From IMG/VR virus record IMGVR_UViG_3300030328_001951, positions 1 through 50,454 of that record: a stretch of DNA of 50,454 nt. The stretch is one strand, 5' to 3'. A program made the translations under genes and the position numbers. Shown here piece after piece: positions 1 through 50,454 of the stretch (position 1 is its first letter; the number at the start of each line of letters is the position of its first letter). This DNA is from a virus. Taxonomy: Duplodnaviria; Caudoviricetes. The notes beneath the pieces are model-generated. The model made no database searches. It worked only from the letters and a program-made list of their open reading frames with translations, and was not told where the DNA came from.

Positions 1-98
1 CCTCCGAATGATGTTCCTGCGTTAAATAGACCATTTGAGTTAGCATCTGCATTAAACCACATACTTACTGAAAAATCACCTGCATAGTTATCGCCTAA
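1..98. repeat. 98-bp exact repeat, identical to 47518-47615
   Basis: Base-by-base comparison: CCTCCGAATGATG...TATCGCCTAA is identical at both places and diverges at base 99. Confidence 0.95.
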
Positions 99-2351
99 AG
101 TATTTCCAATACCTGTGCCACAATCTATATAATCATCGCTACCATCAAATCCTATTGCTTGTATATCACTTCTATCAGTCCATGTAGTTACACCATCGTT
201 ACGCCAGTACCCTAATAAATGGTCATCAGCTTTACTATGAGTAGTAGCATCTAATGCGACACCATCGTTAAATAGTTCTTGGATTTGAGTAGATGTTAAT
301 GCAGTATTAAAATATGATACATCATCTATTATACCATTAAATTGATTTGTATCTGAAGAGTATTGCCATAATCCTAATGCACATTTATCAACTCCAGACA
401 TATCACCAAGCCAAAAAGTTTTATCTGTATTTGTTCCATAAGTTATACTTAACTCTATTCCATTAGCGTATAATTTTGGTTCTGTTCCATTGTGGCTTAA
501 GGTAATCATATTCATAGTACCTTTATGAGATGTTATGCTACCATTTGCAGAATAAGCATACCATTTTTGAGTACCACTTTGTGCGATTCCAATTTGCAAT
601 CTATTATCATCCCAATTATATCTAAATAATAAATCAGTACGAGTAGAACTATTATTATAAGTAAAAAGATTATCTTCTGAACCAGAAGAACTTGGATGTG
701 GAGTACACCATAGATTTATTGTCCCATGTTGAGTAGCTAAAGCACTTATAGCTCCATCTAACACTACCTTATCATCAACACCATCAAACAACATTTTCTC
801 ATTGTACTTAACCAATGGGATCTGTGGAATTAATGGTTCATTTTGAGCAGTAGTAAAGCCAGTTGAGGATATTCCTACTTCTTTGAAAGATAGGTTATCT
901 ACTTTTACAATTTGAGTACCAGTTAAACTTTCCACAACTAAAAAAGTATTTGTAGCGTGTTGTGCAGTAAACTCAAATGTTTTTGTTGCAAACGAAGTAT
1001 TGTTTAATCCAGAATGTGTTATATCTTCACTCCCATTACTAACTCTCACAGTATAGTTTAATGAGGCATCGGTAGTAAGAAAATCACCAGATAGTAAATA
1101 TCTTTTTCCTACTGTTAAATCTGTACTTAAATCTGAAGCGTTTTTCAAAAACCAATAAGCACCTTGATTATTATCATCTCTTGTAATTTTTAATGTATTG
1201 GAATCATTAGCAATAGTATTACTACCATAAGCTCCCCACCCATAAGTAGATGTACTTTCAAATGTTCTTGCATTAGTATCTACTAACTCATCCCCAAAGA
1301 AATTTGTAGTAGCATTCTGCCCCATGAGGACTTCTTTGAAAGACATTGTAAAGGTAATATCAAAAGTATTTCTTCCATCAAACGATATAAAACCACCTCC
1401 GCCACCAATATAATAATATGTTTTAGTAGAATTACCATCCCAAGTCCAATCACCGCCATCTGCAATATTTAAATAACTACTACCATTATGTAATAATGGA
1501 CTAACTGTTCCTGTTTTACTTATAGGTGTAATTACAAGTTTGTAAACTTTTCCAGATGTAGTAGTTAAATTAAAAGATGGTCTATAAGCTTGTGTACCAT
1601 TACCCTCACTTGCTACTCTATGAGTAATATTTCCAGAACCCTCTGCAACTTCTCCAGTTACTCCTTGCTTTGTCCAAGTAGTACCAGTTGCTTTTTCAGC
1701 AGATAATCCCTTCTCACTATGGTCATACACAATGCTTTGTGGACTTTCTGGGTTAGCTTCAGACATAGGATACCAAGCAACAAGGTTGTCTTGTACTGCA
1801 CTTGGAGCAGATTGCTCTGGTTTTAAATAAAGTTCTTGTACTTGTGCTTCTGTAAGTTGAGCATCAAAAAACTTTACATCTGCCATACTTCCATTAAAGT
1901 AAAACCCAGATACACCACCAAGACCAAATACACCACTAAGAGAGTTATTTGCGCCCATTGTATCTGCTCCACCAGAATCAACTTTACCATTGATATAATA
2001 ATTAACTGTAGTTCCAGACCTTGTTACTACTACATGATTCCACGCTCCAGATATAAGAGCATCAGTACTACCTACTGCAGTTGTTGCTGCATCATAATTA
2101 ACTTGTAAGTTACTATTTAAATAGATTGGGTAATTTGAAGTATCAATACCTACTACTACTTTTGAGCCTGTAGATGTTTTAATCCAACATGAAACAGAAT
2201 GAGTAGTACCTAAATCTATTGATGGTGTTTGTGCAACATCTACTACACCATCAAACACTAATCCTCTACCGCCATATACCTCGGCTCTTGAAGCCACATC
2301 TGCTGTAAGTAGTGGAGAGTTTGATCTTCCGCTTTGTATCGTTGTAGCCAT
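1..2351 (-). CDS. LamG/concanavalin A-like multi-domain tail fibre 2 (3'-truncated at window start)
   Basis: Not in the ORF track because it has no stop in the window. ATG at 2351 overlaps the upstream TAA (TAATG). Reads MATTIQSGRSNSPLLTADVASRAEVYGGRGLVFDGVVD...SCWIKT...WNHVVVTRSG...YYING, and the same frame at base 1 encodes a module shared with fibre 3. Confidence 0.85.
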   Translation of the reverse strand, partial: MATTIQSGRSNSPLLTADVASRAEVYGGRGLVFDGVVDVAQTPSIDLGTTHSVSCWIKTSTGSKVVVGIDTSNYPIYLNSNLQVNYDAATTAVGSTDALISGAWNHVVVTRSGTTVNYYINGKVDSGGADTMGANNSLSGVFGLGGVSGFYFNGSMADVKFFDAQLTEAQVQELYLKPEQSAPSAVQDNLVAWYPMSEANPESPQSIVYDHSEKGLSAEKATGTTWTKQGVTGEVAEGSGNITHRVASEGNGTQAYRPSFNLTTTSGKVYKLVITPISKTGTVSPLLHNGSSYLNIADGGDWTWDGNSTKTYYYIGGGGGFISFDGRNTFDITFTMSFKEVLMGQNATTNFFGDELVDTNARTFESTSTYGWGAYGSNTIANDSNTLKITRDDNNQGAYWFLKNASDLSTDLTVGKRYLLSGDFLTTDASLNYTVRVSNGSEDITHSGLNNTSFATKTFEFTAQHATNTFLVVESLTGTQIVKVDNLSFKEVGISSTGFTTAQNEPLIPQIPLVKYNEKMLFDGVDDKVVLDGAISALATQHGTINLWCTPHPSSSGSEDNLFTYNNSSTRTDLLFRYNWDDNRLQIGIAQSGTQKWYAYSANGSITSHKGTMNMITLSHNGTEPKLYANGIELSITYGTNTDKTFWLGDMSGVDKCALGLWQYSSDTNQFNGIIDDVSYFNTALTSTQIQELFNDGVALDATTHSKADDHLLGYWRNDGVTTWTDRSDIQAIGFDGSDDYIDCGTGIGNTLGDNYAGDFSVSMWFNADANSNGLFNAGTSFG
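895..1290. repeat. Dispersed ~400-bp module repeat B (partner ~48244-48640)
   Basis: Long shared blocks, e.g. GAGGCATCGGTAGTAAGAAAATCACCAGATAGTAAATATC. Encodes a beta-sandwich module present in fibres 2 and 3. Confidence 0.9.
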
Positions 2352-5260
2352 TAGTATAATACCCCATCATTGTTATTTACAGAATCTGTTGCTCCCGCAC
2401 TTATTAGTGTAGCACCAGCTACAGTTCCATTATTTCCATTACCACTTAAATCAGTTACTGTACTTGCATTGTCTAATTTATAATATAATTGTAAGCCAGA
2501 ATTAGATGATTCATCTCCACCTATGCCATCATTGTATATTGACAATACTTCACTTGCTGATTTTTCTACATTGTACATACTAACCGATGATATGCTCATT
2601 GCACAATTACGACCTATTGTATCTAATGCAAAAGTACCAGTATCAGAAGAAGTACCACCAGCAACTCCATTAAGATATGTTTTTATATTGCCACTCCCAT
2701 CTCTTGTAAACGCAATATGACACCACTCATTATTAGGAACACTACTTAAAATAGCCTCATTAGAGCCTTCTATATATATTCTTAATTGCCCATTAGTATC
2801 ATTTACTCCAATATTAGTATCATTAGGTGCGGTACTATCCATTATAATAGTTTTATAATCCGTATTTACATCGCCTTTAAACCACCAAGAAACTGTAAAC
2901 GCACCACTAAATACTTGTCTTGTAAATGTAATTTTGTCGTTGACATCTGTACCATCAAAACTCAATGCTTTAACTTCACTATCAGCATCAAGGGGATAAT
3001 ACGCTACGAGGTCGCAAGTGACTTCTTTAACTGAAACTTCGTCTATCTCCATAAACGCATTTGCATCTGCATTTTGCATATAAAACCATAAGTGTGAGCC
3101 TGTAGGAGCTACATAATAAGTTTCAAATAATTTTGCATTTCCTGTATGAGTTGTTATGTTTGTTACAGTTGCACCACTACCGCCATCCATTACAAGGAGA
3201 CTACCAGAGCTAATACTTGCTCTATATTTAAAAGATACTTTATAAAGTTTACTTGATGTAAAAACAGTTGCAGATGTTTTAATTGCTCTATCACTTCCAA
3301 TTTCACTATTAACATCAAATCTTTGAGCATTCCCTGTAAAACCATTTCCTGTCACAATACTATAATCTAATCTTGCACTACCATCTGTAACATATTGATT
3401 AGTCCAATTATCTGCTAATCCATCACTATTACTATCTGTCCAGTCTGTAGCATTTGTAACTAACTCACTACCCAATGTACTTTTAACATCTGCGGGTATC
3501 TTGGCATAGGAAGTGGATTCCATAACGGATTGGATTTGTGCTTGAGTTAATGCGCCTCTCCAAATTCCTACTCCTGCAACATTTCCTGTAAGCTCTAATT
3601 CTTTATCTGCTTCTGCTCCTATAGTAAAATTAACAGCATCACTGTCTAAACTTGATGGAATTGAAGAAGTGTTAGTGTTTTCTAAAATACCATTTACATA
3701 TACTTTTAAAGACGTCCCTGCATCATATACAGCAGTTAAATGATGCCATTCACTATCAAGTAAATTACTTGTTCCATCTACTTCTACTTCAGTATTACTA
3801 CTTGTTACATTAAATCTAAATTTTCCTGTAGATGTTTGTAATGCTAAATAAAAACATTTATTTGTTCCATCATATTTTGTAATAAATCTTTGAGTTCCTG
3901 ATGCAGTTGATTTAACCCATGCTGATATAGTAAATGAAGTAGTTAATTGTAAATCTGATGGATTGCCAAAATCAATTATATCATCATTGCCATCAAAACT
4001 CGCACTCCCATTTCCAATCGCATCTGCTTGTGATTCAGCTATGTCTATTGCACGAGGTAAGATTGGTGCATTGCCACCATATACTGATGTGGTAGTTGTT
4101 GCAGAATTATGAGATGATGTATTTGATGCAGTTGCTCCAGAATAATACCCAGTATTACTTCCATGTGAATCTGCTGAAGTAACTGCTTTAATAGAAAAAT
4201 TATCTACTGTTATACTAAAATTTGAACTTTTCCAAAATGAAAGACCAGTTGCAGTACCTGCGGTAAAATACCAAGAACTACCAAGACTTGCCATTGTAGC
4301 ACTTGTAGAAACATTACTATCTTGACTGCCATTTGTAGCAGTAAAAAAATGTGGATTACCTCCAGAGACTAAAGTATAATCATAACTAACTTTATACACC
4401 CTATATCGAACAACCATTTGAGGTTGAATATGTATATTTGCATGACCACTTGAATTAACTGCACTTGTTATATTTGCTCCACTTGTGGTAAGTGTTTCAG
4501 CATCAGCACTTGTCCACCCAGTAGCAAGATTATCACTTAATGTTTCTGTATCCAACGCCCACCAACTAACTAAACTTGTTTTTTCTACAGAGCCTAACTG
4601 ACTGTAAGACTTGTTCATAACGGATTGGACTTCTTCGGAGGATAAGACTCTTGACCAAAGAGCTACATTTGCCATTTTACCTTTAAAAAAAGAATCATCA
4701 CTTCCACTTGTACCTTGAGAGCCAATACGTAATATACCACTTACATCTGGAACAGAACTTGATGAATCTGTTCCACTTACAACTTCACTTCCATTTACAT
4801 ATAATTTTATAGTTGAGCCATTTTTTGTAGCACATACATGAGTCCATTGATTAGTAGCTATTCTTTTTGTACCATCTTCGACTGCACTACCTGTACTTCC
4901 ACCACCATTCCAATGCAAAGCAGAATCTGTTGCTCCATTTGTATGTAACCAGATACCCCAATTTTGAACAGATGAATAATCCCATTGATTTACTAAACTA
5001 TAATAATCATTACCTGTTGCTGTATGTGTTGGGTAAATCCATGCAGATACACTTAAATTAGATATATTTCGTAATTCGTCATTTAAATTACCCGCTTTTA
5101 TAACATCATCTGTACCATCAAACGATGTCGAACCCTCTGATGGAAACTTAAGTTCGTCTGACCTATTTGATTTGAAGTCGAGGTATAACTTGAGGTTGTC
5201 CTTGACGTATGTTAAGAGGGATGCTCCCCCTTTAGCTAGGCTTGCTGCTAATCCGAGCAT
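2351..5260 (-). CDS. LamG multi-domain tail fibre / receptor-binding protein 1
   Basis: 969 aa with three LamG units (FDGxDD...SAWxK...WxH...YVNG...IG) plus interspersed beta-sandwich modules. Confidence 0.85.
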   Translation of the reverse strand: MLGLAASLAKGGASLLTYVKDNLKLYLDFKSNRSDELKFPSEGSTSFDGTDDVIKAGNLNDELRNISNLSVSAWIYPTHTATGNDYYSLVNQWDYSSVQNWGIWLHTNGATDSALHWNGGGSTGSAVEDGTKRIATNQWTHVCATKNGSTIKLYVNGSEVVSGTDSSSSVPDVSGILRIGSQGTSGSDDSFFKGKMANVALWSRVLSSEEVQSVMNKSYSQLGSVEKTSLVSWWALDTETLSDNLATGWTSADAETLTTSGANITSAVNSSGHANIHIQPQMVVRYRVYKVSYDYTLVSGGNPHFFTATNGSQDSNVSTSATMASLGSSWYFTAGTATGLSFWKSSNFSITVDNFSIKAVTSADSHGSNTGYYSGATASNTSSHNSATTTTSVYGGNAPILPRAIDIAESQADAIGNGSASFDGNDDIIDFGNPSDLQLTTSFTISAWVKSTASGTQRFITKYDGTNKCFYLALQTSTGKFRFNVTSSNTEVEVDGTSNLLDSEWHHLTAVYDAGTSLKVYVNGILENTNTSSIPSSLDSDAVNFTIGAEADKELELTGNVAGVGIWRGALTQAQIQSVMESTSYAKIPADVKSTLGSELVTNATDWTDSNSDGLADNWTNQYVTDGSARLDYSIVTGNGFTGNAQRFDVNSEIGSDRAIKTSATVFTSSKLYKVSFKYRASISSGSLLVMDGGSGATVTNITTHTGNAKLFETYYVAPTGSHLWFYMQNADANAFMEIDEVSVKEVTCDLVAYYPLDADSEVKALSFDGTDVNDKITFTRQVFSGAFTVSWWFKGDVNTDYKTIIMDSTAPNDTNIGVNDTNGQLRIYIEGSNEAILSSVPNNEWCHIAFTRDGSGNIKTYLNGVAGGTSSDTGTFALDTIGRNCAMSISSVSMYNVEKSASEVLSIYNDGIGGDESSNSGLQLYYKLDNASTVTDLSGNGNNGTVAGATLISAGATDSVNNNDGVLY
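2555..2938. repeat. Dispersed LamG module repeat C (partner ~48879-49262)
   Basis: The near-identical peptide VPNNEWCHIAFTRDGSGNIKTYLNGVAGGTS and its DNA occur in fibres 1 and 3. Confidence 0.9.
3618..3925. repeat. Dispersed LamG module repeat D (partner ~49423-49730)
   Basis: Shared peptide SAWVKSTASGTQRFxTKYDGTNKCFYLALQTSTGKFRFN with long identical DNA blocks in fibres 1 and 3. Confidence 0.9.
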
Positions 5261-5264
5261 TGAT

Positions 5265-5453
5265 CTAGCCTAAATAACAGATACAAAGACCAGTAGCTAG
5301 AGTGACTGCACTCCAATTACCAAATATTGTGACCCCTTGAGGTATCGTATCTCCAATACTAGCTACTGATTCACCATCATCTAAAACAGCAGAACCTACT
5401 TGTCCTAATCCTACGTTATTAGCTTCATTTACTGAATATGTATTAATTGCCAT
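5265..5453 (-). CDS. Small virion structural protein preceding the fibre genes
   Basis: 62 aa, AAGGAG RBS, C-terminal PQGVTIFGNWSAVTL motif. Lies between adaptor and fibres. Confidence 0.55.
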   Translation of the reverse strand: MAINTYSVNEANNVGLGQVGSAVLDDGESVASIGDTIPQGVTIFGNWSAVTLATGLCICYLG

Positions 5454-5509
5454 CTTGTTTCTCCTTGCTTATGACTTACCGAGCGTGACTTGTCTCATGG
5501 TCATATTGG

Positions 5510-5938
5510 TTATAATAAAAACCCATCGCTGGGTATAATAACGTAGCTAGTAGCAGAACCAAGTTTACCTTGATTGTCTGTTCCTTTTGCTTTAGCTACT
5601 AAATCTTCATATTTAGCTCTCCACAATTGAGCAAACCCAAGTATCTCTGGGTCTTCATCTGCAGAAGCTTTTATTTCAAATAATTTTGCAATAGTGTAAT
5701 ACGCTAATGCAATGTGATATATTTTATCAAAGCTAGGGCTATTTGCATTGTTTATTTTATCTGCATCAGAGTCTGAAGTAGCTTTAAAATCCCAATCATT
5801 TCTAGAAACATATAAACGTATTTCTTTTACTTCACTAGGACTTGTAAATGTAGTAGTTGCTGATGTGCTTGACTTAACAATACCTATTTGATTGCGCTCA
5901 ACCCACCAATTATGTTTTTGTGCATTAGTTCTAGCCAT
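5510..5938 (-). CDS. Head-tail adaptor-like protein, C-terminal part
   Basis: PSFDKIYHIALAYYTIAKLF resembles the C-terminal helix of podovirus adaptor/tail tubular A proteins. Downstream of the capsid genes. Confidence 0.5.
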   Translation of the reverse strand: MARTNAQKHNWWVERNQIGIVKSSTSATTTFTSPSEVKEIRLYVSRNDWDFKATSDSDADKINNANSPSFDKIYHIALAYYTIAKLFEIKASADEDPEILGFAQLWRAKYEDLVAKAKGTDNQGKLGSATSYVIIPSDGFLL

Positions 5939-6234
5939 TATGTTATATCCACTTCATCTGGAGGTGTAACTAAACGTTGAATTGTATAATTATCATAGTC
6001 TACTTTATTTACTTCTACTATATGTCTTTGGTCTGTTTCACTATCATCTCCATCTAAATCATTTAAATCATAATAACGTTGGTTTACTACAGTATTAAAC
6101 GTTTCAACACCTTTTAATATTTTAGTTCTACTAGTAAAATCTCTAGACGCTTCTGTTAAATGCAAAGCTATATCAGAATCTAATTCATCAGGAAATACTT
6201 TTTTAATGTATGCGTTTAATTCTGTGTGCGTCAT
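5938..6234 (-). CDS. Head-tail adaptor-like protein, N-terminal part
   Basis: MTHTELNAYIK...LTEASRDFTSRTKIL...TVVNQRYYDL resembles an adaptor N-terminus. Confidence 0.5.
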   Translation of the reverse strand: MTHTELNAYIKKVFPDELDSDIALHLTEASRDFTSRTKILKGVETFNTVVNQRYYDLNDLDGDDSETDQRHIVEVNKVDYDNYTIQRLVTPPDEVDIT

Positions 6235-6326
6235 ATTTTAATAGGCTTTCTTAGAGCGTCCATAACTGGGTCTTTTTTTTTACTCGGTTTGACCGCTTTC
6301 TTTTTTACTGTTTTCTTTTTTGCCAT
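6231..6326 (-). CDS. 31-aa Lys-rich peptide (MAKKKTVKKKAVKPSKKKDPVMDALRKPIKI)
   Basis: GAGGA RBS, ATGA overlap with the next gene. Below the ORF-track length cutoff. Confidence 0.6.
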   Translation of the reverse strand: MAKKKTVKKKAVKPSKKKDPVMDALRKPIKI

Positions 6327-6339
6327 AATTTCCTCGCAA

Positions 6340-6365
6340 GAGGAGGGGCATAAAGCCCCTCACTC
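6340..6365. terminator. GC-rich hairpin after the capsid/decoration genes
   Basis: GAGGGGC-ATAAA-GCCCCTC. The U-tract is weak on the coding (minus) strand, so it may be a partial terminator or a stabilising hairpin. Confidence 0.4.
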
Positions 6366-6381
6366 TTTTATTTACTTATTA

Positions 6382-6858
6382 TCAATCACTATCTGTAAAT
6401 AACGCTGCTCCAGTAGTATCTGCATCTGCACTATATACACATCCAGAAACCATCCATTCATTAGATGCAATTTTTACTAATTCAACCCATGAACCTTTAA
6501 GTCCACCGCCATCAGCAACATCAGCATCAAGAACAATGTTACAATCATCTGCAGCTGGAATTATTACATTAGCATAACCCGCTGTTGCACTTGCAAGTAT
6601 CAAACCACCTACAAAATCATCACCACCAGAATCTGCAATATCTCCTGTTTTTATTGTATAAGCATTATTATTCGATGTTTGAACAATAAACTTTATACTA
6701 AATCCAATGTCAATATTTGCATCAGTTGGCAATGTAACTGTTAGAGCAGATGTACTATTTAGAGACATAATCTTCCCTGCATCTGATCTTCCAATTGTTT
6801 TATCTGCAGTTACATCAACAAGTCCTGCACTTGAACCACCTAAATAAGGTCTAGCCAT
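6382..6858 (-). CDS. Capsid decoration / auxiliary capsid protein
   Basis: 158 aa, beta-rich (LTVTLP...GFSIKFIV...GSWVELV...EWMVSG), immediately after the MCP, AAGGAGG RBS. Confidence 0.55.
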   Translation of the reverse strand: MARPYLGGSSAGLVDVTADKTIGRSDAGKIMSLNSTSALTVTLPTDANIDIGFSIKFIVQTSNNNAYTIKTGDIADSGGDDFVGGLILASATAGYANVIIPAADDCNIVLDADVADGGGLKGSWVELVKIASNEWMVSGCVYSADADTTGAALFTDSD

Positions 6859-6869
6859 AATAAGCCTCC

Positions 6870-8180
6870 TTAATCTGTGATTTTAAACAGAGAATGACTC
6901 TCAATTAGCTGTATACCAAGTCCTTCATCAGACATATATTGGTCTTTAACACCATCAAAGGCATTGTCAGTTTTAATATTAGCCTGATACATTGCTGGTC
7001 TGTATTGTGCATGGAATAGATTCTCATCAGAAACTACAACCATGTACTTATTATACTGATTACGCAATGCTGGAGTTGGGATTAACTGTAACATGCCATG
7101 AGGTGTTTCAAGTACTCTATAATTAAAGCCTAATGAATCACGCTTCATGTCACCAAGATTAACACTCCATCCAGAATTTCCAGATAATCCAGAATCACCA
7201 GCCATTTTAGACCAGTATCCTAAAGCACCAGCACCTACAAAAGCACGCTTAACACCTGCTTCTGGTACATACTGAAATACTTTTTCCATATCATCTACAA
7301 AGTTACCATAAGAATAACTTGCTTCAGAAACAGTAAAGATATTTTCATAATCTTTAGTTGCATCTGAAGAGCCATAAGTTTCTATGGCGCTTACAATCCC
7401 ATAAGTAGTTCTTATAAGATTTCCAGCTGTATCTGTTCTTCCACCATCAGTAAAAGATTCATTAGCTGCACCATCTCTAGCATCAGCTAAATCTGTACCA
7501 CCTAATCTTTTACCAAAAAGAAAAGCTTTTTCTTTTTGCATTTTGTGTTCTTGTGCTTTCTGTCTACGCAATCTTGCTAGCTCAGAAGACTCTCCACGAA
7601 GAACAGCAGCTTGAAGCGTACCTGTTACTTGTAGAGGAGTTTTAAAAATCTGAGTAGAATTGTGAACAACTGAAAGTTCATCAGCCCAAGCATCTGGTGC
7701 AGAACTACCTTCACCATGTGCATTACCAACTACACAAAAATAATCATTATTAGAAACTGAAATAGCACTTAATGCTTTTACAGTAATGTGATTAGCTTCT
7801 GGTATAGCTGTAATAATTGCAATACCTCTGTTGGTTGTTTTAGTTACATCCCATATTTCACAAGTTAATCCAATCCAAGAAGAATCTGGTGAAGATGATA
7901 GATTGTAAATACCATCAACTTCTAAAGAATCTCCATCATCATTATTATCTAATGTAGCTCCTTCTGCAGCTTGAAACTCTTGTTTTACCCAAGGGTTTCT
8001 ATGTTCAAACATTTTGAATATAGGGTCTGGTACTGAACGCATTTCCTGATTACTAACCATTGTAGTAAAGGGAGCAACGTCAGTCCATAGTTCCTTAGTT
8101 ACTTGTGGGTCTACATAAAAATCTCGGCGATCATCATATAGTACTCCACTAGCTTCTAAGTTTTTTGTTGTTGCAGCCAT
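6870..8180 (-). CDS. Major capsid protein (HK97 fold, SU10/DUF5309-like)
   Basis: 436 aa with NSTQIFKT, EHKMQKEKAFLFG, RTTYGI and ETPHGMLQLI motifs. Follows portal and scaffold. Confidence 0.85.
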   Translation of the reverse strand: MAATTKNLEASGVLYDDRRDFYVDPQVTKELWTDVAPFTTMVSNQEMRSVPDPIFKMFEHRNPWVKQEFQAAEGATLDNNDDGDSLEVDGIYNLSSSPDSSWIGLTCEIWDVTKTTNRGIAIITAIPEANHITVKALSAISVSNNDYFCVVGNAHGEGSSAPDAWADELSVVHNSTQIFKTPLQVTGTLQAAVLRGESSELARLRRQKAQEHKMQKEKAFLFGKRLGGTDLADARDGAANESFTDGGRTDTAGNLIRTTYGIVSAIETYGSSDATKDYENIFTVSEASYSYGNFVDDMEKVFQYVPEAGVKRAFVGAGALGYWSKMAGDSGLSGNSGWSVNLGDMKRDSLGFNYRVLETPHGMLQLIPTPALRNQYNKYMVVVSDENLFHAQYRPAMYQANIKTDNAFDGVKDQYMSDEGLGIQLIESHSLFKITD

Positions 8181-8200
8181 TTATTTGACTCCTTTTTTAC

Positions 8201-9103
8201 TTAGCGTCCTAGTAATGCATCACTAAATGCTTGCTCTTCAGTTCTTGGCTGTTCAGACTTTCCTGTAATTACAGAAGGGTCTTTAGGTACCGATAACCTT
8301 TGAGCTTGATTTTGCATTTCTTGTGTTTTTTGTTGCACTACTGGGTTCGCATTTGTTCTTAATTCAAATAACTTAGCTAAATTATCCATAGATAGATTAT
8401 CAGGAGCAGAAGCCCATTGAATAAACTCACCTGCTTTTTGATTATCCCAGCCATATGAATTAACAGCATGACTATATGCTTGTTGCCTCATAGCTTCTTC
8501 TTGTTGAGCAGCAGCTTGTCTTTGATAAGCAACTTGCATATCAGCTTGACGCTGTGCATCAACATCTTTTAGATAACCAAGATATTCATCTCTATAGTTT
8601 TCTTTAGCCATTCGATACTGAAACGACTTTGATTCTGGGTCGTTATAAGCATCGACTTCATTGTAATTAACTGGTTTTTCAGGTTCTGTTGGCTCCTTCA
8701 ACGAAGACTGTTGAACTCCCATTTGGGTTTGTCCTACAGGTTGTCCGTTGGAGAGCTTGGTTTCTAAACTTTGGAGAACCTCTGGATTTTGACGTATCAT
8801 TTGCTCTACAGGTTGTAGACCATTTTTATAATACTCCAGTTCTTCTCTAAGTCCAGACAACTCACTCTTGGCTTTATCAGCCTGTGACTGCCAGTACTCA
8901 TACCTATTAGTGTCTTCCTTTTGGTCAACACCGTTTTCTGTGGTTTGGCTAATTGGTTCTGCAACCTCTTGCCCTGTAACAGGGTTTAGGTCAACGTTAG
9001 GAACTGATTCAACTTGAGGTGTCTCTGCAGACAACTCTCCTTGAAACATTTCTACGTTACCTGCGGGTGCAGTACCAGCATCAACTACTTCCAATTTTTC
9101 CAT
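8201..9103 (-). CDS. Capsid scaffolding protein
   Basis: Acidic disordered N-terminus, coiled coil YWQSQADKAK..., located between portal and MCP. Confidence 0.75.
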   Translation of the reverse strand: MEKLEVVDAGTAPAGNVEMFQGELSAETPQVESVPNVDLNPVTGQEVAEPISQTTENGVDQKEDTNRYEYWQSQADKAKSELSGLREELEYYKNGLQPVEQMIRQNPEVLQSLETKLSNGQPVGQTQMGVQQSSLKEPTEPEKPVNYNEVDAYNDPESKSFQYRMAKENYRDEYLGYLKDVDAQRQADMQVAYQRQAAAQQEEAMRQQAYSHAVNSYGWDNQKAGEFIQWASAPDNLSMDNLAKLFELRTNANPVVQQKTQEMQNQAQRLSVPKDPSVITGKSEQPRTEEQAFSDALLGR

Positions 9104-9157
9104 TTTCTTTTCCTTTTTTGCGATTTGGTTAATTCCAGCAACCGCTTCCTCAATCTT

Positions 9158-11386
9158 TTATGCCTCATCCAAACTTAATATACGTTCATTCATTTGACGT
9201 TGTGGATTGTTTTCACTTGCTTCAGATAAATCATTTCTAGCCATTTTAAGTTCATCACCTAATCTAGCTTTATATAATTGTTGTGCCATTTCTACTTTAG
9301 CTTCTGCTTTAGCAAGTTTCTTTTCAAATTCTTTTACTTCTACACGTTTTCTATCATGTAGTGATTCCCTCTGTGCAGTTTGCAAATCACCTTTAAGTTT
9401 TTTAATCTCTTCAGATTGTGCTTGCACCTGCTGTTGCATTTGTTGCATTTGACCATTTCGCTGTAAAACACCTTCCATGTCTGCAACATCAGTTTGTTTT
9501 AATAACTCTATTTGGTCAATTAAACCAGCTTGATATAACTGCATATAATACTCAAATCTTGCCCAGCGATTACTTGGCAATGTTGAGCCAGATGCTACAA
9601 TAATATCATATTTACCTACTGTAATATCATTTAACTTTCCTACTACATTACCTATATCATCATATAAAGGACTATTTACTACAACTTCTTTAGGTTTATT
9701 ATTTGGTTGCATTAATCTTAAAACTTTTTGATCTGTATATACATACTGCATTAAGCCTAAAACTACTTTACCTAATTGATTTAAACCTTCTTCAATATCA
9801 TCTCTTTTAGATTTAATACGTCTTTGTCCGTATTCATCTAAAGCTACAGTACCTTTAAAAGTTTGTGGTGCAGCACCCATGTCGCCCTGCATTAAAGCGT
9901 ATATACCAAGGATTCTTTCAATATCAGCTTTAGCATCTGCCTCATTTTTATATAACTCATTTGGCAAAGGAATTGGAGATGCTACTATAGGACTGCCTAA
10001 CTCTGGGTCAAACTCTATAACCGCTGTTCCAGCCCTACCCCAATCCTGCTCTACTTGCTGTTTATTTACTGCACCACGAGGAATTAATAATTTTACGTTT
10101 GTACTACTAGATGCATGTGCAATTATTAATGAACGAATTTTATTTATATACTCTTGTAAACCTTTTACAAGTCTGACATCAGACATTGGATAAGGATTAC
10201 GATTAAAACCATTCATAATTGGCACTATAGGATATTCTTCTATAGGCAGTATTGATTGATATAGCATCATATCACCTATAGAAACACATTGTTTAATATT
10301 TGTTATTTCAATTTCATTAACTAATATTTTTTCTTCTTCTATTAAATGCATCTTACTAGCAATGTCAATATGACTTGTTGAATTTGGAATAGAACCTTCA
10401 TGTTCTTCTCCTGCCATTGGAACTGGTTGTCCTGACATAGGGTCTTGCATTAAATGAAATGTGTCTCCCACACTTTCATGTAATTGAATATATCCTCTTA
10501 CTTCTTTTTCATCTGTAAATATTTGCTGTTCACCATTAGAATTAGTTAAAATAACTATTTCTTCATTTTGATAATCTTTGTACTCTTCTGTATTTAATAC
10601 TTTTTCTTCATTTGCATATGGGTCATATATTTTAAAATAAGGCATACGTACTTTTGAATACCTTGTAAACATTTCTAGTTCTCTATCTCCCGATAACTCT
10701 TCTCCAGCAATTCTACTTTTTAAAGTAACATCTTCTGATTTTAAAGCATGTCTACTTTCTGAAGTAATATTTATATGACTAGTTTCTTGTACCTTTTTTA
10801 TTTCTTCTTCATATTCTGGATAATATTGAATCAATTGATTTTGACTCATTAATTTTGCTACTAAAACATGACCAGAGTCTCTACAAAATGGGTCTTTACT
10901 GCTTGGGTCAAAATATACTTCAAGTGGGTCTAATGATTTAAGACAAACTTCACCACGACCAAAGTCTTTATCTGGGTCAGTATATGCCATTATAACTCCC
11001 ATGCCTTTAACATAGTAATCATCAATAGCTTGCTTGAGTTCTACGTTGCCATTGGAATTATCCCAGACGTAGGACATCAAGTCAGAAAATAAACGACCAA
11101 CTTCTGTATCGCTGGTTTCTCTGGCAGTTGACTGAAATCGTGGTTTGTTAGCAGTAAGCAAAGCTTTAGCTTGCTCTACTGCAGAAAAAATTACATTTAC
11201 TACAATTGGTTCTTGAGCTTTATTACGTAATGCGTCAGACTGTTCTTTTGTCCATTGCTTACCATTACGAAATTCATTATCCTCTACTGCTTGCTTTGCC
11301 CAGTTTTCTCTGGCAGAGCTATATTCGCTTAAAAGGTCGTGTGTAAATTGTACTTCTGGGTCTTTAGAATTAGAGTTATTATGCAT
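9158..11386 (-). CDS. Portal protein (P22-like)
   Basis: 742 aa with GKQWT, DYYVKGMG, YFDP, KGLQEYINKIRS and a C-terminal Q-rich coiled coil. Follows TerL. Confidence 0.9.
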   Translation of the reverse strand: MHNNSNSKDPEVQFTHDLLSEYSSARENWAKQAVEDNEFRNGKQWTKEQSDALRNKAQEPIVVNVIFSAVEQAKALLTANKPRFQSTARETSDTEVGRLFSDLMSYVWDNSNGNVELKQAIDDYYVKGMGVIMAYTDPDKDFGRGEVCLKSLDPLEVYFDPSSKDPFCRDSGHVLVAKLMSQNQLIQYYPEYEEEIKKVQETSHINITSESRHALKSEDVTLKSRIAGEELSGDRELEMFTRYSKVRMPYFKIYDPYANEEKVLNTEEYKDYQNEEIVILTNSNGEQQIFTDEKEVRGYIQLHESVGDTFHLMQDPMSGQPVPMAGEEHEGSIPNSTSHIDIASKMHLIEEEKILVNEIEITNIKQCVSIGDMMLYQSILPIEEYPIVPIMNGFNRNPYPMSDVRLVKGLQEYINKIRSLIIAHASSSTNVKLLIPRGAVNKQQVEQDWGRAGTAVIEFDPELGSPIVASPIPLPNELYKNEADAKADIERILGIYALMQGDMGAAPQTFKGTVALDEYGQRRIKSKRDDIEEGLNQLGKVVLGLMQYVYTDQKVLRLMQPNNKPKEVVVNSPLYDDIGNVVGKLNDITVGKYDIIVASGSTLPSNRWARFEYYMQLYQAGLIDQIELLKQTDVADMEGVLQRNGQMQQMQQQVQAQSEEIKKLKGDLQTAQRESLHDRKRVEVKEFEKKLAKAEAKVEMAQQLYKARLGDELKMARNDLSEASENNPQRQMNERILSLDEA

Positions 11387-11403
11387 GTATTTAGAGTTTT
11401 AAT

Positions 11404-11437
11404 AAGTTAAACTACAAAGTTAAGTAAAAAGTTCCAA
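11404..11437 (-). promoter_or_regulatory. Candidate late promoter motif upstream of the portal gene
   Basis: TTGGAACTTTTTACTTAA and AGTTTAACTT are shared with 14305-14354. Confidence 0.45.
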
Positions 11438-11438
11438 A

Positions 11439-12950
11439 TTAAGATGTTTTCCAATCAAATCTTTTCGCTGCAACTCTGCTGCTGGATTGTTTTTCTTTAT
11501 CTTCTACTACGTGATTAGGTGTATAACATTTTTTCATAGCATAGTATAAACCATCTAATAAATCATCATGTTTACCCCTAGGGTATAATAATAGTTCATC
11601 TTTTAAAGATAATTGACTTTTTTTAATATATACTTTTTTTTGTGCAAAGTATGGCTCCATTGTTTCAAGTCTTGATGATTTACTAGTTCGTGGAGACTCT
11701 TTTATTTCCAATCCACTAATAAACAGATTTTCTTCTTCTGTTCTTTGCCTTAAATATTCTCGTAACATTTCTTGATAGCCTACAGACTCTATACGTACCT
11801 TTACAGGTTTGTATAGTTTAAAATACTCTATAATGCTTTCTGCTAAATTCATAGGGGTTGCTCTTTTGCGATAATATTCTAGAATATACCGATTATTATT
11901 ATTATCAACTGCTACAGGCATAATTACACTATAGTCAGCTGTTTTGCGTATTGAGGATGCAGGGTCAACCCCCATAAAGACGTTTACTGGTATTTTATCA
12001 GAACCAGTATTTAAATAATGCTGATTATCTTCATCTATTTCTAGTTCATAATCATGATATTGTATATAGTCTTCTTTAAACAGCTGGTCTTCATCACCAA
12101 CTATTTGACATAGATACTCTCTATAAAAAACACTTACTCTTGCTATTGACTCTAACTCTTCTTTTTTCTGTTTTAATTTTTTTATAGGTTGCCATTCTTC
12201 CCATAATGCAATTTGTTTATCCATGTCTGGACTAAAATGCATATTTACCCAACCTTTCATTTCTTTTAGTACTTCTACTAAGCAGCGTTGATGCTGCGGT
12301 GTGCCAATAACAATTATTTTCCCTTTCTTAGGATCTAGTGAGGGAACTGCTGACTGCAATAACCATCTAAGGTTTTGCTCCATAGCTTCAGCAGTCTTAG
12401 TATTATTTTCATCTTCTGGGTCATCTACAATAATAAGCGTAGGTCTTTGACTGCCTACTTTAATTCCTCTAAGCTGTTGACCTGTACCTTTGCAGATAAT
12501 CATAGAACCATCTTTTAGCTCTATTTCTGACTTAGCCCATTGTTTTGCACTATGTTGTCCCCAATATCCATATATAGCTCTAAACGTTTCGCTATAATCA
12601 AGAGTATCTTTAATTGTACCTAATAATTTTATAGCATGGTCTTGAGTTCTTGATACTAAGACTATTAATTTACTCCCCTCGTGATGCATAAGGTGGTATA
12701 AAGGGTAGACACCACCCACAATGGAGGATTTAGCATGACCACGAGGGGCTATGATGTTTACTTGCTTGGAGGCATTATCAAGTAAAGCATCAGCAATCTT
12801 ATAATGAAAATCTGGAGATGGTACAGTAAACATGTTTGGCATTATAATTTTACCAAACATTATCATATTCTTTTTTAATTTATTTATAACTAGTTTGTTA
12901 TCTTCTGCCACGTTTTTTCTTTTTTGGTTTAGGGCATGATGTAAGACCAT
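11439..12950 (-). CDS. terL: Terminase large subunit (true start may be GTG at 12911)
   Basis: Walker A APRGHAKS, Walker B LIIVDD, coupling motif IGTP, RNase H-like GVDPA and HDDLLD. Confidence 0.95.
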   Translation of the reverse strand: MVLHHALNQKRKNVAEDNKLVINKLKKNMIMFGKIIMPNMFTVPSPDFHYKIADALLDNASKQVNIIAPRGHAKSSIVGGVYPLYHLMHHEGSKLIVLVSRTQDHAIKLLGTIKDTLDYSETFRAIYGYWGQHSAKQWAKSEIELKDGSMIICKGTGQQLRGIKVGSQRPTLIIVDDPEDENNTKTAEAMEQNLRWLLQSAVPSLDPKKGKIIVIGTPQHQRCLVEVLKEMKGWVNMHFSPDMDKQIALWEEWQPIKKLKQKKEELESIARVSVFYREYLCQIVGDEDQLFKEDYIQYHDYELEIDEDNQHYLNTGSDKIPVNVFMGVDPASSIRKTADYSVIMPVAVDNNNNRYILEYYRKRATPMNLAESIIEYFKLYKPVKVRIESVGYQEMLREYLRQRTEEENLFISGLEIKESPRTSKSSRLETMEPYFAQKKVYIKKSQLSLKDELLLYPRGKHDDLLDGLYYAMKKCYTPNHVVEDKEKQSSSRVAAKRFDWKTS

Positions 12951-13059
12951 GTATCATTGTTTCTTCGTAATGTCCAGTTTTTATACCACAATGCTTATGA
13001 TTGCCACAATCTGTAGCAAATGCACATTCTTTATTTATAATAGGACAATGTGCAAACAT
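12898..13059 (-). CDS. 53-aa Cys/His-rich basic peptide
   Basis: MFAHCPIINKECAFATDCGNHKHCG...CPKPKKKKRGRR. TAATG coupling to the upstream gene and fills the gap before TerL. Confidence 0.6.
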   Translation of the reverse strand: MFAHCPIINKECAFATDCGNHKHCGIKTGHYEETMIHGLTSCPKPKKKKRGRR

Positions 13060-13259
13060 TAATAAAAATCGTCATTCCATAGCATACCATAAGTTTCCAT
13101 TTCTTTTAAAGCATCAATAGCTACGGATGAAAGAAACTCTGGGTCACTAGTAGGCATAGCAGAAATAACATGCAATGCTCTAATAGCCACATCTAATTGG
13201 TCTTCCATAATATTAGCATTAATATGTTCATAGTCATCATCAGGAGTCAGGTTGCTCAT
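13059..13259 (-). CDS. Hypothetical acidic protein
   Basis: 66 aa, GAGGA RBS, coupled within the terminase operon. Confidence 0.6.
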   Translation of the reverse strand: MSNLTPDDDYEHINANIMEDQLDVAIRALHVISAMPTSDPEFLSSVAIDALKEMETYGMLWNDDFY

Positions 13260-14019
13260 TTGTTTCCTCTTTTCTTTGTAATGTTAATTTATTTTCCTCC
13301 AATGCTATAGTATCAGCTATTTGTTTAGTAACATCTATCTGTACTGTATCTGTTAATACTTTTTTACTAGGCTTCATTTCTAGTAAATCCATAATTGCAT
13401 CATTAGCTTTTAGAAAGTTGTTAACATCGCCCTTACCTTCTGCCATATGTAACGCTCTTAATAGATTATCTACTGCAAATTCTTTATTAACACTCTTTTT
13501 AGATAATAATTCTTTTAGTTTTTCTTCTACCATGTCTTTTGTTACCTTTTGTTTTAAAAATCTTCTTACAGTTGCCGCAGGTATCTTTTGGTCTGGTCTA
13601 TATATATTACCTAATTTGTCAAAATCTACCTTATCCCCAGATAATAACATATTTGCGTATGCCCCTACTGTATTCTTTGCTCTTGTAGTATTTATTTCCT
13701 GTTCTTTCCAATCTTTTGCAGGATTAGTCTTAGAATAACACTCATATGCGTGATTTAGCTCGAATTTTATTGTAGAAAATGAACTACCCCATCCTACACC
13801 ACATGTTAGCTTAATAAATGTTCGTATATTTCCATTTTTATCTGTATAGTCCTTTCTAGACACACATTCACTAACATATTCGTCATCTGTTAATCCCCAG
13901 TCACCAGTATTGCACTCTTTCCAGTATAAATATTTTATATTTTTATTTTCAGCTTCATCCTTAGTGTATATAGGGTATTCTGCTGTTTTTCTATTAATTC
14001 TTCGTTTAATTTTTATCAT
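13240..14019 (-). CDS. Putative terminase small subunit
   Basis: 259 aa upstream of TerL with a helical oligomerisation-like C-terminal half. Positional inference. Confidence 0.5.
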   Translation of the reverse strand: MIKIKRRINRKTAEYPIYTKDEAENKNIKYLYWKECNTGDWGLTDDEYVSECVSRKDYTDKNGNIRTFIKLTCGVGWGSSFSTIKFELNHAYECYSKTNPAKDWKEQEINTTRAKNTVGAYANMLLSGDKVDFDKLGNIYRPDQKIPAATVRRFLKQKVTKDMVEEKLKELLSKKSVNKEFAVDNLLRALHMAEGKGDVNNFLKANDAIMDLLEMKPSKKVLTDTVQIDVTKQIADTIALEENKLTLQRKEETNEQPDS

Positions 14020-14025
14020 AATCTC

Positions 14026-14068
14026 TAGTAACTGTTACTTATTAGTAACTGTTACTATATAAGTAACT
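14026..14068. repeat. Tandem palindromic boxes AGTAAC-T-GTTACT (two full, one half)
   Basis: TAGTAACTGTTACT at 14026 and 14043; AGTAACT at 14062. Confidence 0.85.
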
Positions 14069-14089
14069 TATATATATATACTATATACT

Positions 14090-14290
14090 TTAATCCATAC
14101 TCTCATCAGGATTGTATCCCTGCTTTTGCTCAATGATCTTGCTAATTATCTTAAATTCAGCCTCTAATTCATCTGCACTAGTGTTAATTCTGTCTTGTAA
14201 AGCATGATATTCTTCATCAGTCATGTCTGACCTTTCCCATTTACCTGTTATCATGTTAAATACTTCGTAAACTCTCTTTTTACTGCCCAT
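14090..14290 (-). CDS. Hypothetical protein, first gene of the leftward operon
   Basis: 66-aa ORF with a VFNMITGKWE motif. Confidence 0.6.
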   Translation of the reverse strand: MGSKKRVYEVFNMITGKWERSDMTDEEYHALQDRINTSADELEAEFKIISKIIEQKQGYNPDESMD

Positions 14291-14304
14291 GTTCTTTTAA
14301 GTTA

Positions 14305-14354
14305 AAGTTAAACTCTATGTCATTTCAACTTTTAAATTAAGTAAAATGTTCCAA
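14305..14354 (-). promoter_or_regulatory. Candidate late promoter motif upstream of the terminase operon
   Basis: TTGGAACATTTTACTTAA (17/18 match to 11420-11437) plus AGTTTAACTT. Confidence 0.45.
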
Positions 14355-14438
14355 TACTCTTATGAAACTAGAACAAGAATGTGTGTGAGAGGGATATATG
14401 TTACCTACCCCCATTACATTAAGGGTTGGTAGGGTACA

Positions 14439-14474
14439 TTAGGTTGAGTTCAAATCATACGTTAGGTTGAGTTC
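14439..14474. repeat. 13-bp direct repeat TTAGGTTGAGTTC (two copies)
   Basis: Copies at 14439-14451 and 14462-14474; the second contains the -35 box. Confidence 0.85.
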
Positions 14475-14495
14475 GTTACACTCACCCGTTATAAT
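14467..14495 (+). promoter_or_regulatory. Sigma70-type early promoter
   Basis: TTGAGT, 17-nt spacer, TATAAT, at the head of the rightward arm. Confidence 0.6.
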
Positions 14496-14666
14496 GCCCA
14501 CCCTTACCATACATCTGGCGACCCCCTGTCTGTTACCAGACAGCCGCAGTCGCACAGGTATTCCCTTACATATACGTGTGGTGGTAATATATATAATCCT
14601 TACATATAGTTAGAGTAATCCTAAATCTCTGGTATTTAGTTAACTTAACTTAGGAGATTGAAATCA

Positions 14667-14855
14667 ATGAATAGATACTTACAAAATACTGGTTATTTCT
14701 TTGTAGGCACAGGTGTTATACTATGTGCTGGTGCAAAGGTAGCTTACACATATGCATCAGCTGGAGTTGAAACAGCTATCAAAGTTGGTAAGCGTGAAAT
14801 GTGTACTGAAGAGTTACATAGTCATCACGATGGTTGTCCAGCTTGTGACGCATAG
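14667..14855 (+). CDS. Early hypothetical protein with a hydrophobic N-terminal helix and C-terminal HHDGCPAC metal motif
   Basis: AGGAG RBS favours the ATG at 14667 over the TTG at 14658. Confidence 0.6.
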   Translation: MNRYLQNTGYFFVGTGVILCAGAKVAYTYASAGVETAIKVGKREMCTEELHSHHDGCPACDA

Positions 14856-14867
14856 TACATAATACTA

Positions 14868-14910
14868 GGGGGGTGCAAATCCCCCCAAATACTTTATCCT
14901 TTATCTATAA
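14868..14910 (+). promoter_or_regulatory. Hairpin (TGCAAAT loop) + ATCCTTTATCTATAA box, copy 1
   Basis: GGGGGG-TGCAAAT-CCCCCC followed by a 15-bp box that recurs at 15484. Confidence 0.55.
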
Positions 14911-14928
14911 ATAAACATGGAGGTATAC

Positions 14929-15102
14929 ATGATAGTATGTATTAGTGAACGGAGCTTGTACTACGAATTTCAAGATTTAAACTCAGGCTCCGTTGAGTTA
15001 ATAAACAGAGATAAGTTCAGTACTAAAGAACTTGCTCGTGATGAGGCAACTCATAGATTTGCACAGAATAGTGCTATTCAATCTGTAGAGTTTACTCAAT
15101 AA
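14929..15102 (+). CDS. Early hypothetical protein
   Basis: GGAGG RBS before the ATG at 14929. Confidence 0.6.
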   Translation: MIVCISERSLYYEFQDLNSGSVELINRDKFSTKELARDEATHRFAQNSAIQSVEFTQ

Positions 15103-15183
15103 TACCAAAAGTCCCTGCATAAAATTTCCTATAATTAGGTTGCAGGGCAATCTTTTCTTAATAATAACAACGGAGTGTAAATA

Positions 15184-15453
15184 ATGCAAAGAGATAATAA
15201 AGATATATTGGCAACACCAATAATGTTCAAAGATGAAGAAATCAGAGAGTTAAGAGCTTTGAAAGAACATAGCGATAAACGTATCGAACTACTTGAACAT
15301 AGATGTAGTCAATACAGCAGACTATGCCAACAGCATGTAAAAAACTTGCAAAAAAAGAATGATGAAATTGCTAAACTAAAGATACAACTAAAGGATGAAA
15401 TAAATCTTAAGAATGAATTAGCTATCACATTAAGTGGATTACAAGATATGTGA
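15184..15453 (+). CDS. Early coiled-coil protein
   Basis: 89 aa, GGAG RBS, heptad pattern. Confidence 0.65.
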   Translation: MQRDNKDILATPIMFKDEEIRELRALKEHSDKRIELLEHRCSQYSRLCQQHVKNLQKKNDEIAKLKIQLKDEINLKNELAITLSGLQDM

Positions 15454-15458
15454 GATAT

Positions 15459-15498
15459 TGGGGGTATGCAAATGCCCCCATTAATCCTTTATCTATAA
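15459..15498 (+). promoter_or_regulatory. Hairpin (TGCAAAT) + ATCCTTTATCTATAA box, copy 2
   Basis: TGGGGGTA-TGCAAA-TGCCCCCA followed by the identical 15-bp box. Confidence 0.55.
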
Positions 15499-15526
15499 TA
15501 TTTTAATAACAACAATGGAGTATAAT

Positions 15527-15721
15527 ATGCAATCATTAAATATAAAAATGGTGCTAAAATTAATAAATGATAGTATTTATAAAATAGATAAAGATATGGA
15601 AACCATAGAAAACCTACCTAATTATCTTGATAACAAAGATTATAGAAATGATGTTAGACATCTTAAAGGTAGAGTTAAAGGTTTAGAGGATTTAAAAGAA
15701 AAGATAAATATATTATTTTAA
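15527..15721 (+). CDS. Early hypothetical protein
   Basis: GGAG RBS before the ATG at 15527. Confidence 0.6.
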   Translation: MQSLNIKMVLKLINDSIYKIDKDMETIENLPNYLDNKDYRNDVRHLKGRVKGLEDLKEKINILF

Positions 15722-15840
15722 CATTAAATTAAGGGTAGATAATTAATACTGTGACGACAGGGCGGTATGCAATCAGCCAACTTTCTACCCTTAAAAAATC
15801 CTATATATATACTAACAATTAACAAAAAGGAAAAAGAAAA

Positions 15841-16116
15841 ATGCCAGCAAGAAATAAAAAAGAATATTATAAAATATATGATAATGAAGACGATGATATG
15901 ATAGTTATCCCTTCATTAGTAAATAGGTTGAATAAAAATGCTGAAAAGTATAGAAACCTATGGATTAAGCAGTTAGAAGAAGAGAATAGATTACACAAAG
16001 AAATAAGCTATTTAAAATCAAGTTGGAATGAGGCTCTAAAAAAAATTGATGAGCTTGAGAAAGAAATTGATTATTTAAGAAAGATTACAAAAGAGTTTGA
16101 ATTTGAAAGTGAATAA
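15841..16116 (+). CDS. Early coiled-coil protein
   Basis: 91 aa, AAAGGA RBS. Confidence 0.65.
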   Translation: MPARNKKEYYKIYDNEDDDMIVIPSLVNRLNKNAEKYRNLWIKQLEEENRLHKEISYLKSSWNEALKKIDELEKEIDYLRKITKEFEFESE

Positions 16117-16254
16117 AAGGGGAGGGGGATTATAAACAAGCACCGAGCAATTTTACTAAATGTGCAACTTCGTTGCTCTTTTACTATTATTAACTTAATC
16201 CTTTATCTTTGGTGTTTCATTTTGAACACTACAAACTAAAATAAGGAAGATAAC

Positions 16255-16596
16255 ATGAGTAAATTGTCAACAGTTTTAGATGAATATTGGAAATCAATTG
16301 AGAAAATGGTTGAAACACGCAATGAAAAGCGAGCCAGTAAACGCATTTGGTTTAATAAATCTGTAAATACAAACGGAGTATGGCAAGATACAGCTATACA
16401 AATGGACGATATAGCAGATGTGATTGATGAGGGTTTTATTGTAAATATGTTTATTAAAGACATTAAAACCTGTGAAGATGAATTTGTAGAAACTACTGAT
16501 ATATTAACCAAAGCTAAGTTTATGCTTGCAGAGGGTACAGTACATCATTGCAAAAATGATACTCTGAGATATATGGTAGTCCCTACTGAAGAGTAG
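16255..16596 (+). CDS. Early hypothetical protein
   Basis: 113 aa, AAGGA RBS. Confidence 0.7.
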   Translation: MSKLSTVLDEYWKSIEKMVETRNEKRASKRIWFNKSVNTNGVWQDTAIQMDDIADVIDEGFIVNMFIKDIKTCEDEFVETTDILTKAKFMLAEGTVHHCKNDTLRYMVVPTEE

Positions 16597-16800
16597 AATA
16601 ACCTTATGAATAATAGTGTGGTGTCAGTATTTGGCACCACATTATTGTGCTAGATGTGTTCCTTCATTCTTCAGTCACCCCTTACTTTTAGCTCGCCCAA
16701 AAGCTCACAAAAAAAAACTAAACCATAAGGAAACAAGCTGACTTTTAAACAAGATTTTTACAATTTCCTTTATTTCTAGTCTTAAGGTAGGTAGTTAGTA

Positions 16801-17011
16801 AGATAGTAAAGATCTGTCACTAGCGAAAGCTATCACTTAAGTAATATGCTACTGCAAGCTCTCATGAATTAGTAGATGTTATTGCCTGTCTTGGTACCAC
16901 AATCTGTATAGGTCAAGATGAGACAGCAGAGTCATAGACACCCTAATCATTACCTTGGGTTAGACTAATTAACTAACCAGTCAAGTAGCATAATATTATC
17001 TTTACATATCT
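16801..17011 (+). ncRNA. Candidate ~210-nt multi-stem structured RNA (family not recognised)
   Basis: Nested helices GTAAAGAT/ATCTTTAC, TATGCTACT/AGTAGCATA, CTGTCT/AGACAG, GGTTAG/CTAACC and a TAGC-GAAA-GCTA GNRA hairpin, inside an 860-nt gap without a convincing ORF. Confidence 0.55.
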
Positions 17012-17185
17012 CCTGCGACTATGTGGATTCATTGAAATTATTCAACACATAGCGTATACAGTTAAGATTAAATGTAAAGTTAGAGAACAATGGTAGGTTA
17101 TTGCTGTAATAAAGATATCGCCCTCGCCGAGTTGTTACTCAAACAAGGTTTGCTCTGTACCTTGACACCAAAACAGAGCAAAATA

Positions 17186-17268
17186 TATTAGGGAGCTGAC
17201 TGAAGTATGAAACTATATATAGTGTGGGGTAACACGCCATATAGTGAATAGTAAGAAGCTCCCTAATA
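17186..17268 (+). ncRNA. Candidate structured RNA module
   Basis: 12-bp closing stem TATTAGGGAGCT/AGCTCCCTAATA with an inner ACTATAT/ATATAGT helix. Confidence 0.4.
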
Positions 17269-17276
17269 AAACTATA

Positions 17277-17433
17277 AGAGGTTATGCGCATTAACATTCG
17301 TTAACGTCATGACATTAGCCACCATTGGAAAAACTATATATGAAATGATAGTTTAGTACAAGGCACGATGAATCTACCACGAGTTTGCAACGATGTGACA
17401 GTAGAAGAAGTGTTAGGGTTGTGTATAACCTCT
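17277..17433 (+). ncRNA. Candidate structured RNA module
   Basis: 14-bp closing stem AGAGGTTATGCGCA/TGTGTATAACCTCT with two G-U pairs, which indicates the plus strand. Confidence 0.45.
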
Positions 17434-17457
17434 AAAAATTAACAAAAGGAGTAAACA

Positions 17458-17628
17458 ATGATAAAAGTAAAATCAAAAGATGAAATAATACAAAGACTTG
17501 TAGATATCCTATCTAGTGAACCTATCTCTGATAAAATCTATGAAAATGATATTTATGAAAGTGGTTTAATAGATGCACTTAAATGGGTTTTAACAATTGA
17601 CAAAGGAGATAAAGAATGCAACGATTAA
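17458..17628 (+). CDS. 56-aa hypothetical protein
   Basis: AAAGGAG RBS; MIKVKSKDEIIQRLV...GLIDALKWVL. Confidence 0.65.
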   Translation: MIKVKSKDEIIQRLVDILSSEPISDKIYENDIYESGLIDALKWVLTIDKGDKECND

Positions 17629-17975
17629 TAGTAAAACAAACAGCAAGAACCGAAGGGCTAATGATATTAGAACCAAATGAATACAAACGTAGTGCATACA
17701 ATTGGATTGATTTAGGTTTTGTATGTCGTGGTCACAGAAACGATGAGGGTATAATACTTGTACAAATGAAAATAGGTTTGTTAAAAAACTTAGGTGCAAA
17801 AGTAAAACATTATCCAAATGAAATTGTAGATGTAATAGAAAAATATTACGGAGAACAATATGGTATTAGACATAATACACCTCATCTTACTGAACGAGTA
17901 TTGTGGCGTAAGCCAAACAACTTAAAAAAGTTAATCAAAAAATATAAAGGAAAGGACATGAGAACAAAATGGTAA
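17616..17975 (+). CDS. Hypothetical protein
   Basis: 119 aa, AAAGGAG RBS. Confidence 0.65.
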   Translation: MQRLIVKQTARTEGLMILEPNEYKRSAYNWIDLGFVCRGHRNDEGIILVQMKIGLLKNLGAKVKHYPNEIVDVIEKYYGEQYGIRHNTPHLTERVLWRKPNNLKKLIKKYKGKDMRTKW

Positions 17976-18106
17976 TAACAGAACAAGATTTTGCAGTAAT
18001 GTGTGCTTGTCATGGAGGCAATCCTGACGATTATTCAAGATTCCAAAACTTAGGTGTTTGGATGTTTGAAGATGGCAGAATTATAGAACAAGAAGAGAAA
18101 AACTAA
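17969..18106 (+). CDS. 45-aa hypothetical protein
   Basis: MVITEQDFAVMCACHGGNPDDY...; overlaps the previous stop. Confidence 0.5.
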   Translation: MVITEQDFAVMCACHGGNPDDYSRFQNLGVWMFEDGRIIEQEEKN

Positions 18107-18230
18107 TAGTAATTCTCTTAGAAATGAATTAAATTCTAACAGGAATAAAGGAAGTAATTATTATGTTTCATCTTCCTTTGGTACACAAACTGCTTCCTTT
18201 ATTTCTAATATAAAACAAACGGAGGTAAAA

Positions 18231-18524
18231 ATGAGATGTATGATACATCCAAACGTCAAACCAGAAATGATTGAAACTAGTTATGTAGAGCTAGATTCAA
18301 TAACTGAAGAATATGTAACTAAAGGTCACGATGTTTTGTATTGCCCACAATGCTTTGAAGATGCATATGAAAAAGGTAAAACTATGCGTATGCAAATGCA
18401 AGCAGCACCTTTTAGATACGAATTAACTAAAGAAGAGTGTAGTGCGATAGAAATACAAAATAAACTAAGGGATTTAGAAAATAACCATATTGATAGATGG
18501 TTAGAAGGAGGAGAACATAAATGA
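18231..18524 (+). CDS. Zn-ribbon-like hypothetical protein
   Basis: CxxH...CPQC motif; GGAGG RBS. Confidence 0.65.
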   Translation: MRCMIHPNVKPEMIETSYVELDSITEEYVTKGHDVLYCPQCFEDAYEKGKTMRMQMQAAPFRYELTKEECSAIEIQNKLRDLENNHIDRWLEGGEHK

Positions 18525-18814
18525 ATAAAATGACATTACTTGGTCAATTTAGTAAAACATTAGGTTATCTTGCTTTTGGTTTAAACAATGTGTTACGATT
18601 CGTAGGTACAGCAACTAGTAAAGTTGGTAATGTTGTTAGTAATAAACAACGTTACGACATAGAAGTACTTGTTGATGGAGCTACAACAATAACACATAAA
18701 AACCAAACAGAAGTACAATTGCGTAATTGTCTTGAGGGCATGGATAGATTTGGTGTTACAGAAGTAATTATAAAACAACATCTTAAACAACAGGAGAAAG
18801 AAAATGACAACTAA
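18521..18814 (+). CDS. Hypothetical protein
   Basis: 97 aa, GGAGGAG RBS, amphipathic N-terminus. Confidence 0.65.
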   Translation: MNKMTLLGQFSKTLGYLAFGLNNVLRFVGTATSKVGNVVSNKQRYDIEVLVDGATTITHKNQTEVQLRNCLEGMDRFGVTEVIIKQHLKQQEKENDN

Positions 18815-18953
18815 AGAGTTATTAAAAGACATACAAGAGTTTCTTGACCAACTTGGTACAGCTAAACCATTGTATGTAACTAAAGCTAAAGAGTTATCAA
18901 AAGCTATTGATTATCACTTAGGAGTTTATGATAATGTATCTGAAATTAAATAA
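18804..18953 (+). CDS. 49-aa hypothetical protein
   Basis: AGGAG RBS; MTTKELLKDIQEFLDQL... Confidence 0.6.
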   Translation: MTTKELLKDIQEFLDQLGTAKPLYVTKAKELSKAIDYHLGVYDNVSEIK

Positions 18954-19131
18954 AGATAATAGGTTACAGTTTGGGGTGCTTTTAACACTAGACGAAGTAG
19001 ATACAATTATACTTGGTTTAGAAAAGTTATCAGCACCAAAAGCTGACACTTTACAAACAGAGCTTTTTCATTTAAAGGCTAAAGCTAAAATTAAAGGAAG
19101 ACAAACCTATGGAGAAACAAAAAAACTGTGA
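18928..19131 (+). CDS. Hypothetical protein
   Basis: 67 aa, AGGAG RBS. Confidence 0.55.
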   Translation: MIMYLKLNKDNRLQFGVLLTLDEVDTIILGLEKLSAPKADTLQTELFHLKAKAKIKGRQTYGETKKL

Positions 19132-19240
19132 ACATGAAAACAAAGAATATATTCCTGCAGAAATTGAAAACAATGTGCAGGAAAATTTAATTTGTTTAGA
19201 CTGTCACACAAACTTATCACTAGAAAGGGAGGACATATGA
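19109..19240 (+). CDS. 43-aa Zn-finger-like peptide
   Basis: CEH...CLDC; AAAGGA RBS; ATGA overlap with the DUF932 gene. Confidence 0.55.
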   Translation: MEKQKNCEHENKEYIPAEIENNVQENLICLDCHTNLSLEREDI

Positions 19241-20238
19241 GTCCAGCATTTATAGATAATATGATGTACGTTGGAGATACACCTTGGCACAAGCAAGGAA
19301 TTAGAGTGCAAGATGCTCCAACAATAGAAGAAGCATTACAATATGCTAAATTAGGTTGGAAAGTAAATAAACGTAAAACTTATTACTTTGACAACAATAT
19401 ACACAACCAAGCAATGCCTACTGGAGGATACTGCACATATAGAGCAGATACTGGTCAGGTACTAGGTAAAGGTGTGTCTGAAAGATATGGTGTTTTACAA
19501 AACGAAGAAGCTTTTGCACCATTTGAACCATTACTAGATATGGGTTTCAAATTAGAAACAGCTGGTAGCGTTCAAGATGGTAGAAAAGTATGGATACTTG
19601 CTAAATCACCAGAAAGATATACTGTTGGAAACGATGACGTAATAGACCAATATGTATTATTATATACATCACACGATGGTTCAGCTGGTAGTGTTTTCAG
19701 ACCTACAGGTGTTCGTGTAGTATGTTACAATACTATTGAACTAGCATTATCAAAACAGGCTAAATGGAACTATTCATTAAAACATACTAGTAGCATTAAA
19801 GAACGAGTAAAGAATCTTACAAATATAATAGCAAGATCTAACGGTGACTTTAAAACTGCTATTAATGATATGAATAATTTCAACGAAGTAGAAATGAACG
19901 AAGATTCATTAGACTTATATCTTGAAACAGTTATACCATTCTTAAAAGACAGAAACAAAGAATCCAAACCTGATATGGATATATTTGTACGCAATACTGC
20001 GTTACCTGTATATAATAAGATAAAAGATAACTTTTACAATGGTATAGGTAATAAAGGTGAAACACTATGGGATGCATACAATGCAATAACACAGTACTAC
20101 ACACATGACAAACAATACAAAGACTGGGTAAGAACTACACAGTTTGGTGCTGGCTATGATTATAATGTAAAAGCATTTAAAATAGCACAGAAGTTTGTAA
20201 AAGTTACAAAAAAACAACAACACATTAGTTTAAACTAG
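19237..20238 (+). CDS. DUF932 (phage/plasmid LGT_TIGR03299-like) protein
   Basis: PWH, YGVLQNEEAF, ETAGSV.DGRKVWILA, TSHDGS, VRVVCYNT and TLWDAYNAITQY motifs. GGAGG RBS before the ATG at 19237. Confidence 0.85.
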   Translation: MSPAFIDNMMYVGDTPWHKQGIRVQDAPTIEEALQYAKLGWKVNKRKTYYFDNNIHNQAMPTGGYCTYRADTGQVLGKGVSERYGVLQNEEAFAPFEPLLDMGFKLETAGSVQDGRKVWILAKSPERYTVGNDDVIDQYVLLYTSHDGSAGSVFRPTGVRVVCYNTIELALSKQAKWNYSLKHTSSIKERVKNLTNIIARSNGDFKTAINDMNNFNEVEMNEDSLDLYLETVIPFLKDRNKESKPDMDIFVRNTALPVYNKIKDNFYNGIGNKGETLWDAYNAITQYYTHDKQYKDWVRTTQFGAGYDYNVKAFKIAQKFVKVTKKQQHISLN

Positions 20239-20248
20239 GAGGTAATTA

Positions 20249-20872
20249 ATGAGTGACTTTAAAACAGCAACTATTACAGAAAAACTAAATTACATACAGC
20301 ATGAGCTGAAAGTAAAAAAGTCAAATGTAAATAGTTTTGCTAAATTTAACTACAGAACACTAGATGACATCTTTGAAAATGTAAAGCCGCTGCTAGATAA
20401 AACTGGTTGCATTATTACAATTTCTGATGAACTAGTAGACAAAAACAATGGTACATACATTAAAGCAACAGTTGAACTATCTGATGGAAATGATTCTAAA
20501 TCTGTAGATGCATTTGCTAGAGAATCTGTTGGTAAAAAAGGTATGGATGACCCACAGATGACAGGTACTGCATCAACGTATGCTCGTAAGTATGCTTGTA
20601 ATGGTTTGTTTGCTATTGATGATACAGAAGATTCTGATAGTATGGATAATCGTAAACAGACATTGCTTAATGGTAAAGAACCTACAAAAGGTCACATAAC
20701 TGTAGAGCAAAATATCAAGTTAGATAGATTATCACGAGATCCAGCTTTAAAAGGTTCTGGTACTTCAGCAAAGGTTAGAAAATTAATTGACGAAAACCCT
20801 ACTGAAGAAAGAGCTGCTAAAGCTATAACTAAATTACAAAACGCAATTAAAAAAGCAAAGGAGACTAAATAA
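20249..20872 (+). CDS. erf: ERF-family ssDNA annealing protein
   Basis: FNYRTLDDI and KGMDDPQMTGTASTYARKYACNGLFAIDD signature. Confidence 0.9.
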   Translation: MSDFKTATITEKLNYIQHELKVKKSNVNSFAKFNYRTLDDIFENVKPLLDKTGCIITISDELVDKNNGTYIKATVELSDGNDSKSVDAFARESVGKKGMDDPQMTGTASTYARKYACNGLFAIDDTEDSDSMDNRKQTLLNGKEPTKGHITVEQNIKLDRLSRDPALKGSGTSAKVRKLIDENPTEERAAKAITKLQNAIKKAKETK

Positions 20873-21402
20873 TGGCTGCATGTTACAGACAAGTCGTTAA
20901 AGCTAAATCAGTATCAGTAAGATACAATGAACCACCTAAATCATATATGAATTGGAACAATGATGTATGTTTAGATGTTGTAATAGAAAAACAAAGTAAA
21001 GATGGTGAGTCTTATGACTACACATTTACTATTTTTGGAAACTACAAAAAAGACAACCCTAAAAACAAATGGGGAAGTGCATTTAAAGTTTCTAAATTCT
21101 TTGAGGCTGTAGGTGTTAACACTAAAGACATCAACGATGATATGATAATACCTGATGCGTGGTTTGACCAAGCAGTAGGTAAAGAGTTTTCTTATATTAC
21201 ATATCCTAGTGATAGGCTTAAAGACGATGGTAAACCATTTTGGAATGATTATGACATTGTTATGTCAGCAGCTGCTGGTCAAGATGCTCACAAAGCAGAT
21301 TTTGACAAGCAAGTAGCTGATGGATGGATTAAAGTCTATGAAGAACCTACTGAAGAACCTTCTGCTGATAGTTCTGATGTAGATGACGATATGGACTTAT
21401 AA
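20872..21402 (+). CDS. Putative ssDNA-binding protein
   Basis: Follows ERF; beta-rich core and acidic tail ending DVDDDMDL. Confidence 0.6.
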   Translation: MAACYRQVVKAKSVSVRYNEPPKSYMNWNNDVCLDVVIEKQSKDGESYDYTFTIFGNYKKDNPKNKWGSAFKVSKFFEAVGVNTKDINDDMIIPDAWFDQAVGKEFSYITYPSDRLKDDGKPFWNDYDIVMSAAAGQDAHKADFDKQVADGWIKVYEEPTEEPSADSSDVDDDMDL

Positions 21403-21674
21403 TGCATAAGCCTACAGTAAAATCAATATTACTGAATTGGCTTAAATCTCGTATAGACGCTGGTAACTTTTTAGTTGCCAGCCACGAGATTGAGCAAGAC
21501 CTAAGAGATTATGGTTTGTTATTTTACGATACCATGTTTAATGCAGGTACTGCAGGTAGACAATGGCGTGAATTTAAACGTAATCCTGAGCTAATGAAGG
21601 CTATTGATGTAAAAGAAGTTAAACAAATACAAACAAAAAGCACAGAACACACATGGGAATTAATAACTATCTAA
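21402..21674 (+). CDS. Winged-HTH-like protein
   Basis: SHEIE...AGTAGRQWREFK recognition-helix-like segment and a C-terminal beta hairpin. Confidence 0.4.
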   Translation: MHKPTVKSILLNWLKSRIDAGNFLVASHEIEQDLRDYGLLFYDTMFNAGTAGRQWREFKRNPELMKAIDVKEVKQIQTKSTEHTWELITI

Positions 21675-23494
21675 TAGAATACGCAATTAATACAATTGCA
21701 AATCGCAAAAAGTTCTGTACGCTTGCTGATTTCAAAGATGTGCTAAACAAAAACAAAGGGAGAGAACTATATCGTAGTATGTTCTTATATCATCCTGATG
21801 AAATAAATAAGCATTTTGAAGAAAATGGTAGCGTAGCTAAATACAATGGCAAACAGGCAATAGATAAGTTATATATTGACGTAGACCTAGAAGGACAAAA
21901 ACAAGGTGATGAAACAATAAATAAAGTTGGTAACCTTGTTAATGACATTCTAAAGTTAGGTGTTAAACATGAACACATTAACGTATGGTTTTCTGGTAGA
22001 GGTTTTCACATACATTTACCAGATATATATGGTTTTGAACCTAGCAGCAGCATTGCAGCACAAGTTCGTGCAACTATGCAACGTGATTTTGCTAAGTACA
22101 TAGATAATATATACGATAATACGAGACTTATTCGTTCAAGCTATTCTCTTAACAAAAAATCAAACAGGTATAAAGTTCCCTTACCTTTATCAGCAGTTAC
22201 TTCTAACAAATGGTCATACACATATGTATTGGATTTCGCTAAAACCAATTCTAAAATGTATGCACATAAGAAGTTACCTGATAAGGTAAGTGAGCTTTAC
22301 CCTAGCTTACTTCCACATATACCTAGTAAGAAAAATGAAAAAGTAACTAAAGCTATATTTACTAATGTCAAATACAAACCAACAAAGCATATTACATGTA
22401 TACAACATATGTATAATGCTGGTTACGTACATGGACATAGACATAAGCATTTATTACGTCTTGCTAGTTTGTGGATAACAAAGTTTGGTTTTCCAAAAGA
22501 AGCTGTTATGAGTATGGCTAGAACTTGGAACAATTCATTAACACAACCATTGCCTAATGAAGAAGTTAGTACTGTACTAAGAAGTATTACTAACAAAGAT
22601 GGATATAACTTTAGTTGTAGAGATGAAGTGCTTTCTAAGTATTGCGATAGTAAATGTACTTTATATAGATACAAAGATCTGGATGAAAATATAACAGCAG
22701 TTAATTCTAGTCAGATGGCACAAATATTACTAGAAGCTTACACAGAAGATTTTACTAATAGGTCTTTTAACATAAAGGAAATATTTCCATTTATGACACA
22801 AGACTATGTAATCAAATGTGGTGAGCTTGTAGTACTTACAGGTGACACTAAACTAGGTAAAACTGCATTCTGGCAATACATTATTGCTAATATAGATATT
22901 CCAACATTGTTTCTATCTTTAGAAGTACAAGCTAAACTAATGTCTAGACGATTCTATCAAATTGCTCTAAACCAAAGCAAAACACAAATTGAAAATATGT
23001 TTATTGCTGGTGATAGACCAAAAATAGAAGAAGCAGTCAATAGATTAGAACATCTACAAATTATAGATGCCAGCACAGCACCTGATATAAGTCAATATGC
23101 TGAAATGGTAGATAAACATGATGTTAAAATTATTGTTGTAGACACACTAGACGTTGTACAAGCTAAGTTTGCTAAAAAAGAACCATTGCAACAGCAAATA
23201 TATATTGTTAATGCTCTCAAAAACCTTGCAGTCGAAAAAGACATTATTGTACTTGCAGTTAACCATTTATCAAAAAGTGCAAGCTACAGACATAAAGAAG
23301 GTGAAGAGCTTGATGTATATAGTGCTAAAGGTGCTAGTGATGTAGCACAAAAATCTGATAAAATCATAGCGTTTATGGGTAATAAACAAAGTAAAAAGCG
23401 TAAGATAAAATCTCTTGCGTCTCGTGATGAATCAGACTTTGAAATAGTTACAGCATTTGATTGGAAAACATTTAGTTTTTCTAAATATGCTTAA
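21653..23494 (+). CDS. AEP primase(-polymerase) fused to a PriCT/Cys-rich domain and a DnaB/RecA-like helicase
   Basis: AEP motifs YIDVD, SGRGFHIH and IYDNTRLIRS; Cys cluster SCRD...YCDSKC; Walker A GDTKLGKT; Walker B IIVVD. Confidence 0.85.
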   Translation: MGINNYLIEYAINTIANRKKFCTLADFKDVLNKNKGRELYRSMFLYHPDEINKHFEENGSVAKYNGKQAIDKLYIDVDLEGQKQGDETINKVGNLVNDILKLGVKHEHINVWFSGRGFHIHLPDIYGFEPSSSIAAQVRATMQRDFAKYIDNIYDNTRLIRSSYSLNKKSNRYKVPLPLSAVTSNKWSYTYVLDFAKTNSKMYAHKKLPDKVSELYPSLLPHIPSKKNEKVTKAIFTNVKYKPTKHITCIQHMYNAGYVHGHRHKHLLRLASLWITKFGFPKEAVMSMARTWNNSLTQPLPNEEVSTVLRSITNKDGYNFSCRDEVLSKYCDSKCTLYRYKDLDENITAVNSSQMAQILLEAYTEDFTNRSFNIKEIFPFMTQDYVIKCGELVVLTGDTKLGKTAFWQYIIANIDIPTLFLSLEVQAKLMSRRFYQIALNQSKTQIENMFIAGDRPKIEEAVNRLEHLQIIDASTAPDISQYAEMVDKHDVKIIVVDTLDVVQAKFAKKEPLQQQIYIVNALKNLAVEKDIIVLAVNHLSKSASYRHKEGEELDVYSAKGASDVAQKSDKIIAFMGNKQSKKRKIKSLASRDESDFEIVTAFDWKTFSFSKYA

Positions 23495-23506
23495 ATAAAC
23501 AACATA

Positions 23507-23535
23507 AGTGAGGGGAGCTAACAACTTCCCTCATT
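23507..23535 (+). terminator. Hairpin after the primase-helicase gene
   Basis: AAGTGAGGGGAG...CTTCCCTCATTT inverted repeat. Confidence 0.4.
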
Positions 23536-23553
23536 TATAAATAAAAGGGTACT

Positions 23554-23790
23554 ATGAAAAATACAACACATTACACTATACTAGGTGTACCAATAGTTAA
23601 AATATCAAAAAGAGTAGATAGTGACGGAACCAATACCTATCATAGTAATAGAATAATATTGTTCAATTTATTTTTGTTTGGTGCAGGATACGCCTCACAA
23701 AAAGAGAGTGAACACATACATTTTAACGTAGGAATTACAAAGTTTGAATTACTTTGGAGTTTCTGCATAAGAAAAAGGTGGTTATTATGA
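23554..23790 (+). CDS. Hypothetical protein
   Basis: 78-aa ORF in operon context. Confidence 0.55.
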   Translation: MKNTTHYTILGVPIVKISKRVDSDGTNTYHSNRIILFNLFLFGAGYASQKESEHIHFNVGITKFELLWSFCIRKRWLL

Positions 23791-23972
23791 AAATATATCC
23801 TAATTTAGCATCAACTAAGATGCAACAATTAATATCATTACTAAGTGATTTAGAACATACTGATAGACAACGTATGTCTAGCGATGGTCAAGAAGCACTT
23901 GATAATATATTTGAGCTACTAGGCATGCCTAAATATGATGATGTTATTAGAAAATCAGAAGAGGAAGAATAA
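23787..23972 (+). CDS. Hypothetical protein
   Basis: Likely start MKIYPN (ATGA overlap) within track ORF 23754-23972. Confidence 0.55.
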   Translation: MKIYPNLASTKMQQLISLLSDLEHTDRQRMSSDGQEALDNIFELLGMPKYDDVIRKSEEEE

Positions 23973-23973
23973 C

Positions 23974-24189
23974 ATGGCTAAATACGAATGGAATGTAACA
24001 AGACAAAAAGCTGGTACTGAAATATATGTAAGTAACGCTTATAAAGATTTCTTTATAGGTGAGCAAGACGAACATACTTCAGAAGAATCTGCAAGAATGA
24101 CTATTCTAATTGCACATATATGTAAAAATGCATTGAATGAGAATAATCCATATAAAGAACATGAGGATTATACAAATGAGCGGAGGTAG
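23974..24189 (+). CDS. Hypothetical protein
   Basis: Likely start MAKYEW after GAGGA, within track ORF 23935-24189. Confidence 0.55.
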   Translation: MAKYEWNVTRQKAGTEIYVSNAYKDFFIGEQDEHTSEESARMTILIAHICKNALNENNPYKEHEDYTNERR

Positions 24190-24505
24190 AGCAGCTAAAC
24201 AAAAAGGCAATCGAGTAGAACGAGAATGTGTTAATCTAGCTAAAGGATTTGGCTTTGAATCACGCAGAGCGTGGGGTTCAGATGGAAGATCCCTTGGTTG
24301 GCACGAAGAAGTAGATATGACTATAGATAAACAAGGTGATTCTGTACCATATAAATTTCAAGTAAAAGCTCGTAAGAAAATTGGTGACCTATATAAACCT
24401 TGTGATGATGTTTATGGACAAATCATAAAGGAAGATAGAGGAGAACCATTAGTAACTATACGTTACAAAGACTTCTTACTCTTATTAAAACAAATAACGG
24501 GGTAG
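24176..24505 (+). CDS. Hjc-like Holliday junction resolvase (PD-(D/E)XK)
   Basis: KQKGNRVERE...EEVD...FQVKARK motif; GAGGA RBS before the ATG at 24176. Confidence 0.8.
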   Translation: MSGGRAAKQKGNRVERECVNLAKGFGFESRRAWGSDGRSLGWHEEVDMTIDKQGDSVPYKFQVKARKKIGDLYKPCDDVYGQIIKEDRGEPLVTIRYKDFLLLLKQITG

Positions 24506-24582
24506 AAGAGTCTTTTTTAAATAATATTTGGAAAAGGCTGACATATGATAGCTCTGATACTGGTATGTGGCAGAGCAAACTT

Positions 24583-24617
24583 AAGGGTGGTACTGATTGG
24601 CGTTAGTGCCACCTTTT
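24583..24617 (+). terminator. Rho-independent terminator-like hairpin
   Basis: AAGGGTGGTACTGA...TTAGTGCCACCTTTT. Confidence 0.45.
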
Positions 24618-24635
24618 AACAACTAGGAGATAATT

Positions 24636-24815
24636 ATGAATAAACAAATCCAAACAGACATAGAAGATATAACTAGTATCTTAAACCATGTGGAAAGTTT
24701 TACATCATGTCCTCACGTTAAAGATGCAGTACCATTACTTAAAATTAAATATAATCGTATAAAGGAATATATAGATGGCTCATATCATAGAGAACTTCTT
24801 GGCAAGGACTACTAG
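24636..24815 (+). CDS. 59-aa hypothetical protein
   Basis: AGGAG RBS; MNKQIQTDIEDI... Confidence 0.6.
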   Translation: MNKQIQTDIEDITSILNHVESFTSCPHVKDAVPLLKIKYNRIKEYIDGSYHRELLGKDY

Positions 24816-25029
24816 AAACGAAGTTACAAAAACAAAGGGACATAAAAGTTGTGGATTAGATAAAAAAGCTGATAAAAACATTAAACATTGTAATAAATGT
24901 AAACGTTGCTGGGAACCAGTATGTAAGCCTAATAGTTCTAAAACACAATTTTTGTGGTACGATAATTTTCCTGCGTATGGAAAGGAAAAACAAACATGTC
25001 CAACATGTCTAAACAATACAAACAATTAG
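24775..25029 (+). CDS. Zn-finger protein
   Basis: CNKCKRCWE...FPAYGKEKQTCPTC. Confidence 0.65.
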   Translation: MAHIIENFLARTTRNEVTKTKGHKSCGLDKKADKNIKHCNKCKRCWEPVCKPNSSKTQFLWYDNFPAYGKEKQTCPTCLNNTNN

Positions 25030-25148
25030 AAGAAATGTTACAAAAAGCAATAGATGGATATGATAAAATTATTACAACTAGTGCTGATAGCGGTACAATA
25101 AAACGTATTGCTCAAGAACATTTAGATAAAATAATAAAAAACAAATAA
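24996..25148 (+). CDS. 50-aa hypothetical protein
   Basis: AAAGGA RBS; fills the gap between neighbouring genes. Confidence 0.5.
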   Translation: MSNMSKQYKQLEEMLQKAIDGYDKIITTSADSGTIKRIAQEHLDKIIKNK

Positions 25149-25157
25149 AGGGAATTT

Positions 25158-25442
25158 ATGGGAAATATATTAGATACAGACCATTTTCAAAAACAAATTG
25201 AAATTGGAGAACAGTACGTTGAAAGAGCTATAAAAGGTATCACACCTGATATAGTTAGGTCAATGAATGCAGGTGAAGTTTATGAACATAACGATACTCA
25301 TCATTTATACAGCTATACTACAGATGGTATAGAATTAGAAGAAGGCGAATCTTATGTAGTATTAAAAGACAATATTACTGATGAAGAAATAGCGGTACTA
25401 TTGCTACATAAAGACAAAATATCATATCAAATGTTAATCTAG
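25158..25442 (+). CDS. Hypothetical acidic protein
   Basis: 94-aa ORF. Confidence 0.65.
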   Translation: MGNILDTDHFQKQIEIGEQYVERAIKGITPDIVRSMNAGEVYEHNDTHHLYSYTTDGIELEEGESYVVLKDNITDEEIAVLLLHKDKISYQMLI

Positions 25443-25450
25443 GAGGTTAT

Positions 25451-25648
25451 ATGAAAACATATTACTTTGAAGCTTTATGCTCTGTAACAATTGAAGTAAA
25501 CGATAGTAAACTAGATGATGATGTAATAAAATACATTAATGAAGACCCATTACATCACATTAATAAAAACCCAGATGTAACTGTACAAGAAATATTTAAA
25601 CGTACACCAGATGGGCTTGCTTGGGAAAAAATACAGGAGGTATTATGA
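25451..25648 (+). CDS. Hypothetical protein
   Basis: 65 aa, AGGAGG RBS. Confidence 0.65.
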   Translation: MKTYYFEALCSVTIEVNDSKLDDDVIKYINEDPLHHINKNPDVTVQEIFKRTPDGLAWEKIQEVL

Positions 25649-25830
25649 ACAAAAAGCAAATAAAAGAAGTCTTTAAAAACTATAAAGTACAGCTAGGTGC
25701 TGGTGCTTTAGAAGTTGTTGAAGACGAATTAAACCGTTATGTAAGAATAATGGCTGTTAACTGTAACAATGGAAACCTAAAAAGGCTTACCCCAGATACT
25801 ATGTGGGTAGCTTTAGGTAGACATGAGTGA
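25645..25830 (+). CDS. Histone-fold protein (prokaryotic/phage histone-like)
   Basis: 61 aa from the ATG at 25645 (AGGAGG RBS). Helix 1 KKQIKEVFKNY, long helix 2 GALEVVEDELNRYVRIMAVNC, loop NLKRLT, helix 3 PDTMWVAL. Confidence 0.6.
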   Translation: MNKKQIKEVFKNYKVQLGAGALEVVEDELNRYVRIMAVNCNNGNLKRLTPDTMWVALGRHE

Positions 25831-26014
25831 TAGTATAAACGATGAGGTTGCCACGCTCATACAAGAACGCCTTGATAAAGGTGCAGAAAAGTATGGGCGT
25901 GACATACCTTTAACTGATAAAAGAGATTTCTTGCAAGAATCAATAGAGGAAGCACTAGATGGTGCTATATACCTTGCATGTTTTCTTATACAAATAAAAA
26001 GGGGAATAAAATGA
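25823..26014 (+). CDS. Minimal all-alpha NTP pyrophosphohydrolase (MazG-like)
   Basis: GAEKYG...FLQESIEEALDGAIYL, an ExxEExxD motif. Confidence 0.6.
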   Translation: MSDSINDEVATLIQERLDKGAEKYGRDIPLTDKRDFLQESIEEALDGAIYLACFLIQIKRGIK

Positions 26015-26274
26015 AACTAACATATTATGTTAAAAAGCAAATAGATAGTGAAGACATTACAGACATTAATATATATGGTGCTGATATAGCTGACTATCCA
26101 GATCTCTCTGACGCTTATATAGCAAATATAACACATAAAAATGTATCTCTAACTGCAGAAGACTGTGAATCGTTACAAGAAGAAAACGATGAATGGTTTT
26201 ATGAACTAGCTTTAGAAGCAGCTAGAGAACCATTTGTAACTAGTTTACCAGATGAGTACGAACATGGGGTATAG
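26011..26274 (+). CDS. Hypothetical protein
   Basis: Likely start MKLTYY (ATGA overlap); contains a DYPDLSDAYI motif. Confidence 0.6.
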   Translation: MKLTYYVKKQIDSEDITDINIYGADIADYPDLSDAYIANITHKNVSLTAEDCESLQEENDEWFYELALEAAREPFVTSLPDEYEHGV

Positions 26275-26647
26275 GTCAGAAATAGTAGCTGGTGTACCAC
26301 TAAAAGATAGAAAAAAAGCACTAAGTATAATAAACGACTGGAATTCTGTAGGCACAGGAATGATTACTAGATTCTGGGAAAAGAATCCTGATGGTTCTGA
26401 AAGAAAACCAGAAGCATACTTTTATATGCAAGCTGATTGGTGGAAATGGTACAATGACTATCCAGAGATAGATAAATTTGAAAAGTTTATCTTAGAAGAT
26501 ACAGAAAATAGGTTTTTAACTTGTTTAGGTGAAGATGGACATCATCATACTAATTTTGGTGATTCTACAATGCATGATATTTATGTAATGTCAACTCTTG
26601 CAGTAGAAGGCAACATTAAATGGAGAAGTAAAAAGGAACAGCTATGA
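26264..26647 (+). CDS. Hypothetical protein
   Basis: MGYRSEI...WKWYNDYPEI...LGED; start uncertain (26252 or 26264). Confidence 0.65.
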   Translation: MGYRSEIVAGVPLKDRKKALSIINDWNSVGTGMITRFWEKNPDGSERKPEAYFYMQADWWKWYNDYPEIDKFEKFILEDTENRFLTCLGEDGHHHTNFGDSTMHDIYVMSTLAVEGNIKWRSKKEQL

Positions 26648-26796
26648 TAATACTAAACGTTTGGGAATGGGTGTTAAACATATTTTTATTGAGTACGTCT
26701 GCGTTTATATTTACAATTAGTATGTATATGCTAGCATTATTCTGCTATATTTTAGCAGATTTTATAAATAATTATGTAAATAAAAAACGCTATTAA
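26644..26796 (+). CDS. 50-aa membrane peptide
   Basis: AAAGGA RBS, ATGA overlap, long hydrophobic stretch. Confidence 0.55.
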   Translation: MIILNVWEWVLNIFLLSTSAFIFTISMYMLALFCYILADFINNYVNKKRY

Positions 26797-26810
26797 ACAC
26801 CCGTAAAAAA

Positions 26811-26869
26811 CGCTAGGTGAGTGTTGTATTGACTAAGGTAATAATCTGTCGATATAACGCTCCCTAGTG
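26811..26869 (+). terminator. Long hairpin at the convergence of the two arms
   Basis: CTAGGTGAGTGTTGTATTGAC / GTCGATATAACGCTCCCTAG, ~20 bp with G-U pairs. Confidence 0.45.
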
Positions 26870-26943
26870 CCTAAAAACAGTCCCATAGTCGCCTTTGTTT
26901 ACTTACCCTAAGTGTACAATATACTGTTTTTTTACACTATAGA

Positions 26944-27696
26944 CTAATCTAAGCCCATCCAACCCCTAACACTCTTAATAGCTCTTCTAGTTAATGGTTC
27001 TTGTTCTGGAGGATTAGGCTCTATTTCACCTCTAGCAACTCTAGAATCATAATCATTAAAAGCATATTTAAACAAGCCTTGATTTACGCTATCAGCGGCA
27101 GAGTTGTAATATTCAGTATTTTCAGCTACTTTATCAAACATATATTGAGTATCGTAAGGATGAATAGGATTTTTATCTCTGTAAGTAAGACCATATTGAT
27201 TAGCTCCATCGTCCTTTCCAAACATTCTTTGATTTTGACGCAATGTTTTAAAAGGAGTAAATGGTAAATAACCTTTAAATATATCCCTGTCTAGTTTATC
27301 TAATAAATTTAATTTAGGATTATATTTTTCTGCTAAATAATGATTAGGGTCAATATTTCCATGCATTCTACCAAAATGTCCTAATTCATGATTTAACGTA
27401 CCAGCACTAGCACCTTTTTGTAAAAACCCTTCATTAGTTTCTGGATAAAACACACCTTGACTATCATGTGAATGTGTTCCCTGTAATTTATCATACAATT
27501 CTGGTCTTAATCCACCATACATAGAGATCTCTCTATTATTAAGAGCATTTTTAATATCTTTAGAATAAGTTTTTCTACCTGACCTAAATTGTTGTGCATC
27601 ATATAATTTTGGATTCCAAGAATTAAATGCTCTTTTTACAAATTCTTGGTCTAATAAATGTGCTTGTTTTTCTATATCTGTTAATCCATTACTCAT
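26944..27696 (-). CDS. Zincin-like metallopeptidase, probable virion/ejection protein
   Basis: GVFYP...TLNHELGH, an HExxH motif. Directly downstream of the giant gene. Confidence 0.55.
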   Translation of the reverse strand: MSNGLTDIEKQAHLLDQEFVKRAFNSWNPKLYDAQQFRSGRKTYSKDIKNALNNREISMYGGLRPELYDKLQGTHSHDSQGVFYPETNEGFLQKGASAGTLNHELGHFGRMHGNIDPNHYLAEKYNPKLNLLDKLDRDIFKGYLPFTPFKTLRQNQRMFGKDDGANQYGLTYRDKNPIHPYDTQYMFDKVAENTEYYNSAADSVNQGLFKYAFNDYDSRVARGEIEPNPPEQEPLTRRAIKSVRGWMGLD

Positions 27697-27697
27697 G

Positions 27698-30600
27698 TTA
27701 ATCTCCTAAAAAACCTTGTATGTCTTCAAATTGTTCTGTTCTACGTTTAACTCTGTCAATTCTAGATTGTATCTGATTAACAGGTAATCTTAAAAATATT
27801 TCACCTGCTCGTTCTGGCTTATCTGCAAATTGAACAAGTTGTCTTATGCCTCTTCCAAATGGGAACATAGTATAAGCAGTATAACTACTAAACTTTTCCC
27901 AGTCACCAGTCAGCAGCTCCCATGCTGCATCAGGTATTCTAGCAACAGGAGGTTTCAACAAGTTTAATGCTCCTAGCTTGCTACCAAAAAATGCCATTTC
28001 TTTTTCACGCTTATCACCATATAAACTATCTGCTATAGATTGTACAGTATCTAAAGGTGGTGCTAAAGCTGTATCAAATATGCTAAACATAAATGCATTA
28101 GCTAATGCAAACATAAACATATCTATCATATATGTATTTTTAAATTTTTCATATTCTGGAGTGTTTTGTTTAAAACCATATAACTTAGCTTGTCTGTAAA
28201 ATTCTTTTCTTGTTCGTACTGAGTTCCAAACAAAAAGCTTAAACCTAGATAATACTTTACCAACAGCAGTTCTCATAAATGCTGGTCTTGCAGAATTTTG
28301 ATAAAGAAATTGAGTATTCTCTATACCTTTCATAGCCATGTCAAACACAAATGGGTCTGCTATAGACAATTCTTTACCCTCAACTCCAAATTTTTTAACA
28401 GCTTGTAATGCATGTGCAGTAAACGCATTTAAACGATTTATGCGTTCAGAGTTCTGCATAAAAAATGAACCATACTTAACCATTAAATCTTTTACACCAT
28501 ATCTATTAATAACTTCTAATGGTGTTTCTTTGCGATTTGCTTTATCTTTTATTGCTACAATTAAATCTCGTTTAAAATTTTCTATATTTATTCCAGCTTT
28601 TTTTAATCCATTAGTCATTTGAGTATTTACTTCAAATTCATTCTGTATAAAAGCATCAATAACACCTACCTCTGCTAGATGTTTTAACAAGTCTTTTCTA
28701 TTCTTAGCAAACTTTCCGTTATTTAATTTAATAACATCTTTACCATTGCTAGTTAATAACAAATCATAAATTTGTTTATTATTATAACTACTAAATAAAT
28801 TATTTAATCCTGCACTAGCAGCAGTCATAGCATTACCACTAAGTACATTAGTAGCCCATGTGCCAGTATTGGCTAGTAAGCTCATTAATTGATACTGGGC
28901 TTCCATCCTACCTAATTCATGTAATTTACGACTAAAGTACTCCTTTCTTGCCTCTTTTCCTTTAGGAGCATGAGTAAAAAAGGGAGCTGACATGTTTTTC
29001 TTTTGATAAAACTTTTCAAATATACCTATAACATTTTCATCTGATGTTAAATAAAACAAATTTCTTTTGTCTTTTAATTTTAATGGATCTCGACCACTTA
29101 ACATTCCTGATTGAAAATAAGATTGATGTCCTAATATACTTTGTAAATATAATTTTATATAATCCCCCCATACTTGAACATCATTTTTATAAACACTACC
29201 TTGTAATCTTTTTACTTCCTTTTCACTAGGTTTATAATTCCTATTTTTATTTAACATGTTATCTATTTCGTATTGACCTTTAATAGCAACAGCATTTTTA
29301 TAATAACCTCTAATAACTTTATTAATGTAATCTAAAATAACTTCTGGTCTTTTATCAAATCCTGGCGCATTAGCATCTCTAGCTTTTAAAACATTAGCTA
29401 AACTACCTTGCTCAGATACAGATGATTTTAAATCTGCTTCTGTTAATATAGCAGGTTCTACTAATTCAGAATAACTAAAAAATTCACCTGCTTGTATTAA
29501 TTTGTTTTCATTAGCTCTAACAAATTCTTTTGCTGCTTTTGCTGCTTTTTTACCTGACTCCTTTTCTGAAAGACCTGCTCCTTTAGCTTTTTTATAAGTA
29601 GCGTCATATATATCATTTGTTTTTTGCTCTAAATATAATGCTATTTCTTTTCTAGCAAATTCATTATATCCAAAATTCAAATGAGGCATGTACTTATCTA
29701 AATTAATTTCACCAATACCTTTATATTTTTTTCTCATACTTACTCTATAGGTAAGATTATCATTTTCTGGTTTATTTAATATAAGTCTTTCAAGTTTATG
29801 TTCTTTTTGGTATCTTTTAATTCCATCAGTACCAACTATATCAATAACTTCCTTTTTATTTATATTACCACTTTCAATAACACTTTTTCTAAAATGCTCT
29901 AAATCCATCTTACCTGATTTATCCCATCTCATATATTTATTTAAAACACCACCTGTAGCCTGATACCAGCCTAAAAAATCTTTATCCATAATCCATTCAC
30001 CTTGATTATTGGTAGCTTTATTTCCTTTAGCATCTTGAGTGTATATCCACTTTTGCATGCCTTCAAATAAATCTCTTCTAGCTGTATCTAATTTTTCTAA
30101 CGTTCTTAATGTTTTAGCATCAGTAGGTCTATAACCTTCTTCTACGTATTTAAATAAATCTTCCATTAATTTACTTTGCTGGTTAACATCAAAGTTTTTC
30201 AATATTCTTTCAAATGGTTTAAACAATTTTGTTTCTGCAAACTTTAAATCTTTACTTACATAGCGTTCAGATGTTTGTAAATATTTTGCTATTTCTCCAA
30301 TAGGACTAGTAAAACTAAATATAGGTTTTGTTTCAAACTTACCTTTACCTATTTGTACTTTACCAAAATAAGAAAAATACTTATTAATTAAACCCTTAGT
30401 AGATAACTTTTCATCAACAAACCTTGGGTCAAGAAACCAATACTTTAATTTAAATTCTAAATTGTATGGGTCTTGCAATCCTTTAAAATATCTATTAACT
30501 GCAATAACATCATTCATATTAAATGTTGTTGCTTCTCTTGGAACAATACCACCTTTAATAATTGAAGTAAAATACTCAAACCATTGTTCAAAATTATTCT

Positions 30601-33600
30601 TAACTACTCTATGTTCGTTAAGATTCTTTCTAAATTGTTTTACTTGTTCTAGTTGCTTATCATTTATAGCTAGTTTTTCTATAGCATCACTTGCTATCAT
30701 TTCGTTAATAGTTAAAAACTCTTCTTTAATTGGCTGCTTTTCTGCTGCAGTTTCTTTTTTAATAGGTTCTTTTCTTACGACACCAACACCTTCTAAATTA
30801 ACTCTATCTGTAGGTTTAGAACCTTTCATATTAGTTCTTCTAAATGTTATATTTATTCTTTCACCTCTTTTACCTGTAGGGTCTTTAGGTATTGAATGTA
30901 AAAAATTCTCTTGAGTTCCACCTTGCATTATTAACAAATCATTATTTTTTAAATTTATCTTATAATCCTTACCACCTTTTTTACTTGTTAAAATAAAAGG
31001 TACTTCTGCTCCAAAACTAACAGACGCTATAATAGGATTACTTCCTAATTCTGGTTCATTATCTGCATGTTTTCCAATGCTATCCTTACCAGTTCTATAT
31101 TTATTTACCAGTAAAGAATTAAATTCTACTCCAGTAAGTTCCTCTACTTGTTTTTTTAAAGCTAATAACTCTGGTGTAAATTTCTTTGGTTTTATAGGGT
31201 CTTTACCAGAATAAGAATAATCAGTACCTTTTTCTCCATAGTACGCTGTAAGTCTAGGTTCTTTTATATTCCTACCTCCTATTGTAATATACCCTTGTTC
31301 AAAATCAATTGATTTAACCAACGCTTCTACATCTATATTCTTAATCTTATCTTTTAAGTGAAGAATTTGTTTATTTTCATATGTAGTTATAGGGTCTTCT
31401 GGATTTTTTTCTTTTACAATTTTTATAGGATTATTATCTAATAATGCAGTATCTGTTTCTGCTGAACGTTCATGCATTGATTCCATTTTTTGATAAAAGT
31501 TTTTCTTTGTAGAAAATGGTATAGATAATGAACTATGTATATCTTTATAAAATGTATTTTTAGAAAACTTAGAACCCTTATATGCTTTCTGTCCTGTTAT
31601 AGGACTTAATAACAAGTTATGATAATAATCAAGAAACAATTTAGGATCTATTCCAAATTCATTTGCATTTTTAATTAATCGTTTATTAAAAGCATTTATA
31701 TCTGCTTCTACATCTAATTGTATTCCATCTTTATCTAGCTTATGTCTATTCTCAATACTTAATCTAGACTTTAACATCTTTACTTCTTTTACAATAGCAG
31801 GTATTACTTTTTCTATTACATTAGCTTTTATACCTTTATCGCTAAATGCTTTATGTATATCAATAAAATTTTTATTTAACAATTCTATTGTAGCAAAGTT
31901 ACCTAATGATTTACCTATGTAATCTAATGCTCTACCTATATTTCTTTGTTGTTGTATAGCATAACTTACTTGAGAAGGAGATGCTAAACTTAAATCAGAT
32001 AACAATAAGCCAAGGTGTTGTTCTATAAATTTTGACATTTCTTTTGTACTATATCTAGTCAATCCTGTAAACCCTTGTGATTCTATATCAGCATTAGAAT
32101 ATAATTTTTTATAATTATTTTGTATCGCTGGAAAATTTAAAAAATCGTATTGAATACCAGCATCGTACATCTTTTTTACTATCTGAGGTATAACAGTATC
32201 TGCTCCTTTAGCAAACAATTTAGATTGTACGTTATTTATGCCATGACCAACATCATATAAACTCATAGCACTTTTAGCTACAGGAGTTGATTGATACCTA
32301 GCATTACCTAAAACTAAACCTTTAGGATTTTTGCTTTTTTTATCTTGTTCAATCATTCTCCTACTAACATTCTCTAACCTAATTAAAGAATATGTTTTAT
32401 TATTTCTAACATAATTAGCTCTTTCACCAACAGTTAATCCAATATTTTTAGATATTTCTGGAGATACATTATCTAAAGCAATATCTTTAATTAATCTATA
32501 AGATACGTTTTTAACTTGAGAAGCAGGCTTAGCAATATTAACAGCGTCTTTTATTGCTGCTAAGTCACCAAACGGAGCTAACTCTAGTATGCTTTTATAT
32601 CCTATATAATCTTGAGTTACTTCACCAGTTTTTGTATCAATAGTTTCTTTTTTCTCACCTGTTTTAGCATTAAAACTTTCGACTTTAAACAAAGAATCAA
32701 ATAACATTTGTCTAAAAATAGGATAAGCTCTTATCGTAGGGTCTGTACTTGCATCAGCTGATTTATTAACAATAGCTGTACCTAAATCTCTAAAAAATTG
32801 GTCTCTAGTTTGACCTTCTATCTTTCCCTTTTTTAAAGATACTCTGGCAATATAATCAGTTAAAGAACCCTTTTCTAAATCTTGATAAGGAAACTCAACA
32901 CTACCTCCATTGTTAGCTATAAAATCTCTCCAGTTTTGCATTACGATTTTAGCACTTAAACCATAACCCAAACCACCTTTACCAGCTATACTATTCTGTG
33001 CAACTTTATGTCTATATGCAGGGCTAAACATAAACATTCTATTGTAAACATCATCTTCTCTATTATATTCTTTATCTTTTGGATTTTTGTTATAACCAGT
33101 AAAGCGTTGAACTTCCTTATCAGTCATACCTTCTTGTCTAAACAATTTGTTTATAAATTTGTCATAAGAACTTCCTTCTTTCCAATGACTTCTCTCATCC
33201 TTTACTTTAATATAATAGTCTCTTAAATTTTTATTAAATCCTTGGAATATTTTGATACTGTCTGCGTCTTTGTCTGCACCTCCAAGGTATATATTATCCT
33301 TGTGGTGCGTGAACGAGCCAGAGCCTCTTTGCCCTGTAAAACCCCTAAAGCGTAAGACCCTCGTGCCAGACATACTATCAGCAGGAGTGCGAATGACAAC
33401 GAGGTCAAATGTGTTATTCCACGCCTCAAGGTTTTTTCTGGAGTAGTTCCCAAGATATTGCTCCCAAGCTTCGCCCAACGTGACTCGCTTGTCGATAGTT
33501 TCCATAGTAGCTTTGCTATCATTTTTTTGTGCATATTCTAATTTCCTTTGGTATATGGCTTCTAAATCTTCTTTAGGTATGTGCTTATGCTCTACAAGCA

Positions 33601-36600
33601 TACGCTTAAACATATTATCTAAATATAAATCTCCTTCATTTAATCCTTTCTTTTGTTCTTTTGTTAATGCAGGGTCAACAATCTTATTAATTAATTGGTC
33701 AGGAGTATAAGCTTTTAACCAAGACTTACCAGCAGTCTCAATAAATGGATTAGCATATCTCTTTACTAAATATTTCTTTAATGCATTATGGTAATTGTCT
33801 CTAAACAAAACATTTCTTACTGCATAAGTACCAGCCATAGCTTCAGCTAATATTTTATTACTTGCATGAAACTCTCTATAGTTACTATTAGAATCAAATT
33901 CAAAATCTAAATCTAAAAATCCATCTGTTTCTAATCTCATTAACTTATCCATAAACTTTTTAGCTAATGGTGTGCTAGGGTCTTTTAATAATATCTTAGT
34001 TACAAAATCCATAGGTAGCTCCATTACACCTAATTCATTTGCTTCAAATAACTTTATAAATTTTTCTATTTTTTTAGGGTCATATTGTTTTACTAACTCT
34101 TGACCAGCTCTACTACCAGCTAAAGATCTATCTAAAACATCACTTATATATTCTTTAGCAAATCCCTTTGCTTGTATATTATTTGTTTGCCCATAAGACT
34201 GCAATGGTAACTCATCGCCTTTTACAGACTTTACAGGATTTTCATACGTACCTGTACTTACTTGTAAATGTTCTATAGGTAACGTATGAACAATTGTGCC
34301 TCTAGATGATAATTTACCAGTAGAAGAATCTATTGATAACTGAGATGATTTTAAATCTCCTCTAAGCTTTGCACCAGAATTAAATACAATAAAATCTAAA
34401 CCTCTACTTTCCATAAATTTATTCCATTCTGTAGAAGCTCTTTGACCATTAGATTTAGTAAACAAAGCAGATAAACCTGTTTGCCCTCCTATTACAGGCT
34501 TTATATGACCTGCTCTAGGGTCAAAACCTAAAACATCTAATGTTCTATCAAAAAATTTATGTGCTATAATTAAACCACCATCAGTATCACTTTTACCTGT
34601 AGTGTTTATATCATTAACTATTATACCTCTCATCTGTCCATCAGGATTAGTTTCAGCATAACTAGCTTTTTGCATTGGTGCCATTCTATTTGTTAATAAT
34701 GTCATTCTTTTATTTAAATCAGCTACTGATTTTCCATAACCTTCATGCATAAGTAAGTTTTTTAAATTTAAATTTCTTACAGTAGTTTGATTATTTACTA
34801 ATCCATTTAACATAGCATGATGTAAAATATTACTTACCCATTTTCTTTCATAGTTTTTATCACTACCAAATATATTACGCTCAGAAGCTTTACCGTCTTC
34901 AAATGCTCTTTCTATGCCCTTAGATTCTAAAGGGTCATTAGACATAGCGTTTTTAATCATATCTTTTGTAACAATTACCCCTTGTAAATTATCTACAAAA
35001 TCTGCTGTTAATAAAAAGTCTTTATCTTTAACACCACTAAATATATATTTACCTTTTTCAGCTAATGCTTCTTCTATCTTAATTAATTTTTTTCTACCCA
35101 CATTAAATGAAATGCCATCTCCATCCATTCTATGTGATAATACTTTGTATGGTTCACCATTTTTATCTACACCATGTGTTAAAAATCTAAAACCTTTTGC
35201 GTATCCTAAATAATCTAATGGCATCTTATCATACTTTTCACCAATAGATACATTATTAATTTGTTCATTCTTTGTAAAATCAACAGATATATTATTACCT
35301 GTACCTTCTATAAAAAATGCAACTTCTTGTGCAGGTTCTGTTTCAGTCCACCATTTCTTGCGAAGATTTCTTTCATGTTTTTTAAATGTCTCTGGGTCTA
35401 AATTAGATTTTACATCTTCTATATAAGATTCTAATCGTCTATCTGTACCATCTTCACCCATGCTTTTTTTAGTAGCATCAATTATTATTTTTTCAAAAGA
35501 ATCAAAATCTTTGTATACAACAGAATCTTTTTCATTCTTTTTTACATCTTTATATACTTCCTTAGTAATATTAGATATAGAATCTTTTTCCTTAGTATAG
35601 GGATCCATAAAATCACTTTGCATTTCTGCATATAATTGTTCTGATGTACTTACTGCATTAGCAATTTTACCAAATGCATCGACAGTCATACCTTCTCTAG
35701 CTTTCCATCTGTAATATTCAGCTATCTTTGTATTTTTACCTGCCTCACTATATGTATTCCAATTAGGGTCTATTGATTCATAATGTTTAATTGCAGCATT
35801 TCTCCAATTAAAGTTTTTATAATTATGTTGTAACCAACCTAATGCACTACCTGTTGCACCTTCTAATTGTTCAGAGTTTTTAAACGAGGGAGCTGGATGT
35901 TCATTTAAAATATAATCCTGTGCTTTTTTATCTATAGTATTCCAATCTTTAGATTGTTGTGGGTCTACTATGTCTCTTATGTCTCTAGTAAATCCATTCT
36001 TTTTTGAACCCATTATCCACTCACCAGCAGCAGCTTCTCTAGCTGGTCTAGTATTGTATCCAAAAAACCCACCCAATAAATACTCATATATTTGCATCTC
36101 TGTGGGGTCACCTCTTAGGGTACTAGGTAATCCCATAAAAGCAGATGCTACACTAGCTCTTAATATTTTATTAGCTTGGTCTACTTGTGCGGGAGTACCT
36201 TTATATAAATTACCTACAGATACAAAATTACCTATACCTCCAAAAGCTCCACCTGCTATAGCACCACCTACAAAAGAATCAGCTATAACATCAGAACCTT
36301 TCCATATATTACTTACAGCACTAGCTACACCTAAACCTAATGCTTCTGTTCCTATGGCTCTAGGTATTGCTCCTTTTTTTAAATAATCTATTGTTTCTAA
36401 ACCTCGTTTAGATAATTGACTATCTATAATATTCTTTGTACCTCTTTGAAACATCATAGGTACAGACATAGCATCTAAGGTATTAATACCATCTTCAATC
36501 GCTTTATATAGCTTACTATCACCTTTAATTTTTCTTAAAGCAGCATTACGTCTAAATAAAGATAATGGAGCTTTTAAAATCGCAGGAGCAAAACCTGCAA

Positions 36601-36871
36601 GATGACCTAGTTGCCTAAATATAGCTTCACCTGTATTGCGTGGTTCTTTAGGTACTAAATCAAAAGTAGTAAGACCTTCTATAAACCCAGACTGCGCTTG
36701 TTGCACAGCTCTGGTAAGACTAAAATTATCTTCTAGTCTTTTAAAACTTACTTGGTTGTTTTCTGCTAAACGTTCCAGCTCATCAAGCTGGTCGTCAGAA
36801 AACATATCAGGATTAGACCTGTATGTGTTGATTAGGCTTTGTACTTTAAAGCCATCGTAATAGTTATCCAA
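27698..36871 (-). CDS. Giant internal virion protein: two-barrel (DxDxD) RNA polymerase + inserted AlkB dioxygenase + C-terminal ejection-protein domain
   Basis: 3057 aa. DTDGG, RTPADS and LGGADKDADS polymerase motifs; AlkB HAD...H...RINITFR; Gly/Ala-rich N-terminus; C-terminal TQFLYQ...RFKLF typical of large ejection proteins. Confidence 0.75.
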   Translation of the reverse strand: MDNYYDGFKVQSLINTYRSNPDMFSDDQLDELERLAENNQVSFKRLEDNFSLTRAVQQAQSGFIEGLTTFDLVPKEPRNTGEAIFRQLGHLAGFAPAILKAPLSLFRRNAALRKIKGDSKLYKAIEDGINTLDAMSVPMMFQRGTKNIIDSQLSKRGLETIDYLKKGAIPRAIGTEALGLGVASAVSNIWKGSDVIADSFVGGAIAGGAFGGIGNFVSVGNLYKGTPAQVDQANKILRASVASAFMGLPSTLRGDPTEMQIYEYLLGGFFGYNTRPAREAAAGEWIMGSKKNGFTRDIRDIVDPQQSKDWNTIDKKAQDYILNEHPAPSFKNSEQLEGATGSALGWLQHNYKNFNWRNAAIKHYESIDPNWNTYSEAGKNTKIAEYYRWKAREGMTVDAFGKIANAVSTSEQLYAEMQSDFMDPYTKEKDSISNITKEVYKDVKKNEKDSVVYKDFDSFEKIIIDATKKSMGEDGTDRRLESYIEDVKSNLDPETFKKHERNLRKKWWTETEPAQEVAFFIEGTGNNISVDFTKNEQINNVSIGEKYDKMPLDYLGYAKGFRFLTHGVDKNGEPYKVLSHRMDGDGISFNVGRKKLIKIEEALAEKGKYIFSGVKDKDFLLTADFVDNLQGVIVTKDMIKNAMSNDPLESKGIERAFEDGKASERNIFGSDKNYERKWVSNILHHAMLNGLVNNQTTVRNLNLKNLLMHEGYGKSVADLNKRMTLLTNRMAPMQKASYAETNPDGQMRGIIVNDINTTGKSDTDGGLIIAHKFFDRTLDVLGFDPRAGHIKPVIGGQTGLSALFTKSNGQRASTEWNKFMESRGLDFIVFNSGAKLRGDLKSSQLSIDSSTGKLSSRGTIVHTLPIEHLQVSTGTYENPVKSVKGDELPLQSYGQTNNIQAKGFAKEYISDVLDRSLAGSRAGQELVKQYDPKKIEKFIKLFEANELGVMELPMDFVTKILLKDPSTPLAKKFMDKLMRLETDGFLDLDFEFDSNSNYREFHASNKILAEAMAGTYAVRNVLFRDNYHNALKKYLVKRYANPFIETAGKSWLKAYTPDQLINKIVDPALTKEQKKGLNEGDLYLDNMFKRMLVEHKHIPKEDLEAIYQRKLEYAQKNDSKATMETIDKRVTLGEAWEQYLGNYSRKNLEAWNNTFDLVVIRTPADSMSGTRVLRFRGFTGQRGSGSFTHHKDNIYLGGADKDADSIKIFQGFNKNLRDYYIKVKDERSHWKEGSSYDKFINKLFRQEGMTDKEVQRFTGYNKNPKDKEYNREDDVYNRMFMFSPAYRHKVAQNSIAGKGGLGYGLSAKIVMQNWRDFIANNGGSVEFPYQDLEKGSLTDYIARVSLKKGKIEGQTRDQFFRDLGTAIVNKSADASTDPTIRAYPIFRQMLFDSLFKVESFNAKTGEKKETIDTKTGEVTQDYIGYKSILELAPFGDLAAIKDAVNIAKPASQVKNVSYRLIKDIALDNVSPEISKNIGLTVGERANYVRNNKTYSLIRLENVSRRMIEQDKKSKNPKGLVLGNARYQSTPVAKSAMSLYDVGHGINNVQSKLFAKGADTVIPQIVKKMYDAGIQYDFLNFPAIQNNYKKLYSNADIESQGFTGLTRYSTKEMSKFIEQHLGLLLSDLSLASPSQVSYAIQQQRNIGRALDYIGKSLGNFATIELLNKNFIDIHKAFSDKGIKANVIEKVIPAIVKEVKMLKSRLSIENRHKLDKDGIQLDVEADINAFNKRLIKNANEFGIDPKLFLDYYHNLLLSPITGQKAYKGSKFSKNTFYKDIHSSLSIPFSTKKNFYQKMESMHERSAETDTALLDNNPIKIVKEKNPEDPITTYENKQILHLKDKIKNIDVEALVKSIDFEQGYITIGGRNIKEPRLTAYYGEKGTDYSYSGKDPIKPKKFTPELLALKKQVEELTGVEFNSLLVNKYRTGKDSIGKHADNEPELGSNPIIASVSFGAEVPFILTSKKGGKDYKINLKNNDLLIMQGGTQENFLHSIPKDPTGKRGERINITFRRTNMKGSKPTDRVNLEGVGVVRKEPIKKETAAEKQPIKEEFLTINEMIASDAIEKLAINDKQLEQVKQFRKNLNEHRVVKNNFEQWFEYFTSIIKGGIVPREATTFNMNDVIAVNRYFKGLQDPYNLEFKLKYWFLDPRFVDEKLSTKGLINKYFSYFGKVQIGKGKFETKPIFSFTSPIGEIAKYLQTSERYVSKDLKFAETKLFKPFERILKNFDVNQQSKLMEDLFKYVEEGYRPTDAKTLRTLEKLDTARRDLFEGMQKWIYTQDAKGNKATNNQGEWIMDKDFLGWYQATGGVLNKYMRWDKSGKMDLEHFRKSVIESGNINKKEVIDIVGTDGIKRYQKEHKLERLILNKPENDNLTYRVSMRKKYKGIGEINLDKYMPHLNFGYNEFARKEIALYLEQKTNDIYDATYKKAKGAGLSEKESGKKAAKAAKEFVRANENKLIQAGEFFSYSELVEPAILTEADLKSSVSEQGSLANVLKARDANAPGFDKRPEVILDYINKVIRGYYKNAVAIKGQYEIDNMLNKNRNYKPSEKEVKRLQGSVYKNDVQVWGDYIKLYLQSILGHQSYFQSGMLSGRDPLKLKDKRNLFYLTSDENVIGIFEKFYQKKNMSAPFFTHAPKGKEARKEYFSRKLHELGRMEAQYQLMSLLANTGTWATNVLSGNAMTAASAGLNNLFSSYNNKQIYDLLLTSNGKDVIKLNNGKFAKNRKDLLKHLAEVGVIDAFIQNEFEVNTQMTNGLKKAGINIENFKRDLIVAIKDKANRKETPLEVINRYGVKDLMVKYGSFFMQNSERINRLNAFTAHALQAVKKFGVEGKELSIADPFVFDMAMKGIENTQFLYQNSARPAFMRTAVGKVLSRFKLFVWNSVRTRKEFYRQAKLYGFKQNTPEYEKFKNTYMIDMFMFALANAFMFSIFDTALAPPLDTVQSIADSLYGDKREKEMAFFGSKLGALNLLKPPVARIPDAAWELLTGDWEKFSSYTAYTMFPFGRGIRQLVQFADKPERAGEIFLRLPVNQIQSRIDRVKRRTEQFEDIQGFLGD
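33223..33534 (-). CDS. Candidate overprinted (+1 frame) 103-aa basic membrane protein
   Basis: AAAGGA RBS 9 nt before the ATG, local GC3 shift in the host frame, one hydrophobic helix. Confidence 0.45.
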   Translation of the reverse strand: MHKKMIAKLLWKLSTSESRWAKLGSNILGTTPEKTLRRGITHLTSLSFALLLIVCLARGSYALGVLQGKEALARSRTTRIIYTLEVQTKTQTVSKYSKDLIKI

Positions 36872-36877
36872 AATTTA

Positions 36878-37618
36878 TTAGTACATTGCCCCAGGAATTG
36901 TTTTATCTCTTAATGCAGGTCTAAGTCCATAATTACGAATTTCCCAAGATGACATATCATATCCATCTGATTTACGCCAATCATTTACTTCATTTGCTGT
37001 AGTAGATAACATTCCTAAACCTGCTAATCCACCAGCACCCATTAAAATGTTTCTAGCAACATCTTCAGATATTAAAAGTTTTTCAGACATGTTCTTTACT
37101 AACTTATTAAAACCTTTAGAGGTTGCTTGACCAGCAACAGTTCCTTTTATGGCACTAGCTCCTTGTTGACCATATGCTCTCATAGAATGCAACAATGGTG
37201 ACCTAGAAGCATAATCTCTAGCTTGCCCTACCATTTGCTGTCCTCTAGTTACGTTTTTAGTACCCATTACAGGTTTAGATAAATACTTAGAAGCACCCAT
37301 TCCACCTTTATATAAAGCACCAGCACCAGTTACTAAACCACCAAGTGCGCCTGCTCCACTAGCAATAGAATCAATCATAGTTTGTCCATAAACAGTTTCG
37401 CCTCTTGATTCTGGTTTAAATATACTATCTGGTAGTAAACCAAAACTAGCAGTATCAGCTAAATTAAAAGCAAGTTTGCGTAATGGTTTTGATTCTCTTT
37501 TAAATTCTTGACCTGATTGTTTAGCTAAAGCAGCAATCATTTCAGCTTCTTTATCTGTGTATTTATCAGGAGTTGCGTTGTAGTCTTCTACTAACATCAT
37601 TATTCTTCTAGGATCCAT
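36878..37618 (-). CDS. Putative internal virion / DNA ejection protein
   Basis: Gly/Ala-rich amphipathic segments. N-terminus (YNATPDKYTD...FGLLP) resembles the giant protein's N-terminus (YRSNPDMFSD...FDLVP). Confidence 0.55.
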   Translation of the reverse strand: MDPRRIMMLVEDYNATPDKYTDKEAEMIAALAKQSGQEFKRESKPLRKLAFNLADTASFGLLPDSIFKPESRGETVYGQTMIDSIASGAGALGGLVTGAGALYKGGMGASKYLSKPVMGTKNVTRGQQMVGQARDYASRSPLLHSMRAYGQQGASAIKGTVAGQATSKGFNKLVKNMSEKLLISEDVARNILMGAGGLAGLGMLSTTANEVNDWRKSDGYDMSSWEIRNYGLRPALRDKTIPGAMY

Positions 37619-37629
37619 TTTATTTTCCT

Positions 37630-38151
37630 TTATCTATTTAAATTTAAGTTCATTAACAAAGATTGATTACTTGGAAAAAAAGTATTCATTTGTTCTGGAC
37701 TCATCATCTGTAAACTTTGATAATACTCATCATCTAAATAATCACTTTGATTTGGCATAGGATTATTTCTTGTTCGCTCTACAGACATACTTTCTTGAGC
37801 TGCTCTAGCACTTTGACTTGGCGCAAAAGGATTAAGATTGTCATTAAACCATTGAGCTACATTATATAACTTACTAGGTGCATTGTATGCTCCTGCTTGA
37901 GTTCTATCTTCTTTAATTTTAGTTTGTTTTTCTACTGCTGTTGCCTGAGCTTTTCTATAAGCACCTAATTGTTTACCAGCTTCTATCCTTCTTTCATAAT
38001 CTGCTTTATTTCTTTTTTCTATTTCATCATTTATAGCTTGTTGTCTTTCCATAACTGATGCTCTTCTAGCACCCATTACAGCACTTAAAAGGTTATTAGA
38101 ACCTTCAGAACTGTATCCTGTGTAACGTTGTTGCATTTGTGGTACTATCAT
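37630..38151 (-). CDS. Putative internal virion protein
   Basis: 173 aa, Q/A-rich and helical, in the ejection-protein block. Confidence 0.5.
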   Translation of the reverse strand: MIVPQMQQRYTGYSSEGSNNLLSAVMGARRASVMERQQAINDEIEKRNKADYERRIEAGKQLGAYRKAQATAVEKQTKIKEDRTQAGAYNAPSKLYNVAQWFNDNLNPFAPSQSARAAQESMSVERTRNNPMPNQSDYLDDEYYQSLQMMSPEQMNTFFPSNQSLLMNLNLNR

Positions 38152-38987
38152 GTTGTTTTCCCCATTCCAAAAAACCCACCTGCTAAATTAAATAAATTAT
38201 TGCTCATATTATTACTATGAGCAGCTCTAGCATTTTGATTTTGTACTTGTTGATTATACTGTGATTGTTTTAAATACTGATTATAAGTATTCTCATTTCC
38301 TACATTAAATTGTTGATTAGATAATGCTCTTTGGTCTATTCCACTAGCAAACTGCCCACCTTGTCCATAAGCTTGTGTAGCCATTTGACCAAATTGACCT
38401 GCAAGATTTGCTGATTGATTCATAATTCCTTGCATACCCTGAGCATATTGGTCACCTGCTTGTCTATTAGTAATAGAATCATAAACATTACCCATACCCA
38501 TTATACCTCTAGCAGCCATTGCTGAGTTCATATTTTCTATAGTTTGTTGTCTCATATCTCCTACATTTTGTCTAAGATTTTGAAACAAACCTTGATTATA
38601 AGAACTACTTGGATTTAACATACTTTTATAAGTGTTTTTAAAATCACTTCCTAATCCAAAACTATTTTTTATACTTTGATTTAAAAATGGATTAGTTTGA
38701 TAATCACTACTTTGTAAATCAAAACTAAAATCTTGATTTATATTTTTTGGTTTATTCATTGCACCTGATAGCAATCCTAATCCAGCTGATGCTATCCCTA
38801 AATACGGACTTGCCGCTGTTAAAAAACTACTCATATTAAAATTACTCCCTGTTGGTTGATTAGGTACTGCATTCCCAGAAAAATTTGCCATAAGAGGAGC
38901 ATTAACTGTTCCTCTTATTAAATTTGGTTGTTGACCTGTTGGGTCTGGAACACTTAATTGTGCTCCTTGATATTGGTTAGGAGGCAT
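38148..38987 (-). CDS. Putative DNA pilot/ejection protein
   Basis: Q/N/G-rich, hydrophobic LGIASAGLGLLSG segment, MAARGI motif. Confidence 0.55.
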   Translation of the reverse strand: MPPNQYQGAQLSVPDPTGQQPNLIRGTVNAPLMANFSGNAVPNQPTGSNFNMSSFLTAASPYLGIASAGLGLLSGAMNKPKNINQDFSFDLQSSDYQTNPFLNQSIKNSFGLGSDFKNTYKSMLNPSSSYNQGLFQNLRQNVGDMRQQTIENMNSAMAARGIMGMGNVYDSITNRQAGDQYAQGMQGIMNQSANLAGQFGQMATQAYGQGGQFASGIDQRALSNQQFNVGNENTYNQYLKQSQYNQQVQNQNARAAHSNNMSNNLFNLAGGFFGMGKTT

Positions 38988-38990
38988 GTT

Positions 38991-39242
38991 TTACTCCGTA
39001 TTTAATGTTAATGACGCTTTAGCCCAGCCTTCGCTAGTTCGTCCTTGTATTTCATAAGATGTTCCATCGTTAGACTTAACTACTCTAATGTCACCTTCCT
39101 TACCTGATGATTCTTCTTTATCAGTAACAGTATCTCTACTATTTACTGCACTAATAAGCTCATTTAAATCATCATAAATTGTATCTACAACTCTTTGTAG
39201 ATTAGTATCGTTTACTTTTTGTGAACGTTTTTTACTTATCAC
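38991..39242 (-). CDS. Small tail-associated protein
   Basis: 83 aa, directly after the nozzle gene. Confidence 0.5.
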   Translation of the reverse strand: MISKKRSQKVNDTNLQRVVDTIYDDLNELISAVNSRDTVTDKEESSGKEGDIRVVKSNDGTSYEIQGRTSEGWAKASLTLNTE

Positions 39243-42200
39243 GACATAGCCTTTGTTCTTCTTAATCTTCTAAACACAAGTCGTAATGCATCTATCGTTG
39301 CACTTGAATCACCAGTAACTGCAATTTTTACTTGTGCATGGCGTGATATTTTTTTATTTGTTAACGCTGTATAACTAGTACTGTTTTCAGCAGTATTTAC
39401 TGTTATTGTAGGGCTATTATCTTCAGATAGTATTTCGACTTTATATAATTTTTTATCTGTAGTAGACTCACCCATTGTAAATTTTTTACTATACCATTTA
39501 AAATTATCTAACCTTGTAGAACTTTTAGGGTCAAAAGGTTGAATTAATCCATTGTCTGTATCAGATACTAATAACTCATTGTTTTTGCCATGTACTGCAC
39601 CATACGTATTAAAATCTGTAGTTGTACTGCTATTAGTTCTATTCCATACATCCCATCTATTTTTAGGCATTGTATACACTAAACACTGAGGCACGTAATA
39701 TGTTGTGTTTGTAGTAAATGTAAGCGTTGAAACAGCTGTAGCTGTTGCATTATTATTTATATCAAATCTATTATCATTATCAACACTAGCAACTTTTGTA
39801 TCTGCAGGAATATGATTTCCTGTCACTACTTGATTTGGAGCAATGTTTGAATTTGCAACATCAGATGTTACAGTAGTATCATTATTAGTTAAATTGCAAC
39901 TATGTGTAAAACTAGTTGATACAGTATATTTATAAGTGTAGAAAAAACAAAAAGCCTTACGATGTGAATCATAAGTAGCTACAATATCTCCAGAATAATC
40001 ATCAGTACTATAATTGCATAGTTTTTCTAAAGATGAATATGAATTATAAGTATCATCTATTTGATGAGCTTTTTTAATCTTAGCTCCAATGTCATTAATA
40101 CCCTGTCCGTTATGTAAATAGATACTATTCTTATCTATAAAACACATACCTATTTCTGAGGACACTACTCCATTTTGATTTCTACACCCTATACCTTTTA
40201 TAGTATCTTCTATATACATACCATCTGGATTAACTACATATGTCTCATTTTCAGAAAACACATACAACCTACCATTAAACGATTCCATTGCAGTTGCTTT
40301 ATTAGGTAATAATAAAAAGTCTTTAGCCCAATTAAATTGGTCAAAATTGAATGGTCTAGATTTAAACAGATAATTAGTTGCATCATCTATATCTGCATGC
40401 GAACAATCTGTTATGTATAAAAAATTATTTACTTTAGCACTTAATCCATATTTAGGCAATGTAATAGTTAATGCCTCTGATATTCCAGTCCTAGCCTCAT
40501 AAGATGCATATGATGCTCCACTATCTATAATAGTTTTACTATAATAACTACCCCAATTTGGATTAGTAGTACTTGAATCTGTAGCAAGCCACCCTGATTT
40601 TAAAGGTACTGATTTTATTAATCTAAAAAATCCTGATGGTTGTGTAGCAGTTCCAACACTTGCACTTGACCTATATAGATTAACATGAGTTACTCTTTTA
40701 CTAAGATTTGCTTTATATATATCTATTTTAACATTTAAAGCATCTTGACTTATACTGCCATTATCTATATGAGTCCACGAAGATAAAGGAGATTCTTGAT
40801 AACCATCATAGGTAAAAGATGTTGCGTAAAATTGATCATGCGATGGATTTATACTTCCATCCACATCTGCATTATCTGATATTGTTAATACAACTTCTCC
40901 TTCGGCTTTTATTGCTAAAGCACCAGATGCTCCTGCAGCCCATCTTGCTTGACTCGTTCCAGCAAATACATTATATGAATTACTTTTTTCATCTAAAACT
41001 GCATCATCTATATCTATATTTGCTCCTATTGTATTTCTTGTCCCACCAACAATACTTGTTTGACTATGATTATAAGCAACTTTAGTTAATCTATATAAAG
41101 TAGATTGACTTCCACTAGTTCCTCTTTCTATCCAATTTAAATACGTGCTATTTGTATCTTGCTTTGTTAAATAAACAGAACCAAATGCTGCATTAAAATC
41201 AGAACTAAACGCATAAACTAAACCTTTATTTCCTAAATGATTTAATTTATCATTTGCAGTTATATCATTTTTAACAACTTGTAAAAAATATCTTATTTGA
41301 CCTTTAACACTACTAGCATTAGTAGTTGAATCATCGTGACCTATAAAATTTGTACCACTACCATAATACCACTTTACATAAGCGCCATCAGGAACTGGCT
41401 TTACAACTATTCCAATATAGTCATTACTTCCTGTAACTCTAACTAAAGGTAATTTTGGTAGTGAAAAATCTGGAGCTATAGTTGTATCACCTGTAAGACT
41501 TGAACCCCAATCGCCAATATTAGGTGAAACACTTGAAGCATCTGCTCCTTTATAAGGAGTTCTACTTGTAACAGTACTAGCACTTGAACTTGTTGTTAAA
41601 TTTGATACAGAAATATTCCATAAATAATCACTAGAAGTACTTCTGTTTCCACTTGCTAACCATAATACGCTACCACATTCCATTATATCTGTTACATAAG
41701 TATCTCCACTAAAATTATTTAATGGTCTACTAGTAATAACATCCATATTATCTAAATCAATTTTTAAAACAATAAGATTGCTACTAACTTCATCAATTAC
41801 CCAAAGATTGTTATCACTAGATAAACACATTGCTAATGTTTTTGTAAAAAAATATTCTGACCTTCTTATTAATACTCCTTTAGAAACATCAAATTTATAT
41901 ATATAATTTCCACTTTGTTGTATTCCGTAAACATGTGTGTTATTTGAATCATTAACAACTGTATGCATAGCAGGGAATGGGCTAGGCTTTACTAATTCAG
42001 CATTTTCAGATTGTAAACCACTTGGAACAGAACCTCCAAATTGAGAATGAGGAATATTACCTACCCATTTAACATCTTTAGATTGCCCTAAACCAATGTG
42101 TACTTCTTTATTATTTGTTTGCATAGCTGGAATTGTACCAGCACCAAGATCACTTGCATCTAAATTAGATATTGCAGGACTTCCAGTATATACATCTGCT

Positions 42201-42460
42201 ATTTGCTTTAAATAACCATCGCTATTATCAATGTATGTTAATTGATGTGTACCATTATTATTTATCATAGCCATACGTTTTGCATCTACAGCTGATTTAA
42301 TAGCAGTAGCATCTGATTGTATAGCCATTAACGAACCACTTTGTCCATAAGGGTCTATGTTTTCACTATAAACTGCAGCATCATCTGGAATATCTCTGTC
42401 ATCTGCATTATAGATATTGCCAGATTCAAATGCTTTTATTTCAAATAATTCTTTAGGCAC
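39239..42460 (-). CDS. Tail nozzle / stabilisation protein (P22 gp10 / tail tubular B-like beta-propeller)
   Basis: 1073 aa. N-terminal DxRDIPDDA...ENID, GIGC propeller repeat, C-terminal WYSKKF...KKLYKV. Confidence 0.65.
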   Translation of the reverse strand: MPKELFEIKAFESGNIYNADDRDIPDDAAVYSENIDPYGQSGSLMAIQSDATAIKSAVDAKRMAMINNNGTHQLTYIDNSDGYLKQIADVYTGSPAISNLDASDLGAGTIPAMQTNNKEVHIGLGQSKDVKWVGNIPHSQFGGSVPSGLQSENAELVKPSPFPAMHTVVNDSNNTHVYGIQQSGNYIYKFDVSKGVLIRRSEYFFTKTLAMCLSSDNNLWVIDEVSSNLIVLKIDLDNMDVITSRPLNNFSGDTYVTDIMECGSVLWLASGNRSTSSDYLWNISVSNLTTSSSASTVTSRTPYKGADASSVSPNIGDWGSSLTGDTTIAPDFSLPKLPLVRVTGSNDYIGIVVKPVPDGAYVKWYYGSGTNFIGHDDSTTNASSVKGQIRYFLQVVKNDITANDKLNHLGNKGLVYAFSSDFNAAFGSVYLTKQDTNSTYLNWIERGTSGSQSTLYRLTKVAYNHSQTSIVGGTRNTIGANIDIDDAVLDEKSNSYNVFAGTSQARWAAGASGALAIKAEGEVVLTISDNADVDGSINPSHDQFYATSFTYDGYQESPLSSWTHIDNGSISQDALNVKIDIYKANLSKRVTHVNLYRSSASVGTATQPSGFFRLIKSVPLKSGWLATDSSTTNPNWGSYYSKTIIDSGASYASYEARTGISEALTITLPKYGLSAKVNNFLYITDCSHADIDDATNYLFKSRPFNFDQFNWAKDFLLLPNKATAMESFNGRLYVFSENETYVVNPDGMYIEDTIKGIGCRNQNGVVSSEIGMCFIDKNSIYLHNGQGINDIGAKIKKAHQIDDTYNSYSSLEKLCNYSTDDYSGDIVATYDSHRKAFCFFYTYKYTVSTSFTHSCNLTNNDTTVTSDVANSNIAPNQVVTGNHIPADTKVASVDNDNRFDINNNATATAVSTLTFTTNTTYYVPQCLVYTMPKNRWDVWNRTNSSTTTDFNTYGAVHGKNNELLVSDTDNGLIQPFDPKSSTRLDNFKWYSKKFTMGESTTDKKLYKVEILSEDNSPTITVNTAENSTSYTALTNKKISRHAQVKIAVTGDSSATIDALRLVFRRLRRTKAMS

Positions 42461-43214
42461 CTATTAATTTTCCATTATATGTTGTGTAGCCATTACTTAT
42501 TGTTAAGACTACTAAATTAAAATTTCCATTAGACAATATATCACATATACCTACGTTATGACTCCAATTAGTTGGTCTACCTTTTAAATAACTTTTAGTC
42601 ATATCAGTTAAACATCCCATTGAATGTGCCATGTGGCTACCGCTAATATGTTGGATTGTGGCTTTTTGACAATCGTGGGTATGTCCATAGATGATGTTAC
42701 ATCCCATTTGCAAGGCATGAGTCCTTGCGTGTGACACTCCCATAAAATGTCCCCCATGATAAGCGTACAGTTTGCTTCCAAGTACTTTAAATACTTCTCC
42801 ATATTTGTGCCATTCATATCCTCTTTCATCAAATTTAAATGCTGTTCTGCTTAAATACTGTGTTAAATAGGGGTTTTCTTCGACAAAGTTGTCGAACCAG
42901 ATTTCGTGGTTTCCTTGTGCAAAGATTTTTTTCTTGCATTGTACCAATTGTAAAACTTCATCAATCTCGTCCAATCCTTTATTTCCATCTGCTATTTCCT
43001 TATCTATTGCTGGTAATTGATATTCAACTGGTGGTCTTTTCTTTTTAGACCATTGCCAATGACTAACTGATTCACCATCAATTGTATCGCCTAGTAATAA
43101 AAATGCTGAAGGCTTTACTTCTTTTAATACATTTAATGCACATGCAAATGCTTTTTTATCGTGGTTTGGAAAGTGTGTATCTGGAAAGATAACCACTCTG
43201 TCTTTTATTTTCAC
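42453..43214 (-). CDS. Calcineurin-like metallophosphoesterase
   Basis: DTH, GD, GNHE, HG and GHTH motifs in canonical order. Confidence 0.9.
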   Translation of the reverse strand: MKIKDRVVIFPDTHFPNHDKKAFACALNVLKEVKPSAFLLLGDTIDGESVSHWQWSKKKRPPVEYQLPAIDKEIADGNKGLDEIDEVLQLVQCKKKIFAQGNHEIWFDNFVEENPYLTQYLSRTAFKFDERGYEWHKYGEVFKVLGSKLYAYHGGHFMGVSHARTHALQMGCNIIYGHTHDCQKATIQHISGSHMAHSMGCLTDMTKSYLKGRPTNWSHNVGICDILSNGNFNLVVLTISNGYTTYNGKLIGA

Positions 43215-43228
43215 AGTAAACTCCCATG

Positions 43229-43627
43229 TTACTCTTTTAACTCGAAGTGAACTAAATCGTCAAAATTATTGTCTTTAGTAGTTCTTCTACCTTGACTCAA
43301 ACTTGAATCACTCCAATCGCCTCCCCAACGAATGTTAATTCCCATCTTAGCTGCTATCCCCAAAACAAAACCACCAAGGTAATGAAAATCATCCCTAGCA
43401 TTCCAATCAATTGGATAAGGAGCAATGTCCACAGCTTTCCCAGCGACATGCTTACCAAATTTAGTTTTGCTTTTACCTTGTGCAACCAATTCATTTTGTC
43501 TCTCCTGACTTCTTAAACCCTCTATTACAGTAATATCAAAGTACTTACATACTTCGTTTAATACATTAACTAACTTAGAGTCTACCCCTTTAAGTCTTTC
43601 ACGAGATCTTTTACCAAACTTTGGCAT
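43229..43627 (-). CDS. Endolysin, M15 L-alanyl-D-glutamate peptidase (T5-like)
   Basis: EGLRS..RQ, KH..GKAVDIAPYP, WGGDW, DLVHFE. Confidence 0.9.
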   Translation of the reverse strand: MPKFGKRSRERLKGVDSKLVNVLNEVCKYFDITVIEGLRSQERQNELVAQGKSKTKFGKHVAGKAVDIAPYPIDWNARDDFHYLGGFVLGIAAKMGINIRWGGDWSDSSLSQGRRTTKDNNFDDLVHFELKE

Positions 43628-43860
43628 TACTTCTTTACTATTCCCTCAATTACATCTGTAACTAAATCAACACACTTTTCAAAAAATATCTGTTCTTTTT
43701 CTTCAGATACAAAAGGTATATCTATTTTTTTATTAATTTTAGATGCTAAGACTTCCTTAAACTCATCAGACTGTATATGGTCTACCATACCATCTGCGTA
43801 TTCATTTACGATATGGTCTTTAGCTTTATCTATAATTCCTGCTAATATTGCTTTACTCAT
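43627..43860 (-). CDS. Hypothetical protein, lysis region
   Basis: 77 aa with an INKKIDIPFVSEEKE motif. Confidence 0.65.
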   Translation of the reverse strand: MSKAILAGIIDKAKDHIVNEYADGMVDHIQSDEFKEVLASKINKKIDIPFVSEEKEQIFFEKCVDLVTDVIEGIVKK

Positions 43861-44003
43861 TTTTGTTTCCTTATTATGTTTATTTTATAACTTAAATATA
43901 TTATAGTCATAATTGCAACTATGCATTGTAAAAACAAACTTGCATGTGCTAAAGATAAGCTATAATTAAAAATACTTGCTGATGCTACTTTTACACTATC
44001 CAT
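43857..44003 (-). CDS. 48-aa holin-like membrane peptide
   Basis: MDSVKVASASIFNYSLSLAHASLFLQCIVAIMTIIYLSYKINIIRKQK; overlaps both neighbours. Confidence 0.55.
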   Translation of the reverse strand: MDSVKVASASIFNYSLSLAHASLFLQCIVAIMTIIYLSYKINIIRKQK

Positions 44004-44280
44004 TATTTCTTAATCTTTCTACTTCTCTTTCTAAGTATTCAATTCTTTGATTTTGTTTAATATCAGCTGGTATTTCAGCATCTTGATTGGCTTCAGCATC
44101 TTCTTCTATATCTATAATATGTTCTTCGTTCATTGCAACTTGATATTCTAAAAAAGATATACGAGCATTTAATTGACTATATCCCCACACAAGCATAACT
44201 ACAAAAGTAACAGCTTGTATAATCATAGGCAGACTTATAGTCATTAAACTACTATCTGATATTGGTTTAGTGTTTTCCAT
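43996..44280 (-). CDS. Single-TM coiled-coil membrane protein
   Basis: TM segment followed by WGYSQLNARISFLE; paralog-like to 44685-45023. Confidence 0.65.
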   Translation of the reverse strand: MENTKPISDSSLMTISLPMIIQAVTFVVMLVWGYSQLNARISFLEYQVAMNEEHIIDIEEDAEANQDAEIPADIKQNQRIEYLEREVERLRNNG

Positions 44281-44584
44281 TTACTCTACTTAAACTTCCT
44301 TTTATTTCCGATACTTGATTGTCCAAATCATTAATCTCCTTCGTAAGTGAATCAAACTTCCTGTCAAGTTTGTCGTCACTTTTATTCCAGCGGTTAATAA
44401 GCTTAATAACCATACTCTCCATATTCTCAAGTGTTTCACTTTGTCCTTTATTTTCAACTTTTAAATTCTGTAATGATTCTGCTTGTTCATTTCCACGCTT
44501 ATTCATTGAATAAACCATAAACACAAACATTGCCCCTACGACACCAATCATACCCGCTTCTGAATAAACTGCTAGAAAGTCCAT
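44267..44584 (-). CDS. Holin-like TM + coiled-coil protein
   Basis: N-terminal TM GMIGVVGAMFVFMVY and a C-terminal coiled coil. Confidence 0.6.
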   Translation of the reverse strand: MDFLAVYSEAGMIGVVGAMFVFMVYSMNKRGNEQAESLQNLKVENKGQSETLENMESMVIKLINRWNKSDDKLDRKFDSLTKEINDLDNQVSEIKGSLSRVNGKH

Positions 44585-44685
44585 TATTCTTCCTCATATG
44601 AATTGCATTTGCTACAGACCCAGTTATCTGTATTGTTTATCGGCTTATCACAATCTGTACAATGGTTTGGTATTGGTTGATGCAT
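44584..44685 (-). CDS. 33-aa Zn-ribbon peptide
   Basis: CTDC...CSKC; TAATG coupling at both ends. Confidence 0.55.
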   Translation of the reverse strand: MHQPIPNHCTDCDKPINNTDNWVCSKCNSYEEE

Positions 44686-45023
44686 TACTTTTTCTTTTTT
44701 CTCCAGCTAAAAGGGTTAAGGTTTAATTCTTTTTCAAAGAAAGATATGCGTTCTTCCATTGCTTCTCTTTCTTTCTGTTCTTCTATCATATGTTTATCTA
44801 CAAGTTCTTCAATGTTGGCAGTAGCAAGTTCCATTCCTCGCTCAAGTTCTGCAATTCTATTTGTAATTTGTAGGTATCCATAAACAATACCAGCGATAGC
44901 CACAAACAACTGACCAAGCCACTTGATATTAATATGGAGGGAAAAATTATCATCAATAATTCCCGTCCTGTAACTCCTAGCTGTCTTTGGCTTCTCATTC
45001 ACTTCTTTTGAACTGTTTCCCAT
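44685..45023 (-). CDS. Single-TM coiled-coil membrane protein (i-spanin-like?)
   Basis: TM segment followed by YGYLQITNRIAELE. Confidence 0.6.
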   Translation of the reverse strand: MGNSSKEVNEKPKTARSYRTGIIDDNFSLHINIKWLGQLFVAIAGIVYGYLQITNRIAELERGMELATANIEELVDKHMIEEQKEREAMEERISFFEKELNLNPFSWRKKKK

Positions 45024-45274
45024 TTTTCATGTCTATGACACCAGTTATCACCTACAAGTATTCCACCTTGTGCAGTAGTTCTTACATACCAATGATTAAC
45101 GCTATCTTGGTCTGTTATAATCATAAAGTCTGTTGTAATAGAGTCAGTAGGAGCTATATCTACTCCTGCAATAATCCAATTCCCACTACACCCACTACAA
45201 GTAGTAATAATTACTAGTAATAAAACTAAAAAAGAAATCCACCCTGCAAATACAGTTTTTTCATTTTTATTCAT
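44999..45274 (-). CDS. Lipoprotein (o-spanin-like?)
   Basis: Signal peptide with a CSGC lipobox, in the lysis cluster. Confidence 0.55.
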   Translation of the reverse strand: MNKNEKTVFAGWISFLVLLLVIITTCSGCSGNWIIAGVDIAPTDSITTDFMIITDQDSVNHWYVRTTAQGGILVGDNWCHRHEKWETVQKK

Positions 45275-45771
45275 GGTTTGTAATACTTATAAAAATCTTC
45301 AGGATTCTCTGTATCTACCACAACAAAGATTGGAGATACGATACTATTACCTGTACCTGACCCACCAATAATGGCGTATGCATATAAACCATTTTGGTAA
45401 GGACTCTTGATTGTATCATTGTCAAATAAATGTAAAAAACTTGTGTCACTAAATACTGGTACAAACTGAGCCTCTAATAATTCTTCAACTTCTATTCTTC
45501 TGTTATCATTATCATCTAATAGCACACCTACGCTACTAGTTCTATGTGCTTGACTTGGGAACTTACCCATGCCATAAACTTCTACTTGTTGGTTATACCA
45601 CATAGTAGATGCTTTTGTAATTTTTTCTAAATTTGCTTTTGTCTGTTTAGCTTTAGCTCCCTCACCGATACGACTAAAAGCAGGAGCTGCGGTAGTAGCC
45701 AAAGTAGCCATGATAGCCATGGTAACTGCAAACTCAGCCAAAGAGTTGCCTCTATTCCCCAACCCATTCAT
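45271..45771 (-). CDS. Type IV pilin / pseudopilin-like protein
   Basis: Class III signal RG|NSLAEF with Glu at +5, hydrophobic helix to P-x-F, then amphipathic AKAKQTKANLEKI and G-x-FP. Confidence 0.75.
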   Translation of the reverse strand: MNGLGNRGNSLAEFAVTMAIMATLATTAAPAFSRIGEGAKAKQTKANLEKITKASTMWYNQQVEVYGMGKFPSQAHRTSSVGVLLDDNDNRRIEVEELLEAQFVPVFSDTSFLHLFDNDTIKSPYQNGLYAYAIIGGSGTGNSIVSPIFVVVDTENPEDFYKYYKP

Positions 45772-46294
45772 CCTTTTGCATTTCAGTTATAGCTTCACTA
45801 TGAGATAAAGCAGTAATACCACTTACTCCTTTGACTTGATCTAAAGTTCCATCAGCTATTGCTAATTCATATTTAACAAGAACCTTTGTATTGTCACTGT
45901 TCCATCTTGGTGCTCCAAGCTTTCCGTATTTAAATGCACATTCTTGCCAAGTTGGGTCTTGTAATGTAGTAGTATCTACTTCTTGAGTTGTATACTTATA
46001 CTCTTCTTCAACTTGTGGTACAGAATGAGGCTCTAACATGAGTTTTTCTAATAACTCAGCTTTGGTATCGCTTGATGAATAATCTACGTCACAATCGTCC
46101 ATATACGCCTTTATTTCAGCTTTTGTGTTATCATCTGATGGGTAGTAATCATATTTATCTACCATTCTTGTAGCAGTTTTTTCAACATCTTTATAAGTAT
46201 ACTCGTTCCAAGACAATCTTTCAGCAGTTTTGAGTTTGCTTGGTAGCTTACCTTCATATACTGCTTTTGTTAATATTAAATATGTATTAGTCAT
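45752..46294 (-). CDS. Fibre-associated protein with an inserted HeH/Rho-N-like helical domain
   Basis: TKAEIKAYMDDCDVDYSSSDTKAELLEKL; directly downstream of fibre 3. Confidence 0.5.
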   Translation of the reverse strand: MTNTYLILTKAVYEGKLPSKLKTAERLSWNEYTYKDVEKTATRMVDKYDYYPSDDNTKAEIKAYMDDCDVDYSSSDTKAELLEKLMLEPHSVPQVEEEYKYTTQEVDTTTLQDPTWQECAFKYGKLGAPRWNSDNTKVLVKYELAIADGTLDQVKGVSGITALSHSEAITEMQKDEWVGE

Positions 46295-49200
46295 TTTTGT
46301 GTTTTCCTTTAGAAAATTTGTAATTCTTTAATAACTCTCCAGATGTAACAACATCAGTTGCTTCAACAGTAGTACCATCTGCTTCAAGAGCAGTTAATGC
46401 TACATTGTATACCATTAATTCATCTATAATACCCATAAAATCTTGAGTAGTTGCACTATTCCTTTTTCCTACATACCAATCTGGAGTAGCATTAATATTT
46501 CCCCTTGCAGATATATCTGTTGTAGTTTGGCATTTTAACGCACTTCCATCTGACTCACTTAAAAATATTTTTGCTAAATCACTTTCTCTATCTACAACTA
46601 CTGCAATAAAATGCCATTTGTTAGATTCTACAGTACTACTTGAACCATTGCATTCTGTGCCTGTACCATCACTTAATATAAAACGAGGTCTATCGGCACT
46701 ATCGTCTACTTGAAACTCAAATCCTTTAAAACTATCATCATTGTCTCTTGCCCATAATATTGTTTGAATACTATCTCCCACACCAAGAGTTGTTTTTATC
46801 CAAGCAGTTACAGTAAAACTACCATCTCCCATATTAAATGACTTTGTATAAGGCAATTTTAAATGTTCATCAACACCATTTAGCCTTAACACATGACTAT
46901 CAGCATTCTTTAACGGAAATCCTAATCCATCTTTGTTAGAGTTTAATCCCTCACGAATTGTGATTGAATCTGGTGTACCCGCAACTGTGCCATCATTTGT
47001 ACCAAGAAAATTTACCCCACCATTTTGTGTACCATGATTACCATTACCACTTCTATCAAGTATTTTATTACTCCCTGTTAAGTCTGGATTAGAGTGAGTA
47101 GGATTCAATAACCAATATCCAAGTAAGTTATCTGAATAACTATCAAGTAGGTTGCCATGTCTGCCAAGTGTGTAAATTCCAGACAACTCTGTTTCACTTA
47201 ATGCTTTATTATAAAAAGTTGTTTGCCCTATTTTGCCATTAAACATATAACTTGAACTATGATAAGCACCAATTATTATTTTAGTACTATTAAAATCCAA
47301 ATCACCTGCACTTGGAAAACTTCCACCACTACCACTATAGCTAACTTGAGAGCCATTTAAAAATATTTTTAGATTTGATTCACTACTTGCATCAAATGAA
47401 ACTGCTATATGATTCCATGTACCTGTTGATGGTGCAGTAAATTGTTTATTATAACCTGCATCATTAAAATATATAACAAAATTACCCCCTGCAATTATAC
47501 TAAATTCACCATGGTCACCTCCGAATGATGTTCCTGCGTTAAATAGACCATTTGAGTTAGCATCTGCATTAAACCACATACTTACTGAAAAATCACCTGC
47601 ATAGTTATCGCCTAAGAAGTCTCCAATACCTGTACCTGTATCAATGTATTCATCACTTCCATCCAAGTCTATAAAGTTATACGCAGAGTTTACTCCTGTG
47701 AGAAAGGATTGATCTGGTAGAACTGAGGAATAGACTAGATCACTTGTGGCTTGATTTGTCATTGTGCCTGTATTTCCACTTACCTCCTTGACTGATATTG
47801 AACCATTTGTAAAACTTGAACTTGCTGATGCCACTAACCAAAGAAAATCCCTATCAGTTGCAGAAAAAGTAGTGTAATATGTATTTGTACCACTTGCAAG
47901 AGCGGAATGAGAAGTTCCTGTTTTGAAATCTCCAGAAGTGTAAGTACCATCACTTTGCCCTGCATATATAAGTAATGTTCCAGAAATTGTTCCTTCCACT
48001 ACTATTTTATATACTTTAGAAGTAGATGCTCCTACTTCATTAGAATACGCATACGCATCACCACCACTTGAATTAGTAGCATTTGTTATAGTGTTACCAC
48101 TTGTTGTAAATGTTTCATATTGACTGCTAAAATTTGTGAAACTTGTAACTGCCTCCGCTCCAAGAACAGGCTCATTTACATCTATGATGGCAGGGTGAGT
48201 GTCTGATAGGTTTGGTGATTGGATTTCTTCTTTAAGGGAAAGATTATCTACCTTTACAACTTGGCTACCACTTAAACTTTCCACAACTAAAAAAACATCT
48301 GTAGCGTGTTGTGCATTAAATTCAAATGTTTTTGTTACAAAAGAAGTATTATTTAATCCAGAATGTGTTATATCTTGACTTACATTACTAACTCTTACAG
48401 TATAGGTCTTTGAGGCATCGGTAGTAAGAAAATCACCAGATAGTAAATATCTTGTTCCTACTACTAAATTTGTACTTAAATCTGAGGCATTTTTTAAAAA
48501 CCAATAAGCACCTTGATTGTTATCTACTCTTGTAATTTTTAATGTATTAGAATCATTAACAATAGTATTGCTACCATAAGCTCCCCATGCATAAGTAGAT
48601 GTTCCTTCAAATGTACTTGCGTTTGTATCTACTAACTCACCATTAAATTCCTGTCCTGTACTCTCAAATGCCCCCATGTCATAACCTGCAACCATTTGCT
48701 GTACTATGTCATCAGATGCACCATTTGTGATCGTACCATCGTTTGAGTTAGAACTTGAATCTGCTATGGTAGGATATGATGCAGATGTGTCATCCCCCAT
48801 CAACCATAGTCCTACTAACCCTGTATCAGCACTTGGATTATGAGTAATACCTTTAGAGTATTGAGCATAGATTTCATCTGCTGATTTTTCTACATTGTAC
48901 ATACTGACCGATGATATACTCATTACACAATTACGACCTATTGTATCTAATGCAAAAGTATCTGTATCAGTTGAAGTACCACCTGCTACCCCATTGAGAT
49001 ATGTTTTTATATTGCCACTTCCATCTCTTGTAAAGGCAATATGACACCACTCATTATTAGGAACACTACCTAAAATAGCTCTACCCGAACCTTGAATATA
49101 TATTCTTACTTGCCCATTAACATCCTCTACTCCAATATTAGTATTATTAATATCGGTACTATCTACTAATATACCCTTATAGTTAGTATTTACATCACCA

Positions 49201-50454
49201 TTGAACCACCAAGAAATAGTAAATGCTCCTGTAAATACTTGCCTTGTAAATGTAATCTTATCATCACTACCATCAAAATCCACTACAGAAAAGCGATTGT
49301 CTCTCATGGGAGTATAGCGTGATTTTGCAAATTGCTTTATGGTTTGAGCATCGAGTGCTGTTTTGTAAAGAGATACTGAACTTATACTACCTGTAAAAGG
49401 CAAATCATCATCAGACTCTGAACCTATAACAAAATTCACACTATCATTATCTAAACTTGCAGGAATAGAAGATGTATTAGTGTTTTCTAAAACACCATCA
49501 GCATAAACTTTTATTGATGTGCTTGGGGTATATACAGCAGTTAAATGATGCCAACTACTATCAAGTAAATTACTTGTTCCGTCTACCTCTACTTCAGTAT
49601 TACTACTTGTAATATTAAACCTAAATTTTCCTGTAGATGTTTGTAGTGCTAAATAAAAACATTTATTTGTTCCATCGTACTTAGTGACAAACCTTTGAGT
49701 TCCCGATGCAGTTGATTTAACCCATGCTGACGCAGTTAATGCACCTGTAATTTGTAAACTTGAATCATTACCACAATCTATTTTGTCATCCGTACCATCA
49801 AAATCAGTATAGAAGTCACTTCTGGCGATTGAGGTATCTTCTTCTGGTAGTACCTTATCCCCTGCTCTGAGCCATAGTTTAAGGTTGGAAGTTTTATCTG
49901 TAGCGTAAGTTGATGCTTTGGAGAGGTCTACAGGCTTAGAACAAATCTTAGAAATATCATCTGCACTTAATGCAGTATTAAAAAATGAGACCTCATCAAT
50001 TTTGCCATCAAAAAAATTACCAGTACCATTATGAGAGCCTATATATATATTAGAACCACTAACTTGAATAGAATTTGATAATGTTGTTGCAACTCCATTA
50101 ATATATATTTTTGTTTCACTATCATCATCAACTAAAGCTAAGTGATACCAATTTCCTGTAGATAATGTTGTACTTGTATATTCTACGCTCCAACTACCAC
50201 TAAAATAACTACTTATAACCTTACCATTTCCATGTAGTCCTAAAAATCTTTGATTGGTATTATCAACTTGTACAAGTCTTATATAATCTGATAATGAATT
50301 AGGATTAATCCAACAAGAAATAGTATATGTAGCGTTGGTATCACTACCAATATCGCATTTTAAATAATCATTAGAACCATCGAAATTGAAGGAAAAGTCG
50401 TTAGGGAAACCAGTTAGTGGCTGACCTGATAACAGGTTGCCAAGACCGAGTCCA
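46287..50454 (-). CDS. LamG multi-domain tail fibre 3 (5'-truncated; start just beyond the window end)
   Basis: The frame of track ORF 46287-49439 is open to 50453 (GLGLGNLLSGQPLTGFPNDFSFNFDGSND...). Five LamG units. Confidence 0.85.
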   Translation of the reverse strand, partial: GLGLGNLLSGQPLTGFPNDFSFNFDGSNDYLKCDIGSDTNATYTISCWINPNSLSDYIRLVQVDNTNQRFLGLHGNGKVISSYFSGSWSVEYTSTTLSTGNWYHLALVDDDSETKIYINGVATTLSNSIQVSGSNIYIGSHNGTGNFFDGKIDEVSFFNTALSADDISKICSKPVDLSKASTYATDKTSNLKLWLRAGDKVLPEEDTSIARSDFYTDFDGTDDKIDCGNDSSLQITGALTASAWVKSTASGTQRFVTKYDGTNKCFYLALQTSTGKFRFNITSSNTEVEVDGTSNLLDSSWHHLTAVYTPSTSIKVYADGVLENTNTSSIPASLDNDSVNFVIGSESDDDLPFTGSISSVSLYKTALDAQTIKQFAKSRYTPMRDNRFSVVDFDGSDDKITFTRQVFTGAFTISWWFNGDVNTNYKGILVDSTDINNTNIGVEDVNGQVRIYIQGSGRAILGSVPNNEWCHIAFTRDGSGNIKTYLNGVAGGTSTDTDTFALDTIGRNCVMSISSVSMYNVEKSADEIYAQYSKGITHNPSADTGLVGLWLMGDDTSASYPTIADSSSNSNDGTITNGASDDIVQQMVAGYDMGAFESTGQEFNGELVDTNASTFEGTSTYAWGAYGSNTIVNDSNTLKITRVDNNQGAYWFLKNASDLSTNLVVGTRYLLSGDFLTTDASKTYTVRVSNVSQDITHSGLNNTSFVTKTFEFNAQHATDVFLVVESLSGSQVVKVDNLSLKEEIQSPNLSDTHPAIIDVNEPVLGAEAVTSFTNFSSQYETFTTSGNTITNATNSSGGDAYAYSNEVGASTSKVYKIVVEGTISGTLLIYAGQSDGTYTSGDFKTGTSHSALASGTNTYYTTFSATDRDFLWLVASASSSFTNGSISVKEVSGNTGTMTNQATSDLVYSSVLPDQSFLTGVNSAYNFIDLDGSDEYIDTGTGIGDFLGDNYAGDFSVSMWFNADANSNGLFNAGTSFGGDHGEFSIIAGGNFVIYFNDAGYNKQFTAPSTGTWNHIAVSFDASSESNLKIFLNGSQVSYSGSGGSFPSAGDLDFNSTKIIIGAYHSSSYMFNGKIGQTTFYNKALSETELSGIYTLGRHGNLLDSYSDNLLGYWLLNPTHSNPDLTGSNKILDRSGNGNHGTQNGGVNFLGTNDGTVAGTPDSITIREGLNSNKDGLGFPLKNADSHVLRLNGVDEHLKLPYTKSFNMGDGSFTVTAWIKTTLGVGDSIQTILWARDNDDSFKGFEFQVDDSADRPRFILSDGTGTECNGSSSTVESNKWHFIAVVVDRESDLAKIFLSESDGSALKCQTTTDISARGNINATPDWYVGKRNSATTQDFMGIIDELMVYNVALTALEADGTTVEATDVVTSGELLKNYKFSKGKHKND

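What the first reader, a model, noticed from the sequence alone, without database searches (positions are those of the whole stretch)
30833..31330. Intact AlkB (ALKBH2/3-type) dioxygenase inserted in the injected RNA polymerase
Seen: EPRLTAYYGE...YSYSG...FNSLLVNKYRTGKDSIGKHADNEPELG...IASVSFGA...LLIMQGGTQENFLHSIPK...RINITFR. The HxD...H iron triad and RxxxxxR 2-oxoglutarate motif are complete, and Lys/Pro/Glu-rich linkers flank the domain. Established: AlkB enzymes oxidatively demethylate m1A/m3C in ssDNA and RNA, and are fused into replicases of some plant RNA viruses. Inference: a DNA-phage parallel, in which a repair or demodification enzyme is packaged and co-injected with the polymerase. 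It could fix alkylation acquired in the free virion, clean nascent RNA, or erase host defence marks. I know of no described virion RNAP-AlkB fusion.
Basis: partly seen in the sequence, partly recalled or inferred. Interest (0 to 1): 0.9.

Follow-up and report, generated by a model that had tools for sequence, protein, structure and literature searches.

The report
AlkB repair domain inside phage RNA polymerase
An uncultured marine phage carries an intact AlkB-type DNA/RNA de-alkylating enzyme spliced into its giant crAss-phage-like RNA polymerase, and the module comes and goes between near-identical phages, which suggests a swappable accessory tool used at the start of infection.

Summary
Window 27698-36871 (minus strand) is one 3057-aa ORF. 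Residues 1844-2011 are a strong AlkB domain (Pfam PF13532, E 1.6e-29). The best solved relative is human ALKBH3 (E about 1e-25 to 1e-27), and the iron and 2-oxoglutarate residues are complete.

The "RNA polymerase" label was untested and now has support. An RxP...GGADxDxD motif is invariant in 106 of 106 homologues. A confident AlphaFold model of residues 530-1400 matches the crAss-like phi14:2 virion RNAP (Foldseek E 4.4e-10) and QDE-1 (Z 18.5). Virion packaging and injection remain inference.

New here:
- AlkB is a clean 200-aa in-frame cassette that is missing from a 98.6%-identical relative.
- It occurs in 18 of 111 giant proteins surveyed (17 of them family members), at about six backbone positions.
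- Seven AlkB+/AlkB- pairs share 93-98.6% identity.
- Both alleles were assembled from one sample.
- The fused AlkBs form one clade under purifying selection.
- At least one relative carries a DUF4326-like module at the same linker.

An assembly chimera is excluded. My best reading is an accessory single-strand/RNA dealkylase delivered with the early polymerase. No description of such a fusion turned up in the literature searches.

The parts
27698..36871 (-). Giant ORF of 3057 aa with a TTG start aligned to the Met of homologues (P0001)
   Evidence: 105 homologues of 1868-3230 aa from marine metagenomes.
35285..36871 (-). Conserved N-terminal region (res 1-529) with Gly-rich hydrophobic segments at 88-106 and 168-213
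   Evidence: Conservation, hydropathy. The ESM Atlas gives only viral hypothetical proteins plus a weak LPD22 lead.
32672..35284 (-). Two-barrel RNA polymerase core (res 530-1400)
   Evidence: AF2 pLDDT 86.9, pTM 0.85. Foldseek 6vr4_A E 4.4e-10, QDE-1 about 1e-5. VIA-align QDE-1 Z 18.5, 6vr4 Z 13.2 over 673 residues.
33365..33394 (-). IRTPADSMSG (res 1160-1169), the R-x-P strand that precedes the catalytic loop
   Evidence: R1161, P1163 and G1169 are invariant in 106/106.
33260..33283 (-). GGADKDAD (res 1197-1204), the DxDxD metal-binding motif
   Evidence: D1200, D1202 and D1204 are invariant in 106/106.
30818..31417 (-). 200-aa AlkB cassette (res 1819-2018), present or absent between near-identical relatives
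30839..31342 (-). Pfam PF13532 AlkB domain (res 1844-2011)
31055..31072 (-). KHADNE: iron ligands H1935 and D1937
   Evidence: Aligned to the ALKBH3 H-x-D. Conserved in 13/13 aligned fused AlkBs.
30884..30904 (-). FLHSIPK: third iron ligand H1992
30839..30859 (-). RINITFR: 2-oxoglutarate-binding R2005...R2011
27701..30754 (-). Conserved, mostly helical C-terminal region (res 2040-3057) with a TM-like segment at 2914-2932. Fold not recognised.
   Evidence: AF2 pLDDT 72.3. No Foldseek PDB hit at E<=1e-3. Hydropathy.

Best explanation
SHOWN: the 3057-aa protein is a single-chain two-barrel RNA polymerase of the crAss-like gp66 / QDE-1 kind, flanked by large conserved N- and C-terminal regions. 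It carries, in the linker after the polymerase module, an intact ALKBH3-like Fe(II)/2-oxoglutarate dioxygenase domain that is under purifying selection. The domain is a mobile in-frame cassette. One AlkB lineage has been placed at about six positions of this protein family, and it is gained or lost between proteins that are 93-98.6% identical. INFERRED: like gp66 of phi14:2, the polymerase is packaged in the virion, ejected with the DNA and transcribes the early genes, probably from a single-stranded or opened template. AlkB then refolds in the cytoplasm, loads Fe(II) and 2-oxoglutarate, and oxidatively removes N1-methyladenine/N3-methylcytosine-type alkyl lesions. It would act on the single-stranded template and/or the nascent early RNA next to the polymerase, before any phage gene has been expressed. 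It is an optional accessory that helps under particular conditions, not a core function. Where the lesions come from (chemical alkylation or a host enzyme) is open.
For: AlkB identity and intact residues. The ALKBH2 substrate-contact residues R110/Y122/F124/S125 (named in PMC2790896 section 13) align to R1873/Y1885/Y1887/S1888. The aromatic base-flipping finger F102, which that section says is needed for dsDNA and is absent from the ssDNA/RNA enzyme ALKBH3, aligns to G1865. Purifying selection: dN/dS is 0.03 (L021 vs L011, dS 0.076) and 0.10 (L037 vs L068). RNAP: the motif is invariant in 106/106; model and fold matches are. The closest solved relative, gp66, transcribes ssDNA or denatured DNA but not dsDNA in vitro and makes the rifampicin-resistant early transcripts (passages of bioRxiv 10.1101/2020.03.07.982082). 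Selection for physical linkage: AlkB sits at sites near res 1819, 1270, 1351 and 1411, inside the C-terminal region and after the N-terminal region. None of the 5 AlkB-positive loci among 75 related IMG/VR loci has AlkB outside the giant gene. No stand-alone AlkB occurs in 4 of 4 whole records of AlkB-less relatives. The fused AlkBs form one clade with support 0.987. The gene lies on the same strand block as terminase, portal, capsid, fibre and endolysin genes.
Against: Nothing here shows virion packaging or ejection. The N- and C-terminal regions match no known ejection protein. AlkB is absent from 94 of the 111 giant proteins surveyed, so it is dispensable. N1-A and N3-C are protected in duplex DNA, so a packaged dsDNA genome should carry few such lesions. 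Rapid gain, loss and cargo swapping are more typical of conflict genes than of repair genes. Substrate preference is inferred from one aligned residue. Some bacterial AlkBs act on etheno adducts rather than methyl bases (abstract of PMC2790896). No common early-promoter motif was found, although gp66 early transcripts also lack one.
Confidence: 0.5

Rival explanations
1. Counter-defence cargo. The polymerase is a delivery chassis, and AlkB (like the other inserts) erases a host-imposed base modification on incoming phage ssDNA or RNA, or strips marks from host nucleic acids such as tRNA or protective methylation. In this reading it does not repair chemical damage.
For: Presence/absence polymorphism occurs at 93-98.6% backbone identity in seven pairs at three sites, and both alleles were assembled from one sample. 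AlkB is swapped for a DUF4326-like module at identical boundaries in P0065/P0064. A second DUF4326-like insert lies near res 1074. DUF4326 is proposed to process ADP-ribose derivatives in virus-host conflict (passages of PMC9503650). Iyer et al. proposed resetting of methyl marks for the sporadic AlkB of jumbo phages (passage of PMC7824862). BFVD fold matches include crAss-like giant proteins auto-named 'ART-PolyVal-like domain-containing'.
Against: I know of no bacterial defence that writes m1A/m3C-type marks on phage nucleic acid (recalled, not searched exhaustively). ALKBH2/3-type enzymes are not known N6-methyladenine DNA demethylases (recalled). Both DUF4326 hits fall just under Pfam's cut-off (24.3 and 23.1 bits against 25).
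Confidence: 0.3
2. AlkB acts late and in cis in the producing cell, for example on replication or packaging intermediates. The fusion only provides co-expression. The protein is either not ejected or AlkB is inactive after ejection.
For: The gene sits in the late/structural strand block. There is no direct evidence of ejection.
Against: A free-standing gene would serve this purpose, yet every AlkB found in this phage group is inside the giant gene, and at several sites.
Confidence: 0.1
3. The domain is a catalytically dead structural spacer or a neutral passenger.
For: It is dispensable in most relatives.
Against: The iron triad, 2OG arginines and N-x-Y are kept in 13/13 aligned fused copies down to about 43% identity. 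dN/dS is 0.03-0.14.
Confidence: 0.05
4. Assembly chimera: the AlkB segment was joined into the gene by mis-assembly.
For: None beyond the insert being absent from the closest relatives.
Against: A 7527-nt contig from a run of a different study spans window 30300-31900 with 5 differences (X2). A 687-nt contig in X5 covers 30774-31460 across both junctions. The same architecture occurs in independent assemblies. Insert GC is 0.288 against 0.304 for the rest of the gene.
Confidence: 0.01

Closest known systems
gp66 virion RNA polymerase of crAss-like Cellulophaga phage phi14:2 (PDB 6VR4)
   Same: Giant single-chain two-barrel RNAP with a DxDxD catalytic loop, encoded among structural genes. It is the best Foldseek match (E 4.4e-10) and aligns over 673 residues (Z 13.2).
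   Different: No detectable sequence similarity. The phage here is about 50 kb, and its terminase and portal are at most 26-27% identical to any deposited phage, so it is probably outside Crassvirales. It has extra conserved regions of about 530 aa (N-terminal) and 1000 aa (C-terminal). No AlkB is reported in gp66 in the text I read (passages).
QDE-1 / RDR2 RNA-silencing polymerases
   Same: Highest structural Z-scores (18.5 and 15-18) over about 450-530 residues. They share the R-x-P...DxDxD second barrel.
   Different: These are eukaryotic cellular enzymes with no AlkB and no virion context.
P23-45 gp96, a virion RNAP fused to the tape measure protein (PMC10770324)
   Same: It is a precedent for a two-barrel virion RNAP built into a giant ejected structural protein (abstract and passages). 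VIA-align Z is 10.
   Different: Siphovirus tape-measure context. No accessory enzyme cassette is described ('alkb' occurs 0 times in the main text).
AlkB domains in replicase polyproteins of plant RNA viruses (Flexiviridae; PMC2553587)
   Same: AlkB is embedded in a viral polymerase polyprotein. One acquisition was spread by recombination, and the proposed role is removing methyl damage from single-stranded nucleic acid (abstract).
   Different: Those are RNA viruses of plants with an RdRp of an unrelated fold. Here the carrier is a DNA phage's two-barrel RNAP, with several insertion sites and presence/absence polymorphism.
Human ALKBH3/ALKBH2 and bacterial group 1B AlkB
   Same: Best sequence matches. 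The iron triad, 2OG residues and nucleotide-recognition-lid contacts are conserved. The closest free-standing proteins are about 190-220 aa, 43-54% identical, several from Bacteroidota.
   Different: The domain is fused inside a 3057-aa protein and lacks the ALKBH2 aromatic finger. It is not an E. coli AlkB equivalog.
Polyvalent proteins of phages and conjugative elements (Iyer et al. 2017, PMC5512222)
   Same: Large virion-associated multidomain proteins that combine enzymes predicted to act on entry.
   Different: 'AlkB', '2OG' and 'dioxygenase' occur 0 times in that paper's main text; its supplements were not visible. Here the scaffold is an RNA polymerase and the cargo sits in internal loops and linkers.

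Membership tests
AlkB family 2OG-Fe(II) dioxygenase (Pfam PF13532) | Profile match above the curated cut-off | tested here: met
   104 bits against 31.2, E 1.6e-29, profile positions 14-194 of 194.
AlkB family 2OG-Fe(II) dioxygenase (Pfam PF13532) | H-x-D...H iron-binding triad | tested here: met
   H1935, D1937 and H1992 align to the ALKBH3/ALKBH2 triad. Kept in 13/13 fused copies.
AlkB family 2OG-Fe(II) dioxygenase (Pfam PF13532) | 2-oxoglutarate-binding R-x-N-x-T-x-R and N-x-Y | tested here: met
   R2005...R2011 and N1923/Y1925.
AlkB family 2OG-Fe(II) dioxygenase (Pfam PF13532) | Oxidative dealkylation activity | not testable with these tools
   Needs an enzyme assay or alkB complementation.
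ALKBH2/3-like (bacterial group 1B-like) subtype | Closer to ALKBH2/3 than to E. coli AlkB, with lid residues R110/Y122/F124/S125 conserved | tested here: met
   ALKBH3 E 2e-27 and ALKBH2 2e-20; no E. coli AlkB chain is listed. TIGR00568 scores 33.4 bits against a 231 cut-off. The lid residues align to R1873/Y1885/Y1887/S1888.
ALKBH2/3-like (bacterial group 1B-like) subtype | Aromatic finger (ALKBH2 F102) for dsDNA base flipping | tested here: not met
   The aligned residue is G1865. This resembles ALKBH3, which PMC2790896 section 13 describes as inactive on dsDNA.
Two-barrel (double-psi beta-barrel) RNA polymerases, single-chain gp66/QDE-1 type | Invariant DxDxD metal-binding loop preceded by an R-x-P strand | tested here: met
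   R1161, P1163, D1200, D1202 and D1204 are invariant in 106/106.
Two-barrel (double-psi beta-barrel) RNA polymerases, single-chain gp66/QDE-1 type | Overall fold of the catalytic core | tested here: met
   Predicted model only: pLDDT 86.9. 6vr4 E 4.4e-10 and QDE-1 about 1e-5. Z 18.5 for QDE-1 and 13.2 for 6vr4. BFVD matches to giant proteins of crAss-like phages.
Two-barrel (double-psi beta-barrel) RNA polymerases, single-chain gp66/QDE-1 type | Sequence-level homology to a characterised member | tested here: inconclusive
   Neither phmmer nor a 43-sequence profile against PDB sequences hits the RNAP part. No Pfam or PHROG hit outside AlkB.
Two-barrel (double-psi beta-barrel) RNA polymerases, single-chain gp66/QDE-1 type | RNA synthesis activity | not testable with these tools
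   Needs in vitro transcription.
Virion-packaged (ejected) RNA polymerase | Presence in virions and rifampicin-resistant early transcription | not testable with these tools
   Only context is available: same strand block as the structural genes, and hydrophobic conserved segments.
Crassvirales | Hallmark capsid, portal and terminase related to crAss-like phages, with a genome of about 90-105 kb | tested here: inconclusive
   The genome is 50.4 kb and complete by CheckV. The best TerL and portal hits in 50,697 phage records are 22-27% identical and not crAss-like. No dedicated crAss profile was run.
Polyvalent proteins (Iyer et al. 2017) | Large virion-associated protein that combines several effector or enzyme domains | tested here: inconclusive
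   Two enzyme modules (RNAP and AlkB) are here. Relatives add DUF4326-like inserts. There is a weak LPD22 lead for the N-terminus. Virion association is unproven.

The most novel reading that the evidence does not exclude
The ejected polymerase of this uncultured marine phage lineage is a modular delivery chassis. Its surface loops and linkers carry interchangeable nucleic-acid 'eraser' or processing domains: AlkB, a DUF4326-like phosphatase, and possibly ASCH-like and nucleotidyltransferase-like modules. These arrive with the first centimetre of DNA and neutralise a host defence that chemically marks invading single-stranded DNA or early RNA. This would imply an as-yet undescribed bacterial immunity based on N1-A/N3-C-type base alkylation.
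Probability: 0.2. Interest if true: 0.9.

Novelty: new variant of a known kind. Interest (0 to 1): 0.74.

Why it matters
Virion RNA polymerases are the first phage enzymes to act in an infected cell. A base-dealkylating enzyme built into one, at several independent positions and segregating as a presence/absence allele in natural populations, suggests that alkylated bases in single-stranded DNA or RNA are a real obstacle at the earliest step of infection in the ocean. The source could be chemistry (for example marine methyl halides, recalled) or a host defence. The finding also extends QDE-1/crAss-type single-chain polymerases to a phage lineage of about 45-50 kb outside the known crAss-like phages. 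It further shows that such polymerases can serve as carriers of accessory enzymes. Finally, the natural AlkB+/AlkB- pairs at over 96% identity are ready-made controls for experiments.

Tried and rejected
**RNAP part, sequence searches**
- Pfam, PHROGs, and PDB sequence searches (phmmer and profile) gave nothing outside AlkB.
- tblastn of the N- and C-terminal parts against 50,697 phage records found no match.

**C-terminal region**
- The fold has no Foldseek PDB match at E<=1e-3. A T7-like 'core protein' row at E 0.13 is not evidence.

**Early promoters**
- A direct-repeat scan of 13900-27000 gave only weak two- to four-copy families, so I claim none.

**P0227, a second AlkB-bearing giant protein**
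- blastp shows no backbone similarity.
- hhalign aligns exactly R-x-P...DYDGD, but at E 0.13 and probability 0.45%, so this is a lead only.

**Other inserts**
- ASCH for the P0097 insert: Pfam E 0.1, 13.7 bits, below cut-off. P0139 gave no ASCH hit.
- The nucleotidyltransferase-like motif in P0099 was seen by eye only.
- The P0074 and P0077 inserts have no Pfam hit.

**Neighbouring genes**
- 8 of 10 have no Pfam family.

**Host**
- The only genome-collection hit is a 46-kb contig in a Prochlorococcus single-cell record, at 28% identity. That is too distant to assign this phage's host.

**Tools and limits**
- Supplements of PMC5512222, PMC7886860 and PMC7824862 could not be seen and might list AlkB in giant phage proteins.
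Full report
**1. What is at the coordinates**

Window 27698-36871 on the minus strand is a single open frame of 3057 codons.

- Pfam finds exactly one family in the protein: 2OG-FeII_Oxy_2 (PF13532), residues 1844-2011, 104 bits against a cut-off of 31.2, E 1.6e-29.
- PHROGs finds only phrog_21963, 'alkylated DNA repair'.
- Against PDB sequences the best matches are human ALKBH3 (E 1.2e-25 with the whole protein, 2e-27 with the domain alone) and then ALKBH2 (about 1e-18 to 2e-20). No E. coli AlkB chain is listed.
- NCBIfam's E. coli-type equivalog models score far below cut-off: TIGR00568 gives 33.4 bits against 231.
- The iron triad (H1935, D1937, H1992), the 2-oxoglutarate motif (R2005-x-N-x-T-x-R2011) and N1923/Y1925 are all present and aligned to the ALKBH3/ALKBH2 residues.

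**2. It is a true insertion, and not a chimera**

- Against the three closest homologues it is one clean gap of 200-203 residues with colinear flanks. These are P0002 (98.6% identical over 2857 aligned residues), P0003 and P0004. The gap is P0001 residues 1819-2018, window 30818-31417.
- At DNA level about 604 nt of the window replace 4 nt of IMG/VR locus L002, with 89-91% identical flanks.
- Insert GC (0.288) matches the rest of the gene (0.304).
- A run from a different study (X2) holds a 7527-nt contig spanning window 30300-31900 with five differences.
- Run X5 holds both forms. A 687-nt contig covers 30774-31460 across both junctions at depth about 10. A 1477-nt contig joins 30803 to 31423, skipping 619 nt with 19 other letters between, at depth about 31. 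Its shorter side is 29 nt, just under the tool's caution line.

The two alleles also coexist in one sample.

**3. Is the host protein an RNA polymerase?**

Sequence methods say nothing. No Pfam, PHROG or PDB-sequence hit lies outside AlkB, even with a 43-sequence profile, and tblastn finds no match in 50,697 phage records.

A search of the large protein collection with residues 1-1830 returned 105 homologues of 1868-3230 aa, mostly from marine metagenomes. In the alignment of all 106, the segment VIRTPADSMSG...GGADKDAD carries R1161, P1163, G1169, D1200, D1202 and D1204 invariant in 106/106. This is the R-x-P strand plus DxDxD loop that marks the catalytic double-psi beta-barrel.

An AlphaFold2 model of residues 530-1400 with that alignment is confident (pLDDT 86.9, pTM 0.85).

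- Foldseek against the PDB ranks the virion-packaged RNAP of crAss-like phage phi14:2 first (6vr4_A, E 4.4e-10). QDE-1, plant RDR2, the AR9 non-virion RNAP and cellular RNAP large subunits follow.
- VIA-align gives QDE-1 Z 18.5 (494-532 residues aligned) and RDR2 Z 15-18. The Thermus-phage non-virion RNAPs score Z 13.5, 6vr4 scores Z 13.2 over 673 residues, and the P23-45 tape-measure-fused virion RNAP scores Z 10.
- BFVD matches are giant proteins of uncultured marine viruses and of crAss-like phages.

The polymerase assignment is thus supported by motif and predicted fold. Enzymatic activity and virion packaging are not shown.

**4. The phage**

- The window is a whole IMG/VR virus record of 50,454 bp, rated 100% complete by CheckV.
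- The two end-cut minus-strand ORFs join in frame across the record's ends into a 2177-codon open frame. The record is therefore a circularly permuted complete genome.
- It encodes terminase, a P22-like portal, a major head protein, fibre-like proteins, an endolysin, a metallophosphoesterase and a primase-helicase.
- The giant gene lies in the long minus-strand block with the structural genes. A 12-kb plus-strand block holds replication genes and small ORFs.
- Terminase and portal are at most 26-27% identical to anything in the phage collection, and the best hits are not crAss-like.
- One distant family member (28% identity) lies on a 46-kb contig of a Prochlorococcus single-cell record. This is too distant to name the host here.

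**5. Distribution of AlkB in the family**

AlkB occurs in 13 of the 106 proteins. A second search restricted to giant proteins with AlkB gave 14 hits, 5 of them new. Four of those five are family members, so 17 of 110 family members carry AlkB, and 18 of the 111 giant proteins surveyed do. Five of 75 related IMG/VR loci have AlkB, always inside the giant gene.

Mapped onto P0001 coordinates by blastp, the domain sits at these positions:

| Site | Position in P0001 | Proteins |
|---|---|---|
| 1 | about 1819 | P0001, P0009, P0010, P0013, P0065, P0085, P0086, P0228, P0229 |
| 2 | about 1268-1272 | P0054, P0057, P0089, P0076 |
| 3 | about 1350 | P0061 |
| 4 | about 1411 | P0066 |
| 5 | between 2600 and 2653 | P0230 |
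| 6 | between 319 and 763 | P0231 |

Sites 2-4 are separated by well-aligned segments that contain the invariant R1287 and D1373, and in the model sites 2 and 3 fall in loops. Sites 5 and 6 rest on 21-33% identical alignments and are less certain.

On the backbone tree the AlkB+ proteins are scattered tips next to AlkB- sisters. Pairwise identities over the aligned backbone:

| AlkB+ / AlkB- pair | Identity | Site |
|---|---|---|
| P0001 / P0002 | 98.6% | 1 |
| P0013 / P0015 | 98.1% | 1 |
| P0009 / P0014 | 96.4% | 1 |
| P0054 / P0035 | 97.7% | 2 |
| P0057 / P0043 | 96.3% | 2 |
| P0061 / P0060 | 96.3% | 3 |
| P0065 / P0064 | 93.0% | 1 |

No AlkB is found anywhere in 4 of 4 whole records of AlkB-less relatives, three of them at least 90% complete.

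In a tree of the 18 fused AlkBs plus the 120 best free-standing hits, all fused copies form one clade with local support 0.987. The clade also holds P0139, a 299-aa fragment that is itself a piece of a larger protein. Two caveats apply: the free-standing set was chosen by similarity to P0001's domain, and the root is a midpoint root.

All 13 aligned fused copies keep the catalytic residues. dN/dS is 0.03 (L021/L011, dS 0.076), 0.10 (L037/L068) and 0.12-0.14 for window against L021/L011, where dS is saturating.

Taken together, one AlkB lineage has been shuffled among positions of this protein and is repeatedly gained or lost, while its activity is kept under selection.

**6. Other cargo**

The site-1 linker is empty in many proteins and carries different inserts in others.

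- P0064 differs from P0065 by swapping AlkB for a module that hits DUF4326 (E 4.9e-5, 24.3 bits against a cut-off of 25).
- An unrelated 114-aa insert near residue 1074 is present in P0043, P0054, P0057, P0089 and P0090. Scanned in P0043, it also hits DUF4326 (E 1.2e-4, 23.1 bits).
- Iyer et al. describe DUF4326 as a rhodanese-phosphatase clade, often fused to Macro/NADAR/SLOG domains and proposed to process ADP-ribose derivatives (passages of PMC9503650).
- An ASCH-like reading of the P0097 insert is not significant. A nucleotidyltransferase-like motif in P0099 is by eye only.
- P0227 is a 2370-aa protein with AlkB and a YRSP...GDYDGD segment. It may be a second polymerase family with the same fusion, but the profile alignment is not significant (E 0.13).

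**7. Mechanism**

Shown: an intact, selected ALKBH3-like domain sits inside a two-barrel RNAP as a mobile cassette.

Inferred: the protein is ejected with the DNA and transcribes the early genes, as shown for phi14:2 gp66. That enzyme transcribes single-stranded or denatured DNA efficiently, but not M13 double-stranded DNA and only weakly the native phage genome, in vitro. It also accounts for rifampicin-resistant early transcripts (passages).

The ALKBH2 lid residues that contact m1A-DNA are R110, Y122, F124 and S125. They align to R1873, Y1885, Y1887 and S1888. The aromatic finger F102, needed on dsDNA and missing in the ssDNA/RNA enzyme ALKBH3, aligns to G1865 (section 13 of PMC2790896).

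A single-strand/RNA dealkylase tethered to a polymerase that reads single-stranded template is a coherent unit. It would clear m1A/m3C-type blocks from the template or the first transcripts before any phage gene is expressed.

Several facts argue against a pure repair role. AlkB is dispensable, duplex DNA protects N1-A and N3-C, and the turnover pattern looks like that of conflict genes. I therefore put co-transcriptional dealkylation at 0.5. Within that, the source of the lesions is open. A counter-defence eraser role is the main rival at 0.3.

**8. Comparison with the literature**

- Full-text searches for AlkB with 'virion RNA polymerase' returned 2 papers, neither on a fusion.
- AlkB with crAss-like and RNA polymerase returned 1 irrelevant paper.
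- AlkB with 'polyvalent proteins' returned 1 paper, the jumbo-phage survey, which mentions sporadic free-standing AlkB.
- A broader five-term search gave 172 papers, of which 20 were listed; none concerns a phage fusion.
- 'AlkB' occurs 0 times in the main texts of the polyvalent-protein paper, the P23-45 paper and the crAss-like cMAG paper.
- Supplements were not visible, and subscription journals are not covered.

Within those limits the fusion appears undescribed. It is a new variant of known kinds: a virion-type two-barrel RNAP, an AlkB domain, and polyvalent-protein logic. It closely parallels AlkB in plant-virus replicases, where one acquisition also spread by recombination (abstract).

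**9. Limits**

- There is no experimental evidence for any activity or for packaging.
- The N- and C-terminal regions remain unassigned.
- Structure matches rest on predicted models.

Noticed in passing
window 1-2351 and 46287-50454, minus strand: The two end-cut ORFs join in frame across the record's ends into a 2177-codon open frame, a fibre-like protein with Laminin_G_3 and sialidase N-terminal domains and phrog_8510 repeats. The 'linear' record is therefore a circularly permuted complete genome with no terminal repeat.
   Followed up: partly
relatives P0064 (res 1841-1925) and P0043 (res 1071-1132); the ~1074 insert is also in P0054, P0057, P0089, P0090: DUF4326-like modules are inserted at two different positions of the same polymerase family, both just under Pfam's cut-off. 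P0054, P0057 and P0089 carry this insert and AlkB on either side of the DxDxD loop.
   Followed up: partly
P0139 (299-aa fragment); P0097 res 1771-1899; P0099 res 1768-1931: The site-1 linker holds other cargo. One is a domain shared by P0097 and P0139 (weak ASCH hit in P0097 only, E 0.1), which sits in tandem with AlkB in P0139. The other is a P0099 insert with a GS...DIDIL nucleotidyltransferase-like motif, seen by eye.
   Followed up: partly
P0227 (2370 aa): A giant protein unrelated by blastp has AlkB at res 848-1068 and YRSP...GDYDGD near res 1880-1945. It may be a second two-barrel polymerase family with the same fusion, but hhalign E is 0.13.
   Followed up: partly
L077 = L041 (46,061-bp contig): A distant family member (28% identity, no AlkB) lies on a contig of a Prochlorococcus single-cell genome record. 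This is a possible host hint for part of the lineage.
   Followed up: no
window 30774-31460 in run X5: AlkB+ and AlkB- alleles were both assembled from one sample, at contig depths of about 10 and about 31. Contigs break at the junctions as in an assembly-graph bubble.
   Followed up: partly
window 39239-42460, 42453-43214 and 43229-43627, minus strand: Upstream of the polymerase lie a 1073-aa protein with no family hit, a metallophosphoesterase (phrog_221) and a 132-aa endolysin-like protein (phrog_465). In other phages, enzymes of these kinds near giant internal proteins can be ejection or cell-wall-piercing components.
   Followed up: no
BFVD matches to the RNAP-core model: Giant proteins of crAss-like phages that match the polymerase fold are auto-named 'ART-PolyVal-like domain-containing', 'NTF2 domain-containing' or 'DNA helicase'. 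This hints that crAss-like polymerase proteins also carry accessory domains.
   Followed up: no
P0232 (920 aa) and P0233 (1423 aa): The best AlkB matches among 1.84 billion representatives are mid-length proteins. P0233 equals the C-terminal 1400 residues of the giant family with AlkB at site 1, so it is a split or truncated form. P0232 has an unrelated 695-aa N-terminal part.
   Followed up: partly

What the first reader, a model, noticed from the sequence alone, without database searches (positions are those of the whole stretch)
33223..33534. Overprinted membrane-protein gene across the polymerase active site
Seen: a 103-codon +1-frame ORF with AAAGGA-N9-ATG, the same RBS style as other genes here. 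It spans the RTP and DKDAD motifs. The host frame switches here to C/G-ending codons (ATC GAC AAG CGA GTC ACG...CTC GTT GTC ATT CGC), avoiding +1 stops. The product is basic with one hydrophobic helix (LTSLSFALLLIVCLARGSYALGVL). Established: ssRNA phage single-gene lysis proteins are often overprinted on replicase genes. Inference: a de novo lysis, exclusion or ejection-accessory protein. Caveat: similar GC3 patches occur at other catalytic motifs in this genome.
Basis: partly seen in the sequence, partly recalled or inferred. Interest (0 to 1): 0.7.

Follow-up and report, generated by a model that had tools for sequence, protein, structure and literature searches.

The report
Hidden gene inside phage polymerase gene
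A marine phage carries a second, conserved gene for a small membrane protein, written in a shifted reading frame across the catalytic centre of its giant virion RNA polymerase gene, a clear case of one stretch of DNA encoding two proteins.

Summary
The 103-codon +1 ORF (33223..33534, minus strand) lies in a 3057-aa gene. A confident model of that gene's product best matches the crAss-like phage phi14:2 virion RNA polymerase. The ORF covers the invariant RxP and DxDxD catalytic motifs.

- **Length:** it is the longest same-strand off-frame ORF in the genome.
- **Composition:** it coincides with the strongest GC3 patch in the genome.
- **Conservation:** the frame is open in 43 of 61 homologous loci. 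These form one large clade with two losses. Identity to the window over the 211-residue query segment ranges from 91% to 33% among them.
- **Chance:** under a strict local shuffle of synonymous codons, 1.45 of 34 representative lineages should be stop-free. 21 are. No other frame behaves this way.
- **Synonymous change:** host-synonymous change is suppressed about 2.4-fold in the overlap.
- **Initiation:** a Shine-Dalgarno-like motif precedes the start in 18 of 21 lineages.
- **GC3 link:** the GC3 excess is present only where the ORF is present.
- **RNA structure:** no consensus structure was found.

The product is a basic, single-pass membrane protein with no stand-alone homologue. Its function is untested. 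A canonical endolysin and spanin-like genes elsewhere argue against a sole-lysis role.

The parts
33223..33534 (-). Overprinted +1-frame gene: 103 codons plus stop. Product P0002.
   Evidence: Open in 43 of 61 homologous loci. Strict permutation and synonymous-rate tests.
33544..33549 (-). Shine-Dalgarno-like AAAGGA, 9 nt upstream of the ATG at 33534..33532.
   Evidence: The AAGGA/GGAG style is shared with other gene starts in the window: 18 of 37 starts examined. An SD-like 4-mer precedes the start in 18 of 21 lineages, against 7.2% background.
33337..33405 (-). Segment encoding the predicted transmembrane helix of the +1 product (about residues 44-66).
   Evidence: Kyte-Doolittle maximum 2.05. 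It lies inside a continuous predicted helix, residues 32-102, in a model of mean pLDDT 83. It overlaps the host RTPADS motif.
27698..36871 (-). Host gene: a 3057-aa single-chain two-barrel RNA polymerase of the crAss-like virion-RNAP type, lying in the structural module.
   Evidence: AF2 model of aa 580-1400: pLDDT 88.5, pTM 0.86. Foldseek top hit 6vr4_A at E=5.2e-9, then QDE-1, RDR2, AR9 nvRNAP and cellular largest subunits. About 120 homologues of 1868-3298 aa.
33383..33391 (-). Host RTP motif (R1161, P1163). I read it as the counterpart of the 'RxP' before the catalytic loop of beta-prime-like barrels.
   Evidence: R1161 and P1163 are invariant in 32 aligned homologues. The equivalence to the beta-prime motif is recalled, not tested.
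33260..33274 (-). Host DKDAD, the DxDxD metal-binding motif (D1200, D1202, D1204).
   Evidence: All three aspartates are invariant in 32 homologues and in 31 segment sequences.
33227..33541 (-). GC3-rich patch of the host frame (codons about 1111-1215).
   Evidence: GC3 excess is +0.141 in 21 ORF-bearing lineages against -0.013 in 13 ORF-lacking lineages, Mann-Whitney p=3.4e-6.

Best explanation
This is a real protein-coding gene created by overprinting.

How it is made: ribosomes start independently at ATG 33534, which has its own Shine-Dalgarno-like site, on the long late mRNA of the virion RNA polymerase gene. They read the +1 frame for 103 codons across the polymerase's catalytic double-psi beta-barrel.

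What it makes: a basic protein of about 100 aa with one membrane-spanning helix.
- The N-terminal part, about 43 residues and positively charged, is probably cytoplasmic.
- The transmembrane helix continues into a helical C-terminal tail of about 35 residues.

How it arose: the gene arose within one large clade of marine phages. Raw material was already in the host gene: a T-rich, hence hydrophobic, +1 reading of the F-x-L-L-x-I-R-x-P-A-D-S motif, and SD/ATG-like strings. It has since been kept by selection. That selection explains the local shift of the host frame to C/G-ending codons and the avoidance of NTA codons before purines.

What is shown: the frame-specific absence of stops, suppressed synonymous change, start and SD conservation, and the phyletic pattern.

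What is inferred:
- Translation, membrane insertion and topology.
- The role. My best guess is a late-expressed accessory inner-membrane protein. My own odds: about 30% an ejection or virion-RNAP-linked accessory, about 25% superinfection exclusion or host interaction, about 20% lysis timing, and the rest something else.
For: 1. Conservation. The +1 frame has no stop over a fixed span (-48..+35 codons around host R1161) in 43 of 61 loci. These are 42 of the 48 rows of one clade (SH-aLRT 99) plus L066. Identity to the window over the 211-residue query segment ranges from 91% to 33% among the ORF-bearing loci.

2. Frame-specific stop avoidance. I shuffled synonymous codons only among same-amino-acid positions inside the span. 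The expected number of stop-free lineages among 34 representatives is 1.45; 21 are observed. The Poisson-binomial tail is 1e-35 if lineages are independent. Stop-free counts in the other frames are 0 of 34 (+2) and 1, 8 and 0 of 34 (antisense). ORF-lacking lineages carry about as many stops as their shuffles predict.

3. Suppressed synonymous change.
- The inside/outside ratio is 0.23-0.76 in 13 of 15 phylogenetically separate ORF-bearing pairs.
- It is 1.03-1.22 in 4 of 6 ORF-lacking pairs.
- Pooled over 9 close pairs, host-synonymous/alt-nonsynonymous change is 0.113 inside against 0.276 outside. dNN/dNS is 0.44 against a baseline of 0.67.
- The three windows with the highest synonymous-codon identity in the whole gene are residues 1096-1155, and only in the ORF-bearing set.

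4. Initiation signals. A start codon lies 45-65 codons upstream of the anchor in every ORF-bearing representative, in several different host-protein contexts. An SD-like 4-mer sits at -18..-7 in 18 of 21 lineages, against 411 of 5672 (7.2%) other +1-frame start codons in the same genes. A +1 stop lies 0-1 codons upstream of the start in the window and several other lineages.

5. The GC3 excess follows the ORF, not the motif.

6. RNA structure. There is no Rfam match and no consensus RNA pair in 20 lineages. The single-sequence fold has z = -1.48.

7. Product features.
- The hydrophobic maximum is at least 1.84 in 22 of 23 products.
- The N-side net charge is +3 to +7 in 22 of 23.
- The AF2 model has mean pLDDT 83.

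8. No stand-alone homologue. A profile search of 1.84 billion representatives found only the same overlapped ORF of a related phage and a repeat artefact.

9. Natural variation. A natural variant present in contigs of a DNA run and of an RNA library keeps the ORF open.
Against: - There is no direct evidence of translation. No Ribo-seq or proteomics exists, and the RNA-library contigs only show that the region occurs in such a library.
- The hydrophobic segment and some SD/ATG strings also occur in ORF-lacking outgroups, for example L051, L054 and L069. They are partly by-products of the host protein sequence.
- In six representative lineages (L036, L052, L029, L030, L033, L024) the only suitably placed start is TTG; in L066 it is GTG.
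- Across deep comparisons, synonymous conservation is raised only over the N-terminal half of the overlap. Over residues 1156-1215 it is at or below the gene average.
- One ORF-lacking pair (L021/L032) also shows a ratio of 0.47, p=0.02.
- dNN/dNS is only modestly below baseline, from 22.5 and 22.5 differences.
- Two subclades lost the ORF, so it is dispensable in some backgrounds.
- The lineage-independence assumption behind the 1e-35 figure is not strictly true.
- No function could be assigned. Pfam and PHROGs gave no hit and the ESM Atlas gave no usable hit.
Confidence: 0.78

Rival explanations
1. The conserved object is a nucleotide-level element, such as an RNA structure, an sRNA or a protein-binding or regulatory site inside the polymerase gene. 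The open +1 frame would be a by-product of its GC-richness.
For: There is a strong local GC3 patch. Nucleotide identity across relatives at about 51% protein identity is very high (90% mean column identity). Synonymous change is suppressed.
Against: - GC-richness alone does not open the frame. With the local codon set kept exactly, stop-free arrangements have a probability of 0.0004-0.42 per lineage, yet 21 of 34 lineages are stop-free.
- The +2 frame is never open.
- There is no Rfam hit, no consensus pair in RNAalifold on 20 lineages, and an unremarkable fold energy (z = -1.48).
- Promoter-like sites are at chance level: 7 found against 5.0 +/- 1.9 in shuffles, with no terminator-like site.
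- The C-terminal half of the overlap is not conserved at synonymous sites between deep lineages, yet it stays open.
Confidence: 0.06
2. The +1 frame is translated, but the peptide itself does not matter. Translation of the frame would tune expression or folding of the polymerase. Alternatively the frame is entered by a programmed +1 shift, giving a truncated polymerase N-terminal part with a hydrophobic tail.
For: The +1 amino-acid sequence evolves faster than the host sequence: 6 changes against 2 in the natural variant. dNN/dNS is only modestly below baseline. An SD-like element upstream of a shift site is known from prfB (recalled).
Against: - A +1 stop lies 0-1 codons upstream of the start codon in the window and in several other lineages. 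A shift would therefore have to happen inside the ORF.
- The SD-to-start spacing suits initiation: the 5' end of the 4-mer lies at -18..-7 in 18 of 21 lineages.
- Product length stays at 85-117 aa, and the layout of a basic N-side followed by a hydrophobic helix is kept across lineages.
- Host-synonymous/alt-nonsynonymous change is suppressed 2.4-fold. That means the encoded residues matter, not only the absence of stops.
Confidence: 0.08
3. It is a single-gene lysis protein or holin: the phage's lysis effector, overprinted on its polymerase as in ssRNA phages.
For: It meets the three screening criteria used for embedded lysis genes in ssRNA phages: an ORF of at least 25 codons, an SD, and a predicted TMD. 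Most functional embedded genes there lie in the +1 frame of rep (PMC7693330, passages read). The product has a basic N-terminal part followed by a hydrophobic domain. The gene sits in the late module.
Against: - The genome already has an endolysin (43229..43627), an Rz-like spanin (44267..44584) and at least four further small membrane or coiled-coil ORFs at 43857..45274, about 10 kb away.
- Two subclades lost the ORF.
- ssRNA-phage embedded lysis genes turn over fast and mostly avoid catalytic regions. This ORF is old and sits on the catalytic motifs.
- There is no lipobox or holin family hit.
Confidence: 0.12
4. It is a chance or compositional artefact: a long ORF that arises because conserved catalytic motifs in this genome use C/G-ending codons.
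For: Weaker GC3 patches occur at other conserved motifs, such as the metallophosphoesterase and the terminase P-loop region. Long open frames are common on the antisense strand.
Against: - In 13 ORF-lacking lineages the same catalytic motif has no GC3 excess (-0.013).
- 21 lineages are stop-free against 1.45 expected under the strictest null.
- Synonymous suppression is found mainly in ORF-bearing lineages.
Confidence: 0.02

Closest known systems
Embedded lysis genes (sgl) of ssRNA phages, e.g. those inside rep (Chamakura et al. 2020, PMC7693330; passages read)
   Same: A small ORF wholly embedded in the +1 frame of the polymerase gene, with its own SD and one transmembrane domain. It has no homologues, and its origin is presumed de novo.
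   Different: - This is a dsDNA tailed phage with its own endolysin and spanin-like genes.
- The ORF lies on the catalytic core, whereas sgl genes mostly avoid conserved catalytic regions.
- It is retained across a deep clade instead of turning over rapidly.
- Lytic activity is not tested.
Lambda Rz1 inside Rz: embedded o-spanin architecture (recalled; Kongari et al. 2018, PMC6139136, seen only in the search listing)
   Same: A same-strand +1 gene wholly inside a late gene of a dsDNA phage, with independent initiation and a small envelope-associated product.
   Different: - The host gene is a polymerase, not a functional partner.
- The product has no lipobox; the one Cys in the window's product is not conserved.
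- It has a transmembrane helix in the middle, not a signal peptide.
phiX174 E within D, and K within A/C (recalled; overprinting reviewed in Pavesi 2021, PMC8227390, seen only in the search listing)
   Same: A classic overprinted small membrane protein in a phage. The younger frame evolves under the constraints of the older one.
   Different: Those are tiny ssDNA genomes under strong size pressure. This is a 50-kb genome, and the overlap lies on a 9-kb gene.
Virion-packaged RNA polymerase gp66 of crAss-like phage phi14:2 (PDB 6vr4), for the host gene
   Same: A single-chain two-barrel fold is the best PDB match (E=5.2e-9, prob 1.00). The DxDxD motif is invariant. It is a giant protein encoded among structural genes.
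   Different: - Only 11% sequence identity over the aligned columns, and TM-score 0.42 normalised to the model.
- No sequence-level hit to it in PDB searches.
- The genome is about 50 kb with Erf and primase-helicase genes and no crAss-like markers tested.
- Some members, including this one, carry an AlkB-like domain.
- Packaging into virions is not shown.

Membership tests
Overprinted (embedded same-strand) protein-coding gene | An alternative frame open for longer than chance allows, given the host protein and local codon usage | tested here: met
   It is the longest off-frame sense ORF in the genome. Local-permutation P(no stop) is 0.025 for the window. 21 of 34 lineages are stop-free against 1.45 expected.
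Overprinted (embedded same-strand) protein-coding gene | Open frame, start and RBS conserved in relatives | tested here: met
   The frame is open in 43 of 61 loci. A start lies 45-65 codons upstream of the anchor in all 21 ORF-bearing representatives. An SD-like motif is present in 18 of 21, against 7.2% background. In seven representatives the start is TTG or GTG.
Overprinted (embedded same-strand) protein-coding gene | Reduced synonymous variation of the host frame within the overlap | tested here: met
   The ratio is 0.23-0.76 in 13 of 15 independent pairs. The pooled rate is 0.113 inside against 0.276 outside. It is not seen in 4 of 6 ORF-lacking pairs.
Overprinted (embedded same-strand) protein-coding gene | Direct evidence of translation (Ribo-seq, peptides) | not testable with these tools
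   Only contigs of one RNA library cover the region. They cannot show translation.
Single-gene lysis protein (Sgl) of the ssRNA-phage kind | Small embedded ORF with SD and TMD | tested here: met
   Criteria as given in PMC7693330.
Single-gene lysis protein (Sgl) of the ssRNA-phage kind | It is the phage's lysis effector, in a genome without a holin-endolysin system | tested here: not met
   An endolysin (phrog_465, E=6.8e-42) and an Rz-like spanin are present, plus further small membrane ORFs.
Single-gene lysis protein (Sgl) of the ssRNA-phage kind | Causes lysis when expressed | not testable with these tools
   Needs an expression experiment.
Holin | Small membrane protein encoded next to the endolysin, with a family match | tested here: not met
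   It has one TMD. But it lies about 10 kb from the endolysin, inside the polymerase gene, and has no Pfam or PHROG hit.
Embedded o-spanin (Rz1-like) | Lipoprotein signal with a lipobox Cys, embedded in or next to an i-spanin gene | tested here: not met
   No conserved Cys or lipobox appears in the alignment of 21 products. The host gene is a polymerase.
Two-barrel single-chain RNA polymerase of the crAss-like virion-RNAP type (host gene) | Double-psi beta-barrel fold resembling gp66 / QDE-1 / cellular largest subunits | tested here: met
   The model has pLDDT 88.5. Foldseek gives 6vr4_A at E=5.2e-9, followed by QDE-1, RDR2, AR9 nvRNAP and cellular RNAPs.
Two-barrel single-chain RNA polymerase of the crAss-like virion-RNAP type (host gene) | Invariant DxDxD metal-binding motif | tested here: met
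   D1200, D1202 and D1204 are invariant in 32 homologues.
Two-barrel single-chain RNA polymerase of the crAss-like virion-RNAP type (host gene) | Packaged in the virion and injected; transcribes early genes | not testable with these tools
   Only the position among structural genes is seen.

The most novel reading that the evidence does not exclude
A gene born de novo on top of the catalytic barrel of an injected virion RNA polymerase has been kept for a long time because it works together with that polymerase. One possibility is an inner-membrane protein that helps the next generation's polymerase and DNA cross the membrane. Another is that it blocks the same entry route against superinfecting relatives. 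Embedding it in the polymerase gene would keep the pair co-inherited. It would also be a rare, datable example (one gain, at least two losses) of how a new membrane protein evolves using almost only the synonymous sites of an invariant active site.
Probability: 0.2. Interest if true: 0.8.

Novelty: new member of a known kind. Interest (0 to 1): 0.62.

Why it matters
Overprinted genes are systematically missed by gene callers. Well-supported examples in tailed dsDNA phages are few. This one has four notable features.

- **Unlikely place.** It lies across the invariant RxP...DxDxD catalytic core of a polymerase. In ssRNA phages, embedded genes mostly avoid such regions.
- **Age and spread.** It is old and widespread in a clade of abundant marine phages. 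The window's own stretch was found in contigs of 20 runs from 13 studies.
- **Clean natural control.** Sister and basal lineages have the same motif but neither the ORF nor the GC3 shift.
- **Explains a compositional anomaly.** The patch could otherwise be misread as codon optimisation of catalytic motifs.

It gives a tractable system for studying how a new membrane protein arises and how dual coding constrains an enzyme's active-site codons. It also adds an unannotated gene to every genome of this clade.

Tried and rejected
**Searches for relatives of the locus**
- Searches of the phage GenBank collection with the host segment (tblastn) and with 7 kb of DNA (blastn) found nothing.
- Sequence searches of the PDB with the whole host protein or a profile found only AlkB homologues and a spurious coiled-coil hit. 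The polymerase identity came only from the fold search.
- The genome-contig scan gave one locus. It is a 46,061-base contig in a Prochlorococcus single-cell assembly, 28% identical. I think it is the same contig as the ORF-lacking locus L051, because the two lengths are equal; this is not otherwise checked. It is a host hint for that distant lineage only.

**Searches with the +1 product**
- Pfam and PHROGs gave no hit.
- The ESM Atlas gave no usable hit.
- The profile search found no stand-alone homologue.

**RNA and regulatory signals**
- Rfam, RNAalifold and a single-sequence fold gave no support for an RNA element.
- The promoter/terminator scan showed nothing above chance and no minus-strand promoter-like site upstream of the ATG.

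**Other ideas considered**
- A lipobox or embedded-spanin reading of the product is rejected: there is no conserved Cys.
- A programmed +1 frameshift is rejected as the main route because of the stop just upstream of the start and the SD spacing.

**Reads**
- Laying contigs of four runs showed one variant strain that keeps the ORF. In that single variant the ORF stretch was not less variable than its flanks: 10 differences in 312 nt against 7 in the 323 nt before it and none after it in run X4.
- Contigs cannot show RNA ends, strand or level, so they give no expression evidence.

**Not available or not used**
- Earlier findings of this scan were not open.
- I did not use complex prediction, because I make no binding claim.
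- I did not scan metagenome contigs.

**Literature**
- Four searches listed no paper describing an overlapping gene in a two-barrel virion RNAP gene.
- Supplementary files were not consulted.
Full report
**1. What is at the coordinates**

The window is a complete 50,454-base viral record of about 33% G+C.
- On the minus strand, 27698..36871 is a 3057-codon ORF.
- Inside it, in frame +1, lies an ATG-started ORF of 103 codons at 33223..33534.
- AAAGGA lies 9 nt before the ATG.
- The same AAGGA/GGAG style precedes 18 of the 37 gene starts I examined in this genome.
- The ORF covers host residues 1113-1217, including RTP (1161-1163) and DKDAD (1200-1204).

**2. What the host gene is**

Pfam, PHROGs and sequence searches of the PDB recognise only an AlkB-like 2OG-Fe(II) oxygenase domain at residues 1844-2011.

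I aligned residues 580-1400 with 30 homologues and obtained an AlphaFold2 model with mean pLDDT 88.5 and pTM 0.86.
- Its best Foldseek match in the PDB is 6vr4_A, the virion-packaged RNA polymerase of crAss-like phage phi14:2 (E=5.2e-9).
- QDE-1, plant RDR2, the AR9 non-virion RNAP and the largest subunits of cellular RNAPs follow.
- In 32 aligned homologues, R1161, P1163, D1200, D1202 and D1204 are invariant.

The ORF therefore does lie across the catalytic barrel of a two-barrel RNA polymerase.

The gene sits in the minus-strand structural block: terminase, portal, major head protein, fibre-like proteins, endolysin and spanin-like genes. Erf, primase-helicase and RusA genes are on the other strand.

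**3. Is it more than chance in this genome?**

- Among the 30 putative genes I took (39,678 nt), it is the longest same-strand off-frame ORF: 103 codons, then 74, 66, 63 and 60. The +2 frame never exceeds 44.
- A +1 stop can arise only from an NTA or NTG codon followed by a suitable purine. All 11 L/I/V codons at such positions upstream of the ORF's own stop use a harmless synonym. The genome uses the stop-making synonym 52-71% of the time at those positions.
- The TTA and ATA codons that do occur in the patch sit before C or T.
- Host GC3 rises from 0.156 to 0.53 at codons 1126-1185. This is the strongest such patch in the genome.

**4. Relatives**

The host protein has at least 129 homologues of 1868-3298 aa in metagenomes, many from marine surveys.

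A protein-pattern scan of viral contigs is unbiased with respect to synonymous sites. It matched 215 stretches, 209 of them relatives. The best 80 were kept, giving 71 loci.
- With the window added there are 72 sequences. 62 contain the segment and 61 contain the R-x-P-x-D-[SA] anchor. L047 lacks the anchor and was dropped.
- In 43 of the 61, the +1 frame has no stop from 48 codons before to 35 codons after the anchor.
- The open runs are 91-129 codons long.
- The first start codon lies 45-65 codons upstream of the anchor.
- Stops fall at +35, +45, +51, +55/56 or +72.

A maximum-likelihood tree of 800-residue host segments (quick search, LG+G4, midpoint root for drawing only) places 42 of the 43 in one clade of 48 rows (SH-aLRT 99).
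- The six ORF-less rows in that clade form two subclades: L043/L042/L059 and L021/L053/L032.
- Of the 13 rows outside the clade, only L066 has the open frame.
- The fewest changes of state on the tree is 4.
- The tool warned that several long branches meet among the basal rows. The order of basal lineages is therefore unsure, and gain cannot formally be told from loss.
- The polymerase fold is far older than this clade, so I infer that the +1 frame is the younger one.

**5. Is the open frame selected, or a by-product of GC3?**

I used the strictest null I could devise. For each locus I shuffled synonymous codons only among positions with the same amino acid within the 84-codon span, so that the local codon composition stays exactly the same.
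- The probability of a stop-free +1 frame is 0.025 for the window.
- It is 0.0004-0.42 for the other ORF-bearing lineages, and below 0.05 for most of them.
- ORF-lacking lineages carry about as many stops as their shuffles predict, for example 7 against 7.1 and 5 against 5.5.

I then took 34 representative lineages, one per terminal cluster, dropping 27 near-duplicate rows.
- 21 are stop-free, against 1.45 expected.
- The Poisson-binomial tail is 1e-35. That figure assumes independent lineages, which is only approximately true.
- The +2 frame is stop-free in 0 of 34, and the three antisense frames in 1, 8 and 0 of 34.

The GC3 excess of the patch over the rest of the gene is +0.141 in the 21 ORF-bearing representatives. 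It is -0.013 in the 13 ORF-lacking ones, Mann-Whitney p=3.4e-6. The GC3 shift therefore belongs to the ORF and not to the catalytic motif.

**6. Synonymous variation**

In 15 phylogenetically separate ORF-bearing pairs, I compared the fraction of same-amino-acid codons that differ inside the span with the fraction in the rest of the gene.
- The inside/outside ratio is 0.23-0.76 in 13 pairs.
- The two exceptions (1.02 and 1.07) are the most or nearly the most diverged pairs.
- In 6 ORF-lacking pairs the ratio is 1.03-1.22 in four, 0.87 in one and 0.47 in one, L021/L032.

An OLGenie-style count over 9 close pairs gave the following:

| Measure | Inside the overlap | Rest of the gene |
|---|---|---|
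| Host-synonymous / alt-nonsynonymous change | 0.113 (51.5 of 454.7 sites) | 0.276 |
| dNN/dNS | 0.44 | 0.67 |

The dNN/dNS difference is modest and rests on 22.5 and 22.5 differences.

Across deep lineages, the three 30-codon windows with the highest synonymous-codon identity in the whole gene are residues 1096-1155 (0.72-0.75, against 0.556 overall).
- This holds only in the ORF-bearing set.
- Over residues 1156-1215 the value is 0.46-0.51, at or below the average.

The N-terminal half of the +1 product is therefore the more constrained.

**7. Initiation**

The start is ATG in most lineages, TTG in six representatives and GTG in L066.
- An SD-like 4-mer begins 18 to 7 nt upstream in 18 of 21 representatives.
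- The background is 411 of 5672 (7.2%) other +1-frame start codons in the same genes.
- The motif is supplied by different host residues in different lineages, for example Q-R-K, E-R-K, K-G and E-G-E. That argues for selection.
- In the E-G-E lineages, and in at least one ORF-lacking outgroup (L069), it is partly a by-product of the host sequence.
- In the window and several other lineages a +1 stop lies 0-1 codons before the start. This, with the spacing, speaks against entry by frameshifting.
- No promoter-like site above chance precedes the ORF. I infer translation from the long late mRNA.

**8. RNA-element rival**

- An Rfam scan of 32900..33900 at E up to 1 found nothing.
- RNAalifold on 20 lineages predicted no pair.
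- The window's own 345 nt fold with z = -1.48.

**9. The product**

- The products are 85-117 aa long.
- The 19-residue hydrophobic maximum is at least 1.84 in 22 of 23 products; L018 reaches 1.42.
- The net charge on the N-terminal side is +3 to +7 in 22 of 23. The C-terminal side ranges from -3 to +6.
- By the positive-inside rule (established knowledge) this suggests an N-in single-pass protein.
- AlphaFold2 with the 21-sequence alignment gives helices at 2-15, 19-27 and 32-102, with mean pLDDT 83 and pTM 0.37.
- In the alignment of 21 products only G24 is invariant. W11, I27, L43, L47 and L52 are nearly so.
- The hydrophobic stretch is the +1 reading of the host F-x-L-L-x-I-R-x-P-A-D-S segment with T at third positions. 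It is also present in ORF-lacking outgroups, so it was available raw material.
- A profile of the 21 products searched against 1.84 billion representative proteins found only a 140-aa call of the same overlapped ORF in an L007-like phage, plus a repeat artefact.
- Pfam, PHROGs and the ESM Atlas gave nothing.

**10. Function**

No test was possible.

The genome has an endolysin (43229..43627, phrog_465, E=6.8e-42) and an Rz-like spanin (44267..44584). Several small ORFs with a transmembrane segment, some with a coiled coil, lie at 43857..45274. A sole-lysis role therefore seems unlikely to me.

What can be said is limited. It is a late-module, probably inner-membrane accessory protein. It is dispensable in two subclades and is inseparably linked to the gene of a protein that is probably injected. 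My odds are given under the best explanation.

**11. Other context**

- The window's stretch occurs in contigs of 20 runs from 13 studies, all marine or aquatic.
- A variant strain seen in DNA run X4 and in contigs of RNA library X17 differs at 10 positions in the ORF. It keeps the ORF open, with 6 changes in the +1 product and 2 in the polymerase.
- A distant relative (28% identity over the matched segment) lies on a 46-kb contig of a Prochlorococcus single-cell assembly. This is a host hint for that lineage only.

**12. Literature**

- Four full-text searches listed nothing on an overlapping gene in a two-barrel virion RNAP.
- Passages of PMC7693330 state that functional embedded lysis genes of ssRNA phages lie mostly in the +1 frame of rep, but mostly in its less conserved parts. 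Here the overlap lies on the catalytic core.
- PMC8227390 and PMC6139136 were seen only in a search listing.
- Statements about lambda Rz/Rz1, phiX174 E and K, MS2 L, prfB and the beta-prime RxP motif are recalled.

**13. Verdict**

This is a real, conserved overprinted gene. It is a new instance of a known kind, in an unusual place, and its function is unknown.

Noticed in passing
window 30839..31342 (-), host residues 1844-2011: An AlkB-like 2OG-Fe(II) oxygenase domain is fused inside the giant polymerase: PF13532 E=1.6e-29, and human ALKBH3 E=1e-25 in the PDB. Only some homologues carry it (PF13532 flagged in a minority of rows). A nucleic-acid demethylase travelling with a probably injected polymerase is unusual.
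   Followed up: partly
window 44798..44998 (-), inside gene 44685..45023 (-): A 66-codon ATG-started +1 ORF is embedded in a gene for a protein with a transmembrane segment and a coiled coil, in the lysis region. Its product has a basic N-terminus, a hydrophobic stretch and an L-V-S-C string that fits a lipobox. This looks like the lambda Rz/Rz1 embedded-spanin layout. I only read the sequence.
   Followed up: partly
window 45271..45771 (-): The 166-aa product starts with a prepilin-like N-terminus: G-N-S-L-A-E followed by a hydrophobic helix. The type IV pilin signal pattern is recalled. There is no PHROG hit.
   Followed up: no
window 5111..5260 (-), first 50 codons of gene 2351..5260: This is the second strongest GC3 patch in the genome (0.50, against 0.16 for the gene), at the N-terminus of a fibre or virion structural protein. 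I did not examine it for overlap or recombination.
   Followed up: no
window 42608..42832 (-), inside the metallophosphoesterase gene 42453..43214: A 74-codon TTG-started +1 ORF, the second longest off-frame sense ORF, overlaps a moderately GC3-rich stretch with the GHTH motif. It has no obvious SD.
   Followed up: no
window 43857..45274 (-): A run of small ORFs, each with one hydrophobic segment and some with coiled coils, lies next to the endolysin. The ORFs are 48, 94, 105, 112 and 91 aa. The 91-aa one has a lipoprotein-like T-C-S-G-C string. This is probably the holin and spanin set.
   Followed up: partly
L077 (a genome contigs record) and L051: A 46,061-base contig carrying a distant homologue of the giant polymerase sits in a Prochlorococcus single-cell assembly. 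It has the same length as the viral contig behind L051, which belongs to an ORF-lacking basal lineage.
   Followed up: no
window 30462..30914 (+) and 35970..36386 (+): Long antisense ORFs of 150 and 138 codons lie opposite the polymerase gene, in the antisense frame that is generally poor in stops. That frame is stop-free over the studied span in 8 of 34 lineages, with no relation to clade.
   Followed up: partly
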